Positions 1 through 64,000 of a stretch of 64,000 bases of DNA are shown here, one piece after another. How positions within the stretch are numbered: position 1 is the stretch's first letter; every line of letters begins with the position of its first letter. The notes under the pieces were generated by a model, which saw nothing but the letters and a program-made list of their open reading frames with translations, searched no databases and was not told the DNA's origin. The DNA is from an uncultured Erysipelotrichaceae bacterium (GTDB lineage Bacteria; Bacillota_I; Bacilli_A; RF39; UBA660): positions 31,598 to 95,597 of the forward strand of contig CACXGO010000029.1 of NCBI GenBank assembly GCA_902767245.1, given 5' to 3'. The translations under genes were made by a program, and so were the position numbers.

Positions 1-151
1 AAAATGAATCTTTCCCACCTGATATACAAACCATAATATGATCATTTTCTTTAATAAGCTCATATTCTTGAACAGCTTTAATAAATCTTGACCATATTTC
101 TTTACGAAATTTTTTAATAATTGTTCTTTCAATTTCTTGATATCTTTCCAT
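1..151 (-). CDS. N-terminal fragment of a PP-loop ATPase (TtcA/TilS-like tRNA thiolation family); the gene continues beyond the window start
   Basis: Reverse strand reads MERYQEIERTIIKKFRKEIWSRFIKAVQEYELIKENDHIMVCISGGKDSF with the SGGKDS PP-loop. GGAG RBS sits before the ATG at ~151. Confidence 0.5.
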   Translation of the reverse strand, partial: MERYQEIERTIIKKFRKEIWSRFIKAVQEYELIKENDHIMVCISGGKDSF

Positions 152-237
152 AAATACTCCTTGATACATATATTATAATATATTTTTTCTATTTTTTATT
201 AAAAAATTGATGATTAATTTCATCAATTTCTATTTGA

Positions 238-1122
238 TTAATGATGGTGGTGATGATGCTCTTCACTTTTTAAATGTACGTGACATTCTTTATCCTCGCA
301 AACTTCATCTTCTGTTTCCAATATTGCATGACATATATTATATTCTTCTAGTTCTTCTCTAATTTCTTTTTTGATTTTATTTATATCTTTAGATTTAGAT
401 ACTATATGCATAGTTGCATAGTTATTATATCCATCAATACTCCATACATGAATATGATGGATGTCCTCTACACCTTCTATTTCAAGCAAATGTTCTTCTA
501 ATTCCTTTATATTTATGCCTTCTGGAGTTTTTTCTAAAAATAAATCTAATACTTTTTTTAAATTTTTTAAAGAACTAATTAATATAAATATTGCAACTCC
601 TATACTCATGATAGGATCTATAATTTTAATATCAGTAAAATTCATTATTATTGCTCCAATTAATACAATTACCCAGCCTAGTACATCTTCAAGCATATGT
701 AAATTAACTGCTTTTTGATTAATAGAATCTCCTTCTCTAGTCACAAATGCTGCCATGAAATTCAATATAACACCTATAATTGCTAGAATAATCATACCAC
801 TATAATTAACTTCTACTGGATTAAATAATCTCTTAACTGCACCTATTATTACTAATATTGAACCAATTAATAGTATAGTAGTAGTTATTACTCCTCCTAA
901 TACTGAATATCTAATATAACCATATGTATACTTATTATCTGCATGCTTTTTGCTTTTTCTTTCCATAAAGTATGACACACCTATTGAAAAAGCATCACCT
1001 AAGTCATGAATTGAATCAGATAAAATTGATATTGAATTAGTAAATATCCCTCCAAAAAATTCAAATATGGCAAACACTATATTCAAAATAAAAGCGATTA
1101 ATATGTTTTTTTCGGTTTTCAT
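238..1122 (-). CDS. czcD: Cation diffusion facilitator (CDF) family metal efflux transporter with a C-terminal His6 tail
   Basis: 294 aa with six TM helices, the HDLGD motif typical of CDF proteins, and a C-terminal HHHHHH. Confidence 0.85.
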   Translation of the reverse strand: MKTEKNILIAFILNIVFAIFEFFGGIFTNSISILSDSIHDLGDAFSIGVSYFMERKSKKHADNKYTYGYIRYSVLGGVITTTILLIGSILVIIGAVKRLFNPVEVNYSGMIILAIIGVILNFMAAFVTREGDSINQKAVNLHMLEDVLGWVIVLIGAIIMNFTDIKIIDPIMSIGVAIFILISSLKNLKKVLDLFLEKTPEGINIKELEEHLLEIEGVEDIHHIHVWSIDGYNNYATMHIVSKSKDINKIKKEIREELEEYNICHAILETEDEVCEDKECHVHLKSEEHHHHHH

Positions 1123-1190
1123 TTATTTCACCTCAATTATAATTATATCACGAAAAAAGAGAATTTTATTGCAATTCCCTTATGTGAATA

Positions 1191-1814
1191 TTATTTGATT
1201 AATTCAGAAGCAAACTTAAGGTCAATATACAGATCTCTATCATTTACTATTTTTTCTAAATCATTTGGATGAATTTTTTTAATATCATTTAATGTTAATT
1301 TGTAATTTTTTAAGATTTCATTTGCCTCATCTATTATTGAATTAGCTAATAAAGAATAAGTTTTTTTATTTAACACTTCATATGGCTCATAATTCTTATC
1401 ATAAAAACTATCTCTTACATAAAAAATTATATTAATTTTTTCATGAAAAGTTAATTTTTTTAAATAATCTTTAGTCGTATTACTTTCAACTGCTTTGTTT
1501 AACAACGATATTTCCATAGTCATACTATCTATTACTGAATCAATAAAATTAGCATATTCATTATCATTATTTTCAAGTGCAATATTTCTACGAATTATTA
1601 GACAAAATCTTAACTCATGATCTTTATATTTTTCAAGTAAATCTGATTTATTAATGCAAGAATAAAAACTTTGTCTATGATCTAAATACATTTTTTCTTC
1701 TATTTTTTTATTTGCCTCAAAAACTATTTTATCCATAACATCCTCTCCTGTCAAAATTATAACATAAAAAGCCCACTTTAATTCATGGACTTTCACTTTT
1801 TGGCAATTATTCAA
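1191..1814 (-). CDS. Hypothetical protein (likely starts at internal MDKIVFEANKK, ~1736)
   Basis: Long ORF with no recognisable motif. The N-terminal 26 aa of the track ORF look non-coding. Confidence 0.35.
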   Translation of the reverse strand: MNNCQKVKVHELKWAFYVIILTGEDVMDKIVFEANKKIEEKMYLDHRQSFYSCINKSDLLEKYKDHELRFCLIIRRNIALENNDNEYANFIDSVIDSMTMEISLLNKAVESNTTKDYLKKLTFHEKINIIFYVRDSFYDKNYEPYEVLNKKTYSLLANSIIDEANEILKNYKLTLNDIKKIHPNDLEKIVNDRDLYIDLKFASELIK

Positions 1815-1840
1815 CTTTTAATATTTATAATAATCTAATA

Positions 1841-2332
1841 CTAAAATCTTTTTGAAGTATTTCGTGCCACAAATTGAGGCTTTTTATTTGAAATAAATTT
1901 CAAGATGAAATTATTTATACTTTCTTTATTTTGCTTATAATCTAGTAAACTATAATAAATATATTTTTTTATTTTGTATTCTTTTCTAAATGATTCATCA
2001 CTATATAGAAGATTTCTTAAATGAATAGGTAAATCTAATAATCTCTTAGCATATGTTTCTAATAAATCATGAGTTTCTTTAATTTTAAAATTTAACCCTT
2101 GCTCATCTAATTTTGATACATCATCAAAATCAAGAATATCTTCTCTATTTCTAATATATTCAATACTTCGTGAATCATTTAAAACTACCATTTCCCCATC
2201 TTCATATACTTTTTTGTCCATTACAAAATATGATGGAACAGCGTACCTAGTTATATCAATAAAATCTACATAACAAACATTATCTCTAAAAACTTTCATA
2301 TAGCACCTCTTTAACAGAAATTTATTATACAC
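1841..2332 (-). CDS. Hypothetical protein
   Basis: 163 aa ORF with no recognisable motif. Confidence 0.35.
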   Translation of the reverse strand: MYNKFLLKRCYMKVFRDNVCYVDFIDITRYAVPSYFVMDKKVYEDGEMVVLNDSRSIEYIRNREDILDFDDVSKLDEQGLNFKIKETHDLLETYAKRLLDLPIHLRNLLYSDESFRKEYKIKKYIYYSLLDYKQNKESINNFILKFISNKKPQFVARNTSKRF

Positions 2333-2408
2333 TAAACGCTTTATTATTGCAAAAAAATTCGTTATTTAAGCAATTTAAAAAAGTTCTTTTAAGAACTTTT
2401 AATTGATT

Positions 2409-2485
2409 TGGTAACCCGTATGGGTTTTGAACCCATGAATACCACCTTGAGAGGGTGGCGTGTTAAACCACTTCACCAACGGGTC
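2409..2485 (-). tRNA. tRNA-Glu, anticodon CUC (77 nt, CCA encoded)
   Basis: Reverse complement folds as a cloverleaf: acceptor GACCCGT/ACGGGTT, anticodon stem CCACC/GGTGG, loop CUCUCAA, T-arm ATGGG-TTCAAAA-CCCAT, discriminator A, 3' CCA. The track ORF 2408..2698 (+) is an artefact over this tRNA. Confidence 0.75.
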
Positions 2486-2526
2486 ATTTGCACATTAATA
2501 ATATCACATAAAAAAAAAGAAAGCAA

Positions 2527-4164
2527 TTATTTATTACTTTCTTCAAAAAAATTAATTCTTTTTATGATTCTTTCTTTACCTAAATTTTTTAGAATTTCAT
2601 ATAAATCTGGTGTCATTGTTAAACTTGTTACAGCTACTCTAATTGCTTCACAAATGTCTCCAATTGAACCAACGTATTTTTCTGGTTCTTGTTTATAAGC
2701 TTTTGTTTCAGCGGCATAACCATATTTTGGTGCAAGTTCTTTTATTTTATTAAACCATTCTTCTTTTGAGTCAGATTCATTATAATAATTATTTACATAA
2801 TCTTTTAAAAGTTCAATATTATATTTTTTTTCAAGATTAAATTTAGCTTCTTTAAAATATAGCTCATCAAACATATACCAAGTGAATTTTCTAACATCTT
2901 CATATGCTGAAATATCTCTTCTTGGGCGTGGTATTTCTCTTTCAATATTTAAAACATTAATCATATATTCTTTGTATTTTTTCAATAATTCATGAAATTC
3001 TAAATCGTATTTTTCTGTATATTCTAATACACCTTCATATAATTTGGAAGCTTTAAGTGCACTAAAATATACTTTAGAAATACTTATAAGTTTTTGAATA
3101 TCAAACAAAGTTCCACCAATTGGGCACTTATCAAATTCAAATTCAAAATCATTTATTCCTTTATCAGGATTTTGCAAATACCACGATTCAAAAGTTGAAT
3201 TATTTATAGTTGCAAGATAAAGATCAATAACTTCGGTTGGAATTCCCTTTTGATGATAGTAACTTACTGCAGCCCATGGATCTTTACGTTTTGATATTTT
3301 TCTAACAGTATTTCCTTCTTTTACTGTCAAAGGTGAAATATGGGCATATGCTGGCATTTCAAAACCCAAAACTTTAAACAATTGTTCATGAACATTCCAA
3401 GAAGAAACCCATTCATCACCACGAATTACATTAGTTGTATGCATCAAATGGTCATCAACTGCATGAGCAAAATGATATGTTGGTAAATTGTCAGATTTTA
3501 AAATAACAATGTCCATATCATTTTCAGGCATTTCAATATTACCTTTTATTAAATCATGTAAAACTACTTTATTATTAAAATTGCCTGGGGATTTAAGACG
3601 AATTATGTATTTTTCACCATTTTTAACTTTTTCAATTGCTTCTTCCATAGTTAATGAACGACATTTTGCCCATGTACCATAGTAACCAATTCTTGCTTTT
3701 TCAAGTTCCTGAATGTTTCTTGTTTCTTCTAATTCTTCAGGTGTACAAAAACATGGATATGCTTTATCTTCCTCTATTAATTTTCGAACATAAGCGCGAT
3801 AAATGTCACCTCTTTCACTTTGAACATAAGGGCCATAATTTCCTCCAAAAGAAGGTCCTTCATTAAAGTTGATACCCAAATTTTTAAAGTCGTTAACAAT
3901 TCCTTCAATTCCATTTTCAACTTCACGCTTTTGATCAGTATCTTCAATACGTAACATTGCAATTCCATTAGTTTGTCTTGCCATAACTAAATCTACAAAT
4001 GAAGCATATAAACTCCCCATATGAACAAAGCCTGTTGGACTTGGGGCAAATCTAGTTACCATTTCTCCTACTTTTAAATCTCTTTTTGGATATTTTTCTT
4101 CATAATAATTAACATCATGCTCTACATTTGGTACAAGTAATTCACTATATTCTTTTCTTGTCAT
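2527..4164 (-). CDS. gltX: Glutamyl-tRNA synthetase
   Basis: RFAPSPTGFVHMG HIGH-region, KISKRK KMSKS-region, and the CFCTPEELE motif typical of bacterial GluRS. Confidence 0.9.
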   Translation of the reverse strand: MTRKEYSELLVPNVEHDVNYYEEKYPKRDLKVGEMVTRFAPSPTGFVHMGSLYASFVDLVMARQTNGIAMLRIEDTDQKREVENGIEGIVNDFKNLGINFNEGPSFGGNYGPYVQSERGDIYRAYVRKLIEEDKAYPCFCTPEELEETRNIQELEKARIGYYGTWAKCRSLTMEEAIEKVKNGEKYIIRLKSPGNFNNKVVLHDLIKGNIEMPENDMDIVILKSDNLPTYHFAHAVDDHLMHTTNVIRGDEWVSSWNVHEQLFKVLGFEMPAYAHISPLTVKEGNTVRKISKRKDPWAAVSYYHQKGIPTEVIDLYLATINNSTFESWYLQNPDKGINDFEFEFDKCPIGGTLFDIQKLISISKVYFSALKASKLYEGVLEYTEKYDLEFHELLKKYKEYMINVLNIEREIPRPRRDISAYEDVRKFTWYMFDELYFKEAKFNLEKKYNIELLKDYVNNYYNESDSKEEWFNKIKELAPKYGYAAETKAYKQEPEKYVGSIGDICEAIRVAVTSLTMTPDLYEILKNLGKERIIKRINFFEESNK

Positions 4165-4165
4165 A

Positions 4166-4335
4166 AAATCATTCCTTTCTAAAATAAAAAAACTCTATCC
4201 TGTTTAAGGACGAGTTTTCCCGTGGTACCACCTTATTTTATAGTATTGCTACTACCTTAATATCGTTAACGCCGATAAACAATAAGCTCTAAAGTTTCTT
4301 CAAAATGACTATTTATTAATTTCCATCAAACATTA
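4166..4335 (-). promoter_or_regulatory. T-box riboswitch leader of gltX, with terminator/antiterminator
   Basis: Reverse strand contains AAGGTGGTACCACGGG (T-box consensus AGGGTGGNACCGCG; its UGGU is complementary to the ACCA end of the adjacent tRNA-Glu). A hairpin CTCGTCCTTAAACAGGATAGAG plus U-tract follows immediately before the gltX RBS. Confidence 0.55.
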
Positions 4336-4379
4336 ACTTTCTATAAAATAGTTTAATTTTTACTCTTCTTTTTCACTGC

Positions 4380-4823
4380 TTATAAATTTTCTAAATTTTT
4401 CTTTATAATTGAGTTTACTAAACTCATATCTGCTTTTCCTTTTACTAAAGGTGCAATTTCTCTCATTATCTTGCCAATATCACTAGGTCCAGTTGGATTT
4501 ACCTTTGCAAAAACTTCTTTAACAAGTTTTTCAATTTCGGTTTCTTCCATCATTTTTGGCATATATACATTTAATACTTCAATTTCCTTATTATTTTGTT
4601 CTACTAAATCAGTTCTGCCTGCTTTTTCAAATTCAACATTTGCTTCTTTTCTTGTTTTAATTTGTTTAGACAAAATAGAAACTAATTCAGCATCTTCTAA
4701 ACTTCTTCCTTTTGCTATTTCATCCATTTGAATAGCGGCTTTAACCATTCTAATTACGGCCAACTTTGTCTTATCTTGACTTTTCATTGCCGCTTTTAAA
4801 TCTTCCATTAATCTTTCTTTCAT
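4380..4823 (-). CDS. yqeY: GatB/YqeY domain protein
   Basis: 147 aa, typical YqeY-like sequence and the usual position upstream of rpsU. Confidence 0.8.
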   Translation of the reverse strand: MKERLMEDLKAAMKSQDKTKLAVIRMVKAAIQMDEIAKGRSLEDAELVSILSKQIKTRKEANVEFEKAGRTDLVEQNNKEIEVLNVYMPKMMEETEIEKLVKEVFAKVNPTGPSDIGKIMREIAPLVKGKADMSLVNSIIKKNLENL

Positions 4824-4847
4824 ATTATTCTCCTAAAATTAAAGAGC

Positions 4848-5048
4848 TTATCCAGCTCTATTGTATGAACGTTCCTTACGACGACTGTTCTTAATAGCTT
4901 CTTTCTTAGCATTTCGTCTTTTCTCGCCCGGTTTCATGTATGATTCTCTTTTTTTTACTTCTTTAAGGAGGCCATCTTTAATATTTTTTTGTTTAAATGT
5001 ACGTAAAGCACTTTCAACATTTCCGTTTCTTACAACTACTTTTGTCAT
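4848..5048 (-). CDS. rpsU: 30S ribosomal protein S21
   Basis: MTKVVVRNGNVESALRTFKQK...RRKERSYNRAG. The true ATG at 5048 is preceded by a GGAGGG RBS; the track's 95 aa ORF carries a spurious N-terminal extension. Confidence 0.85.
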   Translation of the reverse strand: MTKVVVRNGNVESALRTFKQKNIKDGLLKEVKKRESYMKPGEKRRNAKKEAIKNSRRKERSYNRAG

Positions 5049-5140
5049 TAAAATCCCTCCCTTCTCGGCTATCAAAATTATATCACTCTTGACTTTTTTT
5101 GACAACATTTTTTTGAAAAATAAGCAAAAAATCATTATTT

Positions 5141-6364
5141 TTATCTTTGAATATTAACTTTTGTTCCCACATGGCAATGATCATAGGTAAAAGATGCATC
5201 TTTTAAAGCCATACTTATACATCCATGACTTTTAGGTGTACCCATCTTTCTATTTTCTATATCATGAATCCCAATATTACCACTAATTTGCATCCAATAG
5301 TTAACCCAGACTTCATAATCAGGCCCTATTAAATAACAACCTGGAGTCTTACATTCTATTTTATATAATCCTATTGGTGTTGGCGAGGAAGATTTTCCTG
5401 TACTGACCAAAGTACATAAAATAATTTCATTATTTTGATAAAGTTTAAATTTTTGTTCTGAAAGATCAATAATAATACAAGGATCACCTAATGATTTAAC
5501 TTCATCTTTTAAAACATAACCAACTTCTTGCCCAACTTTTACTAAATAATATCTGTTTACTTCAGCTAATACCTCTGCTGATTCATAGACTTCTAAATTT
5601 TTAATTCTACTACTTGATGAATTTGGTTTTTGAAGTAAAAATGAATTATTTTTCATCGAAACAATTTTTTGAATTTTTAAATCTTTTATTTCAGGATAAG
5701 TACTTTCAATTTTACTTCTTAAAGACTTTGTATATTGACTACATACATATCCAATACACCCATTATATTTAGCTAAATACCAATCATTATTAGTTCTACC
5801 AAAAACTTCAATTTCGGAGTTTTTAGGAATGAGCATTATTTTATTATAATCATTTACTTCAGGTGATAATCTAAAATTTACACCTGTAGTGGCATACACT
5901 ATATCTAAATCTTCAACATAACTATATAATGAATCACCTATATAATCTACGTCCAAAAATTCTGATTTAATGAAACAAAGCATTCGCCCCACCAATACTA
6001 ATGACCAATCTTTATATTCGGCAACACAAGTACATTTGTCACCTTTATTTAATTGACCTAAAACTAGAGATTTAGTATTTGTATCAAGACGCATATTAAC
6101 ATTATTTGCATTAACAATTTTACTCACATTACATGCCTTTAAATTACCTGTTTGTAATACACTAGGAGCAATGGTAGCAACTGGTACTTCTAACTTTGTA
6201 GAACTTGGTACTGGTTTATATTCAGTTGCCTTTAAATATAATACCGTACTATCAGGATTAACTATTTTATTATTTTGTTTTGGTTCATTTTTAGTACAAC
6301 CCGTTAGTCCACCAAACATAGCAAGTAAAAATGCAGCAATTTTTTTGTTTTTCAATTTCAACAT
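5141..6364 (-). CDS. Lipoprotein with SH3b-like repeats and a C-terminal L,D-transpeptidase (YkuD) catalytic domain
   Basis: Signal peptide with lipobox LTGC. C-terminal ...GIHDIENRKMGTPKSHGCISM carries the H...GC catalytic motif of L,D-transpeptidases. Confidence 0.7.
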   Translation of the reverse strand: MLKLKNKKIAAFLLAMFGGLTGCTKNEPKQNNKIVNPDSTVLYLKATEYKPVPSSTKLEVPVATIAPSVLQTGNLKACNVSKIVNANNVNMRLDTNTKSLVLGQLNKGDKCTCVAEYKDWSLVLVGRMLCFIKSEFLDVDYIGDSLYSYVEDLDIVYATTGVNFRLSPEVNDYNKIMLIPKNSEIEVFGRTNNDWYLAKYNGCIGYVCSQYTKSLRSKIESTYPEIKDLKIQKIVSMKNNSFLLQKPNSSSSRIKNLEVYESAEVLAEVNRYYLVKVGQEVGYVLKDEVKSLGDPCIIIDLSEQKFKLYQNNEIILCTLVSTGKSSSPTPIGLYKIECKTPGCYLIGPDYEVWVNYWMQISGNIGIHDIENRKMGTPKSHGCISMALKDASFTYDHCHVGTKVNIQR

Positions 6365-6404
6365 AAAACAACCCTTCAAATAAGATTTATTATATGCCCT
6401 AAAA

Positions 6405-6438
6405 AAAGTTTGTCAATAAAAAAAGAGCTGCTGCTCTT
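6405..6438 (-). terminator. Rho-independent terminator of rubrerythrin
   Basis: AAAGAGCAGCAGCTCTTT hairpin directly after the stop, followed by a U-tract on the minus strand. Confidence 0.6.
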
Positions 6439-6978
6439 TTAATAATTCAATGCCTTAACTTCAAAATATGATTGTGGATGAGCACAAACTGGACATATTG
6501 CTGGTGCTTTTTTACCAACTACAATGTGTCCACAATTTCGACATATCCATATGCATTCTTCATCCTTTGAGAATACTACTTCATCATTAATATTTTTTAA
6601 TAATTTACGATATCTTTCTTCGTGTTCTTTTTCGATTGCCCCAACCATTCTAAATTTTGCGGCAATTTCATTGAACCCTTCCTCTTCAGCTTCCAATGCC
6701 ATTCTTTCATACATATCTGTCCATTCAAAATTTTCACCATTAGCTGCTGCTTCTAAATTTGATTTTGTATCTTTTACAGCTCCACCTTCTAAATATTTAA
6801 ACCACATTTTTGCATGTTCTTTTTCATTATTAGCTGTCTCTTCAAAAATAGCTGCAATTTGTTCATAACCATCTTTTTTAGCTTTACTTGCAAAATATGT
6901 GTATTTATTTCGTGCACAAGATTCACCAGCAAAAGCTTCCATTAAATTTTTTTCTGTTTTTGATCCTTTTAATTCCAT
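6439..6978 (-). CDS. rbr: Rubrerythrin
   Basis: Ferritin-like diiron domain ([10 protein letters not shown]) plus C-terminal rubredoxin CRNCGH...CPVCAHP. Confidence 0.9.
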
Positions 6979-7037
6979 ACTACACTCTCCTTTTAATAAT
7001 TTTATTTTATCACAATTTTATAAAATAAAGCAATCAT

Positions 7038-7062
7038 AAAAGGAGATAAAAATCTCCTTTCG
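7038..7062 (-). terminator. Terminator at the end of the bacteriocin operon
   Basis: AAAGGAGAT-tttt-ATCTCCTTT hairpin immediately after the stop of peptide 2. Confidence 0.45.
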
Positions 7063-7227
7063 TTATCTAATAATACAACTTTTATTAGATGTTAATCTTC
7101 TTATTGCAGAACCACAAGCACGGCCAATATCCAAAATTGAATTAATGACTCTAGTAATAGCAGACATTAAAGTCCCAGAAATAGATCCAGCTACTACTTT
7201 TTTACATTCTTCATTTGATAAAATCAT
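7063..7227 (-). CDS. Class II bacteriocin-like prepeptide 2 (54 aa); double-glycine-type leader ending AG; not in the supplied ORF track
   Basis: Hand translation gives MILSNEECKKVVAG|SISGTLMSAITRVINSILDIGRACGSAIRRLTSNKSCIIR. The leader has hydrophobics at -4, -7, -12 and E at -8, matching double-glycine leaders. The ATG overlaps the TGA of peptide 1 (ATGA), implying translational coupling. Mature part is cationic and amphipathic with 2 Cys. Confidence 0.5.
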   Translation of the reverse strand: MILSNEECKKVVAGSISGTLMSAITRVINSILDIGRACGSAIRRLTSNKSCIIR

Positions 7228-7367
7228 TGACGACACTTTGATGGATTAGTATATCCATCTATAACTCCTACAAAAAATGTGATAATGCCGCCAATAAGTC
7301 CTACAATTCCCCAGTGAATTGCTCCTGCTTTCATACTTTTTAATTCACTAGTTTTGATTTCCTTCAT
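7224..7367 (-). CDS. Class II bacteriocin-like prepeptide 1 (47 aa from the internal ATG; track ORF starts 14 codons upstream)
   Basis: MKEIKTSELKSMKAG|AIHWGIVGLIGGIITFFVGVIDGYTNPSKCRQ. The leader fits the double-glycine consensus (M-15, I-12, E-8, L-7, M-4, AG). An AAGGAG RBS lies 8 nt upstream. The mature peptide is GxxxG-rich and hydrophobic, as in class IIb peptides. Confidence 0.55.
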   Translation of the reverse strand: MKEIKTSELKSMKAGAIHWGIVGLIGGIITFFVGVIDGYTNPSKCRQ

Positions 7368-7756
7368 TAAATCACTCCTTTCATATATTTTTGATATAAA
7401 TAATCCCATATATTAGTTTCTTTACCCAGCCCAATATGTAATTCCAAAATATATTTTGATTTATCATAATCAAAATTTATCTTAACATTCCTTTTTAAAG
7501 TATTTTCGTGCAAAATATAATTACTTGAAACTTCTACTATCTTATAATCTTGAATGCTTTTGTCATATTTTAATTTATAGTTTAAATTAGTTATTTCTTG
7601 ATCAGTTAAAAAAATATTAACATAGCTTTCATTTACTTCTCCATATATTAACTTATATGGTTGATATGAGAAAAAAAATAAAGATAATAAAACAAGAAAT
7701 AAAATAATAAATGCTATTAAAAACAAATTGGTGACTCTATTTTCAATATAAGACAT
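7367..7756 (-). CDS. Small membrane-anchored protein in the bacteriocin operon (putative accessory or immunity protein)
   Basis: 129 aa with one N-terminal TM helix and a soluble domain. Its stop overlaps the peptide 1 start and its start overlaps the ABC transporter end. Confidence 0.4.
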   Translation of the reverse strand: MSYIENRVTNLFLIAFIILFLVLLSLFFFSYQPYKLIYGEVNESYVNIFLTDQEITNLNYKLKYDKSIQDYKIVEVSSNYILHENTLKRNVKINFDYDKSKYILELHIGLGKETNIWDYLYQKYMKGVI

Positions 7757-9794
7757 CTTCTTTTATCTCTCCTTTTTCTAATTTTACAAAATGATCAAAT
7801 AAATCTATATTGTTTAATCGATGAGAAATGACTATTATTGTTTTTTCTTTATATTTGCCAAAAATATTTTTTAAAATTTTTCTTTCTAAAGATATATCTA
7901 ATTGATTTGTTCCTTCATCAATTAAAATTATTTTACTATTAGTCAAAATAGTTCTGGCCAAAATTATTCTTTGTCTTTCACCACCACTTAGATTAAAACC
8001 ATTTTCTTCAATCAAAGTATTTAAACCTAAATCATTTTTTGCTATTTTATTGACACTACATAATAGTGAAGCTTCAATAATTTTATTAGGATTAATGTTA
8101 CGATATAAATCTATATTTTCATAAATTGTATCTGTAAATAACATCTCATTTTGAGCAAGATAAGAAACACATGAAATTGCTTTATTACTGTAATCGTTGA
8201 TATCAATACCATTTATAAAAACCATCTCATTTTTCACTTTTAAATATTTTTTTAATATTTTTAAAAGTGTTGATTTGCCAGAACCACTTTCACCTACCAA
8301 TAAAACTTTTTCACCTTCATTAATAGTTAAATAAATATGCTTTAATATTTCTTCATCACCATAACTATAATTAAGATCTTTAATGAGAATATCAGACTTT
8401 TTAATTTTTTCTATTTTTCCTGAATTTTCTATTTTATAATCAAGTTCCAAAGCTCTTTTTAAGGTATTAATACTTTCCTCGAGTTCACTACTACTATCTA
8501 AAATATTTTTAATTGGATTCATAAAATTAGAATATAAAAAAGTAAATGTAATTAATGCCCCAATGATTAAAGTACCACTTTCTATTTCTAAAATGCCAAG
8601 GAAAATAATTACTAATATTGATATTTCACTGATTAAATCTTTAAAAAAGGTTTCCCAATTAATGCTTTTTGCATATTTTAAAATACTATCAACAAAACCA
8701 TAATAAAGTTGTTTATATTTTTTTATGATTTCATTTTCGATTTTTAAGCCTTTTACACATTCATAAGAACTTATTGATTCAACTAAAAAGGAAGTATTTT
8801 TTTCTCTTAACCTTTGATATTCCTTAATTTTATATTTAAATTTTCCTCTAAAAAAAGCAACTATTATTACATATAAAGTTAAGAATAATAAAGTATATGT
8901 TGTTAATTTAAAACTCAAATTAAACATAACAATTAAAGATAGTATAATTAAAGGAATATTTGAAAATAAAATAATTATAATTTTACTTATAAATGTTTTT
9001 ATTAGTTCTAAATCAGTAATTCTTGAAATAATTTCACCCGTTGTTCGATTACAATAATAAATATAAGGGAAATGAATTATTTTGGCATAAAATTCATTTG
9101 TTAATTCATATGACACTTTCTTATTTAAATAAATGCTCAAAAGATTGCTTAAGTAAGTACTAATCACCTTAAATATTGCTAATGATATAAATATAATTAA
9201 AAATATATATTTTAATCGATAATCATAAGAAATACTTGAAATAAAGGTATTAAATGAAAAAGACAAAATAATAATAAGAATATTTGTAAAAAATGAAATT
9301 AAAGATATTTTAATAATTGAGGTTTTATTTATTTTAAGAAAGTTGGTAATGAAATTTAGAATTGAATAATTCTTAAGATAAGGAATTTTTTTATTTTGAT
9401 AAAATAATATATAAACATTATTTGATATTTTATTAAAGTCTTCAAATTTCATCTTTTTTATTCCGTTAGCAGGATCAGCAATCAAAATTGTCTCTTTTTT
9501 TAAATTAATTTCATAAATTACCACAAAATGATTGAATTTTTTATCAATTGTTACATAAGCAATACATGGCAATTTTAAATTAGAAATATCATCAGTTTTT
9601 ATGGCTTTTGTTTGAAAGCCAATATATTCTGCGACTTTTATAATACTAAATGCTGAAGTCCCTTCTTTATTTGTTTCAAGCATATCTCTTAATTGTTCTT
9701 GTGATATATAACCTTTATAATATCTAATTATCATTGAAAGCGTTGCAACTGCACAATCTTTTACTCCCTCTTGTTTTACAAATGGATATTTCAT
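7743..9794 (-). CDS. Bacteriocin-processing ABC transporter with N-terminal C39 peptidase domain (ComA/LagD/SunT family)
   Basis: N-terminal DCAVATLSMIIRYYKG (C39 catalytic Cys) and NHFVVIY (His). Six TM helices. Walker A GESGSGKST, ABC signature LSGGERQR, Walker B ILIDEGT. Confidence 0.85.
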   Translation of the reverse strand: MKYPFVKQEGVKDCAVATLSMIIRYYKGYISQEQLRDMLETNKEGTSAFSIIKVAEYIGFQTKAIKTDDISNLKLPCIAYVTIDKKFNHFVVIYEINLKKETILIADPANGIKKMKFEDFNKISNNVYILFYQNKKIPYLKNYSILNFITNFLKINKTSIIKISLISFFTNILIIILSFSFNTFISSISYDYRLKYIFLIIFISLAIFKVISTYLSNLLSIYLNKKVSYELTNEFYAKIIHFPYIYYCNRTTGEIISRITDLELIKTFISKIIIILFSNIPLIILSLIVMFNLSFKLTTYTLLFLTLYVIIVAFFRGKFKYKIKEYQRLREKNTSFLVESISSYECVKGLKIENEIIKKYKQLYYGFVDSILKYAKSINWETFFKDLISEISILVIIFLGILEIESGTLIIGALITFTFLYSNFMNPIKNILDSSSELEESINTLKRALELDYKIENSGKIEKIKKSDILIKDLNYSYGDEEILKHIYLTINEGEKVLLVGESGSGKSTLLKILKKYLKVKNEMVFINGIDINDYSNKAISCVSYLAQNEMLFTDTIYENIDLYRNINPNKIIEASLLCSVNKIAKNDLGLNTLIEENGFNLSGGERQRIILARTILTNSKIILIDEGTNQLDISLERKILKNIFGKYKEKTIIVISHRLNNIDLFDHFVKLEKGEIKEDVLY

Positions 9795-9876
9795 TCTTTC
9801 ATCTCCCTTACTATAAACATACCCGGTCGATTTAAAATATCCTTTTTTATTTAAAAAAAACTTTATAGTTTTTTCG

Positions 9877-10416
9877 CTATAAAGTTTTTCTAAATATTTT
9901 TATATATTTATCTCCATATTTTTTTTCTTTTATTAATTCATAATTGCATAAAGGAATTTCTTCTTCATATTCTGCAATTAATAGACCATTTTTATTTAAA
10001 ATATCTAAATTTTCAATCTCTTTAATTGCTTTATTTAATATTTTTTCATGATACGGGGGATCAAGAAAAATAATATCAACATTTTTAAATGTTTTTAAAG
10101 CATTTAAATAATCACTATTAATGAATAGAGATTCTTCTTCAACTTTTATTTCATTGCATGCTTTTTTTATCTCATCTATACATTTTTTGTTCTTATCAAC
10201 AAATATTGCTTTTTTAGCTCCATTACTTAAGGCTTCAAGTCCTAAAGAACCTGTTCCAGCAAATAAGTCTAATACTATGCTATCCTTTAAATAAGGATTT
10301 ATTGTTGCAAATAAAGATTCTCTAACCCTATCCATTGTTGGTCTAGTACCTTCAATATTAAAACCTTTTATAATTCTTCCTTTATATTTACCACTTATTA
10401 TTTTCAAAATTATCAC
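9877..10416 (-). CDS. rsmD: 16S rRNA (guanine966-N2)-methyltransferase RsmD (YlbH)
   Basis: LDLFAGTGSLGLEAL SAM-binding motif and the DPPY motif. Confidence 0.85.
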   Translation of the reverse strand: MIILKIISGKYKGRIIKGFNIEGTRPTMDRVRESLFATINPYLKDSIVLDLFAGTGSLGLEALSNGAKKAIFVDKNKKCIDEIKKACNEIKVEEESLFINSDYLNALKTFKNVDIIFLDPPYHEKILNKAIKEIENLDILNKNGLLIAEYEEEIPLCNYELIKEKKYGDKYIKIFRKTL

Positions 10417-10637
10417 CCATTTATTGTTGCAAGTATTGTTTGTAATGTGTCAATTAAGCTCAAGGCTTTTTCAATACGATCTTGTGGATAAAGTTTATAC
10501 TCTTTTTTTACTTCTGCTTCAAATTCATTAAAATATTTAAAATCACGATTCAATTTTTTATACCAATAAGAATGGGTATGCAAATATTCTAAATACTTAG
10601 GATTACTTCTTATTTTTTCTTGAACTAATCTAATCAT
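10413..10637 (-). CDS. ylbE: YlbE-like small protein
   Basis: Similarity to Bacillus YlbE (basic/aromatic core ...HSYWYKKLNRDF...). Start is probably the internal MIRLVQEK rather than the track ORF start; it overlaps the ylbD stop by a few nt. Confidence 0.4.
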   Translation of the reverse strand: MIRLVQEKIRSNPKYLEYLHTHSYWYKKLNRDFKYFNEFEAEVKKEYKLYPQDRIEKALSLIDTLQTILATING

Positions 10638-10968
10638 CGAATGACTTATAAATTGGCCTTGGTTTATATTCGCTTGTCTCTTCTTTTTTGCCACCCATAT
10701 CTTGTAAGACACCAATAACTCGTTGAATACTATTTACGCCATTTTGAACACTATCTAAATCAATATTCTTGAAAAAATCCAAAAGACTTGTAGAAGTAGC
10801 AGCTCCGACCGTTGCTACTTCTAAATAATCTTTCCAAGCATCTTTAGAGTCTCCATAAATATCATAGATTTCATAAAACTTCTGCCAAGTCATATCACCA
10901 TTACGGACAAAATTAATCAATCGTGGATTTTTACGCACAAAATCTTTAAACTCATCTTTTTTAGACAT
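10630..10968 (-). CDS. ylbD: YlbD-like putative spore coat protein
   Basis: MSKKDEFKDFVRKNPRLINFVRNGDMTWQKFYEIYDIYGDSKDAWKDYL... resembles Bacillus YlbD. The ylbD-ylbE-rsmD(ylbH) synteny is conserved. Confidence 0.45.
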   Translation of the reverse strand: MSKKDEFKDFVRKNPRLINFVRNGDMTWQKFYEIYDIYGDSKDAWKDYLEVATVGAATSTSLLDFFKNIDLDSVQNGVNSIQRVIGVLQDMGGKKEETSEYKPRPIYKSFDD

Positions 10969-10993
10969 ATCTATTCACCAGTAATAGTATATG

Positions 10994-13528
10994 TTATTCT
11001 AACCTAAAATTATCTAAATAATCATCTAAAGAGATAATTTTTTTATCTATCTCTGCTAATTCTGGTTTTTCTTTCTTTTCAGGTTCTTTTTTAATATCTT
11101 CTTTTATTAATTCTTGACGTTCAAAAATTGTTGTAAGTTTATTTTTACTAATAACCGAACCTGTTGAATAGCGATCCATTATTCCAATTTCGGTTACTTT
11201 CATATAATCAATTTGATTACTATATTTAATACCAATATCTTTACGATTTGAAATAATTAATGTTTTAGCTATTCTATATGGATTTGTTTTAACATCACGA
11301 ACAATTTGAACACCTTTTCTCGCTCTTGATGTTTTTTCAAATTCTAAAATACGAACACGTTTTAAAGTCGATTTTTCAGTAGATACTGTTATAAATTCCA
11401 TATCAGAACTAAATATATGACCACTTACTACATAATCATTCTTTAAATTTATTGATTTTACGCCACTACTTTTAACACCAGTTACTGGGATTTCACTTGT
11501 ATCATACCAAAGCGCTAAACCATTATGCGTTGTTATAAATGTATGTTCGCCACTATTCATAGTTACATCAATAACACTATCATCATCTTTCAATTTAATT
11601 GCTGTCATTGGTTTTGAATATCTTTGAACTTCAAAATCGGCAAGAATGCTTCTTTTAACCATTCCATTTTTTGTAAATATTGTTATAACTTCATCATTTT
11701 TAAAATTATAAACAGGAATTGATGCAACTATTTCTTCACCAGTTGCAAGAGTTATAACATTGCTAATATGTTTACCAAGCTCACGCCATTTTGATTCTGG
11801 AATTTCATGAACAGGAACATACAAATAATTACCCATGTTGGTAAATAATAATATTGTATTTAATGTACTCATTTGATATAAGCCGATTACATAATCAAGA
11901 TCCTTAACAAATGCCTCTTCTTCACTTGCTTGATAGCTTTTTAAAGAAACTCTTTTTACATAACCATCTTTAGTTACAACTACAACACAATCTTCTTTTG
12001 GAATCATTTCTTTATTATCAAATTTTATTTCTTCCATAGTATCAACAATTTCTGATTTTCGTGGAGTTGCATATTCATCTTTTACTTTTTTAAGCTCAGC
12101 TTTAATTACTGATCTTAATTTTTCTGGACTTTCTAAAATACTATTTAGCATTTCTATACTCTTTCTTAATCTTGCAGCTCCTTCTTCTAATTCCGTAATA
12201 TCGGTATTAGTCAAGCGGTAAAGTTGTAATTCCACTATTGCTTTGGCCTGCGCTTCAGTAAAATCAAATTTATTTACCAAATTTTCAATTGCGTTTGCCT
12301 TATTTACACTTGATCTAATTGTTGCAATTACTTTATCTAAAATAGATATAGCTTTAATTAGACCAACAACAATATGCTCTCTTTTACTCGCAAACTCTAA
12401 ATCATACTTTGTTCTTCTTGTAATAACCTCTTTTTGATGAGCAATATAGGCATCTAAAATATCTAAAATGCCAAGTGTCATTGGTCTTCTATTAACAATA
12501 GCTACCATATTATAGTTATAACTTATTTGAAGTTCAGTATTTTTAAATAAATATCCTAGTATATTTTCTTTATTAGCGTCTTTTTTGACATCAATTGCAA
12601 TTCTCTCTGGATCATTACGATCTGATTCATCACGAACATCAACTATACCATCTATCTTTTTATCTAAACGAATTTCGTTTATTTTTTTTACAAGCATTGC
12701 TTTATTTACATCAAATGGAATTTCGCTAATAATTATTTGTTCTTTTCCTTTTTCAGAATTAAAACTATATTTAGCACGAATTATTACTTTGCCACGTCCG
12801 GTTTTAAAACATTCATAAATGCTTGATTTATCAGAAACAATTCCACCTGTTGGAAAATCTGGACCTTTGACAATTTCTAAAATCTCTTCTAAAGTACAAT
12901 TTGGTTTTTCAATTCTTTTAATTGTTGCATCGATTATTTCACCTAAATTATGTGGTGGAATATTGGTTGCATAACCAGCAGAAATTCCATTAGAGCCATT
13001 AACAAGCAAATTTGGAAATTTTGTTGGTAAAACTGTTGGTTCTTTTAATGAATCATCATAATTCGGTGCAAAGTTAACCGTATCTCTTTCAATATCTTTA
13101 AGTAATTCATTACTAATTTTTGCAAGTCTTGCTTCGGTATAACGCATTGCTGCTGCGCCATCGCCATCCATTGAACCATTATTTCCTTGCATATCAATAT
13201 AAGGTGTTGATTGCTTCCACCATTGACTCATACGAACCATCGCTTCATAAATTGAAGAATCTCCATGTGGATGATAAGCACCCATAACATTTCCAACTGT
13301 TTTGGCACATTTTTTATATGGTTTATCATATGTATAACCATCTTTAAACATGCAATATAAAATACGTCTTTGAACCGGTTTTAAACCATCTCTTACATCA
13401 GGAATCGCACGATCTTGAATAATTGATTTTGAATATCTCCCAAAACAACTACCCATTATTTCTTCTAAAGTATAATCATGGATTCTTTTCAATATTTCTT
13501 CAGTGTCATTTGTTTTTTTCATTTTCAC
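10994..13528 (-). CDS. parC: DNA topoisomerase IV subunit A (GrlA/ParC-type)
   Basis: [16 protein letters not shown]; [22 protein letters not shown]; [21 protein letters not shown] (the GNNGS form is typical of Gram-positive ParC/GrlA). Confidence 0.8.
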
Positions 13529-14096
13529 ACTTCCTTATATATTCAAGTATTTGATGCCAATTATCAAATCGCTTTAAATCAGAACTCTTATTGTAGTCTG
13601 TAGTCATTAATATAGCATTAATTCCATATTTTTTTGCATCTTCACATTGATTTATAAAATCATCTATGAATAAATCAATTTTATTTTCTTTACATATAAT
13701 TCCTTTTTCTTTAATTCCTACATATAACTTCTCATAATTAATATGATTATCTTCAAGCCATTTTTTCGTTTGATTATATGGGATTTTATATGATTTTTCA
13801 CTTCTTGATGAAATAAAATAAATTTTAACCATCTTAATTAATTCATCATATACTTCCCTAAAATCTTTTCTTAAAGAAACATTCATAAGTTTTTCATTTT
13901 CTTTAACATAATTAAAAAAACCTTTTTTATCATCTAAAGTCCAATAAAACATTTCTGTAAAATCATAGGCATCTTCGTCTTGAAATCCTTTATTACCAAT
14001 TAATTTATCATATTCTTTAGCACATTCAATCAAATATGAATTTGTGTTAGTAATTGTATCATCAATATCAATCCCTAGTTTGATCATATATTTCAC
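13506..14096 (-). CDS. HAD-superfamily 5'(3')-deoxyribonucleotidase-like hydrolase
   Basis: GIDIDDTIT DxDxT motif and overall NT5C-like length and pattern. Confidence 0.55.
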   Translation of the reverse strand: MKYMIKLGIDIDDTITNTNSYLIECAKEYDKLIGNKGFQDEDAYDFTEMFYWTLDDKKGFFNYVKENEKLMNVSLRKDFREVYDELIKMVKIYFISSRSEKSYKIPYNQTKKWLEDNHINYEKLYVGIKEKGIICKENKIDLFIDDFINQCEDAKKYGINAILMTTDYNKSSDLKRFDNWHQILEYIRKCENEKNK

Positions 14097-14163
14097 CTAG
14101 TTAATTATAACAAATAAAGTATTATTTTTCAAACAAAAGAAAAATTAAGATGTTTTTATTATC

Positions 14164-14967
14164 TTAATTTTTAACATGTACATCCATTTGCGGAAATGGA
14201 ATTGAAATATTATTTTTATCTAAAGCATTTTTAATATTTTCTTTTAAATCAAAGCTCACTGGCCAATAATCTGCAGAATTAACCCAAACTCTTACAGCAA
14301 AATTAAGTGATGAGTCTCCCATTTCATTCAAACGGACAAAGATATCTTTTTCTTTTAAAATTCTTTCATCTTTTAAAGCCACTTCAGTTATTACTTGTTT
14401 AACTTTTTCAATATCACTTTTATAATCAACAGCGATTATCAAATCAAGTCTTCTTTCCTTAAGTTTAGAATAATTGACAACCGGGTTATTTACCAAGGCT
14501 CCATTTGGAAGCATAATAACGCGATTATCAAATGTTTGAAGAGTGGTATAAAAAAGAGAAATTGCTGTTACAGTCCCACTATCAGCATGAGTATCAATAT
14601 AATCTCCAACTTGGAATGGTTTAAAAATTATAATCATTACCCCACCAGCTAAATTTGAAAGTCCGCCCTGCAAAGCAAGACCAATTGCTACTGCTGCCGA
14701 GCCTAAAATTGTAATTAAAGATGTTGTAGGAACACCTAAGAAAGCTGCAACTGAAATATATAAAATTATTTTCAATGTTATTGAAATAAAGCTTAACAAA
14801 AATGTTTGTAAACTCTTTTCAAGTTTTTTAAAAAGTTTATCTTTATTTAATACTTTAATTAAAAATTTTATTAATTTAAGCCCAAGCCATAAAATAAAAA
14901 TTGCTTCCAATATTCTAATTCCGGAATTTATTAAAATATCAATAATTTTTTTTACTGTTTCACTCAT
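14164..14967 (-). CDS. mscS: Small-conductance mechanosensitive channel (MscS family)
   Basis: Three TM helices followed by a conserved MscS beta-domain (...FKPFQVGDYI...ISLFYTTLQTFDNRVIMLPNG...). Confidence 0.8.
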   Translation of the reverse strand: MSETVKKIIDILINSGIRILEAIFILWLGLKLIKFLIKVLNKDKLFKKLEKSLQTFLLSFISITLKIILYISVAAFLGVPTTSLITILGSAAVAIGLALQGGLSNLAGGVMIIIFKPFQVGDYIDTHADSGTVTAISLFYTTLQTFDNRVIMLPNGALVNNPVVNYSKLKERRLDLIIAVDYKSDIEKVKQVITEVALKDERILKEKDIFVRLNEMGDSSLNFAVRVWVNSADYWPVSFDLKENIKNALDKNNISIPFPQMDVHVKN

Positions 14968-14977
14968 GTTTTACCTC

Positions 14978-16333
14978 CTAATCATTCCATCCATAAACTT
15001 TCATTAAAACTTTATATGGATAAGCATATGCTGAAAGTGGAAAATATTCTAAATCAACTGTATTTGAATTAACTAATAAATCTATAACTTTCCCATTTGC
15101 ATCTTTTATTTGACCAATTACACTAACAACATGTCTTGTGGGTCCGGTTGTTCCAACCACAATAACATCACCTTTATCACCAAGATATAAGTTTTCATTA
15201 TATTTACCACAAAGACCATAACCTGTATTGTTTTTAAAATAACTAACAATTGATGGCACATATGTCCAAGAATAAACAAAACCTGATGCCGTATTTGCAG
15301 TATTCTTTTTAGAACCATACCACTTCCATTGCTCTTTTCCATAATGATCCATTGGAATTCCACCTGCATACATTACTTGTGAAACATAATTAACGCAATT
15401 GGCATTATATGTACGCCATTTTGTAGTATTTCTTCTTCCTACCCATATTAATGCATATTCATAAGCCTTTTGGCGATCAAAACCATGATCACATTTTAGC
15501 ACATCATAATTTCCATTTAAATAATTGGTATACATGGTTTTAATCTTTTTATTTTCGACTTCAAAAGTTTTTAAATAATTTGCTTTTATTTTGTCTAATG
15601 CTTCTTCATAATTTTCAGTTGTTTTATAAACATCTGTAATCATAACATAAAAATCTTGAACTTTCTTAAAATAACTTATTTTATAAATTCCATTTTCTTC
15701 TTTTAAATTAAAATTATTTTCAATATTATAAACAGCTGTTGGATAAGAAGTAGTTGATATAAAATTGTAGCTACAATTTTCTAAAACTGTAAATGATATT
15801 ACATCATCTGTTTTCTTATATTTTTTCACAGTTAATTCATACTTAACATTATTTAATCTTAAATTTAAAGCACTTTGCTTACGATTTTCAATTAGCAAAT
15901 CTAGAGTTGTTTTATAAATATAAGCATTTTCTTTATTTTGAAACATATCACTTATGTCTTTATATTCTAAATTAGCAATTATATCATAATATCTTTCAAA
16001 AAATTCCTTTAATAATGTTTTTATTTTATCTTTTTCTTCATTAGGAAAACTCGAATCAAAAGAGATTTTTTTATCCGTTATTGACGCCTTGGCAGGAATT
16101 TTTACCACTTCTTCTTTTTTTGATTCTTTTTCCTTTTGATCTTCTTGTTTAGGTTTATCTTTGGAGTCCTCTTTCTTTGATTCTTCTTTTGGAATTTCAG
16201 TATTCGGTTTTTCATCAACATAAATTGGTTTACTTAATGGTTTTTTAATATCTAAACTAGTAAAAATCTTTAAGCCAACCACTAAAATTAAAGCAACAAT
16301 CACAAACACTAATAAAAATTTCTTTTGATTCAC
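14978..16333 (-). CDS. Membrane-anchored protein with K/E-rich linker and C-terminal putative amidase (Amidase_6-like) domain
   Basis: N-terminal TM helix, low-complexity KEDSKDKPKQEDQKEKESKKEE stretch, and C-terminal ...WRTYNANCVNYVSQVMYAGGIPMD... typical of the 'putative amidase domain'. Confidence 0.45.
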   Translation of the reverse strand: MNQKKFLLVFVIVALILVVGLKIFTSLDIKKPLSKPIYVDEKPNTEIPKEESKKEDSKDKPKQEDQKEKESKKEEVVKIPAKASITDKKISFDSSFPNEEKDKIKTLLKEFFERYYDIIANLEYKDISDMFQNKENAYIYKTTLDLLIENRKQSALNLRLNNVKYELTVKKYKKTDDVISFTVLENCSYNFISTTSYPTAVYNIENNFNLKEENGIYKISYFKKVQDFYVMITDVYKTTENYEEALDKIKANYLKTFEVENKKIKTMYTNYLNGNYDVLKCDHGFDRQKAYEYALIWVGRRNTTKWRTYNANCVNYVSQVMYAGGIPMDHYGKEQWKWYGSKKNTANTASGFVYSWTYVPSIVSYFKNNTGYGLCGKYNENLYLGDKGDVIVVGTTGPTRHVVSVIGQIKDANGKVIDLLVNSNTVDLEYFPLSAYAYPYKVLMKVYGWND

Positions 16334-16374
16334 AATACCACCAATTTTATTATATCAAAAAAAGTTAGCATTTG

Positions 16375-16725
16375 CTAACTTTTTGGTTTAAATATTAGAC
16401 TTAAGAAAAAGGAGAAAACAATTGCTGCGGTTATCCCAGAACAAGTAAGGTCAAACATCCCCATAAATAGTCCCATAATCCCCTCTTCTTTTGCTCTTAA
16501 TAAAGCTGCATGACATAATGAATGACCAAAACTAGTTATTGGAACACTTGCACCAGCTCCTGCATAAATTAGAATTTTATCATAAATAGAAAAAAATTCT
16601 AATAGTGCTCCAACAACTACAAATAAACTAGTTACGTGCCCTGGAGTTAACTTTGTATTATCTAAAATTAATTGTCCAATTAAGCAAACTAAACCACAAA
16701 ACAAGAATGCATAAAAATACACCAT
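16375..16725 (-). CDS. spoVAEB: Stage V sporulation protein AEB
   Basis: 116 aa membrane protein downstream of spoVAD; SpoVAC/SpoVAEB family. Confidence 0.7.
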   Translation of the reverse strand: MVYFYAFLFCGLVCLIGQLILDNTKLTPGHVTSLFVVVGALLEFFSIYDKILIYAGAGASVPITSFGHSLCHAALLRAKEEGIMGLFMGMFDLTCSGITAAIVFSFFLSLIFKPKS

Positions 16726-17708
16726 TATATCGCCTCCAAACTTATAGCGTGAGCAATCGCTGGAATTGTTTCATGTTGATTAACAGTTGTTGTTGAAAGT
16801 AATGCTCCTGTTGCAACAATTAAAACTTTTTTTAAATTCTTTTTTTTCATTTCTTCTAATATATAAGTATAAGTTACAAGTGGTGCGCAAGCTGGACCAC
16901 TACCACCAGAATAAACACTTTGAGTTTTAATATTATAAATCATTGTCCCACAATCATTATAATTTTTTAAATTAATTTTATATTCCTTTTTCATTAGTTC
17001 TTTTAATATTCTTTTACCACATTCACCTAAATCACCTGATAAAACCAAATCATAATAACTTAAATCACGATTTAAAGCTTTTAGATGATTATATATTGTT
17101 TTTGCACAAGCTGGTGCCATTACTGCTCCCATTTGATATGCATCTTTAATTCCATAGTCAACAACTTCCCCTATTGTTGCGGCGTCAATTTTAATATCAG
17201 TTTTTTTGTTTGTAATAACGATTCCAGCTGAACCTGTTACCGTAAATGTTGCAGAATTAGGTTTAGGTCCACCATATTCAACGGGATAACGAAATTGTTT
17301 TTCAGCAGCATTATTATGTGAAGTAACATTAACCAAAACATTATTAACTATTTTTTTATCAACTAATGACGATGCAAGTAAAATCCCTTCAGTGCTAGTT
17401 GCACAAGCATTATAAATACCTAAAAATGGTATATTTACTTTACTTGCCGCAAATGAAGAAGCTGTAATTTGATTAAGTAAATCTCCTCCAAATAATAAAT
17501 CTACTTTATTTCTCTCTACTAAATTATTGATTGTTTCAAAAGCCATTTTACTTTCAGCTTGTTCCCAAGTTTTACTACCACAATAACCATCTTCATAGTA
17601 TTTATCAAAATAATGCTTTAATGGCCCTTCTTTTTCTAGCTTGCCCACAATAACATCAGTATCTTTTACATAAGCATTTTCAAATTTAAGTGTCATATTA
17701 TCCTCCAA
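16725..17708 (-). CDS. spoVAD: Stage V sporulation protein AD
   Basis: 327 aa, thiolase-like fold, conserved SpoVAD N-terminus (...KLEKEGPLKHYFDKYY...). Confidence 0.85.
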   Translation of the reverse strand: MEDNMTLKFENAYVKDTDVIVGKLEKEGPLKHYFDKYYEDGYCGSKTWEQAESKMAFETINNLVERNKVDLLFGGDLLNQITASSFAASKVNIPFLGIYNACATSTEGILLASSLVDKKIVNNVLVNVTSHNNAAEKQFRYPVEYGGPKPNSATFTVTGSAGIVITNKKTDIKIDAATIGEVVDYGIKDAYQMGAVMAPACAKTIYNHLKALNRDLSYYDLVLSGDLGECGKRILKELMKKEYKINLKNYNDCGTMIYNIKTQSVYSGGSGPACAPLVTYTYILEEMKKKNLKKVLIVATGALLSTTTVNQHETIPAIAHAISLEAI

Positions 17709-18138
17709 AAATTATATAATTAAGTAGTCCAAAAAAGAAAGCACTAACTACACCATAAACAATTACTGTTCCGGCAAGTTTAAACATATTAGCTCCAATA
17801 CCAGTGACTAGTCCCTCTTTTTTATATTCTAATGTTGCACTCATCATTGAATGAGCAAAACCAGCAATTGGAATTATAAGACCAGCCCTTGCAAAATGAA
17901 CCATTTTATCAAAAAATCCTAAACCAGTAAGTAAACAGCCAAGGAAAATTAAGGTTACAATTGCAAAAGTAGTTGCTTGAGTAACTGTGATTTCAAATAA
18001 ATAACTATATAAATCGGTCAATAGCTGGGCCAAAACACCCATTAAACCTCCAATAAAAAATGCAACAAAACTGTTTCTTAATCTATTTTCTTTGGGCAAA
18101 TTTTTTTTAACTAAAGTTTTATATTCTTGTTTAATCAT
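17698..18138 (-). CDS. spoVAC: Stage V sporulation protein AC
   Basis: 146 aa four-TM protein immediately after the sigma gene, as in clostridial sigF-spoVAC/D/E arrangements. Confidence 0.75.
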   Translation of the reverse strand: MIKQEYKTLVKKNLPKENRLRNSFVAFFIGGLMGVLAQLLTDLYSYLFEITVTQATTFAIVTLIFLGCLLTGLGFFDKMVHFARAGLIIPIAGFAHSMMSATLEYKKEGLVTGIGANMFKLAGTVIVYGVVSAFFFGLLNYIIFGG

Positions 18139-18194
18139 ATATTTCCTCCGTTTTTATTATGTATTTAAGATAAATTTATATACTAAAAAACAGT

Positions 18195-18830
18195 TTAAGC
18201 GCTTAAACTGTTTCTTAGTTTTACTAATATTTTTTGTTCTTGACGCGAAATGCCAGTCTGATTAGTATTAAAGTAATGAGCTATTTCCGTCTGCGTCCTA
18301 TCTGAATAATAGCGCAGCTCGATTAATTTCTTTTCATCAGCATTTAGTTTAGCAATTGATTCTCTTAACATTATGACATTATCAACATTTTCCTCTTTAG
18401 AAGGTATAACTTCATATAGTGAAAATGTTTCATCATCATTTAATGAGTCATCTAAACTCTTAATCGGATTTAATGAATTAATAGCTTCATTAATTGAATT
18501 CTCATCAATTTCTAAAAATTCAGCTATTTCCTTTTTAGATGGTTCGCGCATTAATTTTTGAGACAATAAAATAATTGCTTTATTTATTTTATAATTTAAT
18601 AAACTTATTTCGCGACTTACTTTTATACTCTTATCTTCACGAATATATTTTCTTATCTCTCCCAATATATAAGTATATGCATATGAAGAAAATTTAACAT
18701 TTAAATCACTTTTATAATTTTTATAAGCTTTTATAAGTCCAATACAACCTACTTGAAATAAATCTTCCTTGCTATGGAAATTAGGGAAATAACTGATTAT
18801 TGAATAAATAAGTTTTTGATTTTTTTTTAT
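18195..18830 (-). CDS. sigF: Sporulation sigma factor of the SigF/SigG/SigB family; 5' end uncertain (no in-frame ATG/GTG/TTG upstream of the conserved region 2; open frame extends to 18863)
   Basis: Hand translation upstream of the track ORF gives ...LIKKNQKLIYSIISYFPNFHSKEDLFQVGCIGLIKAYKNYKSDLNVKFSSYAYTYILGEIRKYIREDKSIKVSREIS... This matches SigF/G regions 2.1-2.4 (DLFQIGCIGLLK...VKFSTYAVPMIIGEIQRFIRDDGTVKVSRS). Region 4 follows (LIELRYYSDRTQTEIAHYFNTNQTGISRQEQKIL). Position is after spoIIAA and before spoVAC. Confidence 0.65.
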   Translation of the reverse strand: MKKNQKLIYSIISYFPNFHSKEDLFQVGCIGLIKAYKNYKSDLNVKFSSYAYTYILGEIRKYIREDKSIKVSREISLLNYKINKAIILLSQKLMREPSKKEIAEFLEIDENSINEAINSLNPIKSLDDSLNDDETFSLYEVIPSKEENVDNVIMLRESIAKLNADEKKLIELRYYSDRTQTEIAHYFNTNQTGISRQEQKILVKLRNSLSA

Positions 18831-18838
18831 TAATTCAC

Positions 18839-19168
18839 TCAGCTCTTCGTTAATATTGTATATTCATCTTCTCTTTCTTTTATATGTTTAAGTAAAAACT
18901 TAAATTTTTTTCTTAAAAATTTTGGTATTTCACATAAAGAAATATCGCTTTTTTTATTTAGCTTTAAATATGTCTTATAAAAAGCTAAAAGGCCATATTT
19001 ATCAATAGTATTTAACTTTGATACATTAAATACTACATTAGAAATGCCATTTTCTAATACTAAAGGATCAATTTTTTCATCAAGTAGTTTGCTTGTTTTT
19101 TTTATAACATCACCTTTTAATCTTATAAAAAGTATTCCTTTTTTAAATTTAAAATCATAATCAAGCAA
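18839..19168 (-). CDS. spoIIAA: Anti-sigma-factor antagonist-like STAS protein (SpoIIAA-like), lacking the phosphorylatable serine
   Basis: Aligns with SpoIIAA (LFIRLKGDV... / VVFNVSKLNTIDKYGLLAFYK vs [22 protein letters not shown]). The DSSG phospho-site is replaced by DKYG. Confidence 0.55.
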   Translation of the reverse strand: MLDYDFKFKKGILFIRLKGDVIKKTSKLLDEKIDPLVLENGISNVVFNVSKLNTIDKYGLLAFYKTYLKLNKKSDISLCEIPKFLRKKFKFLLKHIKEREDEYTILTKS

Positions 19169-19235
19169 ATATTTATCACCTCACTTATAATGTAACACTT
19201 GTTTATTAATTTTTCTTTAAAATCGACATATAAAG

Positions 19236-20567
19236 CTATTTTTTTAATTCGACATTATCTTTAATACTTTTTATGATGCAAAATATTAAAATCATTACCC
19301 CCATAGTTATTAAAATCACAGGTAATATTGGTTGCTTTTCAATTGATTTTTCAACCTTTTTTTTACTGATTATTTCGTCTTTGCTTTTAATATTGCTTTC
19401 TAATCGCTCGATTATTTCATCTTTATTTAGAATAACATCTTTTATTTCTTCATCTTTTTGCTTGAGTTTTCTTTCCAAATCATCAATATACTCTTTATTA
19501 GTTTTTACTTGGACATCTTTTTCAATTGTTTTTCCTGCAAAAATATATTTGACTTTATAAGTCCCATTCTTTGATATATCAATATTAGAAGCTACTTCAA
19601 ATGGTAAAGATGTTTTTATATAATCCTTTAAATCATAATTTTCATTATTAATAACAATTTTATCTTTTATAAAAGCTTGCTCTAAATAGGAATACTTTTT
19701 TTCGGTTATAAAATCATTAGTATCTTTAATATAACCATTTACTTCTTCTTCATAAGTTGGATAATAATCTTTATACATATATTCATACAAAAAATATTTA
19801 TCACGATAAGCGTACTCTTTATATTGTTCTTTTAATTTCATGTTAGGCGTTTCCTCATATTTTATTATTTCTTCTTCATATGCATTATATGGAGTAAAAC
19901 CATCAATCGTAATATATTTTAAGCTTAAATCACTAACATAATTATTCTCATATAAAATATCATTTTCATTGTCACCATAAATGGTTATTTTATAATTAAC
20001 TCCCTCCTTATTAAACATAACTTTAAATTTAAACTCTTCTGGATAGTAATAGTCATTCATTTCAATTGACATTTTATCTATTTTGACCGCTTTATTATAA
20101 CTTTCATCTTGAATATACATATATGCATTAGGTGAACAAGTTCGACAAAATGATGAAGTATTTACTGAAAATCCATTAATTTTTAATGAAAATTCTAAAA
20201 CCGTTTCTTCTTCATCAAAAACTTCAATTAAAAATTTTTTTATTTTCTTAAGCTTTTGATAGATATAAACATCTCTTTCTTTTATCTCACGATTTTTTTT
20301 CAACATTGGTTTATTTAGCGACCATTCACTATAATCAGAGTAATAAAAATCATCTTTTTTTTCAAAAAAGGTTGGATTTTCATCTTCAATAAAATATGCA
20401 CTTATTTTTGATTCCTTATAAAACCGGTATTTTTTTATTTCATCAACTTTTAAATTTAATTCTTCAATTGGCCTATACTCGATACCATAGTTTTTAGCAA
20501 TTACTTTAGTTACAAATATTAGTAAAATAATAATTAACATTTTAAATATTTTTTTTATTTTTATCAC
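19236..20567 (-). CDS. Hypothetical surface protein (N-terminal signal peptide, C-terminal coiled coil and TM anchor)
   Basis: 443 aa with a Tyr/Glu/Lys-rich repetitive middle and C-terminal ...KQPILPVILITMGVMILIFCIIKSIK. Confidence 0.35.
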   Translation of the reverse strand: MIKIKKIFKMLIIILLIFVTKVIAKNYGIEYRPIEELNLKVDEIKKYRFYKESKISAYFIEDENPTFFEKKDDFYYSDYSEWSLNKPMLKKNREIKERDVYIYQKLKKIKKFLIEVFDEEETVLEFSLKINGFSVNTSSFCRTCSPNAYMYIQDESYNKAVKIDKMSIEMNDYYYPEEFKFKVMFNKEGVNYKITIYGDNENDILYENNYVSDLSLKYITIDGFTPYNAYEEEIIKYEETPNMKLKEQYKEYAYRDKYFLYEYMYKDYYPTYEEEVNGYIKDTNDFITEKKYSYLEQAFIKDKIVINNENYDLKDYIKTSLPFEVASNIDISKNGTYKVKYIFAGKTIEKDVQVKTNKEYIDDLERKLKQKDEEIKDVILNKDEIIERLESNIKSKDEIISKKKVEKSIEKQPILPVILITMGVMILIFCIIKSIKDNVELKK

Positions 20568-20626
20568 CTCCTACATATAACATACTTTTTTAGGAAGTGA
20601 TTTTCCTACAAAAAAAGATAAAGTTT

Positions 20627-22753
20627 TTAAATTTCTTTATCTTCTAGTTTAATAACAAGCTTTTCTTTATCTTTTAAAATCGCAAGTGGTTTAATATTTT
20701 GATTTATAACATAACCATATCCTTCAAATTCAACTTCAATGTTAGCTAAATTTGTAAATGTTTGAACATCTTTTTTAGACCATCCATAAAAATTTGGAAT
20801 CGTAATCTCATTTTTGTTTGTTATCAAAAAAATCTGATCATTATCTAAAACAGTTATTCCTTTTTCAGGATATTGATTTATTATATAATCACCATTCCCT
20901 ATTAAGACTACATTTAAGTCTTGAGATTCTAAATTTTCTTTTACTTTTATAGTATTTTCACCACGATAATCACCTAGAACAAAGCTACTTGATAAATTCA
21001 AAGATTTTTGATTATTAAAAGTATTTCTATAAGTTGCCATATCTTTCATTAAAGTTACAATTCCTGTTTGAAAAACTTCACGCTTCTGTTTTGGCTTCTT
21101 CATTGATGCAAACACTATTACATCAGGATTGTCCTTTGGAAACATCCCTGAAAATGAATAAATATAATCATATCCACTACCAGAATATTTTCCAGTAGAT
21201 GAATTATAAAATTGGGCTGTCCCTGTTTTTCCAATAACATCAAAGCCTTGAATTTTATACTTATATCCAGTTACTCCTGGTTTAGTCGAATTAACAACAT
21301 TCCACATCAATTGACGTAACTGTTTAACATTTTCTTTAGACGCAACATTTTCTACTTTTTCTATTTCACTTTTATAAATAACTTCACCAGTTTTAGAATT
21401 AACAATTTTATCTACAATTTGCGGTTTCAACATTGTCCCATCATTTGCGATGATAGTCAATGCTTGTAAATGCTGTATTGGTGTTGTTGTAATACCTTGC
21501 CCATAAGAAGCTGCAGCTGTTTCAACAGCATATTTAAAATTGATATTCCCTTTTAATTCACGTGGTAATTTTACTCCTGTTTTTTGGCCAAAACCAAAAG
21601 CAGTAAAACATTTCTTTAATTGATCACGTTTTAAAATTGTTTGCATCATTGTAGCAACAGCGACATTGCTTGAACGTTCAAGTCCTAAATCATAAGTAAT
21701 TGTCCCCCAACCAACTTTATTGTGATCATAAATAATGGCATCATCTATTTTGATTGAACCAGACTTGTAAGTAGCATTCCCATTATAAACTCCATTCTCC
21801 ATCGCACAAAGATATGTAAATACTTTCATAACTGATCCTGGTTCATAAGCAAAGGAAACTAAAGGATTTTCATAATTTGTAATATTTAATTTATTCGGAT
21901 CAAATGACGGAATTGAAGACGAGCCTAAAATGCGACCTGTCTTGGCTTCCATCACTGATATTGTAAGCCATTCAGGATCAGCAACTTTTTCAATATTATC
22001 AGCGACGGTTTCAACAAACCTTTGAATATTGGCATCGATTGTTAAATACATATCATCACCATCAATTGCTTCAATATTTTCTTCTGGAGTATCTGGTATT
22101 TTATAGCCATATCTATCTTGTTGTTGCATAATATAACCATCTTTACCATTTAACTCTTTATTATAAAGCGACTCTATTCCAAGCTCCCCAACAATTTCAT
22201 CATCATATTTTTTGGCATAGCCAATTATATATGAAGCAAAATCTCCGTTAGGATAGTATCTTTTAGTATTTTCAATAAAACCAATCCCTGGAAGTTCTAA
22301 AGCTTCAATTTCTTCTTTTTTAAGTTCTGTAATATCTCTTCCTCCGGGACCTAATTCAACTTGATAAAGATTTTTAGAAAGAAGTTCTAATATCCTTTCT
22401 TTAGTCATATTGATAACTGGAGCTAAAGCCTCTGCTGTTTTTACTTTGTCTACTACATGTAAAGGTTTCTTTGAATTTCCTGTTCTTGATGGTGATAAAT
22501 ATGCAATAACAGTATACGACGATACGGTTTGAGCAAGAATGCTTCCATCAGATGTATATACATTTCCCCTTAAAGCTTTGATAGTTGCTTTATATGTATT
22601 TCTATTTTTAGCAAACGCTTGCATATCTATTCCATAAACCGTTTTAAAAAGCGATATATAACAAAGTTGTAAAAATAAAATCACAATAAAAACAAGAAAT
22701 ATTTTAAAAATTCCTTGGGGTTTCTTCCATTTTTTAAAATTTCTTGTTTTCAC
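20627..22753 (-). CDS. pbpB: Penicillin-binding protein 2B / FtsI-type transpeptidase with C-terminal PASTA domains
   Basis: SVMK (SxxK), SSN and KTGTA motifs; N-terminal TM; the C-terminal ~130 aa are PASTA-like. Confidence 0.85.
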   Translation of the reverse strand: MKTRNFKKWKKPQGIFKIFLVFIVILFLQLCYISLFKTVYGIDMQAFAKNRNTYKATIKALRGNVYTSDGSILAQTVSSYTVIAYLSPSRTGNSKKPLHVVDKVKTAEALAPVINMTKERILELLSKNLYQVELGPGGRDITELKKEEIEALELPGIGFIENTKRYYPNGDFASYIIGYAKKYDDEIVGELGIESLYNKELNGKDGYIMQQQDRYGYKIPDTPEENIEAIDGDDMYLTIDANIQRFVETVADNIEKVADPEWLTISVMEAKTGRILGSSSIPSFDPNKLNITNYENPLVSFAYEPGSVMKVFTYLCAMENGVYNGNATYKSGSIKIDDAIIYDHNKVGWGTITYDLGLERSSNVAVATMMQTILKRDQLKKCFTAFGFGQKTGVKLPRELKGNINFKYAVETAAASYGQGITTTPIQHLQALTIIANDGTMLKPQIVDKIVNSKTGEVIYKSEIEKVENVASKENVKQLRQLMWNVVNSTKPGVTGYKYKIQGFDVIGKTGTAQFYNSSTGKYSGSGYDYIYSFSGMFPKDNPDVIVFASMKKPKQKREVFQTGIVTLMKDMATYRNTFNNQKSLNLSSSFVLGDYRGENTIKVKENLESQDLNVVLIGNGDYIINQYPEKGITVLDNDQIFLITNKNEITIPNFYGWSKKDVQTFTNLANIEVEFEGYGYVINQNIKPLAILKDKEKLVIKLEDKEI

Positions 22754-22765
22754 GGTTTCACATCC

Positions 22766-23056
22766 TTACTTATCTATAATTATAATATTTTCATAATTAT
22801 ATGACAAGCCCATTTCACTGACAACACCCTTAATATTATCATAAGCAGTTAATTCACTTATTTTCATATTTAAACTTTCATTTTTCTTTTCTTGAGTAGA
22901 TATTTGATAATTTAACTTTTCAATATTCATTTTTAAATTACCTAAACTAGCTGCTGAATAAATTTGAATAAACATCACTAAAAACAACATTATAACAATG
23001 CCGGTATATAAAAATTTTTCTCCTCTAGTAATTCTTCTTTTTCTTGATGTTGTCAT
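22766..23056 (-). CDS. ftsL: Cell division protein FtsL-like
   Basis: 96 aa bitopic protein (TM plus coiled coil) between rsmH and pbpB. Confidence 0.55.
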   Translation of the reverse strand: MTTSRKRRITRGEKFLYTGIVIMLFLVMFIQIYSAASLGNLKMNIEKLNYQISTQEKKNESLNMKISELTAYDNIKGVVSEMGLSYNYENIIIIDK

Positions 23057-23058
23057 AT

Positions 23059-23982
23059 TTATCTTCCTATTCTTTCTATAATGCGCAATTTTGCGCTTCG
23101 TGAGCGATTATTACTTAAAACTTCTTCTTTACTTGGCTCTATAATATCAATAAGCTTAAATTTTGGCTTAAATTCATCCGGTATTATTGGTAAAGATGCA
23201 AGTTCTTTTTTTACTGTGCTATTTTTTTTAAATATTTCTTTACATATTTTATCTTCAAGCGAATGAAATGTGATAACACAGATTCTACCATTAACATCAA
23301 TTAAATCTAGTGCATAATTTAATGATTTAGTAAACACATTTAATTCATCATTGACCTCTATCCTGATTGCTTGAAATACTTTTCTTGCCGGATGATGGTC
23401 TCTTTTATACTTTGCAGGAACGGAAGCCGAAATAAGCTCTGCTAGTTCAATAGTTGTTTCAATTTGTTTTTCTTTTCTTGCTTCAACTATTTTTTTGGCA
23501 ATATTTCTAGCATATTTTTCTTCTCCATATTTGAAAAATATTTCCACTAATTTTTCATATGAATAATTATTTACGACCTCAAAAGCGCTTAAACTATTTC
23601 TTTTATCCATACGCATATCAAGTCTTGCTTCATTATGAAAGCTAAACCCTCGACTTTCTTCATCAAGTTGGGGACTTGAAACACCTAAATCAAATAGAAT
23701 TCCATCCACATGATCAATATTTCTTTTTTTCATTTCATCTTTCATGTTGACAAAATTAGTATGAATAATTTCAAAATTTGATGAAATTTTAGAAAGTCTT
23801 TCATAACTACTCTCAATTGCTTCTTCATCTTGATCAAAAGCATATAAATAACCATTAGGAATTCTTTTTAAAATCTCACTACTATGCCCTGCATAACCTA
23901 AAGTTGCATCAATAATAACACTATCATCTTTTAAATTTAAAGCATTAATGCATTCGTTAAGTAAAACGCTTATATGTTTCAT
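23059..23982 (-). CDS. rsmH: 16S rRNA (cytosine1402-N4)-methyltransferase RsmH (MraW)
   Basis: Conserved MraW sequence throughout ([19 protein letters not shown]). Confidence 0.9.
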
Positions 23983-24407
23983 ACTTGACTTGTAAATAGA
24001 TGGTCAGCCATATCAGAGAAATTTTCCTCGTTTTCACTGATAAAGCCATCCCACATCTCCTTACTCCAAATTTCAATGCGATCATTAACACCAATGATTA
24101 CGCATTCCCTTTTTAAAGATGCATAGGTTACAAGCGGAATTGCTATATTGATTCTACCTTGTTTATCAAATTCACATTCAGAAGCACCTGATAAGAAAAA
24201 TCGCATAAAATTTCTAGCTTCTTTTGTATTTGGAAGTTCACGATATTTCTTAATGATATTTTCCCATTCGTTTAAAGGATAGACAAATAAACATTTATCA
24301 AGTCCTCTAGTTATAATGAATTTTTCACCAAGTTCATAACGAATCTTTGATGGAATTATTAAACGACCTTTTTCATCAATGTTATGATGAAATTCCCCCA
24401 TTAGCAC
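23979..24407 (-). CDS. mraZ: Transcriptional regulator MraZ
   Basis: [23 protein letters not shown]... duplicated MraZ domain. Confidence 0.9.
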
Positions 24408-24524
24408 GTTTAATCACCACTTTCTTCCACTTTGTTCCACTTGCTACCACTATTATACAAAATTTATGAATTAATGTAAAGATATTTTGATACAATTTTA
24501 CAAAAAAAAGAGGCACACCTCTTT

Positions 24525-24629
24525 TTAACAAAAACGTGACCCTAGAATGATGGCAAGTAAGATGTAAAGAACAATTAAAATTACAAATGCACTTCCACCA
24601 CGATTTGGTCTTTCATTTCCACAATTCAT
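24525..24629 (-). CDS. YjcZ-family small sporulation protein (34 aa); not in the ORF track
   Basis: MNCGNERPNRGGSAFVILIVLYILLAIILGSRFC; GGAGG RBS 7 nt upstream. Gly-rich N-terminus plus a hydrophobic helix, as in YjcZ-like peptides. Confidence 0.5.
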   Translation of the reverse strand: MNCGNERPNRGGSAFVILIVLYILLAIILGSRFC

Positions 24630-24640
24630 AAAAATACCTC

Positions 24641-24724
24641 CTAAATATAAGCACCTAGTATAATAATTAACAAGATAAATAATACTAACACAATAGCTGC
24701 ACTTGAAACGCCTGTATTATACAT
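24641..24724 (-). CDS. YjcZ-family small sporulation protein, second copy (27 aa); not in the ORF track
   Basis: MYNTGVSSAAIVLVLFILLIIILGAYI; GGAGGA RBS upstream; tandem with the first copy. Confidence 0.45.
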   Translation of the reverse strand: MYNTGVSSAAIVLVLFILLIIILGAYI

Positions 24725-24803
24725 AAATACATTCCTCCTTTTTTAATCTTTCACATTATTTTATGGAATTTTAAAATAAGTGTGATTACTTATGTTTATA
24801 ATA

Positions 24804-24831
24804 TTGTTTTTTTCCTGAAAATTTGTTAAAA
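24804..24831 (+). promoter_or_regulatory. Sigma-A-type promoter of prsA
   Basis: TTGTTT, ~16-17 nt spacer, TAAAAT, then AAAGGAGGAAATATG. Confidence 0.35.
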
Positions 24832-24858
24832 TAGAAAAGTACAATTAAAGGAGGAAAT

Positions 24859-25815
24859 ATGAAAAAAAATAAAATTGTAAGTTTATTTCTAATTGGTGTT
24901 TTACTTTTAACTGCTGGTTGTGCTAAAACTCCAAAATTGGAAAATGGTAAAGAAGTATTTGCATCAATTGATGGATACAAAATTACTGCTGATGATTTAT
25001 ACGCTAGTTTAAAAGAAAAAGGCGGATTATCAGTAATGCTTGAAATGATTGATAATCATATCATTGACAAAGAAATAAAGGATAAATCAGGGGCAGAATC
25101 TTATGCAGATGGTCAAATATCAATGTATAAAGAATACTATGGTGATGAATTCGAAAGTACATTAAAAAATTATGGCTATAGTAGTATTGAAAATTTCCGT
25201 GAAATAATCTTAAATGATTATTTAAAACAAAAAGTAGCATTGAATTATTTGAAAAAGAAAGTTACTGATGATGAAGTAAAAGCATATTACGATGAAAATA
25301 TTTTTGGTGATTTAACTGTAAGATATATTTTAATTAAACCTGCTGAATTAGATGCTGATGCGTCTGATGAAGATAAATTAAAAGCTGAAAATGAAGCTTT
25401 AAATGAAGCTAAAGAAATCATCAAAAAAATTAATAATGGTGAAAAATTTGAAGATTTAGCTAAAGAATATTCTGATGATAAATTAACTTCAATAAATGGT
25501 GGTTTAATGTCAGACTTCAATACTGATCAAGTTAATAAAACATTTTTTGATGCAGCAAGTGCTTTAAAAGATGGTGAATTAACTAAAGAACCAGTTAAAG
25601 ATGAAAATGGATATAACATTATTTTAAAAGTTAGCGCTAAAGAAAAACCAGCTATTAAAGATGTGAAAGATGACATTTTAGAAAAATTAGCAGAACAAAA
25701 ATTAAATGCTTCTGAAGATACTTATACAAAAACTTGGGTTGAAATCAGAAAAAGTTATAAATTAGACATAATTGATACTGATGTTAAAAATTTATATAAA
25801 GCAAATTATGAATAA
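24859..25815 (+). CDS. prsA: Foldase lipoprotein PrsA (PpiC-type peptidyl-prolyl isomerase)
   Basis: Lipoprotein signal with LTAGC lipobox; parvulin-like domain. Confidence 0.8.
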   Translation: MKKNKIVSLFLIGVLLLTAGCAKTPKLENGKEVFASIDGYKITADDLYASLKEKGGLSVMLEMIDNHIIDKEIKDKSGAESYADGQISMYKEYYGDEFESTLKNYGYSSIENFREIILNDYLKQKVALNYLKKKVTDDEVKAYYDENIFGDLTVRYILIKPAELDADASDEDKLKAENEALNEAKEIIKKINNGEKFEDLAKEYSDDKLTSINGGLMSDFNTDQVNKTFFDAASALKDGELTKEPVKDENGYNIILKVSAKEKPAIKDVKDDILEKLAEQKLNASEDTYTKTWVEIRKSYKLDIIDTDVKNLYKANYE

Positions 25816-25840
25816 TACGCTAAAAACGTATTATTTTTTT
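25814..25840 (+). terminator. prsA terminator
   Basis: AATACG-ctaaaaa-CGTATT hairpin plus a T8 run. Confidence 0.5.
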
Positions 25841-25869
25841 GAATTAAAAAAAGTAGATTTCTCTACTTT
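25840..25869 (-). terminator. glyQS terminator
   Basis: AAGTAGA-gaaa-TCTACTT hairpin plus a U-run directly after the glyQS stop. Confidence 0.5.
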
Positions 25870-27240
25870 TTAAAATTGAATTCTTTTTAGTATATAATCC
25901 TTTACTTCATCTAATGGCAAAGTTATTTGTTCCATTGTATCACGATTGCGAATAGTAACAGTATTATTGTTTATTGTTTCATCATCGATTGTTATACAAA
26001 ATGGTGTTCCAATTGCATCTTGCCTACGATATCTTTTGCCAATATTTCCAGTTTCATCATAAGTTGTCATAAAATATTTGGAAAGTTCATTATAAATTGT
26101 AGTTGCTTTTTCTGCATGGTTCTTTTTTATTAGTGGAAAAACTGCTGCTTTATATGGAGCAAGATATGGGATAAACTTCATTACTTCCCTTTCAGTTCCA
26201 TCAGCAAGAGTTTCTTTTTGATAGCTTTCAAATAAAACTGCTAAAACTGTACGATCAAGGCCATATGTTGATTCAACTATATATGGAATGTATTTCTCAT
26301 TGGTAACAGGATCTAAATACATCATACTTTCACCACTATATTCTTGATGACGAGTTAAATCATAATTTGTACGATTGTGAGTTCCATTTATTTCTCCCCA
26401 ACCAAATGGAAATAAATATTCAATATCACATGCTGCCTTGGCATAAAAAGCAAGTTTTTCATGATCATGAAATCTTAATTTTTCAGCTGGTAAACCTAAA
26501 TCCATATAAAATTTCTTACCATATTCTTTAAAATATTCATATTGCTCTTGATCATTACCTTCTTTACAGAAAGTTTGATATTCCATTTGCTCAAATTCAA
26601 TAGTCCTGAAAGTAAAATTTCCAGGTGTAATTTCATTTCTAAAAGCTTTACCTATTTGGCCAATACTAAATGGTAATTTAGCACGCATACTTCTTTGCAC
26701 ATTTAAAAAATTTACATATTCACCTTGAGCATTTTCAGGGCGTAAATAAACAACACTTTTGTTATCTTTAGTAACACCCCTATATGTTTCAAACATAAGC
26801 TTAAATTGACGAATGTCTGTAAAGTCACACTTGCCACATTTTGGACATGGGATGTTGTTTTCACGAATATAGTTAATTAATTCTTCATTTGACATTTTAT
26901 CGCCAATACTAGAATTAGTATAATCATTAACTAAATTGTCAGCACGATGACGAGTTTTACAATGACGGCAATCAGTTAATGGATCTGCAAATGAATCTAC
27001 ATGCCCAGATGCTTCCCATACTCTTGGGTGCATTAAGATATCTGCATCAAGCTCATAAGCATTATTTCTTTCTTGAATAAATCGTTTACGCCATGCATCT
27101 TTTATATTATTTTTAAGTCTACTTCCAAGAGGGCCATAATCCCAAGTATTAGCAAGCCCACCATAAATTTCGCTCCCTTGAAAAATGAAACCATATTGTT
27201 TTGAGTAACTAACCATATTTTCCATAGTCATTTTTTCCAT
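25870..27240 (-). CDS. glyQS: Glycyl-tRNA synthetase (homodimeric class II, GlyQS type)
   Basis: 456 aa; conserved N-terminus ...YGFIFQGSEIYGGLANTWDYGPLG... Confidence 0.9.
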   Translation of the reverse strand: MEKMTMENMVSYSKQYGFIFQGSEIYGGLANTWDYGPLGSRLKNNIKDAWRKRFIQERNNAYELDADILMHPRVWEASGHVDSFADPLTDCRHCKTRHRADNLVNDYTNSSIGDKMSNEELINYIRENNIPCPKCGKCDFTDIRQFKLMFETYRGVTKDNKSVVYLRPENAQGEYVNFLNVQRSMRAKLPFSIGQIGKAFRNEITPGNFTFRTIEFEQMEYQTFCKEGNDQEQYEYFKEYGKKFYMDLGLPAEKLRFHDHEKLAFYAKAACDIEYLFPFGWGEINGTHNRTNYDLTRHQEYSGESMMYLDPVTNEKYIPYIVESTYGLDRTVLAVLFESYQKETLADGTEREVMKFIPYLAPYKAAVFPLIKKNHAEKATTIYNELSKYFMTTYDETGNIGKRYRRQDAIGTPFCITIDDETINNNTVTIRNRDTMEQITLPLDEVKDYILKRIQF

Positions 27241-27249
27241 AATATCTCC

Positions 27250-27480
27250 TCCTTAAATAAAAAAATCTTCTACAAATTTATAGGGGCGAAATAAATCCGC
27301 GGTTCCACCCTACTTATTCATAGAAGAATACTCATTCATTACATAGCTCGAAAGTTCCAAATTAAATTCAACTTTATTAGGTTTTCACTATCCCTAAATC
27401 ACTTTAAAAGTCCTAACTTAATTTTTCTTTGTCATCGCTTCATACATTAATCTTAATACTATAAACATTTTTTGTCAACA
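27250..27480 (-). promoter_or_regulatory. T-box riboswitch leader of glyQS
   Basis: Reverse strand carries AGGGTGGAACCGCGG, a perfect T-box consensus whose UGGA is complementary to the UCCA end of tRNA-Gly, ~60 nt upstream of the RBS, with a long structured leader before it. Confidence 0.6.
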
Positions 27481-27505
27481 AAAAAGCTGCTTAAAAAAGT
27501 AGCTT

Positions 27506-28237
27506 TTATAAATTTTTTAAAGTTCTAATAAACTCTTTCGATTTTAAATAAAGACCTGTATATCGATCATAATAATCATCTAAAAAGTCATTTATTTCAT
27601 TCTTTATTTTATCACTAACATTTATTTTTTCTAAAGATTCAATATCTACATAATAGTAAGCCCTAATTAATTTTAAAGCTTTCTCACTAACAATTTTATC
27701 ATTATGATAGCAATTTTTACAAAGAAATCCTCCTGCTGATGCTGATAAGGTTAAAATATTCACCTTCGAACCACAGATGGCACAACTATCAATAACTGGC
27801 ATAACACCTAAAAAATCTAAATATTTTAGTTCTAAAATATTCATAATTACAAGACCATCATAACCATTATTTATTTTTAAAATTGCTTGAATTACTAAAT
27901 CATAAACTTTTTCATTAAAATGTTCTTTAGAAACTTGTTCTGCAAGTTCTAATATATAACTCACATAACTAATTTTATTAATATCAGTTTTTACATTTTT
28001 TAAGCTATTAATTATTGTTGCATTTATTAGTGTTGATATTTTATTTTCTTTATACTGAATATTAAACTTAGCATAAGTTAGCTTTTCTGAAACGACTCTA
28101 AGATCACTTTTAAGTCTCTTAGCTCCTTTTGCCATAACATTTATAAGTCCATATTCACGAGTCAAAATTGTAAGAAGTTTACTAGTTTCCGAATATGGTC
28201 TCTCACAAATAATAATTCCTTCTACTTCTTTGATAAT
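27506..28237 (-). CDS. recO: DNA repair protein RecO; inferred ATT (or ATA/ATC) start
   Basis: C4 zinc finger CAICGS...CKNC. The conserved N-terminal OB strand (I)IKEVEGIIICERPYSETSKLLTILTREYG is encoded in frame upstream of the track TTG start. Only ATA-ATT-ATC lie between the upstream TAG and IKEVEG. AGGAAA RBS is 4-7 nt upstream. Confidence 0.7.
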   Translation of the reverse strand: MIKEVEGIIICERPYSETSKLLTILTREYGLINVMAKGAKRLKSDLRVVSEKLTYAKFNIQYKENKISTLINATIINSLKNVKTDINKISYVSYILELAEQVSKEHFNEKVYDLVIQAILKINNGYDGLVIMNILELKYLDFLGVMPVIDSCAICGSKVNILTLSASAGGFLCKNCYHNDKIVSEKALKLIRAYYYVDIESLEKINVSDKIKNEINDFLDDYYDRYTGLYLKSKEFIRTLKNL

Positions 28238-28323
28238 TATTTCCTACTTTCTTTTTTCCATTTTAAATAATATTCAATTTTTCCAGTGTTTTTAAATAAA
28301 TCCCATAAAAGTTCTTTATCCAT
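28237..28323 (-). CDS. yqzL: YqzL-family small protein (28 aa); not in the ORF track
   Basis: MDKELLWDLFKNTGKIEYYLKWKKESRK lies between era and recO, exactly where Bacillus yqzL sits; its stop overlaps the recO start. Confidence 0.45.
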   Translation of the reverse strand: MDKELLWDLFKNTGKIEYYLKWKKESRK

Positions 28324-28362
28324 ACTTATCACCTAATATATATTATGCAACAAATAAACTTT

Positions 28363-29253
28363 TTATTCATTTTTAAAATCATCGTATCCAAATTCTTGTA
28401 AATAGACTTCTTTATCGCGCCATTTTGGTACTACTTTAACAAATAAATTTAAATAAATTTTACTTCCTAATAATGCTTCAATATCTTTTCTTGAATCAAT
28501 TCCTATTTGTTTAATCATTGAACCATGCGACCCAACAACAATTTTTTTAACAGCTGGACGATCAACAACAATTTGAATGCTTATAACATAACTATTATTT
28601 GACTTTTCAAACCCTTCAACTAAGCAAGAAACAGAATGTGGAATTTCCTTTTCAGTCAAATCAAATATTTTTTCACGAACAATTTCACTTATTAAAAACT
28701 TAACACTTTTTGTTGTGTATTCATCTTTTTCATAATATAAAGGCCCTTCATTTAAAATATCTTTGATTACTTTTAAAAGTCTTTTTATATTATCATCTCT
28801 TAGTGCTGAAACTGGTACAATTGCTTCAAAATCATATTTATTACGAACATCGTCAATTTTTAAATATAGCTCTTCTTTAGTTAATAAATCTATTTTATTT
28901 ATGACCAAAATAATTGGTTTTCCTGTTTTCTTTAATCGCTCTAAAACAAATTCATCACCACGTCCCCAAGCTTCGTTGGCTGAAATTAAGAATAGCAAAA
29001 CATCATTGTCTTCAATTGTATAATAAGCTTGCTTATTTAAATATGTACCAAGCTTATGATTTGGTTTATGAATACCTGGGGTATCAACAAATACTATTTG
29101 TGCTTCATCATCATTGTATATACCTTTAATAATGTTTCTTGTCGTTTGTGGTTTTTTAGAAACAATTGCGATTTTTTCACCAATTATAGTATTAATTAAA
29201 GTTGATTTGCCAACATTTGGTCTACCTATTAATCCAACAAAACCACTTTTCAT
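28363..29253 (-). CDS. era: GTPase Era
   Basis: GRPNVGKST, DTPG and NKID G-motifs; C-terminal KH domain. Confidence 0.9.
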   Translation of the reverse strand: MKSGFVGLIGRPNVGKSTLINTIIGEKIAIVSKKPQTTRNIIKGIYNDDEAQIVFVDTPGIHKPNHKLGTYLNKQAYYTIEDNDVLLFLISANEAWGRGDEFVLERLKKTGKPIILVINKIDLLTKEELYLKIDDVRNKYDFEAIVPVSALRDDNIKRLLKVIKDILNEGPLYYEKDEYTTKSVKFLISEIVREKIFDLTEKEIPHSVSCLVEGFEKSNNSYVISIQIVVDRPAVKKIVVGSHGSMIKQIGIDSRKDIEALLGSKIYLNLFVKVVPKWRDKEVYLQEFGYDDFKNE

Positions 29254-29633
29254 TTTAAGTCCTCACTTGTAAATGGAAATGGGCATAACTCTTTTACAGT
29301 ATGAACTTCCATATTACCACTTTTATCTACCGAAATAATTTCTTTTTCTGGTTCAAAAAACTCTAAAATTACTTGGCGACATGCCATACATGGATAACCT
29401 ATTTCACCATTTTCAAGCATAACATATAATTTTAAAAAATCACCTTTTTTATAACCATTTGCAACTGCTGTGGCAATAGCGTTACGTTCAGCACAAATGC
29501 TTGTGTAATTGGCGTTTTCAACATTAACACCACCAAATAATTTGTGATCAGTAGTTTCAACTACAGCTGCTACTTTAAATTTTGAATATGGCGCATATGA
29601 ATTGTTTAATAATCTTTCTAATACTTCTTTCAT
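29250..29633 (-). CDS. cdd: Cytidine deaminase
   Basis: CAERNA and PCMACRQ zinc-binding motifs. Confidence 0.85.
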   Translation of the reverse strand: MKEVLERLLNNSYAPYSKFKVAAVVETTDHKLFGGVNVENANYTSICAERNAIATAVANGYKKGDFLKLYVMLENGEIGYPCMACRQVILEFFEPEKEIISVDKSGNMEVHTVKELCPFPFTSEDLK

Positions 29634-30085
29634 ATTACTTCCCTCTTAATTCCATAACTATCTAATATTTTATCTTGCAAATCAAACATTATTTTTTCGT
29701 CTTCTTTTTTCATATGATCATAACCTAATAAATGTAAAAGCCCGTGAACTGCTAAAAATGATAATTCTCTTTTTAAACTATGACCATATTCTTCTGCTTG
29801 ACTTCTTGCTTTATCAATTGAAATATAAACATCCCCTAGGATTCTTACATCTTCAAATTCTATATCTTTATGATCCTCTAAAGCAAATGTAATAACATCT
29901 GTTTCGCGATCAACTCCACGATATTTTTTATTCATCTCATGGATTTCCTCATTATCAATAATGATTATGTTAAATTCAGCATTATCAATTTTTAAATACT
30001 TTAAAGCATAGTCTAATAATCCTTCTAAAGTATTTAATTCTTCAATTTTTTCTTTTGTTTCATTAAAAATTTCAAAATTGTTCAT
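29630..30085 (-). CDS. ybeY: Endoribonuclease YbeY
   Basis: HGLLHLLGYDH metal-binding motif. Confidence 0.85.
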   Translation of the reverse strand: MNNFEIFNETKEKIEELNTLEGLLDYALKYLKIDNAEFNIIIIDNEEIHEMNKKYRGVDRETDVITFALEDHKDIEFEDVRILGDVYISIDKARSQAEEYGHSLKRELSFLAVHGLLHLLGYDHMKKEDEKIMFDLQDKILDSYGIKREVI

Positions 30086-30086
30086 A

Positions 30087-30686
30087 CTATACTCCCATAT
30101 ATATTACAAATAAAACCATCATTATAACTGCAACAATATTACAAAGTGGTTCTCTAATTTTTGCTATTTTTGTTTTATTTAAAATATAATTACCTAGTTT
30201 ATATAAATAATAACCTAAAATACCACCAACCAAATTTAAAATTATATCGTCAACATCAAATACACGACCTATTCGATATTGAATGATTTCTACCGCTAAT
30301 GATACAAATAATGAAAAAACAATCACATATTTAACTTTTCTTAATTTTGTAAAATAAGATAAATAGAAACCATATGGTAAAAATAACATAATATTACCTA
30401 ACACATTACGAATAAACATTCTACTTCCAATTTCAAAACGAAATATTTCTTTAAATGGAATCAAATTAGCTGTTGACCAATCAACATCAGCAAATGTAAG
30501 TACATAAAAGAAACACATTAAATAAAATATAAATATTAAATTTAATATTTCTTTATATAAAACAATTTTTTTCTTTTTAGAAATAAAACTAAAAAATCGT
30601 ATTGAAAATAATATTGTAATTAAAATAAGCAAAGATGGCCATATACTACTGATTACCGCTTTTATTGTCTCCTTGTACATTGTCAA
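30087..30686 (-). CDS. VanZ-like family membrane protein
   Basis: Four TM helices with VanZ-like conserved residues (GNIMLFLPYG, RVFDVDDIILNLVGG). Confidence 0.55.
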   Translation of the reverse strand: MTMYKETIKAVISSIWPSLLILITILFSIRFFSFISKKKKIVLYKEILNLIFIFYLMCFFYVLTFADVDWSTANLIPFKEIFRFEIGSRMFIRNVLGNIMLFLPYGFYLSYFTKLRKVKYVIVFSLFVSLAVEIIQYRIGRVFDVDDIILNLVGGILGYYLYKLGNYILNKTKIAKIREPLCNIVAVIMMVLFVIYMGV

Positions 30687-31797
30687 CCTCTATTCTTTTT
30701 TCTTCTGAAATATCTTCATATGTTGTAATTAAGACTTCTACTATTATTTTACTATCTTTTACATCAACTTTCAATTGCTTTTCAGAAATTATTGTTTCAT
30801 CTTCTTTTAATTTCTTTTTAATTTTTTCTTTAGCTTTTGAAATTGCTCTGTTTATTCCCTCTTCAACTGTCAAAATATGGTCAACTAAATGCACTTCTTT
30901 TACATTATCATAAGATAAATAAAAAGGTAATAAATTATGTTTAAATATAATATTTTCTTTAATTTCATTATTTGGATATTTTTTATATAGTTCATAATTT
31001 TTATTAAAGAATTTAATTTTGAAGCCATTTTTACTATTTCCTTTAACTTCTTTGATTTTTTCATGCAATGATGCACTTACATTTATTTTATACCAAACAT
31101 TTGCATATATCTTACCACTTGCATGAATCATTTTTTTATCATTAATAATTCCTGTTATTAATGTATCACCTTTTTTTACATATGTTTCTTTTTCAGCAAC
31201 TATAATTCCATTACTTGCAATAATTTTTTTAACAAGACCATCAGTTTTCGCTACAATATCTACTGGCTCTTCATTTGATATTTTTTTATTTTCTATTCTT
31301 TCTTCAACTTTAACAATATACTTGACTCCAGATTCAATTATTTCAATCCATTCTAAATCATTTTTATTTTCATTTAAAATTTCTTTTTTTATGTTTTCTA
31401 GATTTTTTGGTTTTTTATTATATTTTTTTATCCCTTTTTCTTTTAAAATATTAGTTACTAGATTAGCAATGTTTTTATTATTTTCAATTAATTCTACTTC
31501 ATAAATATAATTTGTTATAACAATTAATAAACAAATATTAATAATAATTAAAACAAATAAATGAATATTTTTATTTAAAATTGCTTTAAATTCGTTTATT
31601 CCATATCTTTTTATAATTTCAATTTCATATATTCCTTTTAATTTTATTAATTTATCAAAATCTTGCTCATAAATTAAAATCTCTACTTCATTGTTATTTT
31701 TAATATTAATATTCAAACATGTAATTTTATTTCTTTCCAATTTAATCAAAAAATTTTTAACATTCTTACCAATTACTTTGATCAAGCATCGATTCAT
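30646..31797 (-). CDS. yqfD: Sporulation protein YqfD-like
   Basis: 383 aa with a central TM helix; position downstream of the yqfC-like gene and upstream of ybeY/era as in Bacillus. Confidence 0.55.
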   Translation of the reverse strand: MNRCLIKVIGKNVKNFLIKLERNKITCLNINIKNNNEVEILIYEQDFDKLIKLKGIYEIEIIKRYGINEFKAILNKNIHLFVLIIINICLLIVITNYIYEVELIENNKNIANLVTNILKEKGIKKYNKKPKNLENIKKEILNENKNDLEWIEIIESGVKYIVKVEERIENKKISNEEPVDIVAKTDGLVKKIIASNGIIVAEKETYVKKGDTLITGIINDKKMIHASGKIYANVWYKINVSASLHEKIKEVKGNSKNGFKIKFFNKNYELYKKYPNNEIKENIIFKHNLLPFYLSYDNVKEVHLVDHILTVEEGINRAISKAKEKIKKKLKEDETIISEKQLKVDVKDSKIIVEVLITTYEDISEEKRIEVDNVQGDNKSGNQ

Positions 31798-32039
31798 GAA
31801 TCCACCAACTTTAATTCATTTATTTCACCAATAATTAATAGCTCATTATTTAAAAGACGTTTCAATTTTAGATTTTTTCCCTTTATTTTTAATATATTGT
31901 TTGGTACTAAAACATCTATTTTTTCATCTTCTAAAATAATGATTTTTATATAATTAATTATATTTAAATATTTTTTAGTATACACAATTTTAAAATCTGA
32001 ATTATTTATATAATTTCTTAATTCTTGATACATACTCAT
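31794..32039 (-). CDS. yqfC: Sporulation protein YqfC-like
   Basis: 81 aa, overlaps the start of yqfD; conserved synteny. Confidence 0.45.
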   Translation of the reverse strand: MSMYQELRNYINNSDFKIVYTKKYLNIINYIKIIILEDEKIDVLVPNNILKIKGKNLKLKRLLNNELLIIGEINELKLVDS

Positions 32040-32108
32040 AAAGTATCACCTAAATAATTTTATTATTTTTTTTAATTTTTTTTACAAAAAAATAATACTT
32101 AAGTATTA

Positions 32109-32339
32109 TTAATCAATTACTACTAAATCACCACCATATTTAACATCATATTCATCAAGAAGATCATAAATAGAATCTTTATTATCAATCATTTTTAAAT
32201 TAACAACAATATTATTGATATTATATTCGCTTATAAAATAATAAAGTTTCTTTTTAAATCTTTTTACATTATCTTTTGAAGCATTTCCACTTAATGTTAC
32301 ATATAATGCTTTCTTTCGATACTCTAAATAAATATTCAT
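32109..32339 (-). CDS. Small hypothetical protein (possible STAS-like fold)
   Basis: 76 aa ORF only; weak resemblance to anti-anti-sigma/STAS proteins. Confidence 0.3.
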   Translation of the reverse strand: MNIYLEYRKKALYVTLSGNASKDNVKRFKKKLYYFISEYNINNIVVNLKMIDNKDSIYDLLDEYDVKYGGDLVVID

Positions 32340-32442
32340 TTTTAATCACCATGTTAATAATAACGAATAATTTTTATTTTTTAAACAAGTTCGACAAAAT
32401 TAGAAAAAATTAGAACATTTTTTACAATATATTATTCTTGAG

Positions 32443-33462
32443 GTGATAAAAATGATTAAATTTAGTTTGCTATTATCTAAACTTATTAATAGCAAAAAAT
32501 TATTAAAAGCTTTAAACAAAAATATTTATAACGAAATAAATTATTCTAAAAACAAAGTTATGATTATTGATGACAATTTAGATTTCAATTTTTTGAATAA
32601 TTTATTTAATAGCTGTTCTTTCTCCTTCCAAGCTTTTAAAATCGATTCATATGATGACTTAGATGAGTTTATCTTAAACACTGCCGATAATTATGGAAAC
32701 ATTAATAAAGATTTTTTATTTTTTAAAGTTTCTGCTAAAAATATCAAAAAATTTGGTTCAATTATTAAACCAAACTATATTTTAATAAATGAATCAAGTG
32801 AATTATTAGATGAACTTGAAGTTAAAGAAGTTTTTGATGAAGCATTATTAATATTTTCGGATAAATATGATTTAAGAGGGCTTAAATACAGCATAAGTAA
32901 CAAAAATGCTGATATTTATATTACAAATATTGACTACATCAAAGAAAATATTACAATTAATGATACTTATGTGATAAATGTAAATCAAACTAATCCTTTA
33001 TACTTAGACGAAGTCCTAATGTTTTTTACTTTCCTAAAAGAAATAAATGAAGATGTTGAAATATTTAATAGAATTAACAATAAACTTTTTACTTGGGAAG
33101 ATAAAAAAATATATATAGATATTTCTAAAAATAATTTTAATGACACAATTAAATTTATTTCAAGATATACTGACTATAAAGTAGTTGTCATTGGATGGAA
33201 GAATGCTTATGAAGATATTTCATGGCTTTATAATGCTGAATTTGAACGTTTCATTAATAAAAATATCCAAAAAATATACTGCATAGGTCCAAATGCTTTT
33301 GATATTGCAACAAGAATTAAATATGCCGATTTAAACGAAAAAATTATAATACCTTCATCTAACATTGATGTCATCTTAGAAGAAATAAAAAGCTACAATT
33401 TAAATCTTTATATTCTAACAGATGAATATTATAAAAATATTATAAAAGGAGTGAAAGAATGA
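32443..33462 (+). CDS. MurT-like protein (C-terminal DUF1727 domain present, Mur-ligase P-loop and zinc ribbon absent); probable pseudoenzyme
   Basis: C-terminal VVVIGWKNAYEDISWLYNAEFERF matches the MurT signature (VISLNDNAADGRDTSWIYDADFEKL in S. aureus MurT). No GxxGK[ST] motif or Cys4 ribbon anywhere. Translationally coupled (ATGA overlap) to the GatD-like gene. Confidence 0.5.
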   Translation: MIKMIKFSLLLSKLINSKKLLKALNKNIYNEINYSKNKVMIIDDNLDFNFLNNLFNSCSFSFQAFKIDSYDDLDEFILNTADNYGNINKDFLFFKVSAKNIKKFGSIIKPNYILINESSELLDELEVKEVFDEALLIFSDKYDLRGLKYSISNKNADIYITNIDYIKENITINDTYVINVNQTNPLYLDEVLMFFTFLKEINEDVEIFNRINNKLFTWEDKKIYIDISKNNFNDTIKFISRYTDYKVVVIGWKNAYEDISWLYNAEFERFINKNIQKIYCIGPNAFDIATRIKYADLNEKIIIPSSNIDVILEEIKSYNLNLYILTDEYYKNIIKGVKE

Positions 33463-34187
33463 ATTTGACAATTGCTTACTTATACTATAATTTACTTAAT
33501 TTATATGGAGAAAATGGAAATATTAAAATACTAAAAAAGGCACTAGAAAATCAAGGAATAAATGTAATGATAAAATTTTTAGATGTAACCGATAAATTAG
33601 ATTTTAATAATTATGATTTAATTTATATGGGTTCCGGTAATTATGAGGCTTTAGAATTGATTATTAATGAATTAAAGAAGTATAAAAAAGATATAAAAAA
33701 ATATATTGAAAATAATAAATACTTTTTAATTACTGGGAATAGTATTGATATATTTGGTAAATATATTTTAAAAGATGGGAAAAAAATAAATGGTCTTGAT
33801 ATATTTGATTATTATATAAAAATTGAAGATATTAGTATTATTGATAAAGCCTTATTTAAAACAAAATTAATTGAGGAAAAAATAATTGGTTTTGAGAGAA
33901 GAAATAGTTTGATGTTCAATAATAATTATGATTTTTTTGATGTTATTGATGGTGCAAGTAAAAATATTTTAGTTGAAAAAGAAGGTGTAAAATATAAAAA
34001 TTTTTATGCCACTTATTTAATTGGGCCTTTTTTAATTAGAAATCCTTTCTTTTTAGAATATTTTATTAAATCTTTAGTTTTAAATAAAAATAAAGATTTT
34101 AAATTTAAGGAATTTAATTTAAATTTTGAAAAACAAGCATATAACAATTATTTAAGTTATAATTACGGCATTATAAAAAGCGAATAA
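33459..34187 (+). CDS. GatD-like class-I glutamine amidotransferase homolog lacking the catalytic Cys and His; probable pseudoenzyme
   Basis: LTIAYLYYNLLNLYGENGNIKIL... aligns closely with S. aureus GatD ([23 protein letters not shown]...). The catalytic LTICGGYQ is replaced by LITGNSID (Cys to Gly), and YLHGP by YLIGP (His to Ile). Confidence 0.6.
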   Translation: MNLTIAYLYYNLLNLYGENGNIKILKKALENQGINVMIKFLDVTDKLDFNNYDLIYMGSGNYEALELIINELKKYKKDIKKYIENNKYFLITGNSIDIFGKYILKDGKKINGLDIFDYYIKIEDISIIDKALFKTKLIEEKIIGFERRNSLMFNNNYDFFDVIDGASKNILVEKEGVKYKNFYATYLIGPFLIRNPFFLEYFIKSLVLNKNKDFKFKEFNLNFEKQAYNNYLSYNYGIIKSE

Positions 34188-34700
34188 TTAATTCGCTTTT
34201 ATTTTACCAAAACGATTAAAAGGAAAAAGTGAAAATTTTACTTTCCCTTTTATTTCATCTTTTGGAATTAATCCTAGAATTCTACTATCTGATGAATCGC
34301 CACGATTATCGCCCACTAAAAAATAATAATTTTCAGGGATTTCTAAATAACCTAATTTTGCCAGTGAAAAGTCTGCTGTTTCTACATCAATAAAGTTTTC
34401 TTTTACTTCCTTTTTATTAATATATAATTTTGAATCTTTGTATTCAACATATTCACCAGGAAGACCAATTACTCTTTTTACCAAATGTTCTTTAGTTCCA
34501 TTTACTTTATGATCTGCGACTACAATATCAAACCTTTTATAGTTTTTATCAAGTTTATACAAAATAAGAATTTGATTATCAACTAAATTAGGTATCATTG
34601 AACTTCCATCGACAATTACTGGGGTTGCTATAAATGTTCGAATCAAAACAATTACAACAATTATTAAAATATATGATATCCACTCTTTATACTTTTTCAT
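34188..34700 (-). CDS. lepB: Signal peptidase I
   Basis: GSSMIP (Ser), KRVIGLPGE (Lys) and GDNRGDSSDSR boxes; N-terminal TM. Confidence 0.85.
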   Translation of the reverse strand: MKKYKEWISYILIIVVIVLIRTFIATPVIVDGSSMIPNLVDNQILILYKLDKNYKRFDIVVADHKVNGTKEHLVKRVIGLPGEYVEYKDSKLYINKKEVKENFIDVETADFSLAKLGYLEIPENYYFLVGDNRGDSSDSRILGLIPKDEIKGKVKFSLFPFNRFGKIKAN

Positions 34701-34730
34701 AAATATACGAAAAATAAGGCATAAGCCTTA

Positions 34731-35069
34731 TTAATTTCCTTCCTTAATTTTTGCTTCACTATCTAAAGATCTTAGGTAATTTAATTTAGCTCTTCTAACA
34801 CTACCTTTACGAATTACTTTAATTGAATCAATTAAAGGTGAATTTACTGGGAATACTCTTTCTACACCAATATTTCCACTTTGATGTCTTACTGTAAATG
34901 TTTTTGATACTCCAGAGCCTTTGATAGCAATGACAATTCCTTCATAATTTTGAACTCTTTCACGCTTACCTTCTTTGATTTTGTAACCAACTTCAACAGT
35001 ATAGCCAACTCTGAATTCAGGAATGTCAGTTCTTATTTGAGTTTTAGTAATTTTTTCTACTAAATTCAT
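34731..35069 (-). CDS. rplS: 50S ribosomal protein L19
   Basis: MNLVEKITKTQIRTDIPEFRVGYTVEV... Confidence 0.9.
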   Translation of the reverse strand: MNLVEKITKTQIRTDIPEFRVGYTVEVGYKIKEGKRERVQNYEGIVIAIKGSGVSKTFTVRHQSGNIGVERVFPVNSPLIDSIKVIRKGSVRRAKLNYLRSLDSEAKIKEGN

Positions 35070-35179
35070 GATGTCACTCTCCTAACTTTAAATCTATGAT
35101 CATAAAATTCTTTTCAGCTTTTCATCGGATCACGACAACAATAATATTAACAAATTAACCGTTATTTGTCAAGCAAAAG

Positions 35180-35950
35180 TTACTTGCTTCTTGCGTAAGT
35201 CGATTCAAACTCTGCTCTTCTTATATGTCTCCAATAAATTTCGTTAATATTAAAAATTCCCATACCTTTTAATATTTCATACTTTCTATCAATATATTTT
35301 CCTACTTTATTTACAAATTCATCAGAATTTGGATTCATCATATATTCTGCAAAAACTTCAGCAATAAATTCTTCCAAAGTTATTGAATATCTTGAAAATT
35401 CAGTATACATAGATTCATATGGATATTTTTCGTGTATTATTTTCAAAAAATTTGGATCTTTTCTTAATCTTAAAATAAAATCAAAAATATGTCCGATTTC
35501 ATGATAAACAGAGCTTTTAAAAGTTGTACAACTTTGTGGATGAAGGCCTCTTTTTGCATCATTACAAGTGACCTCATCTACTTCTTTGAGCGTTTTACCA
35601 ACCAAATTTTTAGAATATGAAAGTCCAATAAAATTATTATGCGTTTTTCTATTTAATAAACTCCATATTATAAACATGTCGGATTCTGATTCAGTTACCA
35701 TTTCTTCATAATAATTTTCGGCAAGAGAAAAATGTGCTTTTAAATCTTCAAAATTTCCTATTGAACAAAAAACATTTCTTAATTCTGGATATTTTTTATA
35801 AGCATATATTAAGGCTTCAAGCATTTCATTGATTACTAGTGGATCTAAGCCTTCAAAATTAACATTTGGGATATTTAAATACTTCTTAGCATAATCTTCA
35901 TAATGTTTATGTACTTTAATTGCATCCATATTTTTCCTCTCCTCACTCAA
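35180..35950 (-). CDS. Hypothetical cytoplasmic protein with HExxH zinc-metallopeptidase-like motif
   Basis: HEIGH motif and a possible third ligand in AEYMMNP; no signal peptide. Confidence 0.35.
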   Translation of the reverse strand: MSEERKNMDAIKVHKHYEDYAKKYLNIPNVNFEGLDPLVINEMLEALIYAYKKYPELRNVFCSIGNFEDLKAHFSLAENYYEEMVTESESDMFIIWSLLNRKTHNNFIGLSYSKNLVGKTLKEVDEVTCNDAKRGLHPQSCTTFKSSVYHEIGHIFDFILRLRKDPNFLKIIHEKYPYESMYTEFSRYSITLEEFIAEVFAEYMMNPNSDEFVNKVGKYIDRKYEILKGMGIFNINEIYWRHIRRAEFESTYARSK

Positions 35951-35988
35951 AATCTATTATACTAAAAAAGAACATATTTGTATATGTT

Positions 35989-36468
35989 CTATCTGCTTTT
36001 TCTTGATTTTTCCTCTTTTAATTCACTTTCAATTTGTTTTTTATATTCACGCTTACTAATTTCAAATTGTTTTACTTTTAGTTCATGCTCTAAAAGTGCA
36101 AACTTTTGCATTAAAAGCTTTAAATATTTGTCATCTAAATAAGCTCTATAATTATTAATAATTATACTACGATAACGACTGATTTCATTTAAAGCTGCGC
36201 CTAAATGAGAAGCTGACTCTGATTCATCATCTGACTCAAGCAGCTTTATCATATACTCTAAATACAAATCCAATTTCTTTTTAATTTTCTTTTTCAATAC
36301 TTTTTCAACAAAAGTCGGTTTTACTAAAACTAATTTATTAACTTTAATACCTTCATATTGAACATGATTTTTAGGTTTAAAACCATAACCATTGTTTTTA
36401 CTATAATCAACATAAACAAGTTCATTTGTTTCTGTATTTTTAATCAAAAGATAATTGTTTTGTTTCAT
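35989..36468 (-). CDS. Hypothetical protein
   Basis: 159 aa ORF with a charged C-terminal coiled-coil-like region. Confidence 0.3.
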   Translation of the reverse strand: MKQNNYLLIKNTETNELVYVDYSKNNGYGFKPKNHVQYEGIKVNKLVLVKPTFVEKVLKKKIKKKLDLYLEYMIKLLESDDESESASHLGAALNEISRYRSIIINNYRAYLDDKYLKLLMQKFALLEHELKVKQFEISKREYKKQIESELKEEKSRKSR

Positions 36469-36472
36469 TTTA

Positions 36473-37141
36473 TCAATCCTTTTTCAACAAATCTGGGCGT
36501 CTTTCTAAAGTCCTTTTTTCACTTTGCTCTAAACGCCATTTTCTTATATTTTCATGATGCCCTGACAAAAGTACTTCTGGTACTTCCATTCCTCTAAAAT
36601 TTTGAGGTTTAGTATAAACCGGATAATCAAGTAAATTATTATTAAATGAATCATTTAAGTGTGATTCCTGGTCAATTACACCATCAATTAACCTTACAAT
36701 AGTATCGGTTATTACCATACTTGGTAGTTCGCCACCAGTTAAAATGTAATCACCAATGCTTATCTCAGCATCTGCAAGTGTACGAATGCGCTCATCAAAC
36801 CCTTCATAATGACCACAAATTATTATTATATGTTTTTCACAAGATAATTCATAAGCATATGATTGTTCAAATTTTTTTCCTTGTGGTGTCATTAAAAGTA
36901 TTTTGCTATCACTAGTTTTTAAATCATCAACCGCTCTAAAAATAGGTTCAGGCATTAAAACCATTCCTGCTCCGCCACCAAATTGATAATCATCTACTCG
37001 TTTATGTGGATCTAATGAATAATCTCTAAAATTATGAACATTGATTTCAACTTTTTTTTCTTCAATCGCTCTTTTTATAATTGATGTATTTAAAAAGCCA
37101 TCAAACATTTCAGGGAAAAGCGTTAATATATCAATTTTCAT
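36473..37141 (-). CDS. trmD: tRNA (guanine37-N1)-methyltransferase
   Basis: [13 protein letters not shown]...; SPOUT fold; canonical TrmD length. Confidence 0.9.
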
Positions 37142-37625
37142 TTATTAAACCCTCAATTTCTTTTATTTCAATACGTCCATTTTCCAAGTCAATTTTTGAA
37201 ACAAATTCCTTAATATTCGGTATCAAATTTTTCTTATCATCTAAAGTTATTACTAAAATATCATGAGCTTTATTCTTCATAATATATTCAACTTTTCCAA
37301 GGTATTTATCGCCACTATAAGCAGAAAGTCCAATTAAGTCTTCATTAAAATAACCTTTTATTTTTAAATCATCACGATTAATGTATACTTTATCACCTTT
37401 ATAAATTATTACATCATCAATAGAAGTTAAACCATCAAATGTAAGCATATCATATTCTTTATGAACACGATATGTATTTATAACAACTTCATCTTTTGAT
37501 CTACCAATATATAACTTAAAATTTTTTTTAAAAATTCTTTTTTTATATTCAAAATTGGAAATTAAACGAACTTCACCTTTTAAACCATGAGTGTTAACAA
37601 CATCTCCAATATATATATATTTCAT
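37131..37625 (-). CDS. rimM: 16S rRNA processing protein RimM
   Basis: [17 protein letters not shown]-terminal motif and PRC barrel. Confidence 0.8.
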
Positions 37626-37633
37626 AAGAACAC

Positions 37634-38371
37634 CTACTTATCCAACTCATATAAAATAATACTTGCTGCAACCCCAACATTTAAGCTTTCACATTTTTGA
37701 TTCATATCAATATATAAAAATTCATCACAAATATTTAATAAAGAAGGTTTTACTCCCGTTCCTTCATTACCCATTATTATAGCAAATTTTTGACTCTTTT
37801 CAACACTTTTTAAGCTTTTTCCACCATTTACTTTTGTGGCATAAATCTTATAGTTGTTTTCTTTTAAAAATGGCAGAATTTCATCTATATTAACAATAAC
37901 TAAATTAATATGAAAAAGTAATCCCTGAGTTGCACGGATGACCTTTTCATTATATAAATCAACACTATCTTCACTTATAATAATTGTATCAATATTAAAA
38001 GCAACTGAACTTCTTATAATTGTTCCTAGATTTCCAGGATCTTGAATATTGTCTAAAACTAAAATTTTATTACCAGTAATTTCATCTTTTTTTTGCTCAC
38101 AAACACCAATAATTGTTGGAGTATTTAAGCTTGATAAATACTTTAATACCTTTAAAGAAACATTCATCACATCAACTTTTAAATCTATACTTGTATCTTC
38201 AAGTTTAATTATTTTTTTCAAATATCCTGTTTTGTATGCTTCTTCTATTAAATGCTCTCCTTCAATTAAAAAAAGACCGGATTGCTTACGATATTTTTTA
38301 TCTTTTAGTTTGGCAATTTCTTTTATTTTTTCATTTTCAATTGATGTATAAACCATATTATTCACAACCAC
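37634..38371 (-). CDS. TrmH/SpoU-family RNA 2'-O-methyltransferase (RlmB-like)
   Basis: N-terminal L30e-like domain plus SPOUT methylase motifs (DNIQDPGNLGTIIRS, IIMGNEGTG). Confidence 0.7.
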   Translation of the reverse strand: MVVNNMVYTSIENEKIKEIAKLKDKKYRKQSGLFLIEGEHLIEEAYKTGYLKKIIKLEDTSIDLKVDVMNVSLKVLKYLSSLNTPTIIGVCEQKKDEITGNKILVLDNIQDPGNLGTIIRSSVAFNIDTIIISEDSVDLYNEKVIRATQGLLFHINLVIVNIDEILPFLKENNYKIYATKVNGGKSLKSVEKSQKFAIIMGNEGTGVKPSLLNICDEFLYIDMNQKCESLNVGVAASIILYELDK

Positions 38372-39008
38372 TTCTTAAAACATTCATAATTTGATATGCA
38401 CCATTTGCTTTATATAAAACTCTAAAACTATTATTTGAAACTAATAAATCATTTAATTCTACTTTTTTAGTAAAGTTAGCATCATAATATTCTTTTACAA
38501 CATTTCCTGTATTTATTTTATAATTATCCGCTATTTCATTAAATTCAGATACTGATGAACCACAAAAATAAACAATTGGTGGAACTTCTAAAACCGGCGT
38601 TGATGCATTAAATTTTGTTTCATCTGTTTTTGTTCCAGTTGTTTCTAATACCTCATAAATATAATTTTTCTCTCTTTTTTGAATTCTTAAAAGCATATCA
38701 TTAGGTAATAATCTTTCATCTCTTGGATCTTTAATATCTAAAGAAACATAATTATTAATTTTTAAATGATATAAACTAACATATACATCATCATTAGTAT
38801 TTCTTATTTTATTATTTATTTCAATGATCGCATATTTCTTTAAAGATGCCTTTATTGAATCAATTTGGGCAATATATAAGTCATCTTTACCACTATTAAT
38901 TGAATTTTCAACAATTGGAATTACTACTATTCCCATAATGGTCAAAATCAAAATTACAGCCAAAAGTTCCATTAAAGTAAATGCATTCTTTTTCACTAAT
39001 ATCACCAT
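38358..39008 (-). CDS. Prepilin-type N-terminal cleavage/methylation domain protein (type IV pilin/pseudopilin-like)
   Basis: KKNAFTLMELLAVILILTIMGIVVIPIV matches the class III signal (xFTLxE plus a hydrophobic helix). Confidence 0.55.
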   Translation of the reverse strand: MVILVKKNAFTLMELLAVILILTIMGIVVIPIVENSINSGKDDLYIAQIDSIKASLKKYAIIEINNKIRNTNDDVYVSLYHLKINNYVSLDIKDPRDERLLPNDMLLRIQKREKNYIYEVLETTGTKTDETKFNASTPVLEVPPIVYFCGSSVSEFNEIADNYKINTGNVVKEYYDANFTKKVELNDLLVSNNSFRVLYKANGAYQIMNVLRSGCE

Positions 39009-39045
39009 TAATATAATATCATAAAAAAAATAAAAAAGATAGAAA

Positions 39046-39606
39046 TTAATTTCTATCTAATTTAAATACATTTATAATTGTTTTCATAATGATTTTGAAA
39101 TCATTTTTAAATGATAAATTATCATAATAAATAACATCATATTTAAGTTTTTCTTTATGAGTCAAATTTCTACACCCATTTGCTTGAGCTAATCCAGTCA
39201 TACCAGGGCGAACTAAATATCTTTTCGGGCTTATTTCACCAGCTGGTAAGTCATCTCCTGGAATAAATGGACGCGGCCCAACTAAAGACATATCACCTTT
39301 TAAAACATTAAAAAGTTGTGGGAGTTCATTTAATCTTGTACGATCAATTACACGTGAAACTTTAGTAAATTTATTTTTTAAATTTTTTGATTTCAATTTT
39401 TTGGTTCTAAATTTATACATTATAAATATTTTTTTATTCAAACCTTCACGTTCACGAATTTCATTATGAATTGGAAGACCCAAATCAATTAACACTATTA
39501 ATGCTATTATGATCATTAAAGGTGCTAGTACAATAATTAATATTAATGAAATGATAAAATCTAAAAGGCGTTTTATATATTTTTTATACATTATATCCAC
39601 ATCCAA
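39046..39606 (-). CDS. Polyprenyl-phosphate sugar phosphotransferase (bacterial sugar transferase family, small WbaP/CpsE C-terminal-domain type)
   Basis: N-terminal TM; conserved ...LNELPQLFNVLKGDMSLVGPRP... Confidence 0.7.
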   Translation of the reverse strand: MDVDIMYKKYIKRLLDFIISLILIIVLAPLMIIIALIVLIDLGLPIHNEIREREGLNKKIFIMYKFRTKKLKSKNLKNKFTKVSRVIDRTRLNELPQLFNVLKGDMSLVGPRPFIPGDDLPAGEISPKRYLVRPGMTGLAQANGCRNLTHKEKLKYDVIYYDNLSFKNDFKIIMKTIINVFKLDRN

Positions 39607-39624
39607 TTTAATTATAACACAAAG

Positions 39625-40449
39625 TTAAATGTTTTTTAAAACTTCAACGATTTCATTAATTGTATCTAAACTCGTGGAAGTTCCAGAAACAATTCCAACT
39701 TTACTATAATTTTTTAACTTTTCAATTTCCAACTCACTTTTATTTTCTACCCAAATAGTACCTTTTATACTTGAAGTGAGATCAAAAAGCTTTGATGTGT
39801 TGGAACTATCCTTACCACCAACTACAATTACAAAGTCAACATTACTCGCAATATTTAAAGCTTCTTTTTGTCTTTCTTCAGTGACCGGGCAAATGCAAGG
39901 AATAATCTCTACATATGATTTTGTTAATCTTTTTATTTTATTTACTAAAGATGCAAATTTTAAACTTGAAAATGTGGTCTGAGAAAAAATTGAAATTTTT
40001 TTACTATTATTTTTTAAAGTATTTTCAAGTTCAATTAAATCTTTTTCATCTTCAATAATAATATATTCATCTGCATATCCAATTGTACCAATTACTTCAG
40101 GATGTGTTTTTTTCCCAATTATAATAACTAGATTTTTCTTTCTTTCTGATACAAGTTTATGAACCTTAGCAACTTTTGGACAAGTTAAATCAATGACTTT
40201 AAGCTTTTTTTCATTTGCGCGTTTAATTATTTCCTTAGTTACCCCGTGAGCTCTAATAATTAGTTTAGCTTTGTCTGGAACTTCTTCAATATCATTAACA
40301 ATAGTCCCTTTTAATTTAGACATTGTTTCTTTATTATGAATTAGTTCACCTAAAAAATAAGTATTTTCATCCATCTCTTTTAAAGATTCGTTTATTGCTC
40401 TGGTAACACCAAAACAAAATCCAATATTTTTTGCAACAATAATTTCCAT
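39625..40449 (-). CDS. ispH: 4-hydroxy-3-methylbut-2-enyl diphosphate reductase
   Basis: GFCFGVTRAI, HNKET and Cys-ligand motifs of IspH/LytB. Confidence 0.9.
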   Translation of the reverse strand: MEIIVAKNIGFCFGVTRAINESLKEMDENTYFLGELIHNKETMSKLKGTIVNDIEEVPDKAKLIIRAHGVTKEIIKRANEKKLKVIDLTCPKVAKVHKLVSERKKNLVIIIGKKTHPEVIGTIGYADEYIIIEDEKDLIELENTLKNNSKKISIFSQTTFSSLKFASLVNKIKRLTKSYVEIIPCICPVTEERQKEALNIASNVDFVIVVGGKDSSNTSKLFDLTSSIKGTIWVENKSELEIEKLKNYSKVGIVSGTSTSLDTINEIVEVLKNI

Positions 40450-40456
40450 AATTCAC

Positions 40457-41653
40457 CTACACTACTTGAAAAATAAAAAACTTTAAATATTTTGTTTCAG
40501 GAATACCTAATACTTCAGGATGGTCTAATGAAGGTCCTGATACATATATTTGTTTTAATGTAACACCTGCTTTTAAAGAGGCTTCATATATAGCTTCTTT
40601 AAACAAATCTTCACTTGCAAAATGAGAACAAGATGCAGTTGCTAAGAAACCTCCTCTTGGTAATGCTTTCATAGCAAGATAATTTAATTCTTTATAACCT
40701 TTTAAGGCTGAATTAATTGTTTTTCTTGATTTTGTAAAAGCTGGAGGATCAAGAATAATAAAATCATACATTTTTTTACCTTGAATGCTTTCTAAATATT
40801 CAAAAACATCCATACATATTGTTTCAATTTTCATATTGTTTAAATCAAAATTAGTTTTTGAATCAACAAGTGCTTTTTCAGAAATATCTAGAGCAACAAC
40901 TTTTTTGGCACCACCAATATAAGCGTTCATTGCAAATGAACCAGTATGGGTACAGCAATCAAGTAAAGTCTTATTTTTTGAAATTTCTCTTATTTTTAGA
41001 CGATTATATTTTTGATCCAAAAAATATCCTGTTTTTTGACCATTTTCAATATCGACAATATATTTTAAGTTGTTTTCTTCAATTTCAATTTTTGTTGAAA
41101 TATCTAAATTATTATACCAACCTTTATATTCTTCCAGCCCTTCCAAAAGTCTTATTGAAACATCATTTCTTTCATAAATTCCTTTTATATTAATATTATC
41201 TTCTTTTAAAACTTCAATTAAAGCTTTAAAAATTAAATCTTTTCTAAGCTCTATTCCAAGTGATAATGTTTGTACTACTAAAACATCATTGAATTTATCA
41301 ACTGTAAGCCCAGGAAAGCCATCGGCTTCACCAAAAATAATACGGACTGAATTTAAGTCATTCATAACACTTTTTCGCATATTCCAAGCATATGAAACAC
41401 GCCTTTTAAAAAAATCATAATCAAATGTATCATTAGTATTTCTGCTTATTAAGCGAACTCTGATTTTAGAATTGCTATTATAAAAACCTGTCCCTAAATA
41501 CTTGCCTTTCATGTTTAAAACATCAACAATGTCGCCATTTTTTATATTTGAGTTTTCCTTAACTTCTTCACTATATATCCAAGGATGACCAAGTAAAATA
41601 CTATTTTCGGCTTTTTTAGTAACTTCTATTTTTTGAAATTCACGTTTTTTCAT
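40457..41653 (-). CDS. rlmI: Class I SAM-dependent 23S rRNA m5C methyltransferase (RlmI/YwbD family, PUA plus MTase)
   Basis: N-terminal PUA-like domain; SAM-binding LLDCCTHTGSF; DPPAF motif. Confidence 0.7.
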   Translation of the reverse strand: MKKREFQKIEVTKKAENSILLGHPWIYSEEVKENSNIKNGDIVDVLNMKGKYLGTGFYNSNSKIRVRLISRNTNDTFDYDFFKRRVSYAWNMRKSVMNDLNSVRIIFGEADGFPGLTVDKFNDVLVVQTLSLGIELRKDLIFKALIEVLKEDNINIKGIYERNDVSIRLLEGLEEYKGWYNNLDISTKIEIEENNLKYIVDIENGQKTGYFLDQKYNRLKIREISKNKTLLDCCTHTGSFAMNAYIGGAKKVVALDISEKALVDSKTNFDLNNMKIETICMDVFEYLESIQGKKMYDFIILDPPAFTKSRKTINSALKGYKELNYLAMKALPRGGFLATASCSHFASEDLFKEAIYEASLKAGVTLKQIYVSGPSLDHPEVLGIPETKYLKFFIFQVV

Positions 41654-41700
41654 ACTTTCACCAAAATTATTATATTAAAAAATAAAAAAACTAGCAAGTG

Positions 41701-42777
41701 CTAGTTTTTTGATGCGATATTTAGAACAATTCCAATTGAAAGCATTGATACAAGTAAACTTGAACCACCATATGAAAGAAATGGAAGTGTTACTCCTGTA
41801 ACTGGAATTAAGCCAATAACTACAAGTAAATTTATCATAGCTTGAAATCCCATTTGAAAACCAATTCCAAATGCTAAATATTTCTTAAATAAATCGTTTG
41901 TTTCTAAAGCAATTTTTATTATCTGATAAATTATTAAAGCAAATAAAATAACAATTAAAGCTCCACCCAAAAATCCTAGTTCTTCACAAATAATAGCAAA
42001 AATAAAATCTGTTTGTGGTTCTGGCAAATAAAAGTGTTTTTGAATTGAATTACCTAATCCTTTACCAAATAATCCGCCTGGTCCAATTGCATAAAGTGAT
42101 TGAATTATTTGAAACCCACTTCCTAAAGGATCAGACCAAGGATTTAAAAATGCAACTATTCGTGCCATTCTATAAGGTGCAACTACAATTAAGCCAATTA
42201 CTCCAACAATTCCAATCAAACCAATTTTTACAAAAAATGAAAAATCAGCACCTGATGCAAACAAAAGCCCAACAATACTCATTACTAATACAACTCCACT
42301 CCCAAAATCAGGTTGTAACATGATTAAAAAAAATGATATAAGAACGATTGTTAAAATTGGGAAAATTGTTTTAAAAGTATATTTTATATTATCTTGATTA
42401 TTGGCTAAATACTTTGCAGTAAAAATGAGGAGTATAATTTTCATTATTTCACTTGGTTGCAAACTAAATAATCCAAAATTAAACCAACTTTGGCTTCCAT
42501 TTCTAACTGTTCCTAAACCTGGAATTAATACTAAAATTAATAAGGCAAATCCTAAAAAGAGTAATTTATTTGCTTTTTTATAGTACAAATTAACATCAAT
42601 TTTACTTATAAAAATCATTAAAAAAACTCCAATTATAAAAAATAAACCTTGGTTTTTTAAATATTTTAAAGAATCATTATATTTATATTCGGCCCATATA
42701 TAGGATGATGAATAAATCATTATAAGCCCAATTAAAATTAAAATTATTACTAACCAAAGTAATTTCTTTTTTCTCAT
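41701..42777 (-). CDS. ftsW: FtsW/RodA/SpoVE-family peptidoglycan glycosyltransferase
   Basis: Ten-TM SEDS protein, likely starting at MRKKKLLWL right after the mraY stop. Position after mraY resembles spoVE/ftsW. Confidence 0.8.
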   Translation of the reverse strand: MRKKKLLWLVIILILIGLIMIYSSSYIWAEYKYNDSLKYLKNQGLFFIIGVFLMIFISKIDVNLYYKKANKLLFLGFALLILVLIPGLGTVRNGSQSWFNFGLFSLQPSEIMKIILLIFTAKYLANNQDNIKYTFKTIFPILTIVLISFFLIMLQPDFGSGVVLVMSIVGLLFASGADFSFFVKIGLIGIVGVIGLIVVAPYRMARIVAFLNPWSDPLGSGFQIIQSLYAIGPGGLFGKGLGNSIQKHFYLPEPQTDFIFAIICEELGFLGGALIVILFALIIYQIIKIALETNDLFKKYLAFGIGFQMGFQAMINLLVVIGLIPVTGVTLPFLSYGGSSLLVSMLSIGIVLNIASKN

Positions 42778-43766
42778 AAGAAAACTCCAAAGGAAACAGC
42801 AATTAAAGATGCAATAATCGCAACTATCCAAAATAATCTCACAATATCTTCTTCTTTCCAACCACTTTTTTCAAAAGAATGATGAATTGGAGTCATTTTA
42901 AACAATCGTTTTTTTGTTCTTTTGTAATATACTCTTTGAATAAGACATGATAATGTTTCAATAACAAAAACAATCCCAACTAAAACAAGTAAAAGTTCAT
43001 GTCTTGTAACTATAGAAGTAGCACCTAAAGTTGCACCTAGTGCAAGAGAACCAGTATCGCCCATAAATATTTTAGCAGGATGTGAATTAAAATATAGGAA
43101 ACCTAATACTCCGCCAGCTAAAATAAAAAGAAATATACCAATTGTTTCATTTCCACTTAACCAACTAGTATAATTGGCTAAAATTCCAAATGTAATTAAA
43201 GCAATAAAAGAAAGTCCACCCGCAAGTCCATCTAACCCATCAGTTAAATTAACTGCATTACTACTTGCAACTAGAACAAACATAATAAAAAATCCATATA
43301 AAAATCCGATATTTATTTTCACATTTAATGTATGAATCCATATAAGTGGTTCATTTCCTGCAAGTAAGAAAAGAGCAAAAAAGATCACTGCAACTAAAAT
43401 TTGCAAAAGCAATTTTTGTTTTTCAGTTAATCCTTGATTATCATGCCTTTTAATAATTAAATAATCATCTAAAAAGCCAATAAATGCATAACCAACAAAA
43501 GTGATTAAAACAATTGCAAGGTTATAAGTAAAAGTAATTTTACCAAATAGAGACATAATAATTAATGTAATAATACTTGAAAGTATAAAAATAAGTCCAC
43601 CTAAAGTTGGAGTTCCCTTTTTTTCATTATGTCTTTCTTCTAAATAAATACTTAAAGTTTGCTTGGCATTAAGTTTTTTTAACTTTGGTATTAACAAAAA
43701 TCCAATTATTAATGCAAAAATAAAGCTGATTAACATACCTAAAAAACATTTAAGTAATGAAATCAT
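42774..43766 (-). CDS. mraY: Phospho-N-acetylmuramoyl-pentapeptide transferase
   Basis: Conserved MraY motifs (GTPTLGG, NAVNLTDGLDGLA, DTGSLALG). Confidence 0.9.
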   Translation of the reverse strand: MISLLKCFLGMLISFIFALIIGFLLIPKLKKLNAKQTLSIYLEERHNEKKGTPTLGGLIFILSSIITLIIMSLFGKITFTYNLAIVLITFVGYAFIGFLDDYLIIKRHDNQGLTEKQKLLLQILVAVIFFALFLLAGNEPLIWIHTLNVKINIGFLYGFFIMFVLVASSNAVNLTDGLDGLAGGLSFIALITFGILANYTSWLSGNETIGIFLFILAGGVLGFLYFNSHPAKIFMGDTGSLALGATLGATSIVTRHELLLVLVGIVFVIETLSCLIQRVYYKRTKKRLFKMTPIHHSFEKSGWKEEDIVRLFWIVAIIASLIAVSFGVFL

Positions 43767-43894
43767 ATTATCACCAATAAATAATATGAAAAATTCTATT
43801 AATTATTGATAATAATTAATAGACATTTTAATCTAAAAACCATTTTTCTAATTATTGACACTCACCAATTTATAATATATAATTAAATTCGTGT

Positions 43895-43968
43895 AGGGGT
43901 ATAGTTTAATGGTAGAGCGGCGGTCTCCAAAACCGTTAATGTGGGTTCAACTCCTGCTACCCCTGCCA
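43895..43968 (+). tRNA. tRNA-Trp (anticodon CCA), CCA encoded
   Basis: AGGGGTATAGTTTAATGGTAGAGCGGCGGTCTCCAAAACCG...GGTTCAACTCC...TACCCCTGCCA, near-identical in architecture to Bacillus tRNA-Trp; anticodon loop CUCCAAA. Confidence 0.8.
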
Positions 43969-43978
43969 TTTAGAAATT

Positions 43979-44010
43979 AAAAGATTTAGGATTATTCCTA
44001 AATCTTTTTT
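43979..44010. terminator. Bidirectional terminator between tRNA-Trp and the GNAT gene
   Basis: AAAGATTTAGGA-ttatt-CCTAAATCTTTT hairpin flanked by A/T runs on both sides. Confidence 0.5.
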
Positions 44011-44013
44011 ATA

Positions 44014-44775
44014 TTATTTTATTAGTTTTTCAAATGCATTGGCATTTAAAATTGTATTTGAAACAAATTTCCCTTTATAAAAATTAGCCCAATTATTAAA
44101 TACGCATGGTGCATTCTTAGCTTTTTCTAATGAATCTATTTTAATAAAGTTTAACTTGATTCCTTTTTCTTTTGCATAATCAGATAATTCTTTTACTTCA
44201 TATTCTACATAAGGGCACTCATTAGAATAATAAATAGTAAAATCTTGGCTATCAATTTCCATTTTTCTAGCACTATCTTTAAACTTTGGTATTTCTTTGT
44301 CATCAAATTGTAGTGCCATTAATTCATAATCATTTATAGTATCAACAACTTTAAATCCATAATGCTCAAAGAATTTTTTGTCTCCAATAAATGGTTTCTT
44401 CTTTTGAGACACTAACGTACAAACACCACTCATTTTTTTCTTTTTAGCATCCTCAATTGCATACTCTAATAATTCCTTACCAATACCTTTTCCTTTAAAA
44501 CTTCCTGCTACCCATAAACAATAGATATATATATAGTTTTTTCCGTTGATGGGAACCCAAGCCGTTTCTATTGGTTCATATTCAATAAAGATTTTCCCTC
44601 TTGCATTTAGTTTTCTAAATACATGTCCATCCCTCAATTTGGTTTTAATCCATTCTTTCTTTTTATCTACACCTTCTTGATGTTTAGGATCACCAATTGC
44701 ACAACAAATGTGTTCTTCTTCAATGTTCTTCTCATCTAAATTAATGTACTCATTCATGTTAACAACTCCTAACAT
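44014..44775 (-). CDS. GNAT-family N-acetyltransferase with C-terminal YoaP-like domain
   Basis: GNAT core (GKGIGKELLEYAIEDAKK) and a C-terminal YYSNECPYV-containing domain. Confidence 0.6.
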   Translation of the reverse strand: MLGVVNMNEYINLDEKNIEEEHICCAIGDPKHQEGVDKKKEWIKTKLRDGHVFRKLNARGKIFIEYEPIETAWVPINGKNYIYIYCLWVAGSFKGKGIGKELLEYAIEDAKKKKMSGVCTLVSQKKKPFIGDKKFFEHYGFKVVDTINDYELMALQFDDKEIPKFKDSARKMEIDSQDFTIYYSNECPYVEYEVKELSDYAKEKGIKLNFIKIDSLEKAKNAPCVFNNWANFYKGKFVSNTILNANAFEKLIK

Positions 44776-44931
44776 AAATATTATACCACAACTTTTTATG
44801 CTTTTAATTGTTCGTGATTTGTTTTTTATTTTTGTGAATCATTTAGGTTCACTTCATATTTAGTTAGTTTTTTTTCCTAAATAATCTTTAATATTCATGT
44901 GTCATTTTTCATTAAAGTTATTATCTACTAT

Positions 44932-45558
44932 TTACATATCTATTTTACTGAATAGCTTAGCAATTTTTTCTTTGCTGAAAAATACTATTAATAATGAAAT
45001 TATTGTATAAACAAAAGCTAGAAGAACATCTTCAATTACATGTTGCTTTATAAATAATGTTGACAAAACAATTACTAATGAATACATAATAATTAAAACT
45101 TTACATTTAGAATTAATATTTCTAGATTTTGCTATATAAAAAGCGGTTATAAAACAATATACACAATGCATTGATGGTAAACAATTAAGTGGTGGATTAT
45201 CACTTTGATATGTAAAATTTAGAAGCCAATCGGTTATATTTTTTACTTCGACTGTTGGTCTTATAATCATACTTGGATAAATAATAAATGTTATTTGTGA
45301 TAATAAAGCCCCAATCAACATTGTCATAATTAAATATTTAAAAATTTTATTATCATATTTATATATTAAAAATGTAGTCAATATGATGAATGGATACCAT
45401 GAATCATAAACATATACAAATGACTTTACTAAAGGAATATCCACAATAGAATTAATTATATGATATCCGCTTGAAAAATGTTTGGTTAAATAATATAGGA
45501 GTGCTTGTGATCCCATTACAAAAATAATTAAAATAAAATACTTCTTATACTTCTTCAT
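44932..45558 (-). CDS. PAP2-family membrane phosphatase
   Basis: Multi-TM with PSMHCVY (PSGH-like) motif. Confidence 0.6.
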   Translation of the reverse strand: MKKYKKYFILIIFVMGSQALLYYLTKHFSSGYHIINSIVDIPLVKSFVYVYDSWYPFIILTTFLIYKYDNKIFKYLIMTMLIGALLSQITFIIYPSMIIRPTVEVKNITDWLLNFTYQSDNPPLNCLPSMHCVYCFITAFYIAKSRNINSKCKVLIIMYSLVIVLSTLFIKQHVIEDVLLAFVYTIISLLIVFFSKEKIAKLFSKIDM

Positions 45559-45595
45559 ACTATGATTATAACATATTTTAAAATAAAAAAAAGAT

Positions 45596-46405
45596 TTAAG
45601 AATTTTCTAAATCTTTTTCAGTTTTAACATTTATTGAACCTATCCCACCATTAATTTTAATAGTGTTAATACCATTACCAATTGTTGTATCATCTTTAAC
45701 ACTTTTTCCATTAAAATTAATGCTACCTATTCCTTTATTAAAAACTATCTTATAATCTTCTCCTAATAAAGATAATTTAATTGAACCAACTCCTGATTCA
45801 ATTTTACTATCACCAGTAATTTCAGCTTTAATTTCTAAATTACCAACACCAACTTCAATTTTAGCATCATTTAACTTACCAGCTTTAATAATAAGTTCTC
45901 CTGCGCCAGTTTCAATTTTAGCATTATTACTAGCAATCTTATTTATAGTTGTTTTGCCAGCTCCAAGCATTAGTTTTAAAGAGTCAGTTTCAAGAGATGC
46001 AATGCTTAGTTTACCTGCTCCTGTCTCAATTCTAACATCATCAAATTTTAAATCTTCTGGTACATATAAAATTACACTTGATAGTTTTGAATTAAAATAC
46101 CATCTTTTAGCTTTTTCTTCAATAATAATTTTATTCTCATTTTCACTTATTTTAATATCTTCACTATTAGATTCAACTTTTAATTTTTCACCTTTTTTTA
46201 TTTCTAAATTACTTGCAGATAATTTAATGTCTAAGTATGATGATAAACTATCTAATTCTTTAGTATTATATTTAGTGGATTCTTCTCTAATAAATGAACC
46301 AGTAATTCCTCTTCCTACATTTATAATTGTATTTATAACTGCAAAAATAATGAAAATTGCAAAAGCTATTGCTACATATTTAATTACTTTTTGAAAAGTT
46401 GTCAT
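45596..46405 (-). CDS. DUF4097 beta-repeat protein (LiaG-like), membrane-anchored
   Basis: N-terminal TM followed by repeated TGAGxLxI / GxGxIxI beta-solenoid repeats. Confidence 0.5.
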   Translation of the reverse strand: MTTFQKVIKYVAIAFAIFIIFAVINTIINVGRGITGSFIREESTKYNTKELDSLSSYLDIKLSASNLEIKKGEKLKVESNSEDIKISENENKIIIEEKAKRWYFNSKLSSVILYVPEDLKFDDVRIETGAGKLSIASLETDSLKLMLGAGKTTINKIASNNAKIETGAGELIIKAGKLNDAKIEVGVGNLEIKAEITGDSKIESGVGSIKLSLLGEDYKIVFNKGIGSINFNGKSVKDDTTIGNGINTIKINGGIGSINVKTEKDLENS

Positions 46406-47079
46406 TTTATTGTTACCCCACCAAATATTGAATTTGCATTAATATAAATTGTTTTAGCATCATTCTTAGCTTCAGGTTCTTTTTTATTTGATACTCCACC
46501 AAATATCGAATTTGATTTAATCTTTATTTTGACATTATCAGGAACAAAAATATCTATTCCACCAAAAACACTAGTTGCATTTATTACAACATCTTCTTTA
46601 ATTTCTGCTTTTCTTAAATCAAATTTGATGCCTCCAAAAACAGCATTTAAACTTGTACCTTTAAATTCATCATCTACTTTAATATCTTGACCAGAAAAAG
46701 TTGCAGCAAAGCTATTATTTTTATTTAACTTTTTATTTAGTTTATCGATGTTTTTATTTACTTCTTTATTAACTGTATTTTTAAATACCAATGATAAACC
46801 AATGATAATGATAATAATTGGTAAAAGTAATTCCCATATTATATCAAAGTCAATAATTTTACGGCAAGCTAAAAGTAAAAGTACACCGATCGTCAAAACA
46901 ATAAGATTTCCTTTTTTATCATCTTCAGTAATAAATCCAATTAAAGCTGGAATTATAATAAATAAAGTCCACCATCCTCTAAAAAAGATGTTTACATTAA
47001 ACAAATTTAATGCATTACCTCCTAAAATAACACCAATTGCAATTAAAACTAAACCCCAAACAATATTTCTAATTTTCAT
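46402..47079 (-). CDS. LiaF-like membrane protein (N-terminal TM segments plus C-terminal DUF2154 beta domain)
   Basis: TM region, then repeated SVFGGIDI / SIFGGV motifs typical of LiaF/YvqF. Confidence 0.5.
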   Translation of the reverse strand: MKIRNIVWGLVLIAIGVILGGNALNLFNVNIFFRGWWTLFIIIPALIGFITEDDKKGNLIVLTIGVLLLLACRKIIDFDIIWELLLPIIIIIIGLSLVFKNTVNKEVNKNIDKLNKKLNKNNSFAATFSGQDIKVDDEFKGTSLNAVFGGIKFDLRKAEIKEDVVINATSVFGGIDIFVPDNVKIKIKSNSIFGGVSNKKEPEAKNDAKTIYINANSIFGGVTIK

Positions 47080-47138
47080 ACATATATCTCCCTTCCAAAA
47101 TATTATAGCACAAAAAAAGACTTATCAATAAATAAGTC

Positions 47139-47765
47139 TTAAATATTTTTGCTTTTTATTGGCACCAAGGCTTCATAAAATAGTAAAGCTGTTTCTCCAG
47201 GAAACATATGAGCTACTTCAATATTTTTATTAAGTTCTTCAGGTGGTATTAAACGCCAATCAAGTTCAAACTTATTCTGACCTTTAGCAAGTGTAAATTC
47301 CCTTACAAATTCTCTAATTACTCTACCATTACCTTCTCTAAAAGGATGACAATAAATAAGATTTGTATATAAATAAGCTAAAGCATATGCAAAATCATAT
47401 TTTGTTTGACTCTGATCTAATTTTTTTCTTACTTCATCAAAAATATAATCTAAATAATCTGGAATAGTTTTATCATCTTTAATTGATAAAAAACTTCCCT
47501 TTTCTTTAATTATATTTACAAAACGATAATCTCCTGCAAAAGGATATATTTCACCAAAAACAAACTTGTGTAAAGCTTTCAAGTGTTCTTTATCAAAGCC
47601 CATTTCTAATGGTTTTTTATTAAGTTCAAGTAACTTCTCGAAAGTGATAGTTGCTTCTACCTCTTTTAATTTTTTTTGATCAGTTATCCCAAAATTATTA
47701 ATTAAGACGCTTGTTTCTGGATAAAAATATTTACTCCATAATATTTCATTTTCTTTGTCCGTCAT
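47139..47765 (-). CDS. fic: Fic/Doc-family protein (Fido domain)
   Basis: HPFREGNGRVIREF matches the Fic active-site motif HPFx[DE]GNGR. Confidence 0.8.
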   Translation of the reverse strand: MTDKENEILWSKYFYPETSVLINNFGITDQKKLKEVEATITFEKLLELNKKPLEMGFDKEHLKALHKFVFGEIYPFAGDYRFVNIIKEKGSFLSIKDDKTIPDYLDYIFDEVRKKLDQSQTKYDFAYALAYLYTNLIYCHPFREGNGRVIREFVREFTLAKGQNKFELDWRLIPPEELNKNIEVAHMFPGETALLFYEALVPIKSKNI

Positions 47766-47907
47766 TTTGAACTCCTAGTTTTAAAGTAAAAGGATCTTCA
47801 CATTTTTCATCTTCTAAAGCTGTTACTACGGTTGCTTTTATATAAGGAATATCCTCACTATCAAATAAAGCTAACACCTTGGTAATAGATTCGCTATCTG
47901 TAATCAT
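47746..47907 (-). CDS. Small acidic ORF (53 aa) overlapping the fic start; candidate Fic antitoxin; not in the ORF track; coordinates +/- 1 nt
   Basis: MITDSESITKVLALFDSEDIPYIKATVVTALEDEKCEDPFTLKLGVQNDGQRK. AGGTGA RBS 5 nt upstream; its 3' end overlaps fic by ~20 nt in another frame, the same arrangement as E. coli yhfG-fic. Confidence 0.4.
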   Translation of the reverse strand: MITDSESITKVLALFDSEDIPYIKATVVTALEDEKCEDPFTLKLGVQNDGQRK

Positions 47908-48029
47908 ATTATCACCTTAATAATCGTATCAAATTTTGAAAAATTTTTCTACAATTTTCGACATTTTTCTCTATATTTTATAAAATTTCATTATTTTTAT
48001 AAATAACAATTACCCATAAAAAAAGAAAA

Positions 48030-48683
48030 TTAATTTTCTTTTTTCATTTTATCTAAAACCATTTTAAATGTATATAAAAGTGCAATTGAGAATATTACAC
48101 CACCAATAATATCAGTAAACCAATGAACTCCTGAAATAATTCTTCCTCCTATTATACTAACAATTAAAACAATTGAAAGAATATTTTCATATTTTGCAAT
48201 CTTGAATTTTTTAAATAGTTGATTATTTATAATAATTGAACTTCCACAAAGGCATATTGATAAAATTGTATGTGATGATGGATAAGAAGCCTCTAAAATG
48301 CCATCAATCAAAATTGGACGATAATTAATAATTACTTTTTCAAAAAATACATATAAAATAATTACTACTACATAAAAAACACCTAAAGCAATTATTTCTT
48401 TATCTACTTTTAATAAACTTTTCCTTTTAATAACTTGAATTAAACCAATTAAAGCATAAATAAGTGCCATTAAAATTGCAATATAACCTAAATATTCAGT
48501 TATTTTATAAAATGTCATATTGCTACCAATCAACTTAGATATAAACCCATTTAAACTTGCAAATCCAACTTTAGAATCATTTGGTCCAATTGCTTGAACA
48601 TCAACTATTTTAACTAGTAAAGTATAGATAATAGCTAAAAATAGTAATATTCCACTTACCATAAAATCTTTTTTCTTTTTCAT
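48030..48683 (-). CDS. PAP2-family membrane phosphatase
   Basis: SYPSSHT (PSGH-like) motif; multi-TM. Confidence 0.55.
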   Translation of the reverse strand: MKKKKDFMVSGILLFLAIIYTLLVKIVDVQAIGPNDSKVGFASLNGFISKLIGSNMTFYKITEYLGYIAILMALIYALIGLIQVIKRKSLLKVDKEIIALGVFYVVVIILYVFFEKVIINYRPILIDGILEASYPSSHTILSICLCGSSIIINNQLFKKFKIAKYENILSIVLIVSIIGGRIISGVHWFTDIIGGVIFSIALLYTFKMVLDKMKKEN

Positions 48684-48749
48684 AACGTTAACATCTCCTA
48701 CTATTAAAGTTTATAATTAAAAAAATACTCTGTCAAGTTGTTTTTTAGT

Positions 48750-50213
48750 TCAATGAAGATTTATAGGATTATCAAGATTATCATGTATTTTATATACTAA
48801 ATCATGATCAACTAATACTAATGGATATTTTTTAAACCATTCAGGAACATTTATTATACCTGCATCGTGATAGTCATCCAAAAGCATTGCATTGTCTCCT
48901 GCATCACCATAAATTAAATTATCTTTCGAATAATATCCCAATCTTGCTAGTTCTTTTTTAAACTCAGTTATGACATATCCAGGTATATTTTGAGCTGATC
49001 TTCTTAAAAATTTTTGAACCTCAATTCCACCTGTAACTGCACCACCATATTTTCTTAGTAAAACTTCTTCTAAATTAGGTAAAATTAAATATAAATCAGG
49101 GCATATAACTTTTTCACGTGAATATTTATAGTGCACTAGTTTAAAGGCATATTCTCCAATTTTATAGCAAGAAGCAGTAGTTCCTTCTGCAATAAATCTG
49201 CAAGTTTTATTATGACTTAAATCTAAATACTTTGAAACATATTCTTCTAACAATCTTGTTAAGCCAAATCTATCCAATTTTTCATAATTATCATCAATAT
49301 CGCGAAGTTTTTGAAAATAACTTAATTGCTTTTTATATGCTTGCAATAATTTTAAAGATATCTTATTAGAATAATTTTTATACATTTGCACGCGAGCAGT
49401 TGCAGCTGTTTTAAAATAGGTGTCTGCATCTTTATAAAATTCTTCTATTCCTTCAAGATTTGGTTCATATTTAGATAAACAATCATTTTTAATTTCTTTC
49501 ATTTTTATTAAAAAGTGCCCAAGATTATTATATTTATAGTTTTTTAAAATAAATTCTTTAAACTTTTTATAAAGTTCATAATTATTTGCTTCGAATACAG
49601 TATAAGCAAGTTCAGATATATCTTCCACTCTCATAAAAACTGGTAGAAAAGTCGTTTGTTCATATTTTTTATAAGTAACACTTGTTAAATATTTAGTAAT
49701 ATCATCATAGAAAAATGTTATTTTATCTTTTTTATTTTTAACTAAATATTTCATAAATAAAAATCTTATATGTAAATTAGAATAAATTGAAAGCTTTTTG
49801 AGCAAACTTTTACAAATATCAAAATGATTGAATAAATAGTCAAAAATAAAATTTAAGTCATTTTGATAAGTTAATAAGATTAAATCAAAGTTTTTCTTTA
49901 AATAATCATAACCTAAAGAACAATTATCTAATAAGTTAATTAAATATTCTCGTGGCAAAACTTTTTCACCAAAGCATTTTTTAATTAAATATCTAGAATC
50001 AGCTTTATATTCTTCCATATCATACACAATTTCAAAACAAAAACGGTAAAAATATTTATTAGTTTTTAAAATTGGTAAAAAACCATCAATTATATTTTTC
50101 CTACGCTCTGAATTTCTAACTAACTTAACTAAGTGATTATAATCAAAATTAGTTAAATGATACATAAAATCAACTTTTCCTTGTTCTAAATATTCAAGTG
50201 GATTAAAACACAC
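48750..50213 (-). CDS. Hypothetical protein with C-terminal protein-kinase-like (APH/CotS-like) domain
   Basis: C-terminal ~170 aa: GTTASCYKIGEYAFKL (G-loop plus AxK), YGDAGDNAML (HGDxxxxN-like catalytic loop), LVLVDHDLV (DFG-equivalent). N-terminal 320 aa helical, unknown. Confidence 0.35.
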   Translation of the reverse strand: MCFNPLEYLEQGKVDFMYHLTNFDYNHLVKLVRNSERRKNIIDGFLPILKTNKYFYRFCFEIVYDMEEYKADSRYLIKKCFGEKVLPREYLINLLDNCSLGYDYLKKNFDLILLTYQNDLNFIFDYLFNHFDICKSLLKKLSIYSNLHIRFLFMKYLVKNKKDKITFFYDDITKYLTSVTYKKYEQTTFLPVFMRVEDISELAYTVFEANNYELYKKFKEFILKNYKYNNLGHFLIKMKEIKNDCLSKYEPNLEGIEEFYKDADTYFKTAATARVQMYKNYSNKISLKLLQAYKKQLSYFQKLRDIDDNYEKLDRFGLTRLLEEYVSKYLDLSHNKTCRFIAEGTTASCYKIGEYAFKLVHYKYSREKVICPDLYLILPNLEEVLLRKYGGAVTGGIEVQKFLRRSAQNIPGYVITEFKKELARLGYYSKDNLIYGDAGDNAMLLDDYHDAGIINVPEWFKKYPLVLVDHDLVYKIHDNLDNPINLH

Positions 50214-50297
50214 AATTATCCCTCCTTTTTTAAGCCATATTATAAATTAATAATTAATATTTGTAAACATAAACAAAAAAAATAATGCTTTGTTGCA

Positions 50298-51176
50298 TTA
50301 TTTCTTATTATATTTTACATGATTATCATCTAAAAACTTCATAATTGCTTTTGATGATATAACGACTCCTAAATTTATAAATTGTTTTTCAGAAGCATGT
50401 ACTTCCTTATTATTACGGATTACATTTGTTTCAATATCAAACATCAAATCTAAACTTGTTGTTGCTGATTGAATACCTAAAATATCACCATCAGTATTGA
50501 ATACTGGTCCTCCACTCTGACCTTTTAAACCAGGTGTAGTTGTTTCAAATGCAAATTCGCATCCGTTTTCATCTGAAATTGTTCGTGTTATCATTCCATC
50601 AATTGGAAATGCTGGAGTTTCAAATGAAGCTGAATCCTTGATTTCAATTTCATTTGTTTTAGAATTAAACTGAAAGCAATCATAAACTGGCCATGGAAAA
50701 CCAAGTTTACAAATAGATTCACCAGATTCAATATCTTTATCTGTAAATACTGGGAAATCATCAGTCCCTACACTTTTAAAATTAGTAAATTTTATTAAAG
50801 CAAGATCATAATTATTATGAAATAATATTTTTTCTAAAACTCCATTTTCAAAACAATTCATAAATATGTTTTTTATTTGAACAATTTCATTTTCTTTATA
50901 ACCATATTTTTTTATCAAAGATTTATTTTCTTTTCCTTCTTTTAAAAATGATTTATATTTGTTTTCTAATTCCTGTGCAAGTATTATTTGCTCTGCTACA
51001 TGTTTACAGGTTAAAATATACCCTTCATCATTTAAAATAATAAATGAGCTAATTCCTGAATTAACTTTTTCTTCATGAAAAAGTCTTTCTCCTGTAAATA
51101 GTGGTCTAGTATAATTAAGATTTTTTTTAATTGCTTTTTTAAACATGTCTACCTCCATTAATTTTAAAAGTTTCAT
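50298..51176 (-). CDS. Trypsin-like (S1 family) serine protease, cytoplasmic
   Basis: Catalytic triad candidates in the canonical order: TCKHVAE (His), NYDLALIKF (Asp), GQSGGPVF (Ser). No signal peptide. Confidence 0.55.
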   Translation of the reverse strand: MKLLKLMEVDMFKKAIKKNLNYTRPLFTGERLFHEEKVNSGISSFIILNDEGYILTCKHVAEQIILAQELENKYKSFLKEGKENKSLIKKYGYKENEIVQIKNIFMNCFENGVLEKILFHNNYDLALIKFTNFKSVGTDDFPVFTDKDIESGESICKLGFPWPVYDCFQFNSKTNEIEIKDSASFETPAFPIDGMITRTISDENGCEFAFETTTPGLKGQSGGPVFNTDGDILGIQSATTSLDLMFDIETNVIRNNKEVHASEKQFINLGVVISSKAIMKFLDDNHVKYNKK

Positions 51177-52194
51177 CTAATATAGGATTATTACATTCAT
51201 CTTTTTCTTCTATTTTTAGATATAAATTCATATCATTTTCACTTGGATAACTTGTTATATTGATCCCGCTATGATGATATGCAAGCCTCAATAAAGTTCT
51301 TGTCAATTTTTCAGTTAAATTGCTTTGAATAAGTTCATGATTTGATAGTAAACTCTCTCTTTTTTCTGAATCATAATCATAATATTCGCTTTTTATATCA
51401 AAGGAAATTTCTTTTGAATTCCACCTGATTGGTAAAATTGATGGAACAACAATTTTAGTTATTCCTTTTTCTTTTAAAATTCCTGTTAAAATATTTACTG
51501 CAAGCAAAAATGAATGCGAAATGTCTTTTAAATTACCAATATCATAATTTTCAAAATTATCATTTTTAACGTCAAAATTAGTATCAAGCTTATAGAGATT
51601 TCGTTTTATTTTTTTGGCATCACTTAAGCCTTCATTTTGGATAGCATAGATGTAAGCTTCATTATTTATTATTCCAACATAAATATATGGTAAATCCATA
51701 CTTTCATTTAATGAGGTCAAAGTAATTTTTATTCTATATGGAGTTTCATTTACAATATCACTTTTTTCACATTTTACTATAATATCTAAATTTAAAAGTT
51801 CACTTTTAAATTTTTCAGCTATACTTGGTAACAATTGATCTTCTAAAAAAGCAATTCTTTTCTGTAAAAATTGAATAGGATTTTCAAAATCATCATAAGT
51901 GGCATTAGCAAATAAAAATGATAAAAGTGTTTTTATTTGTGATTCAACTTCTAAATATCCTAAGTCATAAAATGACATTGCTTCAAATATATATCTTGAT
52001 AATAATAGATCAAATGTCTTTTTATCTGATATTTTTAAAGTAGGAATAATTGTATTAATGTATTTTTTGGCCTCAATTTTTCTTTCACCAATTAAAGCAT
52101 TAAATAAAATATTATACCTAAAATCACTTTCAACTTTACCTTTTTGAACTTCTTTTAAAAATTTGTTATAAAAAATATCTAAAACTTTATCCAT
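51139..52194 (-). CDS. Hypothetical protein
   Basis: 351 aa ORF overlapping the protease gene start by 38 nt; no recognisable motif. Confidence 0.3.
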   Translation of the reverse strand: MDKVLDIFYNKFLKEVQKGKVESDFRYNILFNALIGERKIEAKKYINTIIPTLKISDKKTFDLLLSRYIFEAMSFYDLGYLEVESQIKTLLSFLFANATYDDFENPIQFLQKRIAFLEDQLLPSIAEKFKSELLNLDIIVKCEKSDIVNETPYRIKITLTSLNESMDLPYIYVGIINNEAYIYAIQNEGLSDAKKIKRNLYKLDTNFDVKNDNFENYDIGNLKDISHSFLLAVNILTGILKEKGITKIVVPSILPIRWNSKEISFDIKSEYYDYDSEKRESLLSNHELIQSNLTEKLTRTLLRLAYHHSGINITSYPSENDMNLYLKIEEKDECNNPILDETFKINGGRHV

Positions 52195-52201
52195 TATTCA
52201 C

Positions 52202-52783
52202 CTACTTTAAATTAAAATACTTCCTTAATTCAATTATAACGGTTTTATGATAAAAAATAAACAAAATTAAAAGTGCAAATAGACTTACAGATCCAAGGAC
52301 TATAATCGGCCAGTTAATTTTAACAATACCACAAAGTGATAAAATAAAGTAAATAATAGAACAAATAGTAGTTATAAATAATGTAACGACTTTCTTTTTT
52401 TGATAATTAAAACTTAAGAAAAACAAAAGTAACTGAATTAAAACAATACTAAATGCAACTATTCCAATAACAAAGTAAGACCACTTTGTTTTATTAATAA
52501 AATCAATTATATATAAGTAACCACAAATTTGAAACAAAACAACTGTTAATCTTTTAACTAATGAGCTATCAATTAAAGGAAAATTTAAAAAAGCATAATA
52601 GAATATTATTTCACCACCAATAACATAAAGCATCCAATATTTTCCACCTACCGCTAAGTTAACAATAATTACTGTCACCGCTGAAACCAAAAATAATAGC
52701 AACATTATTCTTCTAAAAATTAAATATTTATTTAATTTTTTTTTAATCAATGGATAATCATTTTCTATTTTCATAGTTTTCAC
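52202..52783 (-). CDS. Hypothetical membrane protein (about five TM helices)
   Basis: 193 aa, hydrophobic; overlaps the upstream 491 aa gene by 26 nt. Confidence 0.3.
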   Translation of the reverse strand: MKTMKIENDYPLIKKKLNKYLIFRRIMLLLFLVSAVTVIIVNLAVGGKYWMLYVIGGEIIFYYAFLNFPLIDSSLVKRLTVVLFQICGYLYIIDFINKTKWSYFVIGIVAFSIVLIQLLLFFLSFNYQKKKVVTLFITTICSIIYFILSLCGIVKINWPIIVLGSVSLFALLILFIFYHKTVIIELRKYFNLK

Positions 52784-54233
52784 TCCCGTGTACTTTAACG
52801 ATTAAATTATTTTCTTTAAAAATACTATATAGATTATTCTCAATTGAAGTATTAGTTGTATATTTAGACATTGTCAAAGTTGTAATATTATTAATTGTAA
52901 TAAGTGAAAATAGCATTTTATTACTAATAGTAGTTCCTAAAATAAAATCAGCACTTTTTATATGTTTTAAAACATTTTCAGGTAATTTTACTACCCCTAA
53001 ATTTGATAAAACCGTTGTTTGTGATTTATCTCCAATAAATCCATAAATAAAATTAGCAATAGGTCTTTTAATAAAAAGTGGAATTAATTTTAATGATCTA
53101 ACTAATTTATTGGACTCACGCATAACTTCGTTAAGCTTATTTCTGCTCAATTTTTCTTGACTTTGATACTTTACTTTTTTAATTACATCTTCAAATGAAG
53201 TTACTTCGCTTTTTTTTATGCTAATATTATTATATAAAGAAAAATTCCTTAATGTATTTGATTTATAATATTTTCGCATATTTACTGGGACTTGAATTTT
53301 AATAAATCCTTCTTTACTAGTTGAATATGAAATAACTAAAAAAAGATAGCTTAAAATTAGTTCATTAACTGTTAAATTATATTTATGAGCTAAAGACTTT
53401 AGTTCTTTTGTTTTAAGATCAAAATGAATTATTTGACATGGTCTTATCTTAGAAAGTTTACCATCGATCATCAAAGCTTTTTTATCAAGTAAACTTCCCT
53501 TTTTGCTTTCTATTTTTTTGTCAATAAAATCATCTTTTAGCTCTTCAACTTTGACTTTTTCATTTACATCAAATACAAGATCATTATAGTTTACTTTTTG
53601 ACCGAGTAAATTTAAATATTCTGAAACTAATGTTGAAAGAAACACAATTCCACCATAAGCATCAGCTAATATATGAAATACTTCAACACTTATACGATTT
53701 TTATAATACAAAACTTTAAAAGATGGTTTACCTATCTTTGAAATATTTATATAACTACATGGTACTTTACTATCTTCAACAACTTTAAAATATTTTTTTA
53801 TTTCATCAATATAATGCCAGAAAAAACCTTTTCTAATTGATGTCCTAAAAATGGGAAAACGTTTCATTGTAAATAATAATGCCATTTGTAACACTTCAGG
53901 TATAATATTATCATTTAAGTAATAAGAAATTCTGTAAACACTCATCCAATTTTTTTTCATAGAAAGTGGATATATTTTTGCAGAATTATCAAGTGGATAC
54001 CAATTATGTGGTTTATCTTTATAAATTGTTCCCAAGTTTTCAACTGCCAAAATTTTGATTATTTCGTTAATACTTTTATTTTTATAAAAATATAGAATAG
54101 CTTTTTCATAATCATCAATTAAAAGTTTTGTTTCCTTTTTCGATAAATCTATATTTTTTAATAAATTGTCAAAGAATTCACTCAATATTTTTTGTTCATC
54201 CTGTTTAAATTCGTTTAAAAAAGATTCATTCAT
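52758..54233 (-). CDS. HxxxD-motif acyltransferase-like protein (CAT/condensation-domain superfamily, AATase/WS-DGAT-like)
   Basis: 491 aa with FHILADAYGG (HxxxDxxG) at ~residue 185, as in CAT-fold acyltransferases. Confidence 0.4.
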   Translation of the reverse strand: MNESFLNEFKQDEQKILSEFFDNLLKNIDLSKKETKLLIDDYEKAILYFYKNKSINEIIKILAVENLGTIYKDKPHNWYPLDNSAKIYPLSMKKNWMSVYRISYYLNDNIIPEVLQMALLFTMKRFPIFRTSIRKGFFWHYIDEIKKYFKVVEDSKVPCSYINISKIGKPSFKVLYYKNRISVEVFHILADAYGGIVFLSTLVSEYLNLLGQKVNYNDLVFDVNEKVKVEELKDDFIDKKIESKKGSLLDKKALMIDGKLSKIRPCQIIHFDLKTKELKSLAHKYNLTVNELILSYLFLVISYSTSKEGFIKIQVPVNMRKYYKSNTLRNFSLYNNISIKKSEVTSFEDVIKKVKYQSQEKLSRNKLNEVMRESNKLVRSLKLIPLFIKRPIANFIYGFIGDKSQTTVLSNLGVVKLPENVLKHIKSADFILGTTISNKMLFSLITINNITTLTMSKYTTNTSIENNLYSIFKENNLIVKVHGSENYENRK

Positions 54234-54284
54234 TCTTTCACTCCTATATTAAAAGAGCTCTTTAAGTGAGCTCTTTTAAATGTA

Positions 54285-54758
54285 TTAATAATTAGGATTA
54301 TATTCAAATTTAGTAACATTCATTGCATCAACATCATCATAGATAACTTTAAAATTCCAAGTCTTTTTGGCTCCTAATCTTTGAATATATGTACCCGCTT
54401 CACCTAAAACTTCCCCAGATTCATTATATAAATAGTAGCTAATATCAATTCCATTATAATCTTTATCAGTATTATTTGTTAACTTACCTTCTATATAATA
54501 TGCTTTTTTTTCTTCATTATAATATCCTTTAACATCTTTTTGAACTGTCAATTTTTTCTTATCAATTTGAATTGAACCATCATCCATTACCTTATATTCA
54601 ACATTAAATCTATCTGTAATAAGTGCAATTGTAAATAATCCAATTGGAACTATGTAATATAAGCATCCTAGGACTACCAATGCAATTATCCATTTTGATG
54701 TTTTCTTTTTTGGTTCAAAGTTAGTTTCTTCTTTTACTTCAGTTACTTCTTTACTCAT
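54285..54758 (-). CDS. Membrane-anchored beta-sandwich protein (DUF4352-like)
   Basis: N-terminal TM, then a Tyr/Asn-rich beta domain. Confidence 0.35.
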   Translation of the reverse strand: MSKEVTEVKEETNFEPKKKTSKWIIALVVLGCLYYIVPIGLFTIALITDRFNVEYKVMDDGSIQIDKKKLTVQKDVKGYYNEEKKAYYIEGKLTNNTDKDYNGIDISYYLYNESGEVLGEAGTYIQRLGAKKTWNFKVIYDDVDAMNVTKFEYNPNY

Positions 54759-55010
54759 TTTTTATTCCTCCTATATAAAATTATATCACAATTTAAGAAA
54801 TAGAATAAATTTATTGACACATTATTAAAAAAAAATGATATAATTATTCCCGGAGGGAATTTATGAAAGTTGTTAAAAAAAGATTACCTGAAGGTGTAAA
54901 GAAACAATTTACAACTAAAATTGGTAAAAAAGTTAAAATTGTTAATACTTTATATTTAAAAAAGAAGAAAAAGAAAAAAGAAGATTCTACAAAGTAATCT
55001 CCTTTTTTTA

Positions 55011-56894
55011 TTATTTTGAAATCATTTCAGCAATTAAATTACTTATTTCAGTTGGATTTTCTATTGGTAATCCTTCAATCAATCTGGCTTCTGAATAAAG
55101 AACTTTAGCATATTTTTTTAGTTCATTTTTATCTGTCTCATAAAGAGATTTTAATTTTTTGACAATTTTATGTTTACTATTTATTTCTAAAACTAATGAA
55201 GCATTAATATGTTCATCTGTTGGCATTGCATTTATTACCTTTTGCATTTCAACAGATACTTCCCCTTCAGTTGTTAAACAAACTGGATGACTAGAAAGTT
55301 TATCAGTTAAACGAACATCAACAACTTCACTGCCAAGTGATTTTTTTATGAAGTCTAATATTTCTTTATTATCTTTATTTAGTTTTTCAATTTTCTTCTT
55401 ATCTTCTTCTGAACTAAAATCAGTTTGGGCATCACTTACATTTTTAAACTCTTTGTCCTTATATTTATTTAATATTTGAATTGCAAATTCATCAACATAA
55501 TCAGTTAAATATAAAATGTCATAACCCTTTTTCTTAACTTGCTCAACTTGAGGTAACATATCAATTTTTTGGATAGTTTCACCGGACACATAATAGATTG
55601 CTGTTTGATCTTTATCCATATTTTCAATATATTTATCAAGCGTAATAAATTCTTTGGCATTTGCTGAATAAAATATAAGTAAATCTTCTAATTTTTCTTT
55701 ATTCATTCCATACATATTATAAATTCCATATTTAATTTGATTACCAAATGCTTTAAAGAATTTTTTATAAGTTTCAAAATCATTTTTTTGCATGTCCAAA
55801 AGCTCATTATGAATTTTAGTTTCAAGTGATTTTGCAATTTGTTTAACATTTTTATCATTTTGTAAAGTTTCTCTTGAAATATTAAGACTTAAATCATCTG
55901 AATCAACTACACCTTTAACAAAACTATAGTAATCTGGAAGCAATTCTTCACATTTATCCATAATTAATACTCCGTTTGTATAAAGTTGAAGTCCTTTTTT
56001 ATATTCTTTTGTATAAAAATCATATGGAGCGTGAGATGGAATATATAATAGTGCCTTATAACTTTGAAGCCCTTCAACATTCATATGTATTACTTTCAAT
56101 GGTGCTTCATAATCATAGAATCTTTCACTATAAAAATTATGATATTCATCTTCAGTTATAGTTTTTTTATCTTTCTTCCAAAGTGGAGTCATACTATTTA
56201 AAACTGCAATCTCGTGAACAGTTTCATACTTATCTTCTGTTCCTTCAACTAGTTTGCTATTTTCAACCTCCATTTTAATTGGATACTTGATATAATCGCT
56301 ATATTTTTTAACTAAATTTCTAATTTTATATTCTTCTAGATACTCACTATATTTTTCATCTTCGGTATCATCTTTTAAGTAAAGTTTGATTGTGGTTCCG
56401 ACATTTTCCTTTGCTACTTCTTCAATGGTGTAACCATCAACACCTTCACTTGCCCACATATAAGCATTATCACTATCTGGAGTTCTTGATATTACTTCAA
56501 CTCTTTTCGAAACCATAAAAGCAGAATAAAATCCAACTCCAAATTGACCTATAATTGATACATCTTCTTGATTTTCATTTTCTTCTTTAAATTTTAAAGA
56601 TCCTGATTCAGCTATAACACCTAAGTTATTTTCAAGTTCATCTGCACTCATTCCACAGCCATTATCTTTAATTGTAAGTACTCTATTTTGACTATCTCTT
56701 TCAATAATTATTTCAAGTTTATCCTTATCAATTTTTAAATTTTTATCAGTAAGTGAGCGATAATAAACTTTATCAATAGCATCACTAGCATTACTAATAA
56801 GTTCCCTTAAAAATATCTCTTTATTTGTATAAATTGAATTAATCATTAAATCTAAGATTCTTTTAGATTCTGTTTTAAATGCTTTCTTTTTCAT
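55011..56894 (-). CDS. htpG: Molecular chaperone HtpG (Hsp90)
   Basis: GHKL ATPase N-domain (LRELISNASDA, GQFGVGFYS); 627 aa. Confidence 0.9.
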   Translation of the reverse strand: MKKKAFKTESKRILDLMINSIYTNKEIFLRELISNASDAIDKVYYRSLTDKNLKIDKDKLEIIIERDSQNRVLTIKDNGCGMSADELENNLGVIAESGSLKFKEENENQEDVSIIGQFGVGFYSAFMVSKRVEVISRTPDSDNAYMWASEGVDGYTIEEVAKENVGTTIKLYLKDDTEDEKYSEYLEEYKIRNLVKKYSDYIKYPIKMEVENSKLVEGTEDKYETVHEIAVLNSMTPLWKKDKKTITEDEYHNFYSERFYDYEAPLKVIHMNVEGLQSYKALLYIPSHAPYDFYTKEYKKGLQLYTNGVLIMDKCEELLPDYYSFVKGVVDSDDLSLNISRETLQNDKNVKQIAKSLETKIHNELLDMQKNDFETYKKFFKAFGNQIKYGIYNMYGMNKEKLEDLLIFYSANAKEFITLDKYIENMDKDQTAIYYVSGETIQKIDMLPQVEQVKKKGYDILYLTDYVDEFAIQILNKYKDKEFKNVSDAQTDFSSEEDKKKIEKLNKDNKEILDFIKKSLGSEVVDVRLTDKLSSHPVCLTTEGEVSVEMQKVINAMPTDEHINASLVLEINSKHKIVKKLKSLYETDKNELKKYAKVLYSEARLIEGLPIENPTEISNLIAEMISK

Positions 56895-56933
56895 TTTATT
56901 CCTCTTTTCTACAATTACTATTTTACCACCATA

Positions 56934-56960
56934 TTAGCACTTGTCAACCATAAGTGCTAA
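56934..56960 (-). promoter_or_regulatory. CIRCE operator (HrcA binding site) overlapping the htpG promoter
   Basis: TTAGCACTT-GTCAACCAT-AAGTGCTAA versus the CIRCE consensus TTAGCACTC-N9-GAGTGCTAA. On the htpG strand, TTGACA lies within the element and TAAAAT follows ~16 nt downstream; RBS AAGAGGAA. Confidence 0.7.
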
Positions 56961-56982
56961 TATTTTTCAAATAAAAAAAGCT

Positions 56983-57918
56983 TTACGCTTTTTTCTTGAT
57001 TTTACTATTTATAATCAAATAAAATATAAACATAACAATTGCTATAATCATACTTCCAAGTCCATATTCAACCATCAATGTACTCATTTTCTTGGCAATA
57101 GGATCAATTATATCATTAAACTTTTCTGCATCTATTAAACTGGTTATAAGTTGAATTCCAAAAAGACCTAAAGCGGAAAACAAAATACCATTAAGAATCG
57201 TTGGAACACTGACCCAAATAAGCCATTTATATAAGCTTTTTCTTGATAACATTAAAAGAACAATTGCTAAAATAATAAATATGCTAATGGTAATTGGGTT
57301 AAAATTAATAATATCTTTTAAAATCTCACTTTCCTTAAGTTCTGGTATTTTTATTTCTTCTCTTACTTCATCAAATTTTTCTTTTACATCTTCATAATTA
57401 TCTTCAACAAACTCATCAATGTTTGCTTCAGTATATCTAGAAACTGCTTTTATTTTTTTCAATGATTTATAATTTTTTTTGACAAATGATTTTATTTCTT
57501 CTTTAGTTGGATATTTTATTTCAGAATCCTTAATTTGATTTAATATTGCTGATTCTAAATAGTTATTTACAATTGATTTGAATTCATCATCTTGAATAAT
57601 CTCTTCTGCTTCTTTTTCAGTAAATCCCGCATTTTCTAAATAATTCTTTATTTTTCCTTTAATTGAAGCATAATTAATTTTAATATCATCATTATAAGTG
57701 ATATTGTTACCAAAGGTTTGTTCAGAAGCAAATGTTATTATAGTTTCTCTATTTTGATTATTATAAGTCATTAATTTTTGAATTATGTCACTGATGTTAT
57801 CTTTAGTAACAAAACTATTTATTATTAAATTAAAGACTAGTATTATTTCTAAAATAAACATCAAAATTGATATTATTGTTGCTATTAGGATTCCAGCAAC
57901 ATTTAAAAACTTCTTCAA
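56983..57918 (-). CDS. Membrane protein, paralog A of a tandem three-gene family (unknown function)
   Basis: N-terminal TM, ~200 aa charged middle, C-terminal two-TM module RKSLYKWLIWVSVPTILNG... Confidence 0.4.
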   Translation of the reverse strand: MKKFLNVAGILIATIISILMFILEIILVFNLIINSFVTKDNISDIIQKLMTYNNQNRETIITFASEQTFGNNITYNDDIKINYASIKGKIKNYLENAGFTEKEAEEIIQDDEFKSIVNNYLESAILNQIKDSEIKYPTKEEIKSFVKKNYKSLKKIKAVSRYTEANIDEFVEDNYEDVKEKFDEVREEIKIPELKESEILKDIINFNPITISIFIILAIVLLMLSRKSLYKWLIWVSVPTILNGILFSALGLFGIQLITSLIDAEKFNDIIDPIAKKMSTLMVEYGLGSMIIAIVMFIFYLIINSKIKKKA

Positions 57919-58006
57919 ACTATATCACCTATTATAATAATTTTAATTCATTATAGTTTTTATAGTCAATTTAAGTTTACAAATTAGTTTACAAAAAAAA
58001 GCTTTT

Positions 58007-58927
58007 TTAAGCTTTTTCTGGTTCTTCTTTTGTTTCAATTATTTTTTTATTTTCTTTTGAATTTTTTGTTGCTTTATCTATAACAACATATATTATCAAT
58101 GCTAGAATTCCAAGAATAATCTCTAAGATTCCAAAAAGGCGCATATTTTTTAATATATCTTCAATTATTGGATTTAATACAAATTCATATTTATTAAAAT
58201 TAGCAAATATATTTATAATACCTTTACCTATAAAGCCACCAACTATTAAAATTGCTCCATTAATAATTGTTGGAATACTAATCCATTTAAGCCATCTATG
58301 AAAGCTCTTTCTTAAAGCAATTAGTAATACAACACATAAAATCAAACCACCAATAATAAGAATTGTTTTTGTTGACATTATTGTTTTAATTAAATCAATA
58401 TGCTCAATTTGATCAAATTTTATATCTTTAGCAAGTTCATTTAATTCATATTTAACATTTCCATAATTTTCATCAACTATTTTTTCAATTTCTGATTGCT
58501 TATAATCTTTAGGAAATTTACTTACATTTTGAAAATGCTTATAATTTCTATGAATAAAATTAACTAATTCAGATTTTTTTGGATAAATTACTTCTGTTCC
58601 TGTTACTCCATTCATAAACATTGAACCAAGATAATTTCCAATTATCTTTTTGAAACTTTTATCTTTGACAACAGAATCAACTTGAACTCGTGTAAGACCT
58701 ATATCATCTAAATAATGATAAATTCTAGTTCCCATCGCTGTTTCCTTACCATTTTCATCGCGGAAAAGTCTTTCAATATCAATTTCTTCCATAATTTCGG
58801 ACAAATTTTCAACTTCCATTGTTTTGTTAACTGGACGTTCAATACCTAGTAAAAATTCAAGCGCAAAAAATGCAATTATCACAATTACTGATAAAAATAT
58901 ACATAATGTATTAAGACCTTTTTTCAT
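58007..58927 (-). CDS. Membrane protein, paralog B of the tandem family
   Basis: Same architecture; RKSFHRWLKWISIPTIING... Confidence 0.4.
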   Translation of the reverse strand: MKKGLNTLCIFLSVIVIIAFFALEFLLGIERPVNKTMEVENLSEIMEEIDIERLFRDENGKETAMGTRIYHYLDDIGLTRVQVDSVVKDKSFKKIIGNYLGSMFMNGVTGTEVIYPKKSELVNFIHRNYKHFQNVSKFPKDYKQSEIEKIVDENYGNVKYELNELAKDIKFDQIEHIDLIKTIMSTKTILIIGGLILCVVLLIALRKSFHRWLKWISIPTIINGAILIVGGFIGKGIINIFANFNKYEFVLNPIIEDILKNMRLFGILEIILGILALIIYVVIDKATKNSKENKKIIETKEEPEKA

Positions 58928-58940
58928 ATTTTTACATCTC

Positions 58941-59843
58941 CTATCCCAAAGCCTCTTCTAATTTTTGATCTTCTTCTTTTTCTTTTTTCTTCTTTTTTTT
59001 CAATAATATCTTTATTATTGTATGAATTATAAAAGAAGACACACTAATAATCAAGAGTATTATACCATATTTAACCATACTTTTTGTAAAATATGCTACA
59101 AATGGTTCAACTAAAAATAGAAATTTCAACTTTTCAGCTATACTTTGCACTAAATTAGTTGCAAATGAACCAATTATTATAAACAAAAGTGATACTGGAA
59201 GTGTTACTACAGAAATCCACATCAACCATTTATATAAACTTGCTCTAAAAATAATTATCAAAATTATACAAATAGCAATGGCTGCTTCTAGTATATAAAC
59301 AGCACCTTTTCTAAATAAATTAGCAACCGTTTTTAAGTTTTCAAATCCTGATAAATCAATACTATCAGAAAAATTATTAACTAAATCATTTATAAATTCG
59401 TAATTTTTATGAACTATTTTATAAATATCTTCACGAGTCGTACTAAAGAAAAATATTTTTTTAACATATTCTAAATTGTTATAAATGAAATCAGTTATTT
59501 CATCTTCACTAGGCAGTTTAATCTCAAAACCATCGATTTTATTTAAAATTTTAGATCCAAGATTCTCACCCAAAATATTTTTAAATTGAACTTTATCTAA
59601 AAATGTATAAATCTTTTCTTTTGATAAACCAACTTTTGATAAATATGTATATATTTTTGGTTCACCATTTTCATCATTCATAATTTCATTAATTGGAATT
59701 TCAGATATTGTTTCTTTTAATGTATCATATGTAAAAAACTCACTTGTTGGAATTGCAATTCCAAGTCCTATAAGTAAAAAGAATAAAAATGTTACAACTG
59801 TGTAAGATACTGAAAGCCCAAATTTATCTAATACCTTTTTAAT
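58941..59843 (-). CDS. Membrane protein, paralog C of the tandem family; inferred ATT start 2 nt after the trpS stop
   Basis: Track ORF starts at MNDENGEP, but the frame is open upstream and encodes IKKVLDKFGLSVSYTVVTFLFFLLIGLGIAI, the counterpart of MKKFLN.../MKKGLN... plus the N-terminal TM helix of paralogs A/B. There is no in-frame ATG/GTG/TTG; ATT sits at the position of the paralogs' ATG. Confidence 0.4.
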   Translation of the reverse strand: MKKVLDKFGLSVSYTVVTFLFFLLIGLGIAIPTSEFFTYDTLKETISEIPINEIMNDENGEPKIYTYLSKVGLSKEKIYTFLDKVQFKNILGENLGSKILNKIDGFEIKLPSEDEITDFIYNNLEYVKKIFFFSTTREDIYKIVHKNYEFINDLVNNFSDSIDLSGFENLKTVANLFRKGAVYILEAAIAICIILIIIFRASLYKWLMWISVVTLPVSLLFIIIGSFATNLVQSIAEKLKFLFLVEPFVAYFTKSMVKYGIILLIISVSSFIIHTIIKILLKKKKKKEKEEDQKLEEALG

Positions 59844-59844
59844 A

Positions 59845-60825
59845 CTACCTCACTACCCCTACTTTTTCACGCATTGTCTGATATTTTTTATATGCTAATG
59901 CACTAGCTTTTTTAGCACCTTCATCTAATATTGAATCAAGCTCTTTACTATTAACTAATTTATTGTATTTTTCTTGAATATTGCCTATTACTTCAACAAC
60001 TAAATCAGCAACATAACTTTTAAATTCACCATAATTTTTACCTTTAAACATTGTTTCAACTTCATTAATACTTTTACCTGTAAGTGAAACTACAATATTG
60101 ATTAAATTACTTATACCTGGTTTCTTTTCTTCATCATAGATGATATTCATTTCTGAATCTGTTGTCGCAGACATTATCTTTTTACGAATAATTTTTATAT
60201 CATCAAATAAAGATATAACACCAGCTGGATTTTCATCAGACTTACTCATTTTTTTGGTTGGATCTTTTAAATCTTTTATTTTGGTTCCTGATTTAGTAAT
60301 AAGTGGTTCTGGAACTTTAAAAATTTCACCATATTTTTTATTAAAACGAATTGCAATATCACGAGCAAGTTCAACATGTTGTTTTTGATCAATACCAACT
60401 GGAACTAAATCTGTATCAGCATATAAAATATCTGCTGCCATCAATACCGGATATGTTAAAAGTCCAACTGAAAAATTAGCATTTTCTTTTGATTTTTCTT
60501 TGAATTGAATCATTCTGGAAGCTTCGCCATAATATGTTGAACACTCTAATATCCAAGAAATACTAGGTATATATTCTATATCAGATTGAATATAAATTGT
60601 ATTTTTTTTAGGATCAATTCCACAAGCTATATACATAGCAATAAATGCACGAATGCGCTTTTTTAATTCTATTGGATTTTGAGGCACAGTGAGAGCATGT
60701 AAATCAGCAACAAAAATATATGATTCATACTCGTCCTGCATCTTTGTCATTTGTTTGATTGCTCCAATATAATTACCTAAAGTTAGATCCCCTGTTGGTT
60801 TTAAACCAGTAAGTATTCTTTTCAT
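59845..60825 (-). CDS. trpS: Tryptophanyl-tRNA synthetase
   Basis: TGLKPTGDLTLGNYIG (HIGH-like) and KMSKSD motifs. Confidence 0.9.
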   Translation of the reverse strand: MKRILTGLKPTGDLTLGNYIGAIKQMTKMQDEYESYIFVADLHALTVPQNPIELKKRIRAFIAMYIACGIDPKKNTIYIQSDIEYIPSISWILECSTYYGEASRMIQFKEKSKENANFSVGLLTYPVLMAADILYADTDLVPVGIDQKQHVELARDIAIRFNKKYGEIFKVPEPLITKSGTKIKDLKDPTKKMSKSDENPAGVISLFDDIKIIRKKIMSATTDSEMNIIYDEEKKPGISNLINIVVSLTGKSINEVETMFKGKNYGEFKSYVADLVVEVIGNIQEKYNKLVNSKELDSILDEGAKKASALAYKKYQTMREKVGVVR

Positions 60826-60837
60826 AAATCCTCCTTA

Positions 60838-61060
60838 AATAAAAAACTTGAACTCCCAAAAAGAATCCAAGTTTAAGCCACCCATTGGTTTTATTTGATA
60901 ACGGTTTAATCCGTAACTTGCTACTTTATTTCGCAAATTCACTCCTTAGTCCATTCAAAATAAATATCTTACAGTTTTACATCAGCCAACTGCTTTCTAA
61001 AAAGAATTTTTAATTTTACTATTCTAAGTCATTGCTTTCAAGTTAATTTTAATATATTTG
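60838..61060 (-). promoter_or_regulatory. Probable T-box leader of trpS (divergent T-box sequence)
   Basis: Reverse strand AATGGGTGGCTTAAAC: GGGTGG core, and UGGC is complementary to the GCCA 3' end of the tRNA-Trp in this window (discriminator G). Followed by hairpin CTTGGATTC-tttttgg-GAGTTCAAG plus U-run and RBS AAGGAGG. Confidence 0.4.
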
Positions 61061-61074
61061 ATAATGTTTGTCAA

Positions 61075-61692
61075 TTATAAAGAATTGATACATTTTTTTA
61101 TTTGTTCATAAATGTCTTTAGATGTTTTAGCACTATAATGAAGTCCATCACCACTTGTAAAACCATTATTTTTTAAATAAGTTGAAGAATCACAATATGT
61201 AATATTTTCATAACTATTCAAAGAATTTTTCATTTTTTCATTAAAAGAGTCTATTTCCGAATTTAATCTATCATAAGAATCTTTAGTTGGATTAACTGAT
61301 AAAATAATAATATTTAAGTCTTTCCAAGAACCTGTTGCTAATTTTTTATACTCATTTATATAATTATTAATATTATATAAATCATTAACGCCTAAATTTA
61401 AAACAATATTTTCCTTTTGATTATGATTTAATTTATCAACTTCTTTAATAGCTGTATTTTTAAACCAACTTAACCCCATCGCCGATTTTGCTATACAAGT
61501 ACCTTTGTCATCTTTATACCATTTATTTGAACAAAGTCCAACCATTCTTGAATCACCAATAATAGTGATATTAGAAGTATTAGTTTCTGCTGTATACTTG
61601 TTTTTTAGAGACATTGAAACAAATAATATTGCTATAATTAAAACTAAAATTAGAATATTCATTTTATCTTTAAAAAATTTCATAAAAAACAC
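61075..61692 (-). CDS. Membrane-anchored SGNH/GDSL-family hydrolase
   Basis: N-terminal TM; GDS(R) block IIGDSRM, GVND block, DGLH block. Confidence 0.6.
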   Translation of the reverse strand: MFFMKFFKDKMNILILVLIIAILFVSMSLKNKYTAETNTSNITIIGDSRMVGLCSNKWYKDDKGTCIAKSAMGLSWFKNTAIKEVDKLNHNQKENIVLNLGVNDLYNINNYINEYKKLATGSWKDLNIIILSVNPTKDSYDRLNSEIDSFNEKMKNSLNSYENITYCDSSTYLKNNGFTSGDGLHYSAKTSKDIYEQIKKCINSL

Positions 61693-61713
61693 CTGTTAAC
61701 AATTATAACACAT

Positions 61714-63051
61714 TTATTTAAAAATGCCATCAGATTTTAAATATTCAATTAATGTAATTGCTTCATGAATAGTTGTAACATCTGGATTTATAACATTTAA
61801 TTTACAGCATTTATATGAATATGTATATTCATAACTATCAAGTCCATTAAGCAAATACTTCGTTGTATTCCAATTATACTTATATGCAATTTGATCTTTA
61901 ATCATCTTCAAAATTTTCTTTTCAGGGATATTGGTTTTAACAGCATCTTTTATTTCATCAATTATCTCAAAATAATCATCATTTTTTAATATTTTTTTGA
62001 TAGTTGCTTCGATTACTTTTTCCTGATTTTCACCAATTGCTCGATCTCCCCCAACTAAACCCTTTAACTCACTTGCAAATACAAGTGCTTCCTTCCCATT
62101 AAGTCTATTTAAACCTTTTTTAAATTCTATTCCCGAAGAAATAAAACTATATTCTGAATCGATTTCTATTCCATCAATCTTATCAATTAATTTTTCTAAC
62201 GCTTTTAAATCTATTTTTATATAGTAATCAATATTATTTTCTAATAATTTTTCAACTGTTTTAATTGCTTCATTCATTCCATACATACTTGCATGCGAGA
62301 TTCTATCTTTTTCACCTTTACGTGGCAATAAAACATAATAGTTGCTGGGAATAGAAATAAATAATATTTGCTTTGTTTTAGTGTTAACTCCCATTAAAAT
62401 GTTAATATCACTTTTACTAGTAAAATTAGAACTATCATAATTCTCATATGAATTAATATAAATTAAACTAGTATTATTGTAATTATTAGAAACTGGTATT
62501 ACCTCTTCTTTAAACTCCATTTTATAAATTATTCTATATTTATTTTCATCTAAAAGTGAATATTGACTTGCCAGGATAATTGCAGCATCAATTTTTTCTG
62601 TGTCTAAATCATTAAGCAAATCTTCATAAGAATCATAACAAATAGATTCAAATTTTATATCTAAGTTATTAAATCCTATTGTGTCTTTTGTATAGCCTAT
62701 TTTTTTATTTTTTAAATCATCCAACTTTTGATATTTATTTTTTAATCCAATAACTCTATAGTTATTAATAATATTATTGTTAGTAACAACATTAGAAACA
62801 AATGAAAAAACATCAGTTGTTTTAACTTCAAATCCCAAAAGAAATATTATTATAATTATGATACATGGATATGAAATATATAATAAAATGTCTTTTTTTA
62901 ATAAATATATAAAAATTAATTCAATAATACTTAAAGTTAATATTAGAATTATTAACTCTTTATAATCTAAAATATCTTTAAACAAAAATATCAAAAATAA
63001 AAATAAAATATTATACAAAATAAAAATAAAGGCATTAATAGATTTCTTCAT
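61714..63051 (-). CDS. LytR-CpsA-Psr (LCP) family protein with extended N-terminal membrane/extracellular region
   Basis: C-terminal half has LCP hallmarks (...GKEALVFASELKG..GGDRAIGENQ...); N-terminal three TM helices. Confidence 0.65.
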   Translation of the reverse strand: MKKSINAFIFILYNILFLFLIFLFKDILDYKELIILILTLSIIELIFIYLLKKDILLYISYPCIIIIIIFLLGFEVKTTDVFSFVSNVVTNNNIINNYRVIGLKNKYQKLDDLKNKKIGYTKDTIGFNNLDIKFESICYDSYEDLLNDLDTEKIDAAIILASQYSLLDENKYRIIYKMEFKEEVIPVSNNYNNTSLIYINSYENYDSSNFTSKSDINILMGVNTKTKQILFISIPSNYYVLLPRKGEKDRISHASMYGMNEAIKTVEKLLENNIDYYIKIDLKALEKLIDKIDGIEIDSEYSFISSGIEFKKGLNRLNGKEALVFASELKGLVGGDRAIGENQEKVIEATIKKILKNDDYFEIIDEIKDAVKTNIPEKKILKMIKDQIAYKYNWNTTKYLLNGLDSYEYTYSYKCCKLNVINPDVTTIHEAITLIEYLKSDGIFK

Positions 63052-63718
63052 AAAAATATCACCAAATATATATTAAAATATTTAGATTAAACTTTATGTC
63101 GAATAAAAGACACGAAAAAAAGAAAGCCACCATAATATTAAGAGCGTTTAATTTGTGCTTACATAATATCATTTACTTTCTTCTTGAGTGATAAGAACCG
63201 AATTTAATTTTTAGCACTTATTGAAAATATATTTGATATAAATGGACGAATTATTTTTATTTAATTATCATATTTCTATTTTTTACATTTTTTATGTAAT
63301 TTTTAAATATAACTAATTAAATTTAATAACTCAATTATAATATTAAGATTTTTAATATTATATATTTGGTTATAAGTATTTATATTAATTAAATTTAATT
63401 AATTTAATATAAATACCTATTAAATTTTATTAAACATAAGTAAATATAATCTATTTACTATATTAATATAACTATACTTAAGCATATATTAATATATAAA
63501 TAATTAGGGATTTAAATATTAAATAATAAAATTGTCAAATATATTTCGAGGCTAAATAAATTTTGGATATGTTTCATACTCCAAGACAAACTTGTCTTAC
63601 ATCACGAACATACCAATAACTGATGATGCGAAACCTTATAACTCTTTAGGTTGTGGTTTCAAGAGTACCAGTATCTTACCCTCGACTGCATTATAACATT
63701 TTTAGCATCAATTGTCAA

Positions 63719-64000
63719 TTATTCTTTAATAAGTCCAACTACCTTATTTACAACAATTTGATATTTATCAAATCGCTTTTCAACCCGACCATTAAGAATT
63801 AATATATCCCCTTTTGAAATACCTTCTATTTCATCATAAACTGTTGGAAATGCAACAATATCTACTTTAGAAGTCTCATCTACACCTGTTATAAATAACA
63901 TTTTATTATTATTTTTCGTTGATATTTCTTTAGTACGTTCTACATAAACAATTAAGTCAATATTTTTATCAAAATATTTTCCAATATCTTTAAGCTTAAA
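63719..64000 (-). CDS. 3' end of a gene continuing beyond the window (OB-fold-like C-terminus)
   Basis: Open frame to the window edge; C-terminal ...VDIVAFPTVYDEIEGISKGDILILNGRVEKRFDKYQIVVNKVVGLIKE. Not identified. Confidence 0.3.
   Translation of the reverse strand, partial: FKLKDIGKYFDKNIDLIVYVERTKEISTKNNNKMLFITGVDETSKVDIVAFPTVYDEIEGISKGDILILNGRVEKRFDKYQIVVNKVVGLIKE

Follow-up and report, generated by a model that had tools for sequence, protein, structure and literature searches.

The 64,000-nucleotide stretch of DNA analysed here (the window) carries, on its minus strand, a cassette of four translationally coupled genes flanked by two hairpins, which encode an exporter, a small protein that we call X, and two short precursor peptides, pep1 and pep2 (Table 1). 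The reading frames are tightly interlocked: the ABC gene runs 14 nt into X, the last base of the TAA stop codon of X is the first base of the pep1 start codon (TAATG), and the TGA of pep1 and the ATG of pep2 overlap as ATGA at 7224-7227. An AAAGGAG Shine-Dalgarno sequence and seven further bases precede the pep1 ATG at 7367; in the window, pep2 lacks such a sequence, and the ATGA overlap makes its translational coupling to pep1 possible.

Table 1. Features of the cassette, from the rsmD end to the closing hairpin
Feature	Coordinates	Strand	Description or evidence
Hairpin and U8 at the rsmD end	9852..9885	-	9-bp stem, dG -7.1 kcal/mol, z -3.0, followed by UUUUUUUU
Upstream region (putative control region)	9795..9851	-	Blocks invariant in alignment with relatives
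Peptidase-containing ABC transporter, 683 aa	7743..9794	-	C39 peptidase, six-TM ABC membrane and ATPase domains
Protein X, 129 aa	7367..7756	-	N-terminal TM helix, then extracytoplasmic domain of ~95 aa
pep1 precursor, 47 aa	7224..7367	-	ORF, alignments, dN/dS
pep2 precursor, 54 aa	7063..7227	-	ORF, alignments, family, dN/dS
Terminator-like hairpin closing the cassette	7034..7061	-	10-bp stem, dG -12.1 kcal/mol, z -4.7, followed by UUUUAU

A preliminary description of the locus had recognised a C39-peptidase ABC exporter, and this is borne out by matches to three Pfam families (PF03412, 3.7e-33; PF00664, 2.6e-30; PF00005, 5.4e-25) and by end-to-end alignments with ComA (8hf4, 1.3e-84) and PCAT1 (4ry2, 2.2e-79). 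Cys14, the His of NHFVV and the Asp of IADP align with Cys17, His96 and Asp112 of ComA, which we take to be its catalytic triad, and the Walker A, signature and Walker B motifs are present; judged by these residues, the C39 peptidase domain and the ATPase motifs are intact. The exporter scores 344 bits on TIGR01193, below the cut-off of 523.85 (its relatives reach 216-418 bits), and 251 bits on NF045998, again below the cut-off (500); the domain architecture is complete all the same.

Protein X of the window matches no Pfam or NCBIfam model. The same slot holds an ORF of 123-154 aa in most relatives, with a dN/dS of 0.11-0.27, and 12 of 32 family members match NF045999 ('MAG1140 family protein') over their full length at E<=1, all below threshold (best score among the relatives of X 20.6 bits, cut-off 35), the X of the window itself giving no match. 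A single-sequence AF2 model (pLDDT 68) has a helix at 3-30 followed by an alpha/beta domain, and neither a PDB profile search nor Foldseek returned anything significant for X. The LcnD/ComB/HlyD accessory proteins are ~450 aa long and combine an N-terminal TM helix with HlyD-family domains, whereas X is much shorter and dissimilar; no HlyD or TIGR01000 model was matched by X or its 31 relatives. X is dispensable, and many lineages do without it. Most likely it assists export, as a candidate small accessory protein of the exporter; it might conceivably act as an immunity protein.

The hairpin at the rsmD end has equivalents in relatives and is likely an intrinsic terminator that sets the cassette apart from rsmD. 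Between it and the exporter lie, in this order, a conserved AAAAAGGATAT (about 9837-9847), N14, GTAT (9819-9822), a TATAGT -10-like hexamer (9810-9815) and an AAGGGAG Shine-Dalgarno sequence (9803-9809); these blocks are invariant and constantly spaced in an alignment of the window with three relatives (L001, L003 and L010) and form a putative control region of the exporter operon. The preliminary description had suggested looking for a conserved promoter or regulator upstream of the exporter; the conserved blocks lie there, no regulator gene is found nearby, and a consensus promoter scan reported no site in the region. A sporulation sigma factor was considered for the motif and dropped, the match to what we take to be the sporulation sigma consensus sequences being poor. 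At the other end of the cassette, no shuffled sequence folds as well as the closing hairpin; an Rfam search of the cassette returned no RNA element. The ABC gene has a G+C content of 19-22%, compared with 25-30% in its flanks, and a foreign origin, considered on this ground, was rejected in view of the conserved synteny and of membrane-protein composition.

The peptide pair and its family

The pep1 precursor consists of a leader, MKEIKTSELKSMKAG (codons 7323-7367), and a hydrophobic mature part of 32 aa, AIHWGIVGLIGGIITFFVGVIDGYTNPSKCRQ, with a net charge of +1, a GVIDG motif and one Cys, which stands at -3 counted from the C-terminus; its mean hydrophobicity of 0.83-0.93 over 18-residue windows is that of a TM-like, Gly-rich helix. 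In pep2, the leader MILSNEECKKVVAG (codons 7186-7227) precedes a mature part of 40 aa, SISGTLMSAITRVINSILDIGRACGSAIRRLTSNKSCIIR, which has a net charge of +5 and is predicted to form an amphipathic helix with a hydrophobic moment of up to 0.68, a value reached by 37 of 2000 shuffles. An AF2 model of pep2 built from a 104-sequence alignment (pLDDT 78) places a helix in the leader (5-10), a coil at the cleavage site and a single helix at 18-47. Set against a double-glycine leader consensus of L-12, E-8, L-7, a hydrophobic residue at -4, G-2 and G-1, the leader positions are I-12, E-8, L-7, M-4, A-2 and G-1 in pep1 and L-12, E-8, C-7, V-4, A-2 and G-1 in pep2, and the residues invariant in the alignments are G15, G38, P42 and C45 in pep1 and G35xxxG39 and Cys51 in pep2. 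Coordinates and sequences of both peptides are those given in the preliminary description, whose account of leaders that fit the double-glycine consensus and end in Ala-Gly, and of mature parts that combine a GxxxG-rich hydrophobic helix with a cationic amphipathic one, also holds, with GxxxG invariant in each peptide. Its observation that pep2 is missing from the ORF track is true but trivial, the longest ORF that includes pep2 (57 aa, from GTG 7236) falling below the 60 aa default of the ORF lister.

Both pep1 and pep2 are real genes under purifying selection. Their dN/dS values (0.07-0.28 for pep1 and 0.09-0.25 for pep2), obtained at near-saturated dS of about 0.8 to >2, are as low as those of the ABC gene, and public assemblies have both genes annotated, the 54 aa pep2 protein appearing in those of NCBI, ENA and Logan. 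The 7063-7227 frame, on whose translation the preliminary description had made its proposal depend, is conserved in relatives: a pep2 profile search collected 317 representative clusters (50% identity), a family that no curated model covers, although one NCBI MAG annotation names a member 'bacteriocin'. In nearly all fetched loci pep1 lies directly upstream of pep2, and the order ABC-(X)-pep1-pep2 recurs down to ABC identities of 30-43%; the peptide pair is conserved in about 76 loci, always with the exporter alongside.

We derived peptide statistics from 58 distinct pep1/pep2 pairs. Mature lengths are 29-35 aa for pep1 and 37-42 aa for pep2, the net charge of pep2 is mostly between +2 and +5, and exactly one mature Cys, near the C-terminus, is found in 57 of the 58 pep1 and 54 of the 58 pep2 sequences. 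GxxDG occurs in 57 pep1 and GxxxG[STGN] in all 58 pep2 sequences, and GVIDG (pep1) and GRACG (pep2) of the window are these conserved GxxxG motifs. Residues -2/-1 are GG in 50 and AG in 8 pairs for pep1, and GG in 49, AG in 8 and AR in 1 for pep2. Canonical leader endings are GG, GA and GS, AG not being among them (PMC6363468); in both peptides, the AG of the window shares its alignment column with the GG of relatives, which supports cleavage after AG.

Searched against Pfam and NCBIfam, the two peptides of the window match no curated family even at E<=1, and PDB profile searches with pep1, pep2 and X gave nothing but noise and the CtA leader (E 0.25-0.98). Relatives of pep1 reach further: 22 of 33 match TIGR03949 (class IIb, lactobin A/cerein 7B) at E<=0.01, and six of the ten shown in detail lie at or above its curated cut-off of 21.5 bits (L075, 29.7; L020, 27.2; L039, 24.6; L035, 23.6; L025, 22.8; L011, 21.6), their alignments extending 15-24 residues into the mature part. 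The pep1 of L001, a close relative of the window, scores 21.4 bits. A full-text search for motifs such as GSAIRR and GSSIRR returned no relevant paper, and the family is undescribed in the literature on Mbov_0121/MAG1140 and syn3A gene 0401, as well as in that on intermolecular disulfides in two-peptide bacteriocins and in gut class IIb surveys. It is a large and so far uncharacterised family of uncultured gut and rumen Bacilli.

Chromosomal position and immunity

In most long loci the cassette sits between ylbD-ylbE-rsmD and rpsU-yqeY, although the flanking proteins of these loci are only 44-78% identical to those of the window, and the identities of ABC and pep2 track that of RsmD (rho about 0.76, n = 9-10). 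The preliminary description had located the cassette directly downstream of rsmD in an otherwise housekeeping region; across uncultured Bacilli that have diverged deeply, it is in fact fixed at this place between rsmD and rpsU and inherited vertically. Such a fixed position, divergence in step with the flanks and purifying rather than diversifying selection form a pattern unusual for antagonistic toxins. In a syntenic relative and four distant loci, we found no modification enzyme within about 10 kb of the cassette and no kinase or response regulator next to it, the neighbours being housekeeping genes. A scan of GTDB representative genomes recovered one locus only, and a scan of viral contigs recovered no relatives, indicating that the family is not phage-borne. 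The pep1 gene is also an insertion site of prophages that encode a large serine recombinase.

In the window, pep2 is followed by the terminator with no ORF in between, in agreement with the earlier statement that no obvious separate immunity gene is present. About half of the lineages carry, at the usual immunity position, a third ORF, pep3, which encodes a leaderless, pep2-like TM peptide; it is the only immunity candidate in the relatives, and it is dispensable and absent from the window, where a search of all 64 kb with a pep3 profile recovers pep2 and nothing else. Many lineages lack X and many lack pep3, and 10 of 38 assessable loci lack both.

Function and comparison with known systems

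We read the cassette, with a probability of roughly 0.6, as a four-gene operon (exporter, X, pep1 and pep2) whose product resembles a two-peptide bacteriocin of the class IIb type, the antimicrobial activity of pep1 and pep2 being predicted from sequence features. The C39 domain would bind the leader helix through the hydrophobic residues at -4, -7 and -12 and the Glu at -8 and cut after Ala-Gly, and the transporter would export the mature peptides. Once outside, pep1 (32 aa, TM-like) and pep2 (40 aa, cationic and amphipathic, with one helix of ~30 residues) would pack via their invariant GxxxG motifs, may be held together by a disulfide that joins the one C-terminal Cys conserved in pep1 to that in pep2, and, as a membrane-inserted heterodimer, would permeabilise the membrane of sensitive cells. 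As each peptide has one conserved Cys, the disulfide-linked heterodimer is a directly testable prediction, and the peptides are short enough to synthesise. If antimicrobial, the 317 clusters would constitute a large, as yet uncharacterised bacteriocin family of the unmodified two-peptide kind in uncultured Bacilli of gut and rumen, and the AG cleavage variant would widen the known range of double-glycine peptidases. If not, the fixed position, purifying selection and frequent lack of an immunity gene would point to a conserved physiological role of a double-glycine pair, and genes of this type could then be sought as candidate substrates next to the orphan C39-ABC transporters of Mycoplasma.

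This second outcome, in which the exported pair is real but no weapon and the peptides of a conserved, vertically inherited module have the envelope or the population of the producer as their target (a small heterodimeric membrane component and a developmental or sporulation-linked role being two examples), is the most serious alternative, although we consider it clearly the less probable one. It accommodates the position kept between ylbD-ylbE-rsmD and rpsU-yqeY despite divergence, the tracking of RsmD identity by ABC and pep2, purifying selection as strong as on the ABC gene, the many lineages without an immunity candidate and the lack of an adjacent regulator in all of them; prophage insertion inside pep1 also fits. 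On this reading, the 'orphan' peptidase-ABC transporters of Mycoplasma would be surviving homologues of the system of exporter and X, with which the weak full-length matches of X to MAG1140 and the 240-343 bits of the ABC genes on the Mycoplasma-specific NF045998 agree, even if all of these matches fall below curated cut-offs. C39-ABC transporters of Mycoplasma have no known double-glycine substrate (PMC6609329), and double-glycine peptides that are not antibiotics have precedents in Synechococcus biofilm proteins (PMC4997328) and pneumococcal double-glycine peptides (PMC7595303). On the other hand, such a role comes without any known receptor, target or phenotype; in physicochemical terms the peptides, 30-40 aa long, cationic, hydrophobic or amphipathic and with GxxxG, look like pore-forming peptides of class IIb; a curated class IIb model accepts pep1 relatives; and pep3 at the immunity position in about half of the lineages fits toxin-immunity logic. 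Slightly more doubtful still is a fuller version, in which the cassette would not primarily be a bacteriocin locus but an ancient, vertically inherited export module of a deep lineage of uncultured Bacilli: a pep1-pep2 heterodimer, covalently linked through the C-terminal Cys residues, would act in or on the producer membrane, the Mycoplasma homologues would be remnants of this system, and temperate phages with large serine recombinases would have their attachment site in the conserved GVIDGY codons of pep1.

Other functions are far less probable. A role as quorum-sensing or competence-type pheromones that leave the cell through a ComA-like transporter would agree with ComA being the closest solved relative of the exporter and with weak matches of a few relatives to ComC or induction-factor models, but these matches are confined to the leader, the mature parts (32 and 40 aa) are long and TM-like or amphipathic, the peptides are conserved rather than diversified into pherotypes, and no histidine kinase or response regulator accompanies the cassette in syntenic relatives and four distant loci; we regard this role as improbable. 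Competence pheromones, named in the preliminary description as a family whose involvement would count against it, are not involved, the peptides of the window matching neither PF03047 nor NF033214. Even less credible are post-translationally modified peptides of the lanthipeptide, sactipeptide or glycocin type with Cys as modification sites: double-glycine leaders, a conserved Cys in both peptides and the weak match of one relative to an rSAM-RiPP leader model are set against a single conserved Cys per peptide, no Ser/Thr-Cys pattern, and no modification enzymes within about 10 kb in a syntenic relative and four distant loci. That pep1 and pep2, being short and pep2 having no Shine-Dalgarno sequence of its own, might be chance untranslated ORFs in an AT-rich intergenic tail is effectively refuted by dN/dS well below 1 at saturated dS, by hundreds of homologues with conserved motifs, and by a conserved pairing and place beside the exporter, where the ATGA overlap allows coupling.

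Among solved transporters, ComA (8hf4) and PCAT1 (4ry2) share with the bacteriocin-like cassette's exporter a full-length alignment, the aligned Cys/His/Asp and an identical domain order, although the exporter lies below every NCBIfam equivalog and subfamily cut-off; their substrates differ, ComA exporting a 17 aa pheromone and PCAT1 the CtA peptide. A second resemblance is to a Mycoplasmopsis pair, the Mbov_0121-family peptidase-domain ABC transporter (NF045998), which the ABC genes of the family match with the bit scores quoted above and which is the top match for that of L051, and MAG1140 (NF045999), with whose 126-position profile X-family members align end to end; X directly follows the ABC gene, yet every score falls short of its curated cut-off (500 bits for NF045998, 35 for NF045999).

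With class IIb bacteriocins, whose activity depends on both peptides at roughly equal levels, the cassette has in common two adjacent, co-transcribed genes with leaders of 14-15 aa of the double-glycine type, a C39-ABC exporter dedicated to them, and mature parts of 30-40 aa of which one is very hydrophobic and Gly-rich and the other cationic and amphipathic, GxxxG in both, and pep1 relatives at or above the TIGR03949 cut-off. In contrast to them, the leaders in the window end in AG, each peptide keeps one C-terminal Cys, the window's lineage has no immunity gene after the peptide genes, and both an accessory protein of the LcnD/ComB type (~450 aa) and a three-component regulatory unit are absent. 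The class IIb pair of the preliminary description thus stands at the sequence level, in the helices and in the TIGR03949 matches of relatives, but the locus is not a 'classic' one, given its fixed position between rsmD and rpsU and the purifying selection on it: instead of a variable island, we see a syntenic element of the core genome that is passed on vertically.

Layout of the cassette

The cassette comprises four consecutive genes on the minus strand of the window (positions 7063-9794, see the table), encoding a peptidase-containing exporter (ABC), a membrane protein (X) and two small peptide precursors (pep1 and pep2). The exporter gene overlaps that of X by 14 nt, the last A of the TAA of X is the first A of the ATG of pep1, which is preceded by an AAAGGAG Shine-Dalgarno sequence, and pep1 and pep2 share an ATGA stop/start overlap. 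As RNA folding predicts a 10-bp hairpin with a U-tail 3' of pep2 (dG -12.1 kcal/mol, z -4.7) and a 9-bp hairpin followed by U8 at the end of the upstream rsmD, the cassette forms a separate transcription unit. Long unbroken ORFs under translation table 11 show that this organism uses TGA as a stop. The preliminary description reported the same four genes, and its two peptide sequences match ours exactly; it also found pep2 missing from the ORF track, which is correct but has a trivial cause, as the longest pep2 ORF (57 aa) is shorter than the 60 aa default of the lister; NCBI, ENA and Logan assemblies all have a gene call for the 54 aa protein.

It further proposed a search for a conserved promoter or regulator upstream of the exporter. 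There, the window and three related metagenome loci (L001, L003 and L010) have in common, at constant spacing, the blocks AAAAAGGATAT, N14, GTAT and an AAGGGAG Shine-Dalgarno, a possible promoter or regulator site to which no sigma factor could be assigned. Over the exporter gene (window 7500-9500), G+C is 19-22%, compared to 25-30% in the flanking genes, and the GC skew disappears at about 8500-9500; given the conserved synteny described below, this is probably due to the make-up of the membrane domain and not to a recent acquisition. A T-box leader upstream of the glutamyl-tRNA synthetase gene and two tRNA genes are ordinary features of the window.

Coordinates of the features discussed, in the window or in numbered related metagenome loci (L)
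Feature	Position	Strand	Product or length
ABC exporter gene	window 7743-9794	-	683 aa
X	window 7367-7756	-	129 aa
pep1	window 7224-7367	-	47 aa ORF
pep2	window 7063-7227	-	54 aa ORF
Conserved upstream blocks	window 9795-9851		
T-box leader	window 4203-4385	-	
Glutamyl-tRNA synthetase gene	window 2527-4164		
tRNA gene	window 2412-2485	-	
tRNA gene	window 43895-43965	+	
pep2 with Ala-Arg	L009:432-596		
pep1 out of frame	L007:141-301		
pep1 out of frame	L008:55-215		
pep3	L007:449-616		
pep3	L078:3006-3173		
pep3	L081:7147-7311		
pep3	L092:6150-6311		
Genes directly 3' of cassette	L092:6376-8297		
Prophage inside pep1	L018:5279-7160		
Phage module at pep1 remnant	L076:5480-7160		

A conserved pair of leader peptides

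We retrieved 80 metagenome loci by the pep2 motif, plus further loci by exact-protein look-ups, and in nearly all with enough sequence the order is C39-ABC, an ORF of ~123-154 aa (sometimes missing), pep1 and pep2, down to an ABC identity to the window of 30-43%. Across 58 distinct pep1/pep2 pairs, pep1 consists of a leader ending in GG, a Gly-rich hydrophobic helix and G(V/L)(I/V)DG(Y/F)xRPxKC(N/R), and pep2 of a leader ending in GG followed by xISGTLIxxxxRGxNxxLDxGRSLGSAIRRxxxxxxC(P)x, with mature parts of 29-35 and 37-42 aa, respectively. GxxDG is found in 57 of the 58 pep1 and GxxxG[STGN] in every pep2. Residues -2/-1 are GG in 50 pep1 and 49 pep2 and AG in eight of each; AG arises independently in either peptide, which argues for a tolerated variant of the leader cleavage site, the typical endings being given as only GG, GA and GS (PMC6363468). 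In the window, cutting after AG would leave mature parts that start at Ala16 (pep1) and Ser15 (pep2). The one remaining pep2, in locus L009, has Ala-Arg instead of Ala-Gly (…KIKAR-SITG… across the site). Cleavage should be blocked there; the copy may be inactivated, or the residue may stem from an error in sequencing.

A single mature cysteine lies 1-4 residues from the C-terminus in 57/58 pep1 and 0-3 residues from it in 54/58 pep2, the four pep2 with two cysteines all belonging to the clade of the window (GRACGS). This suggests, speculatively, an intermolecular disulfide. In locus L092, the cassette is directly followed by a family-less 221 aa protein, one of 291 aa whose matches, thioredoxin and PedC-like, are all faint, and a rhodanese, a setting that may be relevant to the conserved cysteines.

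Modelled by AF2 with 104 homologues (pLDDT 78), pep2 has a short helix in the leader, coil around the cleavage site and then a single unbroken helix over residues 18-47, which is strongly amphipathic (hydrophobic moment 0.68, equalled by 37 of 2000 shuffles), and the core of pep1 is transmembrane-like (mean hydrophobicity 0.83-0.93). In L007 and L008, from two assemblies, the ATG next to the Shine-Dalgarno sequence is in a different frame from the rest of pep1, the shift lying at a run of eight A's, where dropping one A would give back MTYKKINKEELKEINGG… and where the public gene call runs through a TGA; pep1 could be a pseudogene here or be expressed by slippage, or both assemblies could share an artefact.

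Both peptide genes are real, as indicated by low dN/dS and many relatives. Against L001, L003, L009 and L010, at dS of ~0.8 to >2, dN/dS is 0.07-0.28 for pep1 and 0.09-0.25 for pep2, as low as for the exporter gene (0.16-0.22), and the pep2 frame at 7063-7227, on whose conservation the preliminary description had staked its reading, is conserved. A word-based search gave 8 close relatives for pep1 and 6 for pep2, while a pep2 profile found 317 at E<=1e-3 among 1.84 billion cluster representatives, nearly all of 50-57 aa, and a second profile search 255. Their source names are 'hypothetical protein' and, once, 'bacteriocin', from 'Bacilli bacterium' MAGs, and our literature search found no paper describing the family.

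The comparison with curated families had a divided outcome. The window's own pep1 and pep2 match nothing in Pfam or NCBIfam, but 22 of 33 pep1 relatives match TIGR03949 (class IIb bacteriocin, lactobin A/cerein 7B family); of the 10 examined in detail, 6 reach its cut-off of 21.5 bits, with alignments running 15-24 residues into the mature part, and the pep1 of L001, a close relative of the window, scores 21.4. Relatives of pep2 give sub-threshold matches only (TIGR03949, TIGR01847, PF10439 and a few ComC), and because these are leader-driven, the mature pep2 family is without a curated model. PDB profile searches with the peptides returned only the CtA leader peptide (E 0.25-0.98).

Exporter, protein X and a third peptide

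The exporter has Peptidase_C39 (residues 1 to ~150), ABC_membrane and ABC_tran domains and can be aligned from end to end with ComA (8hf4, E 1.3e-84) and PCAT1 (4ry2, E 2.2e-79). ComA Cys17, His96 and Asp112, which we take to be the catalytic triad, align with Cys14, the His of NHFVV and the Asp of IADP, and Walker A, LSGG signature and Walker B are present. It reaches no curated NCBIfam cut-off, scoring 344 bits on TIGR01193 (cut-off 523.85) and 251 on the Mycoplasma-specific NF045998 (cut-off 500).

In X, an N-terminal TM helix precedes an extracytoplasmic domain of ~95 aa; the protein is conserved in position and architecture and weakly in sequence. As described preliminarily, the window has no separate immunity gene; X, there considered as accessory or immunity protein, has no similarity to HlyD, LcnD or ComB in family models or a PDB profile search, and its mediocre single-sequence AF2 model (pLDDT 68) no significant structural neighbour. 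Of 32 X members, 12 match NF045999 (MAG1140 family, Mycoplasmopsis) end to end below threshold, a model adjoining the Mycoplasmopsis peptidase-ABC model NF045998, on which the ABC genes of these loci score 240-343 bits.

About half of the assessable loci carry a third small ORF (pep3, ~36-56 aa; four examples are tabulated, with ~25 other loci) that overlaps pep2 at its 3' end. Its product lacks a GG leader and contains a single TM helix and G(N/R/T)xxG(T/S)xxR, after which a Cys often stands at the C-terminus. A pep3 HMM found no separate copy in the window, where its best match is pep2 (E 6e-4), and pep3 is also missing from the window's close clade; from this match, pep3 looks like a leaderless relative of the C-terminal half of pep2. 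It sits at the usual position of a class IIb immunity gene and may be an immunity peptide or a third component of the system. Over 38 assessable loci, 15 have both X and pep3, 9 X alone, 4 pep3 alone and 10 neither, a few 'no X' calls being filter artefacts (e.g., L042, with a 153 aa ORF at the X position).

Inheritance and function

In the window, the order is parC, ylbD, ylbE, rsmD, cassette, rubrerythrin, ykuD, rpsU, yqeY and gltX. The position beside rsmD is thus as first described, but the housekeeping setting is itself conserved: in most long loci, all found via pep2 so that relatives lacking the cassette are not countable, the cassette lies 3' of ylbD-ylbE-rsmD and 5' of rpsU-yqeY, with flank identities to the window outside the close clade of 44-58% (RsmD), 42-59% (YqeY) and 57-78% (S21); in a few it lies beside ftsA-ftsZ or spoVA instead. 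ABC and pep2 identities follow that of RsmD (rho ~0.76, p 0.01-0.02, n=9-10); once the two closest relatives are left out, rho falls to 0.55 (p 0.16). The simplest reading is that the cassette has long been inherited vertically in a lineage of uncultured, AT-rich, spore-forming gut and rumen Bacilli. No cassette relatives were found in viral contigs.

Two loci carry phage genes within pep1. In L018, pep1 is interrupted by a prophage that ends in a large serine recombinase of 560 aa; the recombinase gene stops ~30 nt before pep2, and the match to the intact L016 and L017 restarts exactly at the G-Y-V-R-P-L-K-C-N codons. In L076, the same remnant of pep1 (…LGLDGYTRPLACK) directly adjoins a phage module of tail-fibre, holin and LysM-endolysin genes. 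The GVIDGY codons, which are conserved, appear to be a phage attachment site, reminiscent of the intervening elements of spore formers.

There is good support for a two-peptide architecture with leader cleavage and export. Class IIb physicochemistry, GxxxG, TIGR03949 matches in pep1 relatives and, in many lineages, a toxin-immunity-like third gene favour an antibiotic product, and we infer a class IIb-type bacteriocin-like function with a probability of roughly 0.6; the interpretation of the preliminary description holds in part. Against a classic bacteriocin speak the fixed core-genome position, the purifying selection, the dispensability of both X and pep3, the lack of an immunity candidate in the window and that of regulators; no histidine kinase, response regulator, modification enzyme or CPBP-type immunity protein adjoins the cassette in a syntenic relative and four distant loci. 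These same points would fit a conserved self-directed or otherwise non-antagonistic role of the pair, which we consider rather unlikely.

Mycoplasma C39-ABC transporters, including that encoded by JCVI-syn3A gene 0401, are described as having no known double-glycine substrate (PMC6609329). The cassette studied here is a new, uncurated family of a known type of system, set apart by its unusual evolutionary stability.

Follow-up and report, generated by a model that had tools for sequence, protein, structure and literature searches.

An RF39-lineage spoIIA-type operon that lacks spoIIAB and pairs a SpoIIAA-like STAS protein with a short sigma-F-type factor

We describe a spoIIA-type operon of the RF39 lineage, found in a 64-kb stretch of DNA that was analysed as a whole (the window). 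The spoIIAB gene is genuinely absent at this locus, and the absence is lineage-wide. We read the locus as the RF39 form of the spoIIA operon, made up of a STAS protein descended from SpoIIAA and a short sigma-F orthologue, and give this reading, its mechanism included, a probability of roughly 60%. SpoIIAA, SpoIIAB and SpoIIE are counted in the universal core of endospore formation, and the partner switch that they form is the textbook account of the first cell-specific gene expression. With both the spoIIAB gene and the SpoIIAA phosphosite lost, we infer that sigma-F in the RF39 lineage is controlled differently from sigma-F in every spore-former studied. The operon anatomy, the loss of the phosphosite, the promoter and the predicted ATT start codon of the sigma gene appear not to have been described previously.

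Results

The genes of the locus are contiguous on the minus strand, in the order STAS gene (18839-19168), sigma open frame (18195-18863), spoVAC (17698-18138), spoVAD (16725-17708) and spoVAE (16375-16725). This is the spoIIA-type order without spoIIAB that a preliminary description of the sequence had proposed. The three spoVA genes are intact and score above the cut-offs of their profiles (166 bits with TIGR02838, 428 bits with NF006160 and 139 bits with TIGR02839, respectively). The yqfC, yqfD and ylbD genes of the window are likewise intact, with scores above the curated cut-offs, in agreement with the earlier view that spoVA and yqfC/D were undamaged. The TGA stop codon of the STAS gene (18839-18841) sits within the sigma open frame, which therefore leaves no space for SpoIIAB; the 3' end of the STAS gene is predicted to overlap the 5' end of the sigma gene by 16 nt (18839-18854, minus strand).

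The same junction recurs in related genomes. The sigma gene lies immediately 3' of the STAS gene in 80 of 82 species-level MAG loci from RF39-type uncultured Bacilli, with a gap of -32 to +50 nt, and the junction is also present in independently assembled versions of this organism and in about 80 further species. Candidatus Faecisoma and Candidatus Coprovivens, which are among these relatives, belong to the order RF39 (PMC8035907). Comparison with relatives thus shows the absence of spoIIAB to be genuine rather than an assembly gap, and excludes a collapsed assembly in which the gene is hidden. Both genes are under purifying selection among the relatives, with a median dN/dS of 0.127 for the STAS gene and 0.148 for the sigma gene (pre-filtered).

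B. subtilis SpoIIAB, validated as a probe with TIGR01925 (216 bits), gave no tblastn match in the 64-kb window or in 84 related loci, and neither phmmer nor hmmsearch, run with probes for SpoIIAB and RsbW, gave a match among all six-frame open frames of 0.95 Mb, be it in the window or in about 88 loci. The SpoIIAB searches covered 64 kb of the source genome and some 12 kb from each relative. A domain scan of the window ORFs from 90 aa upwards, with a few smaller ones added, gave that of HtpG as the sole HATPase domain and none of the PP2C/SpoIIE type, and at the locus no GHKL-type kinase lies between antagonist and sigma. A gene-presence survey from 2024 reported a lowered presence or a total lack of spoIIAB and spoIIE in high-quality RF39 genomes (PMC10868615); these absences are KO-based, and the loss is not given as universal.

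The STAS protein (109 aa; 18839-19168, minus strand) starts at a TTG codon preceded by the ribosome-binding site GAGGTGAT (19175-19182, minus strand) and matches Pfam STAS with 38.7 bits. It had been said to align well with SpoIIAA, and for fold and profile this stands. The closest folds to its AF2 model (pLDDT 94.9) in the PDB are 1THN_B and 1TH8_B, both SpoIIAA taken from SpoIIAB complexes (TM 0.84, 27% identity), and its profile matches SpoIIAA in the PDB with an E-value of about 1e-12. The UsfX-RsfB complex 8IH8 is also among the fold matches. We therefore class the protein as a single-domain STAS antagonist of the SpoIIAA type by fold and profile, though its score of 32.9 bits with the SpoIIAA equivalog TIGR02886 falls under the cut-off of 114.75.

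The phosphorylatable serine of the antagonist loop has been lost. Alignment with B. subtilis SpoIIAA places D56-K57-Y58-G59 (18992-19003, minus strand) at the former DSSG phosphorylation loop, and the window reads I-D-K-Y-G (codons 19003-18992) where SpoIIAA has D-S-S-G, as had been reported. With its acceptor serine replaced by Tyr58, the SpoIIAA-like protein, judged by its sequence, cannot serve as the substrate of a Ser kinase. The earlier claim that it is not a substrate of the SpoIIAB kinase gains from the relatives: across 80 of them the acceptor position holds K (45), Y (20), N (4), S (4), T (2) or other residues, so that Ser or Thr occurs in just 6 and a different residue in 74. In the window's close clade the position is variable (Y/D/F/V/E/H/K). 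The loop and the helix through which SpoIIAB is bound in solved complexes are strongly conserved (I55, D56, G59, Y67). Several conserved positions of the family consensus are changed in the STAS protein of the window's clade, a protein that also shows a higher dN/dS (0.15-0.34), and its role may therefore be relaxing there.

The sigma factor, 219 aa when read from the ATT codon (18195-18854, minus strand), is of the sigma-F type and comprises regions 2, 3 and 4. Pfam Sigma70_r2, Sigma70_r3 and Sigma70_r4 all match above their gathering scores, and relative to canonical sigma-F the protein is short of about 30 residues at its N-terminus. The description of a sigma with regions 2-4 and without region 1 was accurate, as the Sigma70_r2 match begins at residue 11 of the open frame, and the short N-terminus is common to the family: its members are about 218 aa long throughout, the family alignment opens with MNEEL at region 2, and relatives (215-221 aa) have an ATG at the same aligned position. 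A frameshifted longer sigF is excluded by these features. SigF is the best equivalog (TIGR02885, 173.6 bits, cut-off of 321 not reached), followed by SigG with 151 bits, also below its cut-off; the SigB/F/G subfamily model TIGR02980 gave 176.8 bits, below its cut-off of 234. The top PDB match is the sigma-F of 1L0O (E-value 5e-54), well above the next, 8X6G chain H. Orthology to sigma-F is indicated by this nearest solved structure and by position, after spoIIAA and before spoVA.

Two recoding schemes for the overlap were considered and rejected. A STAS-sigma fusion made by frameshifting does not fit most relatives, which have separate, non-overlapping genes, the sigma gene with its own ribosome-binding site and ATG; natural STAS-sigma fusions ('Rosetta stone') were absent from the matches listed. 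A +1 or -1 frameshift from a small ATG ORF over the 5' end of the sigma gene (MNIQY, then a stop) was set aside in the same way, as this ORF is not conserved (MNLQY or MK, each followed by a stop, and others).

The sigma frame opens right after a TGA codon, and its first ATG, GTG or TTG is the TTG at 18665, a start that would remove region 2. The frame thus has no canonical start, as had been noticed, and its near-cognate start candidates are ATA and ATT only. Comparison with relatives points to ATT (18852-18854, minus strand) as the probable start. It lies at the position of the relatives' ATG, which is carried by more than 70 of them (GTG or TTG in a few), and it is constant in all 7 members of the window's clade while the neighbouring codons vary. 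Judged by Ile codon usage, this would arise by chance with a probability of about 0.05, shared ancestry not yet counted. No other conserved start candidate exists in the clade; ATA and CTG were both dismissed as neither is conserved there. The clade has neither an ATG nor a good ribosome-binding site for the sigma gene. The ATT precedes the STAS stop codon, inside the 3' end of that ORF, a position that suggests translational coupling.

Public calls of the sigma disagree: the protein is 156 aa long in some, which start at the internal TTG, and 241-244 aa in others, which read TGA as Trp. The shortening to 156 aa follows from the replacement of ATG by ATT inside the 3' end of the STAS gene. Genetic code 4, in which TGA is Trp, was rejected as an explanation of the long calls, as TGA ends 15 of 70 genes and the tRNA-Trp in the window has the anticodon CCA; the locus of one long public call does not translate to the query protein under code 11. 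Gene callers thus mis-annotate the sigma as a 156-aa fragment or a TGA-readthrough product, and the mis-annotation hides it from gene-presence surveys.

A Spo0A-dependent promoter is indicated at the sequence level upstream of the STAS gene, where the window has one perfect and one 6/7 box. The distal perfect box TGTCGAA (19248-19254, minus strand) overlaps the last codons (V-E-L) of the preceding gene, here called gene X. The proximal 0A-like box TGTCGAT (19222-19228, minus strand; 6/7) occupies the family position, its start 34 nt upstream of the -10 hexamer's first base. The putative extended -10 is TGtTACATT (19189-19197, minus strand), for which the family consensus is TGcTAAATT. In an anchored alignment of 70 upstream regions the consensus reads TCTAGTTTTGTCGAA-t.TGTATAA-N13-TGTGCTAAATTA, and the spacing of promoter and Spo0A box is conserved to the single base. 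A perfect TGTCGAA is carried by 68 of 80 loci, most of which have it at one fixed position upstream of the STAS gene, and in the relatives it is enriched about 85-fold in this region (5.2 versus 0.06 per kb).

At the other end of the sigma gene, an intrinsic terminator hairpin with a U-run (18182-18219, minus strand) overlaps the sigma stop (RNA fold -18.2 kcal/mol, z = -6.8), and similar palindromes lie 3' of the sigma gene in relatives. A putative forespore promoter of the sigma-F/G type, GTATA-N17-CATAATA (18155-18183, minus strand), precedes spoVAC. It occurs in 18 of 34 loci with spoVAC downstream, the window counted (17 of the 33 others), with a background of 0.057 per kb. The motif was judged against the B. 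subtilis sigma-G/F promoter consensus.

Discussion

The preliminary description left a choice between a degenerating sporulation module and some other mode of control over the forespore sigma, and it is the second that we infer here. In the mechanism that we propose, Spo0A~P would switch the operon on and the STAS protein and sigma would be produced in a fixed ratio, with low-level sigma in the window's clade through coupled initiation at AUU. Sigma-F would stand outside the SpoIIAB/SpoIIE phosphorylation partner switch, and the STAS protein would be kept because it would still set the activity of sigma-F through a protein contact independent of phosphorylation. Its contact surface would be the conserved loop and helix round the former phosphosite, I-D-x-K/Y-G-I-N-x-L-x-x-N-Y-E. 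As partner, sigma-F itself or its RNA polymerase holoenzyme would be the most economical; to our knowledge, direct binding of a sigma factor by a STAS domain is not known. A specific version, which we think unlikely and offer tentatively, is that the SpoIIAA descendant now regulates sigma-F directly and independently of phosphorylation, as an anti-sigma or an escort, and that a two-protein STAS-sigma module replaces the four-protein SpoIIAA/SpoIIAB/SpoIIE/sigma-F switch. Forespore-specific activation would then need neither kinase nor phosphatase and could arise, for example, from STAS instability together with transient gene-dosage asymmetry.

It is conceivable, though on balance we doubt it, that an anti-sigma-F is encoded elsewhere in the genome, either as a divergent or non-kinase GHKL protein like UsfX of M. 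tuberculosis or as a non-homologous one, and that the STAS protein is a classical antagonist regulated otherwise than through Ser phosphorylation, for instance by redox, ligand, abundance or proteolysis. Non-phosphorylatable antagonists do exist, such as RsfA of M. tuberculosis. The strong conservation of the SpoIIAB-contacting loop and helix and the best superposition of the model on SpoIIAA from SpoIIAB complexes would both fit this explanation, and our search covered a small part of each genome. However, no anti-sigma is linked to the operon in about 80 species, though partner-switch genes normally cluster, and the variable acceptor residue of the clade includes Asp and Glu, mimics of inactive phospho-SpoIIAA. 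The KO-based absences of the 2024 survey can overlook divergent homologues, yet both spoIIAB and spoIIE are reduced or absent there in high-quality genomes (PMC10868615).

Decay of the locus seems to us improbable. Under this explanation the operon would be a relic of a sporulation programme under loss, with sigma-F regulation collapsed, the STAS protein a functionless passenger and the ATT a sign of a gene nearing silence. Such decay would fit the reduced, host-associated genomes of RF39 and the non-sporulating class into which a classifier puts RF39 MAGs (PMC12536801); the window's clade has also lost the sigma ATG and a good ribosome-binding site and has a STAS protein more divergent than the rest of the family. 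Against this, about 80 species carry both ORFs undamaged, at dN/dS values of about 0.13-0.15, the operon keeps its Spo0A-box promoter at single-base spacing and spoVA a canonical forespore-type promoter, and the ATT is retained throughout the clade amid varying codons. The spoVA, yqfC/D and ylbD genes, moreover, are intact, as are pro-sigma-K-like genes near the locus in relatives. An artefact of assembly or annotation, with spoIIAB collapsed out or the sigma a frameshifted longer sigF, deserves hardly any weight: the discordant public calls would fit it, but the junction is repeated across independent assemblies and species, the relatives' sigma starts on an ATG at the matching position of the alignment, and TGA truly serves as a stop here.

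Compared with the spoIIA operon of Bacillus and Clostridium (spoIIAA-spoIIAB-sigF, in clostridia followed by spoVAC-AD-AE), the RF39 operon shares the Spo0A-box promoter, the downstream spoVA genes with a sigma-F/G-type promoter before them, the SpoIIAA-like STAS fold and a sigma nearest to that of 1L0O. It differs in that spoIIAB is missing, the acceptor Ser is Tyr here and Lys in most relatives, the STAS and sigma genes abut or overlap, and the sigma is shortened at its N-terminus, with a putative ATT start in the clade. The B. subtilis spoIIA promoter is of the sigma-H type, whereas the promoter here resembles an extended -10 sigma-A type. In M. tuberculosis, sigma-F is paired with the GHKL-fold anti-sigma UsfX and the STAS antagonists RsfA-RsfB. 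Common to both systems are a sigma-F-type sigma and a STAS antagonist outside the anti-sigma's kinase control, but M. tuberculosis retains UsfX and no anti-sigma was found here in the loci searched. A gene with an AUU start codon is known in infC. The conserved ATT at the position of the orthologues' ATG would likewise imply weak, IF3-sensitive initiation; in contrast to infC, the ATT here lies within the 3' end of an upstream ORF, and the sigma gene has no known autoregulatory logic. In Actinoplanes missouriensis the STAS domain of sigma-SsdA is fused to the sigma and binds the anti-sigma domain of SipA (PMC10733313). That system shares an unconventional wiring with a STAS antagonist physically tied to sigma, but here the STAS protein and sigma are separate, no anti-sigma domain is known and the lineage is unrelated.

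RF39 is an uncultured lineage. It is large and abundant in the gut and keeps, under selection, a Spo0A-box sigma-F operon, forespore-type promoters, spoVA, yqfC/D and, in relatives, a pro-sigma-K gene, and the same lineage has neither the kinase at the locus nor the phosphosite. If RF39 sporulates with a simpler control of sigma-F, it would offer a natural minimal system for compartment-specific activation; alternatively, it may use a sporulation-derived cascade for another purpose. Our finding bears on a conflict in the literature, in which RF39 is predicted to be spore-forming (PMC10868615) and RF39 MAGs are given a 0% sporulation probability by a machine-learning study (PMC12536801), the latter score partly because spoIIAB is taken as a universal marker.

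Among the genes around the operon, the conserved neighbours (sigK-like, PadR-like, ClpC-like and UvrA-like genes and a small coiled-coil protein) were considered as anti-sigma candidates and set aside, as none is universal and none is anti-sigma-like. Gene X (19236-20567, minus strand) encodes a signal peptide, a beta-rich ectodomain, a coiled coil and a C-terminal membrane anchor; it has no Pfam or NCBIfam match, and its AF2 model (pLDDT 79) has no significant fold match in the PDB. It is unlikely to replace an anti-sigma or SpoIIE, being almost all extracytoplasmic with about 10 cytoplasmic residues, placed upstream of the Spo0A-box promoter, missing from about one third of the loci and without a fold match, and its place upstream of that promoter probably puts it outside the regulatory module. 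Gene X precedes the STAS gene in 51 of 81 loci, and 495 homologues are present in the representative library.

The STAS and sigma genes form a two-gene unit

The G+C content of the window is 26%, and the minus strand carries almost all of its genes. Gene X, an unknown gene (19236-20567, -), is followed by a SpoIIAA-like STAS gene encoding 109 aa (18839-19168, -; Pfam STAS, 38.7 bits), a sigma-factor open frame with Pfam regions 2, 3 and 4 (18195-18863, -), spoVAC, spoVAD and spoVAE (16375-18138, -; all three above their curated cut-offs) and, after these in gene order, an Amidase_6 protein. The TGA stop of the STAS gene (18839-18841) falls within the sigma frame, so there is no physical room for a 145-aa gene between the two.

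A protein search with the sigma recovered a family of ~215-221-aa sigmas (2966 matches at E <= 1e-20). Scanning one genome per GTDB species gave 557 loci, the best 80 of which were retrieved. These all came from uncultured 'Bacilli', 'Tenericutes' or 'Mycoplasmatota' MAGs and included Ca. Faecisoma merdavium and Ca. Coprovivens excrementavium, both from genera placed in the order RF39 (PMC8035907). Of 82 loci, 80 have the STAS gene immediately 5' of the sigma gene (spacing -32 to +50 nt), which makes the junction a trait of the lineage and not an assembly artefact. Neighbourhood clustering showed the STAS-sigma pair to be invariant, with spoVAC-AD-AE 3' of it in around half of the loci and gene X 5' of it in 51 of 81. 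In at least 16 loci a second sigma lies nearby, one to three genes 5' of the pair (e.g., L002 3054-3755 (-), L045 1452-2156 (+) and L061 4821-5576 (+), all in related genomes). We take its N-terminal extension (..FPDPLSKEDEE..HNLRLVAHIVKKY..) to be pro-sigma-K-like, judging by eye against B. subtilis SigK.

B. subtilis SpoIIAB and SpoIIAA served as probes and were validated against TIGR01925 (216 bits) and TIGR02886 (157 bits) respectively, both above cut-off. With the SpoIIAB probe, tblastn matched nothing in the window and nothing in 84 related loci; the SpoIIAA probe picked up the STAS gene in 28 of these (best E = 6e-15). Every open frame of 50 codons or more across 0.95 Mb of window and related loci was searched with SpoIIAB and RsbW by phmmer and hmmsearch, which gave no significant match. 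In Pfam scans of window ORFs of at least 90 aa and a few smaller ones, HtpG was the sole HATPase domain and no PP2C/SpoIIE domain was found.

Promoters and terminator

A perfect Spo0A box, TGTCGAA, lies 5' of the STAS gene in 68 of 80 loci, at an almost always identical distance, and the density of this motif there is 5.2 per kb versus 0.06 per kb in the remainder of the loci. Alignment of the upstream regions gave the consensus TCTAGTTTTGTCGAA-t.TGTATAA-N13-TGTGCTAAATTA-N7-GAGGTGAT-start, which we read as a predicted extended -10 promoter with a 0A box directly against its -35 position. In the window, the box at 19248-19254 (-) is perfect, and the one occupying the family position (19222-19228, -) matches at 6 of 7 bases (TGTCGAT); a candidate extended -10, TGtTACATT, is present at 19189-19197 (-). 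A terminator, made up of a strong hairpin and a U-run (-18.2 kcal/mol, z = -6.8), closes the sigma gene, and between this hairpin and spoVAC lies GTATA-N17-CATAATA. The latter recurs in 18 of 34 loci, including the window, against a background of 0.057 per kb, and agrees with the sigma-F/G consensus. This set of signals makes the STAS-sigma operon look like an early, Spo0A-controlled sporulation operon, and there is conservation of the forespore promoter code.

The final codons of gene X (N-V-E-L-K-K) overlap the distal Spo0A box. The encoded protein combines a signal peptide with a Tyr-rich beta ectodomain, a coiled coil and a C-terminal membrane anchor, and belongs to no Pfam or NCBIfam family. 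Comparison of its fold with the PDB gave nothing significant, the best of the weak matches being elongated class II fusion proteins (TM ~0.1); 495 homologues occur in the representative library. As an extracytoplasmic, membrane-anchored protein whose gene lies outside the promoter, it was discounted as a component of the switch.

The STAS protein has lost the phospho-acceptor

The best NCBIfam model for the STAS protein is the SpoIIAA equivalog, yet the score is far under the cut-off (32.9 versus 114.75 bits). The fold is intact: the AF2 model has a pLDDT of 94.9 and its top structural matches are the SpoIIAA chains of the SpoIIAB complexes 1THN and 1TH8 (TM 0.84), while the family profile matches SpoIIAA 1AUZ, 1TH8 and 1TID over the full length (E ~1e-12). 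The acceptor position, at which SpoIIAA has its phosphorylated serine, is the residue that precedes the invariant Gly of D-S-S-G. Among 80 relatives it is Lys in 45, Tyr in 20, Asn in 4, Ser in 4 and Thr in 2, the rest having other residues. The window has Tyr58, and its closest relatives vary between Y/D/F/V/E/H/K, unlike the expectation for a phosphorylation site. Asp and Glu are frequent at the acceptor position in this close clade (N-D-G, H-D-G, S-D-G, D-E-G), the wider family having mostly Lys; in B. subtilis SpoIIAA, either acidic residue would mimic the phosphorylated, inactive form.

The best-conserved part of the family is the loop and next helix, F-N-x-x-x-L-x-x-I-D-x-x-G-I-N-x-L-x-x-N-Y-E, from which the window protein deviates at several positions. 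By pairwise Nei-Gojobori estimates, 230 STAS pairs have a median dN/dS of 0.127 and 195 sigma pairs one of 0.148; the window's clade spans 0.15-0.34 and 0.13-0.21, respectively. Both genes are under purifying selection.

A 76-aa ORF (32109-32339, -) just 5' of yqfC (31794-32039, YabP family) and yqfD (30646-31797) has no Pfam STAS match. It aligns with the N-terminal half of the STAS profile in hhalign (probability 81%, E 1.3e-5, residues 5-55 versus 6-56), and may be a truncated STAS paralogue.

The sigma factor and its start codon

Against SigB/F/G the sigma reaches 177 bits, against SigF 174 and against SigG 151, each under its cut-off. The nearest solved structure is that of sigma-F in the SpoIIAB complex 1L0O (E = 5e-54), to which the sigma aligns from residue 31 of that chain onwards, and the family opens straight at region 2 with 'MNEEL..LI..N..LIYSI..YF'. 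An N-terminus this short is shared across the family and is not a truncation.

After the TGA, the window's sigma frame reads ATA TAC AAT ATT AAC GAA GAG, where relatives have GGA GAG AAT ATG AAC GAA GAA. We place the predicted start at this ATT (18852-18854), which yields 219 aa and makes the gene overlap STAS by 16 nt, because in 7/7 members of the window's clade (the window plus six related loci) the ATT aligns with the relatives' ATG amid variable codons, no ATG, GTG or TTG occurs before about codon 67, and the STAS ORF runs beyond the ATT. Given that ATT makes up 60% of Ile codons, six further ATTs would occur by chance with a probability of ~0.05, an estimate that ignores shared ancestry and by itself lends modest support. 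The GGAG/GGTG ribosome-binding site, good in relatives, is missing from the window's clade, which points to weak sigma initiation dependent on ribosomes translating STAS.

The sigma gene is miscalled in several public protein entries (P0007, P0014-P0020, P0001 and P0008), in two ways. One is a 156-aa fragment from an internal TTG, without region 2, as in P0007 from the window's own organism. In the other, decoding of the upstream TGA as Trp gives a product of 241-244 aa (P0001, P0008). These long calls are artefacts: TGA terminates 15 of 70 genes, the window's tRNA-Trp has the anticodon CCA, and the P0008 locus translated under code 11 does not yield the P0008 protein. With either miscall, a gene-presence survey of such genomes would miss sigF or misrepresent it.

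Control of sigma-F

The preliminary description was borne out in its observations: the STAS stop lies inside the sigma frame, SpoIIAB is missing from the locus, the acceptor is a tyrosine and the sigma has no canonical start. It offered two readings of these. Degeneration of the module finds no support, given the purifying selection on both genes. A different mode of control is the inference that the data support. Sigma-F would lie outside the SpoIIAB/SpoIIE phospho-switch, and STAS would be retained because the surface of its conserved loop and helix would make a contact that does not depend on phosphorylation. An unlinked anti-sigma as the partner is the main rival; economy and the obligatory linkage of the two genes lead us to favour sigma-F itself. 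UsfX/RsfA provides a precedent of like kind. In Actinoplanes, a sigma carries a fused STAS domain, which illustrates that STAS-sigma wiring can be rearranged (PMC10733313). STAS-sigma would represent a natural minimal sigma-F module, in organisms that are uncultured.

Turicibacter, of the Erysipelotrichia, possesses SpoIIAA and SpoIIAB (PMC13492147). A classifier study, in which spoIIAB was one of a set of nine genes common to all predicted spore-formers, gave RF39 MAGs a 0% sporulation probability (PMC12536801); this conflicts with the prediction that RF39 is a spore-former with altered regulation (PMC10868615). The gene loss has already been recorded, in presence/absence tables. We found no description of the operon structure, phosphosite loss, promoter or ATT start in the open-access literature. 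The present finding contradicts a supposed universal of endospore formation.

Other features of the window

The division and cell-wall cluster is split: mraZ, rsmH, an ftsL/divIC-like gene and a class B PBP gene (20627-24407, -) run directly into X-STAS-sigma-spoVA, not mur/mraY, and MraY-like (42774-43766, -) and FtsW/SpoVE-like (41701-42861, -) genes lie ~20 kb away. Additional sporulation-associated genes are two mutually overlapping small ORFs beside rsmD (10413-10968, -), one YlbD-like (putative coat protein, 62 bits) and one YlbE-like (weak, 23 bits). Between yqeY (4380-4823) and, downstream, the gene for a class I Glu/Gln-type tRNA synthetase (2527-4164) sits a T-box leader (4203-4385, -; 103 bits, above the gathering score).

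Follow-up and report, generated by a model that had tools for sequence, protein, structure and literature searches.

In the 64,000-nucleotide stretch of DNA that we analysed (the window; G+C content 25.6%), which comes from an uncultured gut or rumen bacterium, the minus-strand recO gene and two further genes, one for a SigF/SigG-like sigma factor and one for a membrane protein (paralog C), almost certainly use ATT-type codons as their starts, a rare but known phenomenon. Non-AUG starts are already known; what these genes add is the persistence of such codons across species at the sigma factor and paralog C genes, interchange among AUU, AUC and AUA (AUH) at a single site, an association with stop/start junctions, and truncated public gene calls.

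At the recO locus, the minus strand reads ...AAA AGA AAG TAG GAA ATA ATT ATC AAA GAA GTA GAA GGA ATT..., in which the in-frame TAG (28244..28246) closes the recO frame upstream. Between this TAG and the conserved RecO N-terminus there is no ATG, GTG or TTG; only the codons GAA ATA ATT ATC stand there, with the ATA at 28240-28238, the ATT at 28235..28237 and the ATC at 28232..28234. Initiated at the ATT, which occupies the in-frame position of the methionine in the closest homologues (MLKEVEG), the coding sequence would span 27506..28237 on the minus strand and comprise 243 codons plus a TAA stop. The first canonical in-frame start is a TTG (28163..28165) situated 26 codons after the TAG, whose 219-aa product would lack the first OB-fold strands, and the database call begins at an ATG (28133..28135) with a 209-aa product (MAKGAK...); because the database call is this 209-aa product, the 219-aa one has no database record. 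The complete RecO predicted here cannot come from any canonical start.

Comparison with homologues marks the stretch of 25 codons that precedes the TTG as RecO OB-fold coding sequence under purifying selection. When the extension is included, the Pfam RecO_N match scores 61.6 bits over profile positions 5-79 of 80 and the domain is complete, compared with 32.0 bits over positions 26-79 only when translation is taken from the TTG. The ATT-started 243-aa protein scores 196.2 bits against the RecO equivalog TIGR00613 (curated cut-off 48.7 bits), with residues 4-239 aligned to profile positions 2-238 of 239. The product also matches Pfam RecO_C (E = 4.8e-30), carries four zinc-finger cysteines (CAIC...CKNC), and aligns with E. 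coli RecO (3q8d) in matching N-terminal numbering, residue 8 on residue 8. Among the 120 best database homologues, 119 have lengths of 242-268 aa, an interval that includes the product here, and start with a methionine at the same place; the one short entry is a 209-aa protein, 99% identical, from the same species. The closest homologues (74-85% identity) begin ML[KTV]EVEGII where the protein here begins (I)IKEVEGII, and 21 of 24 residues of the N-terminal extension are identical to the L001 protein. Against four relatives, codons 2-26 give dN/dS values of 0.14-0.27, and the remainder of the gene gives 0.08-0.18.

The original prediction had noted an AGGAAA ahead of the recO start codons, and this hexamer is present as part of a longer Shine-Dalgarno (SD) sequence, AGAAAGTAGG (28252-28243, minus strand), which shares 9 of 10 positions with AGAAAGGAGG. 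Paired with a Firmicutes 16S 3' tail, assumed rather than taken from this genome, it is predicted to form a duplex of -9.4 kcal/mol, an energy that ranks between the 1st and the 5th percentile for the contexts of all ATH trinucleotides on the same strand. The SD is conserved in L001 and L028, where it stands ahead of their ATG. With the same assumed tail, the downstream TTG gives +0.2 kcal/mol, i.e. no SD, and the ATG of the database call just -3.3 kcal/mol. Measured from the SD core, the ATA is 2 nt, the ATT 5 nt and the ATC 8 nt away, and in window genes with good SD matches the spacing is mostly 4-9 nt, most often 7. The ATA is unlikely as the recO start because it is just 2 nt from the SD core, and the candidate start is the ATT (28237) or the ATC (28234). 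Thus, of the earlier claim that recO could start solely at ATT or ATA, the absence of a canonical start stands, and ATC takes the place of ATA. Between the two candidates the evidence is split: protein alignment points to ATT, SD spacing points to ATC, and the DNA alignment with L026, because of indels, fits either one. Both products would be natural in length, MIKEVEG being akin to the MLKEVEG of the closest homologues and MKEVEG to the MIEVEG/MVEVEG seen in more distant ones.

Between era and recO lies a YqzL-like small ORF (MDKELLWDLFKNTGKIEYYLKWKKESRK; 28237..28323, minus strand; 28 codons), which has its own SD, AGGTGA, 5 nt before its ATG. The ORF ends ...TGG AAA AAA GAA AGT AGG AAA TAA in its own frame, and the last A of this TAA (28239-28237) is the first A of the recO ATT, forming a TAATT junction with a 1-nt overlap. 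The YqzL-like peptide is conserved in L003, L004, L005, L026 and L029, and its 28-aa product has no Pfam or NCBIfam match.

Every related species has a canonical recO start. L001, L027 and L028 (83-84% identity) carry AGAAAG(T)AGGACAT ATG TTA AAA GAA, and at the equivalent place we found ATG in L002 and L006, TTG in L003, and GTG in L005 and L029. L026 (82% identity), in which the small upstream ORF is kept, reads ...AGG AAA AAA TAA TTTT ATG TTA AAA GAA. The distance from the TAA to the Lys codon is 5 nt shorter in the window than in L026, which points to loss of the recO ATG via an indel, with further substitutions. In one parse, ATT-ATC stands for ATG-TTA and the ATT is the positional equivalent of the ATG; in the other, the ATC is the mutated ATG and the Leu codon has been deleted. 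As reconstructed from these alignments, the loss is recent and specific to this species. A metagenome scan with RecO yielded five loci only.

The SigF/SigG-like sigma factor gene (18195..18854, minus strand) shows an equivalent start-less frame. It is open 66 codons upstream, to a TGA, its first canonical start is a TTG at 18665, and the Sigma70 region 2 match lies wholly upstream of this TTG. Homologues with canonical starts begin MNEELS, and their methionine aligns with an ATT at 18854-18852 (I-N-E-E-L-S). In four relatives (L011, L014, L017 and L031; 75-81% protein identity) the frame likewise lacks a start and has ATT in this place, so that the ATT is conserved in five species including the window. 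This codon lies 13 nt inside the 3' end of a SpoIIAA-like STAS gene (18839..19168, minus strand; TGA at 18841-18839), which overlaps the start of the sigma gene by 16 nt, and the SD of the sigma gene, evaluated with the assumed 16S tail, is weaker and more distant. The original prediction was right that this gene lacks a canonical start and had proposed the ATA codons at 18863 and 18830, which give way to the ATT kept in five species: at 18863, three of the four relatives examined carry AAT or ACT, and the codon at 18830 is an Ile codon in all relatives read, within a conserved ELIKKN segment. The TTA (Leu) at 18833 was likewise rejected, as it is a gene-caller 'start' just where the codon is TTG. 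A conserved out-of-frame ATG at 18867 is part of GAT GAA, which encodes Asp-Glu at the STAS C-terminus, and the frame that it opens is a dead end of 5 codons.

The membrane-protein gene paralog C (58941..59843, minus strand) has its ATT start at 59843-59841, 1 nt after the trpS TAG (59847-59845). Its SD, GTGAGG (59848..59853, minus strand), lies within the last trpS codons and is conserved, with -10.1 kcal/mol against the assumed 16S tail and a 4-nt spacer. The start codon itself differs among five species, being ATT in the window, ATC in L020/L021 and L023, and ATA in L022 and L025, and it never returns to a canonical start; an in-frame TGA stands two codons upstream in all five. The ATT had been said to occupy the place of the ATG of two paralogs, and it does align with the codons at which the two neighbouring paralogs begin, one of them an ATG (58927) and the other a TTG (57918). 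The three cases had also been presented as like events. All three are real, and they differ in age, as the loss in recO is recent and species-specific and the other two are old.

These comparisons bear on explanations that would dispense with a non-canonical start at recO. A sequencing, assembly or polishing error concealing a true ATG could be reconciled with the Logan assembly of ERR3211447, which agrees with the window at 100% over 3101 nt and could come from the same data. However, a contig from the separate run SRR33322345 (L010) differs at 16 of 1687 positions (99.05% identity), therefore represents another strain, and has an identical junction (GTAGGAAATAATTATC / GTAGGAAATAATTATCAAAG), which answers the concern over base-calling raised in the original prediction. 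Moreover, what separates the window from the relatives is an indel plus substitutions rather than one G-to-T change, the recO junction contains no homopolymer, and the sigma and paralog C starts are found again in several species whose assemblies come from different projects. With the chance of a hidden ATG negligible, we regard sequencing error as effectively excluded. Equally improbable is a YqzL-RecO fusion made by programmed frameshifting or stop-codon bypass, which would need no start codon and could draw on the adjacency of the two frames and the overlap of the small ORF's TAA with the first recO codons. Any shift would be confined to AGG AAA TAA, where there is no slippery heptamer, and tRNA-Lys re-pairing, whether +1 or -1, would land unproductively relative to the recO frame. 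In L001, L027, L028, L002 and L006, the small ORF is absent or well separated and recO has its own ATG, GTG or TTG, and the analogous fusion of TrpRS to a membrane protein at paralog C would be biologically implausible. Frameshifting or fusion was rejected for all three genes, given that slippery sites are absent and the products implausible.

Decay of recO after loss of its start codon, with the downstream TTG or ATG giving a truncated and probably inactive protein, seems improbable to us, if less so than error or fusion, and it keeps this small probability because the event is recent. The ATG is missing in this species alone, relatives at 74-85% identity having kept theirs, an indel was involved, and the two strains differ in recO by 2 non-synonymous against 3 synonymous codon changes, which are too few to judge selection. 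Nevertheless, the 243-codon frame is intact in both strains of this 25.6% GC genome; frame, protein length and SD were all preserved through the indel; neither the downstream TTG nor the downstream ATG has an SD; all four zinc-finger cysteines and the full-length equivalog match are retained; and two other window genes have the same start type, kept across species. We therefore favour a complete and functional RecO, which would probably be initiated at the AUU (28237-28235) or the AUC (28234-28232).

Across all long ORFs of the window, the three genes stand out in the number of start-less open codons upstream (recO 26, sigma 66, paralog C 56). The sole other value above 21 was 35 codons, before an ABC transporter gene (7743..9794) whose profile match begins at its ATG, and in the 18 further window genes with at least 10 start-less upstream codons every usable NCBIfam match began no earlier than the canonical start. 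The spaces between mapped genes of the window contained ordinary ORFs only, and no further AUH starts were found in ~100 kb of the relatives' flanking sequence. AUH starts accordingly account for 3 of ~68 genes in this one window, an apparent rate of ~4% (95% CI 0.9-12%). For comparison, fixed non-canonical starts occur in 6 of 2265 core genes (~0.26%) of Listeria monocytogenes (PMC13068326), and non-canonical annotated starts make up about 0.05% in model genomes (10.1101/063800). At the Listeria rate, the binomial probability of three or more cases is ~8e-4, and the AUH rate in the single window covered here is well above the published baselines. The earlier suggestion that AUU/AUA initiation is used with some frequency thus has three real cases behind it, drawn from ~68 genes of one window.

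Such a rate would be expected if start discrimination were relaxed lineage-wide, through an altered IF3, initiator tRNA or 16S, and AUH codons were routine in the clade. The excess over Listeria (PMC13068326) and model genomes (10.1101/063800) speaks for this, as do the long retention of AUH at two genes and the free interchange of ATT, ATC and ATA at one of them. Against it, recO is canonical in every related species, the ~100 kb of relatives' flanks hold no further cases, and among the 18 other window genes checked all those with a usable profile match start canonically. Because the rate comes from one window, we hold relaxation as a possibility and not as a finding, and consider it rather unlikely. 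The broader proposition that in a ~25% GC clade of gut and rumen Bacilli AUU, AUC and AUA would be routine and interchangeable starts, serving several percent of genes and preferentially placed at stop/start junctions, is similarly doubtful. Neither infC nor the initiator tRNA nor the 16S gene was found in the window or in the fetched loci.

All three AUH starts lie at stop/start junctions, at distances to the upstream stop of -1 nt for recO (UAAUU), -16 nt for sigma and +1 nt for paralog C. Equally tight junctions make up 22 of 66 in the window, and the chance of finding all three AUH starts at such places is ~0.03-0.04. This arrangement suggests that initiation at the three genes may be coupled to termination by reinitiation. 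RNA folding revealed no structure at the recO junction (z = +1.7), and coupling, if it operates there, would thus proceed by reinitiation rather than by hairpin melting.

In the scenario we favour for recO, a small indel in the yqzL-recO spacer would have removed the ancestral ATG and pulled the recO N-terminus against the stop codon of the small ORF, creating UAAUU as an analogue of the common UAAUG overlap. The near-cognate AUH codon would be read by the initiator tRNA as fMet. Initiation would be sustained by the strong, extended SD at functional spacing, which can be read from the sequence, and may be helped by ribosomes that have just finished the upstream ORF and start again on the spot, which would make the weak codon tolerable. 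In E. coli, initiation at AUU, AUC and AUA runs at roughly 1-2% of the AUG level (10.1101/063800), and in Listeria the protein made from ATA and ATT starts is reduced but can be detected, with the ATT start of infC and the ATC start of rnhC experimentally confirmed (PMC13068326). A low output of RecO would be expected, and could be tolerable for a low-abundance repair protein. Extreme AT pressure is a plausible source both of the change of the ATG third-position G to T, A or C and of the loss of short spacers.

Known systems resemble these cases in part. E. coli infC and pcnB are described as having an AUU start after an SD, with low-level, IF3-sensitive initiation (cited in 10.1101/063800); they are like recO in being chromosomal genes with an AUH codon in place of AUG and an SD ahead. 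They differ in that the infC AUU is an ancient autoregulatory device, whereas the recO AUH is recent, species-specific and either AUU or AUC, and shows no sign of regulation. Listeria belongs, like this organism, to the class Bacilli and uses ATT, ATC and ATA as weak starts (PMC13068326). There, adaptive ATG-to-ATA/ATT mutations in rsbW lower the translation of one partner in a partner-switching sigma-factor operon (PMC13068326), a situation paralleled here by the sigF-like gene overlapping the STAS gene. The two differ in that non-canonical starts concern ~0.26% of the Listeria core genome and some are verified, while the ~4% seen here is for one window and is known from sequence alone. Pairs of genes in which the stop codon overlaps the start codon (ATGA, TAATG/TGATG) are translated by termination-reinitiation (PMC6728339, PMC10666635, PMC12548453). 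The present genes are likewise co-directional, with junctions of -1, -16 and +1 nt, and UAAUU has the one-base-overlap geometry of UAAUG; those pairs, however, use canonical starts, and a dependence of recO on its upstream ORF would be an extension of their case. Translation tables 11 and 4 list ATT, ATC and ATA as rare alternative starts, which are frequent in Mollicutes and organelles. This organism shares with users of these tables a low G+C content (25.6%), database relatives labelled Mollicutes or Bacilli, and an AUH initiator; it belongs to table 11 and not table 4, because TGA serves as a stop (e.g. in the STAS gene) and a tRNA-Trp(CCA) is present.

The three genes form a natural series, from a recent loss of ATG (recO) through an AUU present in five species (sigma) to interchange among ATT, ATC and ATA (paralog C). 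Since all three lie at stop/start junctions, the buffering of weak start codons by coupled reinitiation is a testable idea, and the series prompts one to ask whether near-cognate start usage in this lineage is being raised by extreme AT mutational pressure together with relaxed fidelity. A practical consequence concerns annotation, where the original prediction that gene callers would truncate such genes is borne out by database calls of 209 aa (recO), 156 aa (sigma) and 246 aa (paralog C). The public calls lose the first OB-fold strands of RecO, region 2 of the sigma factor and the first transmembrane helix of the membrane protein, and orthologues of all three genes are likewise truncated in many related metagenome assemblies. 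Homology-aware start calling that permits ATT, ATC and ATA would remedy this. If start discrimination were relaxed throughout the clade, its gene calls would be systematically truncated. Of the 21 non-self database homologues of paralog C, 20 have gene calls that begin at various internal start codons.

The SpoIIAA-like STAS gene and the SigF/SigG-like sigma factor gene lie adjacent to each other on the minus strand (18195-19168) with a 16-nt overlap, and are followed by spoVAC, spoVAD and spoVAE. This STAS-sigma-spoVA order is common to four related species (loci L011, L014, L017 and L031), with no gene for a SpoIIAB-type anti-sigma kinase between the STAS and sigma genes. In profile searches, both proteins scored below the respective NCBIfam cut-offs, SigF for the sigma protein and SpoIIAA for the STAS protein. 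In two relatives, represented by the database sigma homologues P0121 and P0128, a Trp codon stands in place of the in-frame TGA that precedes the sigma start, and the sigma gene calls are therefore over-extended through the 3′ end of the STAS gene, giving proteins of 241 and 244 aa. Despite this over-extension, the position equivalent to the proposed ATT start is still Ile in both homologues.

Between era and recO, a YqzL-like ORF of 28 codons (MDKELLWDLFKNTGKIEYYLKWKKESRK; 28237-28323, minus strand) is kept in the related loci L003-L005, L026 and L029 and cleanly deleted in L001, L027 and L028. Its product gave no match in Pfam or NCBIfam profile searches. At 28 codons, the ORF is below the length that most gene callers accept.

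Downstream of trpS, three tandem paralogs encode membrane proteins of ~300 aa (56983-59843, minus strand), with TTG, ATG and ATT as their first codons, and none of the three was assigned a family by Pfam or NCBIfam. One database entry labels a homologue as a ‘large-conductance mechanosensitive channel’, an annotation for which our analysis provided no support.

Neither trpS nor glyQS in the window was preceded by a detectable T-box. A T-box leader (4203-4385, minus strand; 103 bits) precedes the gene for glutamate--tRNA ligase (2527..4164, minus strand). When this gene was translated with 10 added upstream codons, the GltX profile match started at residue 45, which corresponds to an N-terminal extension of ~34 residues counted from the ATG; this extension falls outside the bacterial equivalog.

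Follow-up and report, generated by a model that had tools for sequence, protein, structure and literature searches.

The locus under study lies in a window of 64,000 nucleotides, by which we mean the whole stretch of DNA that was analysed, and consists of two plus-strand genes, murT' and gatD'. We refer to this pair and its products, MurT'/GatD', as the short pair, and to the genome's other murT-gatD pair, together with its relatives, as the long pair. Both genes were found where a preliminary description of this DNA had placed them; it had assigned 339 aa to the upstream protein, a length that holds only if translation is read from the GTG at 32443. Since this GTG, which the ORF lister used as the start codon, lies within the Shine-Dalgarno sequence GAGGTGA (32440..32446, plus strand), the ATG at 32452 is the likelier start, and the resulting 336-aa product is identical to database protein P0121. 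The murT' gene (32452..33462, plus strand) encodes a P-loop-less MurT paralogue with a shrunken Mur-ligase central domain and a MurT_C domain. The gatD' gene (33459..34187, plus strand) encodes a GatD paralogue of 242 aa without Cys or His, and its Shine-Dalgarno sequence AAGGAG (33446..33451, plus strand) is located within the end of murT'. The two genes stand in one operon in the MurT/GatD order, with murT' directly upstream of gatD'. Their translational coupling, noted before, is evident from the ATGA stop/start overlap at 33459-33462, and it is kept across six orthologous loci, where the junction ranges from -10 to +3 nt. An alternative code in which TGA encodes Trp, which would fuse or extend MurT', was considered and rejected: in the orthologues a TAA stands at the position of this stop, and 11 of the 60 large ORFs in the window terminate in TGA. 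Judged from these sequences, TGA is a true stop here. A 10-bp hairpin (AAAAGCGAAT / ATTCGCTTTT; 34176..34200, no strand assigned; -11.2 kcal/mol, z = -3.6) spans the stop codons of the convergent gatD' and lepB genes.

An alignment of eight species revealed a conserved block in the divergent intergenic region upstream of the pair (TTTTTTAAA..TTCGACAAAnTAG.AAAAAnTAGAAC..TATATTAT; 32384..32435, plus strand). It probably serves as promoter or operator of the pair, of the divergent 76-aa gene, or of both. The block showed no clean sigma-70 spacing, a scan for sigma-70 promoters and terminators returned matches no commoner than in shuffled sequence, and Rfam gave no match to an RNA element near the pair. 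The 76-aa neighbour had neither a Pfam nor a PDB match and was not identifiable as a partner. The Shine-Dalgarno sequences, the coupling and the upstream block are all conserved among the orthologues. As described earlier, no other multi-gene unit lies on the plus strand of the window, where 65 of the 69 large ORFs lie on the minus strand. Its neighbourhood is one of housekeeping genes with no functional partner on the same strand; it adjoins yqfC-yqfD, and the local GC content is about 20%.

Catalytic residues and docking surface

The identification of the 242-aa protein as a GatD homologue was borne out by matches to the Pfam family GATase_3 (E 1e-14, 54.8 bits against a cut-off of 27) and to solved GatD chains (E 1e-23 to 4e-25). 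The AF2 model of GatD' (pLDDT 95.6) superposed on 6GS2_A in Foldseek with a TM score of 0.86 and an rmsd of 2.0 Å, and it has the class I glutamine-amidotransferase fold with an extra C-terminal helix. As reported for this protein, the catalytic Cys is replaced by Gly and the catalytic His by Ile: Cys94 of S. aureus aligns to Gly93 and His189 to Ile188. The former nucleophile elbow, T92-G93-N94 (33732..33740, plus strand; I93-C94-G95 in S. aureus), is invariant in 81/81 family members. The position of Ile188, within Y186-L-I188-G-P190 (34014..34028, plus strand), varies among I, S, N, T, L, V and F across the family. As there is not a single Cys or His in the whole protein, a different alignment could not yield a Cys/His pair. 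The oxyanion-hole residues Gly60 and Gly95 have become Ser59 and Asn94, the change of Gly95 to Asn being found in all 81 of the GatD relatives tabulated. The glutamine-sequestering Arg128 is Ser126 in GatD' and Asn in 16/18 of the short clade. The replacements of Arg128 by Asn or Ser, of Asp12 by Asn and of Asn148 by Lys or Arg are confined to the short GatD clade.

MurT' keeps the DUF1727 signature that had been noticed, matching MurT_C (PF08353, E 2e-15, 57 bits against a cut-off of 25); this was its sole match in the Pfam search, with none to Mur_ligase_M (PF08245). The AF2 model (pLDDT 90.6) had MurT chains as its best PDB fold matches (E 4e-12), and its two-domain MurT fold is colinear with full-length MurT. 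The protein is indeed about 100 aa shorter than true MurT. At residues 37-46 (32560..32589, plus strand), MIIDDNLDFN replaces the P-loop VTGSSGKGTT of full-length MurT, and a Walker A motif, cryptic versions included, was present in 0/19 short family members, in line with the earlier reading. Lys59 of S. aureus MurT is Asp in MurT'; Lys was kept in 0/19 short and 78/78 long proteins. Likewise, K59, N85, E108, D110, E111, N130, R133-D134-Q135 and R138 were kept in 0/19 of the short MurT' proteins, whereas each of them was kept in 77-78 of the 78 long MurTs. The roles thus lost comprise the P-loop Lys, the Mg2+ ligands E108/D110/E111, the acceptor-carboxylate Asn85, the RDQxxR loop and the adenine-binding Asn residues. 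Within the MurT' central domain, the segment that took the place of the P-loop ranks among the better conserved ones. The zinc-ribbon cysteines are gone as well, as stated before: a 33-aa deletion removes the ribbon, and the Cys positions are missing in 19/19 short proteins. In the long MurTs, three of the four were found in 77-78/78 and the fourth in 56/78. MurT's Cys4 zinc ribbon occurs in most Firmicutes and is not universal. The N-terminus, very hydrophobic in full-length MurT, is a Lys-rich, weakly amphipathic helix in MurT'. We considered an N-terminal amphipathic membrane helix and make no claim of one, the hydrophobic moment being weak (0.2-0.3); membrane association of MurT' is uncertain.

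With the catalytic residues lost in both GatD' and MurT', the pair should have neither canonical glutaminase activity to release ammonia from glutamine nor the ability to activate the D-Glu carboxylate with ATP, a statement that concerns canonical chemistry only. Because the acceptor-peptide residues (Asn85 and the 133-138 loop) are gone too, lipid II, if bound at all, would not be bound canonically.

The docking surface, on the other hand, is retained. We took the interface and docking roles of the MurT and GatD residues from PMC6113224. The motif DISWLY (residues 255-260; 33214..33231, plus strand) corresponds to the GatD-docking core D349-T-S351-W-I-Y354 of S. aureus MurT and does not vary in either family, short or long, with D255 (19/19), S257, W258 and Y260 unchanged in MurT'. 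The salt-bridge pairs, GatD R194 with MurT D284 and GatD E224 with MurT K290, are kept, and so are the GatD interface residues G20, G189 and A227. We infer that the C-terminal domain of MurT' still holds the two proteins together in a 1:1 complex. The docking residues common to the short and long pairs are DxSWxY, D284/K290, G189-P190, A227, R194 and E224. Two features are paralogue-specific: the C-terminal tail of GatD' (..YNNYLSYNYGIIKSE; 34140..34184, plus strand), conserved in the short-pair clade only, and MurT position 387, with Asp versus Gly/Asn. As a separate observation, T92-G93-N94 and MurT D255 are invariant despite the loss of their canonical catalytic partners, which could mean a new site and not mere packing.

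The long pair and the order of losses

The question of another murT/gatD in the genome, raised in the preliminary description, has an answer: a second pair lies on the same 875-kb scaffold (L001 6676-8729). Its MurT is intact, and its GatD lacks the Cys/His pair. It occupies another locus, beside a MOP-family flippase and an ATP-grasp gene, and short and long pairs lie on one contig in two genomes. The long pair occurs in about 570 species of uncultured gut Bacilli. It shares with MurT'/GatD' the T-G-N elbow, the lack of a catalytic His in GatD and the MurT docking motif. Unlike MurT'/GatD', it retains the ATP, Mg2+ and acceptor residues of MurT, as well as Arg128, Asp12 and Asn148 of GatD.

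The Cys-to-Gly and His-to-Ile substitutions are therefore present but not confined to the dead pair: each of the 81 tabulated GatD relatives carries the Cys-to-Gly change and lacks the His, and in 78/80 sampled genomes of uncultured gut Bacilli such a GatD is coupled to an intact MurT. In a neighbour-joining tree, the long-pair GatD proteins of the same lineage form the sister group of the short GatD clade, as expected if the duplication followed the loss of Cys and His. As this loss is lineage-wide and stands beside intact MurT, the glutaminase had already gone when the operon was duplicated, and the Cys/His changes alone are no evidence of an inactive MurT/GatD complex. The claim that both partners have lost their catalytic motifs thus stands insofar as the canonical equipment is missing from both, and falls short insofar as the GatD part belongs to the whole lineage and not to this pair. 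At the level of sequence, it is the MurT degeneration that is specific to the short pair, whereas the GatD Cys/His loss is not. Both short-pair proteins missed the NCBIfam equivalog cut-offs (MurT' 35.6 bits versus 800, GatD' 105 versus 400), and the long pair of the same genome likewise fell below them (207 versus 800 and 123 versus 400).

A regulatory alternative is that MurT' or GatD' would swap partners with the long pair, the long MurT joining GatD' or MurT' joining the long-pair GatD. The exchange would titrate or adjust the working amidotransferase, for instance so that less amidation takes place at some stage. In its favour, both pairs have identical docking residues, they coexist on one contig in two genomes, and MurT of S. 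aureus and S. pneumoniae depends on GatD for its activity and stability (PMC3266927; PMC6085368). Nevertheless, the translational coupling of murT' and gatD' at six orthologous loci favours a 1:1 complex of their own, one dead subunit would be enough for titration and yet both are conserved, and the GatD' tail and MurT position 387 could insulate the pairs from each other. We consider such an exchange possible but improbable. Somewhat less probable still is that the pair remains an enzyme, with a new ATP-independent site either in the retained interface pocket (GatD' Y16, E18, T92 and N94 with MurT' D255) or in the acidic loop IIDDNLDF. The invariance of T92-G93-N94 (81/81) and D255 (19/19), the conservation of the replaced P-loop segment and a purifying selection as strong as on housekeeping genes would agree with it. 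However, the nucleophile position is Gly, and Thr92 occupies elbow position n-1, whose side chain would normally point off the pocket, going by the class I amidotransferase elbow (PMC5871853). Moreover, T-G-N and the Asp are equally invariant in the long pair and are hence no innovation of the short pair, R128, D12 and N148 are missing from the pocket, and profile searches gave no match to a known family with such a site.

The distribution of the short pair is narrow: only two representatives of the short MurT family were found among 1.84 billion proteins, and a metagenome scan added at least three further short-pair loci. This and the lagging-strand position, opposite to 65 of the 69 window genes, would suit an immunity factor, a decoy or a mobile defence factor against agents that hit lipid II or MurT/GatD, or a phage-related function. 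The decoy idea, raised in the preliminary description, found no support: PADLOC returned 0 matches, and no relative was found in 2.9 million viral contigs. The chromosomal site between housekeeping genes is fixed in all species, no mobile-element genes adjoin the pair, and the tree indicates a vertical origin by duplication. We therefore regard an immunity role as very improbable.

Selection, interpretation and known systems

The pair is intact and in the same position in eleven further contigs, which represent eight other distinct sequences, and synteny is identical in L003, L004, L083-L087, L090 and L091. Overall, the ORFs are intact in 19 distinct sequences without frameshifts, and dN/dS is 0.06-0.12 for both genes, compared with 0.04-0.10 for the housekeeping neighbours. 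A decaying duplicate, that is, a pseudogene pair heading for loss, would explain why all catalytic motifs are lost, why MurT' evolves fast (45-48% identity between species versus 67-85% for the housekeeping neighbours) and why the local GC content is low. But neither the dN/dS values nor the 19 intact sequences fit decay, the Shine-Dalgarno sequences, the coupling and the upstream block are conserved, and the neighbouring YqfD diverges as fast as MurT'. We find decay scarcely credible. Conservation, coupling and purifying selection exclude simple decay and make a non-catalytic role the natural reading, in agreement with the earlier preference for such a role. The pair fits a pseudoenzyme on two counts, namely homology to an enzyme family without the catalytic residues, and selection with intact orthologues.

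The reading that we prefer, with about an even chance of being right, is that the pair arose by a duplication of the murT-gatD operon specific to this lineage and now encodes a non-enzymatic heterodimer with a binding or regulatory function in wall synthesis. The operon would have been duplicated within the lineage after the GatD Cys/His loss, and the MurT copy would then have degenerated. MurT'/GatD' might act by binding, most likely by docking on a lipid-linked peptidoglycan precursor or on the wall-synthesis machinery, which is the weakest step of this proposal. Once docked, it could modulate stem-peptide amidation or precursor use. From its adjacency to yqfC-yqfD, its role might fall during sporulation. 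In a more far-reaching version, to which we give little credence, MurT'/GatD' would be the first pseudo-Mur-ligase/pseudo-amidotransferase complex. It would recognise the lipid-linked precursor or the catalytic MurT/GatD, and would switch stem-peptide amidation off or redirect precursors (e.g., to a differently amidated spore cortex). The working MurT of the clade would then run on free ammonia and would still need its glutaminase-dead GatD, either for structure or to sense glutamine.

S. aureus, S. pneumoniae and M. tuberculosis cannot do without MurT/GatD, which is being explored as a drug target. The lipid II isoglutaminyl synthase (EC 6.3.5.13; S. aureus 6GS2/6H5E, S. pneumoniae 6FQB) has the same gene order, coupling, folds and docking residues as MurT'/GatD'. 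By contrast, MurT'/GatD' lacks its Cys94/His189, Arg128, P-loop, Mg2+ ligands, Asn85, RDQxxR loop and zinc ribbon. The C94G mutant of S. aureus GatD has precisely the Cys-to-Gly substitution found in GatD'. In that mutant glutamine-dependent activity is abolished while GatD is still needed as a partner (Munch et al. 2012, PMC3266927), and with intact MurT it allows lipid II amidation from free NH3 at pH 8.5 (PMC3266927). As MurT' is also dead, a rescue of this type is not applicable to the short pair; it may apply to the long pair. This opens the hypothesis that lipid II is amidated with ammonia while GatD serves as a subunit for structure or ligand sensing, and the C94G mutant shows that this is chemically possible. 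The Cys/His pair of GatD is treated as conserved throughout the literature that we searched, and yet hundreds of uncultured gut and rumen Bacilli species pair an intact MurT with a GatD that is unable to be a Cys-dependent glutaminase. For this lineage it would be a mistake to annotate the genes as an isoglutaminyl synthase that hydrolyses glutamine.

Two other systems offer partial parallels. Vertebrate ammonia-dependent carbamoyl-phosphate synthetase I has a glutaminase-type domain without the catalytic Cys, which serves a structural or allosteric role while the synthetase part is active. As a precedent it concerns the long pair, not the doubly dead one. The short pair would be a natural example of two subunits retained, presumably as a complex, without the chemistry, implying a second, binding-based use of the scaffold. 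By analogy with other dead cell-wall enzymes, MurT'/GatD' may be an adaptor or regulator. The LytM-domain factors EnvC and NlpD are catalytically dead, periplasmic homologues of cell-wall enzymes that regulate wall metabolism by binding or activating partners. Like MurT'/GatD', they keep an enzyme fold, have lost the catalytic residues and are under selection; unlike MurT'/GatD', they are periplasmic, and their fold is unrelated.

Gene layout and flanking sequences

The window has a low GC content (20-30%) and a strong strand bias, with 65 of its 69 large ORFs on the minus strand. The ORF listing confirmed the two plus-strand genes named in the preliminary description, a MurT-like ORF at 32443-33462 (+) and a GatD-like ORF at 33459-34187 (+) (MurT' and GatD', together the short pair), as well as their ATGA overlap; the AAGGAG Shine-Dalgarno sequence of the second gene sits within the end of the first. 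Read from GTG 32443, the first ORF has the 339 aa given earlier, but ATG 32452, giving 336 aa, is the more likely start: that GTG is part of the Shine-Dalgarno sequence GAGGTGA, and the ATG is where the database protein P0121 begins. TGA is a true stop codon here, since orthologues have a TAA stop at the corresponding residue, and TGA also closes 11 of 60 large ORFs across the window. Apart from the pair, a single sizeable gene lies on the plus strand of the window and encodes a PrsA-like PPIase (24859-25815, +). Rfam matches were a T-box leader (4203-4385, -) and two tRNA genes (2412-2485, -; 43895-43965, +).

Divergent from the pair lies a gene for a 76-aa protein (32109-32339, -), which heads a yqfC-yqfD run. 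The protein is highly conserved (74-84% identity), was found in 23 clusters only, many of them on contigs equal in length to contigs that bear the short pair, and matched nothing in Pfam or the PDB; it could be a third component or merely another lineage-specific gene. An intergenic block of about 50 nt (32384-32435) is conserved in 8 species as TTTTTTAAA..TTCGACAAAnTAGCAAAAAnTAGAAC..TATATTAT. It has TAG in each of two half-sites and lacks clean -35/-10 spacing; an operator function, or that of an unusual promoter, is possible. The GC content is about 20% at 30001-34000 (yqfD, yqfC, the 76-aa gene and the pair) versus 25-29% elsewhere, and these genes are also the fastest-evolving between species (YqfD and MurT', 44-48% identity).

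On the other side, the last codons of the convergent gatD' (..KSE*) and lepB (..KAN*) form a 10-bp hairpin (34176-34200; -11.2 kcal/mol, z = -3.6), which may be a bidirectional terminator within coding sequence. Unannotated ORFs (309 aa, 57 aa) lie between gatD' and lepB in some relatives (L085 2172-3101, -; L086; L087 7733-7906, -), and this junction appears to be a small insertion hot spot. Further on, a 256-aa ORF with a metalloprotease-like HEIGH (HExxH) motif (35180-35950, -) separates rplS from the next gene; this ORF is missing at the corresponding position in four relatives (L003, L083, L085 and L090) and had no match in Pfam or PADLOC.

Catalytic losses and retained docking surface

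The 242-aa protein had been called a GatD homologue, and this assignment was upheld by Pfam GATase_3 (E 1e-14) and by solved GatD chains (E 1e-23 to 4e-25). When its AF2 model (pLDDT 95.6) is laid over S. aureus GatD (6GS2_A), the TM score is 0.86 and the rmsd 2.0 Å, and HisH/PdxT, the next fold class, follows far behind. Against the NCBIfam GatD equivalog models the protein scores weakly (105 bits, cut-off 400). In the alignment, S. aureus Cys94 corresponds to Gly93 and His189 to Ile188, as the preliminary description had claimed. The oxyanion positions Gly95 and Gly60 have become Asn94 and Ser59, and the glutamine-sequestering Arg128 is Ser126. Since GatD' contains zero cysteines and zero histidines, the Cys/His dyad is beyond rescue by realignment. 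Further changes specific to GatD' are D12 to N, R128 to N/S and N148 to K/R, together with a new conserved C-terminal tail, YNYGIIKxx.

For MurT', the only Pfam match was the MurT_C domain (PF08353, E 2e-15), which agrees with the DUF1727 signature noted earlier; the Pfam search found no Mur_ligase_M. AF2 predicts two domains with confidence (pLDDT 90.6), and in the PDB the model is matched best by MurT chains (E 4e-12), then by MurD, MurF and MurE. MurT' is colinear with full-length MurTs but carries specific losses. The N-terminal RGxxLPG segment is absent, the P-loop VTGSSGKG reads IIDDNLDF, the G-x-N acceptor motif and the RDQxxR loop are deleted, E108, D110 and E111 are substituted, about 24 aa downstream of the NxDDP motif are gone, and so is the complete 33-aa Cys4 ribbon. 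These catalytic and ribbon residues are kept by 0/19 members of the short MurT family. A Walker A search across the same 19 members was likewise negative; the reported absence of P-loop and zinc-ribbon cysteines therefore holds, with no cryptic P-loop. A further P-loop-less MurT-like protein, P0144 (386 aa), has VISTSTNYD in place of the P-loop and retains the Cys4 ribbon and NADNP, without the RDQ loop or the DxSW motif; it apparently degenerated on its own or marks an intermediate stage.

The most conserved region of MurT' is its C-terminal domain. Relative to the docking surface described for S. aureus (PMC6113224), MurT' keeps D255-x-S257-W258-x-Y260 (D349, S351, W352 and Y354) as well as D284 and K290 opposite GatD R194 and E224, and GatD' keeps the small interface residues G20, G189 and A227. 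The short pair probably forms its own heterodimer; an exchange of subunits with an active pair is unlikely. The Asp equivalent to D349, third member of the Cys-His-Asp triad, is invariant in MurTs of the clade (97/97; D255 of MurT', 33214-33216). It must have another role in this lineage, which lacks both Cys and His.

Selection on the short pair and probable origin by operon duplication

Eighteen protein clusters (320-343 aa, 45-66% identity) and one fragmentary cluster make up the short MurT family, and all full-length clusters are intact. In each contig recovered (L003, L004, L083-L088, L090 and L091) the pair occupies the identical position, between the 76-aa gene heading a yqfC-yqfD-VanZ-ybeY-cdd-era-recO run and a convergent lepB-rplS-trmD-rimM run. 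From two species pairs with 83-86% amino-acid identity, dN/dS was 0.06-0.12 for MurT' and 0.07-0.09 for GatD', next to 0.07 for lepB and 0.04-0.10 for the 76-aa gene; with dS near 1 the ratios are approximate, but those of MurT' and GatD' are far from neutrality. Intact members, fixed position and low ratios bear out the earlier view that this is not simple decay. That the pair is decaying is extremely improbable, given the intact full-length members and the dN/dS, and it is very likely functional and under selection.

The preliminary description had asked whether a catalytic MurT/GatD exists elsewhere in the genome. Within the 64 kb + 17 kb of genome sequence covered, a second, long pair lies at L001 6676-8729 on the 875-kb scaffold to which the window belongs. 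Its MurT is 442 aa long and has both Mur_ligase_M and MurT_C, and the coupled 242-aa GatD is 51% identical to GatD'. In another genome the two pairs share a 239-kb scaffold. In two genomes the genes after the long pair encode a MOP-family (Polysacc_synt/MurJ-like) flippase and a "sugar-transfer associated" ATP-grasp protein, with spoVS next (L001 8740-11484; L089 5732-8518); this may be a conserved wall-modification neighbourhood.

The long-pair GatD likewise reads T-G-N and has no His, although it retains D12, R128 and N148. Gly occupies the Cys position in 81/81 GatD relatives tabulated, whereas the His position holds I/L/V/F/S/N/T rather than just Ile; 25 of the 81 are entirely Cys-free. 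The dyad loss is thus real, but it is shared with GatDs beside an intact MurT and is not specific to the short pair. A scan of one genome per species gave 571 loci with this GatD type, all from uncultured gut/rumen MAGs labelled Bacilli, Tenericutes, Mollicutes, Mycoplasmatota or similar, some of these bin labels being plainly wrong. Among the best 80 of the 571, L012 and L037 are truncated by a contig end and lack a complete MurT, and L003 and L004 encode the short MurT; together with the long-pair loci L001/L002, the remaining 76 gave 78 full-length MurTs, each upstream of GatD. K59, N85, E108, D110, E111, R133-D134-Q135, R138 and the DD motif are kept in 78/78 and N130 in 77/78; three ribbon cysteines are present in 78/78 and the fourth in 56/78.

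In a simple neighbour-joining distance tree with the GatDs of S. aureus and S. pneumoniae as outgroup, the short-pair GatDs form a sister clade to the one holding the long-pair GatDs of their own lineage. Because the dyad is lost in 81/81, MurT is intact in the 78 loci and the tree gives this sister placement, the order of events is loss of the glutaminase dyad in the ancestor of a large clade, followed by operon duplication in one small lineage, after which one MurT copy degenerated and its GatD copy changed further.

Possible functions and comparison with known enzymes

In S. aureus, GatD C94G abolishes glutamine-dependent amidation and leaves NH3-dependent amidation intact at pH 8.5, and GatD is needed even with NH3 as donor (PMC3266927); MurT is unstable without GatD (PMC6085368). 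Given this precedent, and with a GatD that naturally carries the Cys-to-Gly change next to a MurT conserved in full, the long pair would fit an ammonia-dependent lipid II amidotransferase in which GatD is an obligatory structural subunit. The retained D12, R128 and N148 may still bind glutamine as a signal. NH3 rescue is inapplicable to the short pair, as MurT' has lost its ATP, Mg2+ and acceptor sites, and we are highly confident that the canonical chemistry is beyond this pair. It is quite doubtful that the conserved T-G-N/Asp pocket hosts a new, ATP-independent activity, and a decoy or defence role is very improbable. The origin of the complex, its neighbours and the precedent of other dead wall enzymes point tentatively to a binding role: MurT'/GatD' might dock on the lipid-linked precursor or on part of the wall-synthesis machinery and, once docked, could modulate amidation or precursor use, perhaps in sporulation.

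Cys94, His189 and MurT D349 are treated as conserved in GatD/MurT homologues (PMC6113224, PMC5871853, PMC6085368). Neither a Cys-less GatD nor a P-loop-less MurT turned up in the literature on MurT/GatD with ammonia or pseudoenzyme, in a pseudomurein pangenomics paper or in a paper on peptidoglycan loss in RF39/RFN20/ML615J-28. Compared with lipid II isoglutaminyl synthase, the short pair lacks the defining catalytic features and falls below the NCBIfam cut-offs; therefore it should not be filed under that name, and it is a non-catalytic derivative of that enzyme. The intact MurT beside a His-less, Cys94-to-Gly GatD throughout a large clade suggests either that lipid II amidation depends on ammonia or that the dead subunit senses glutamine.
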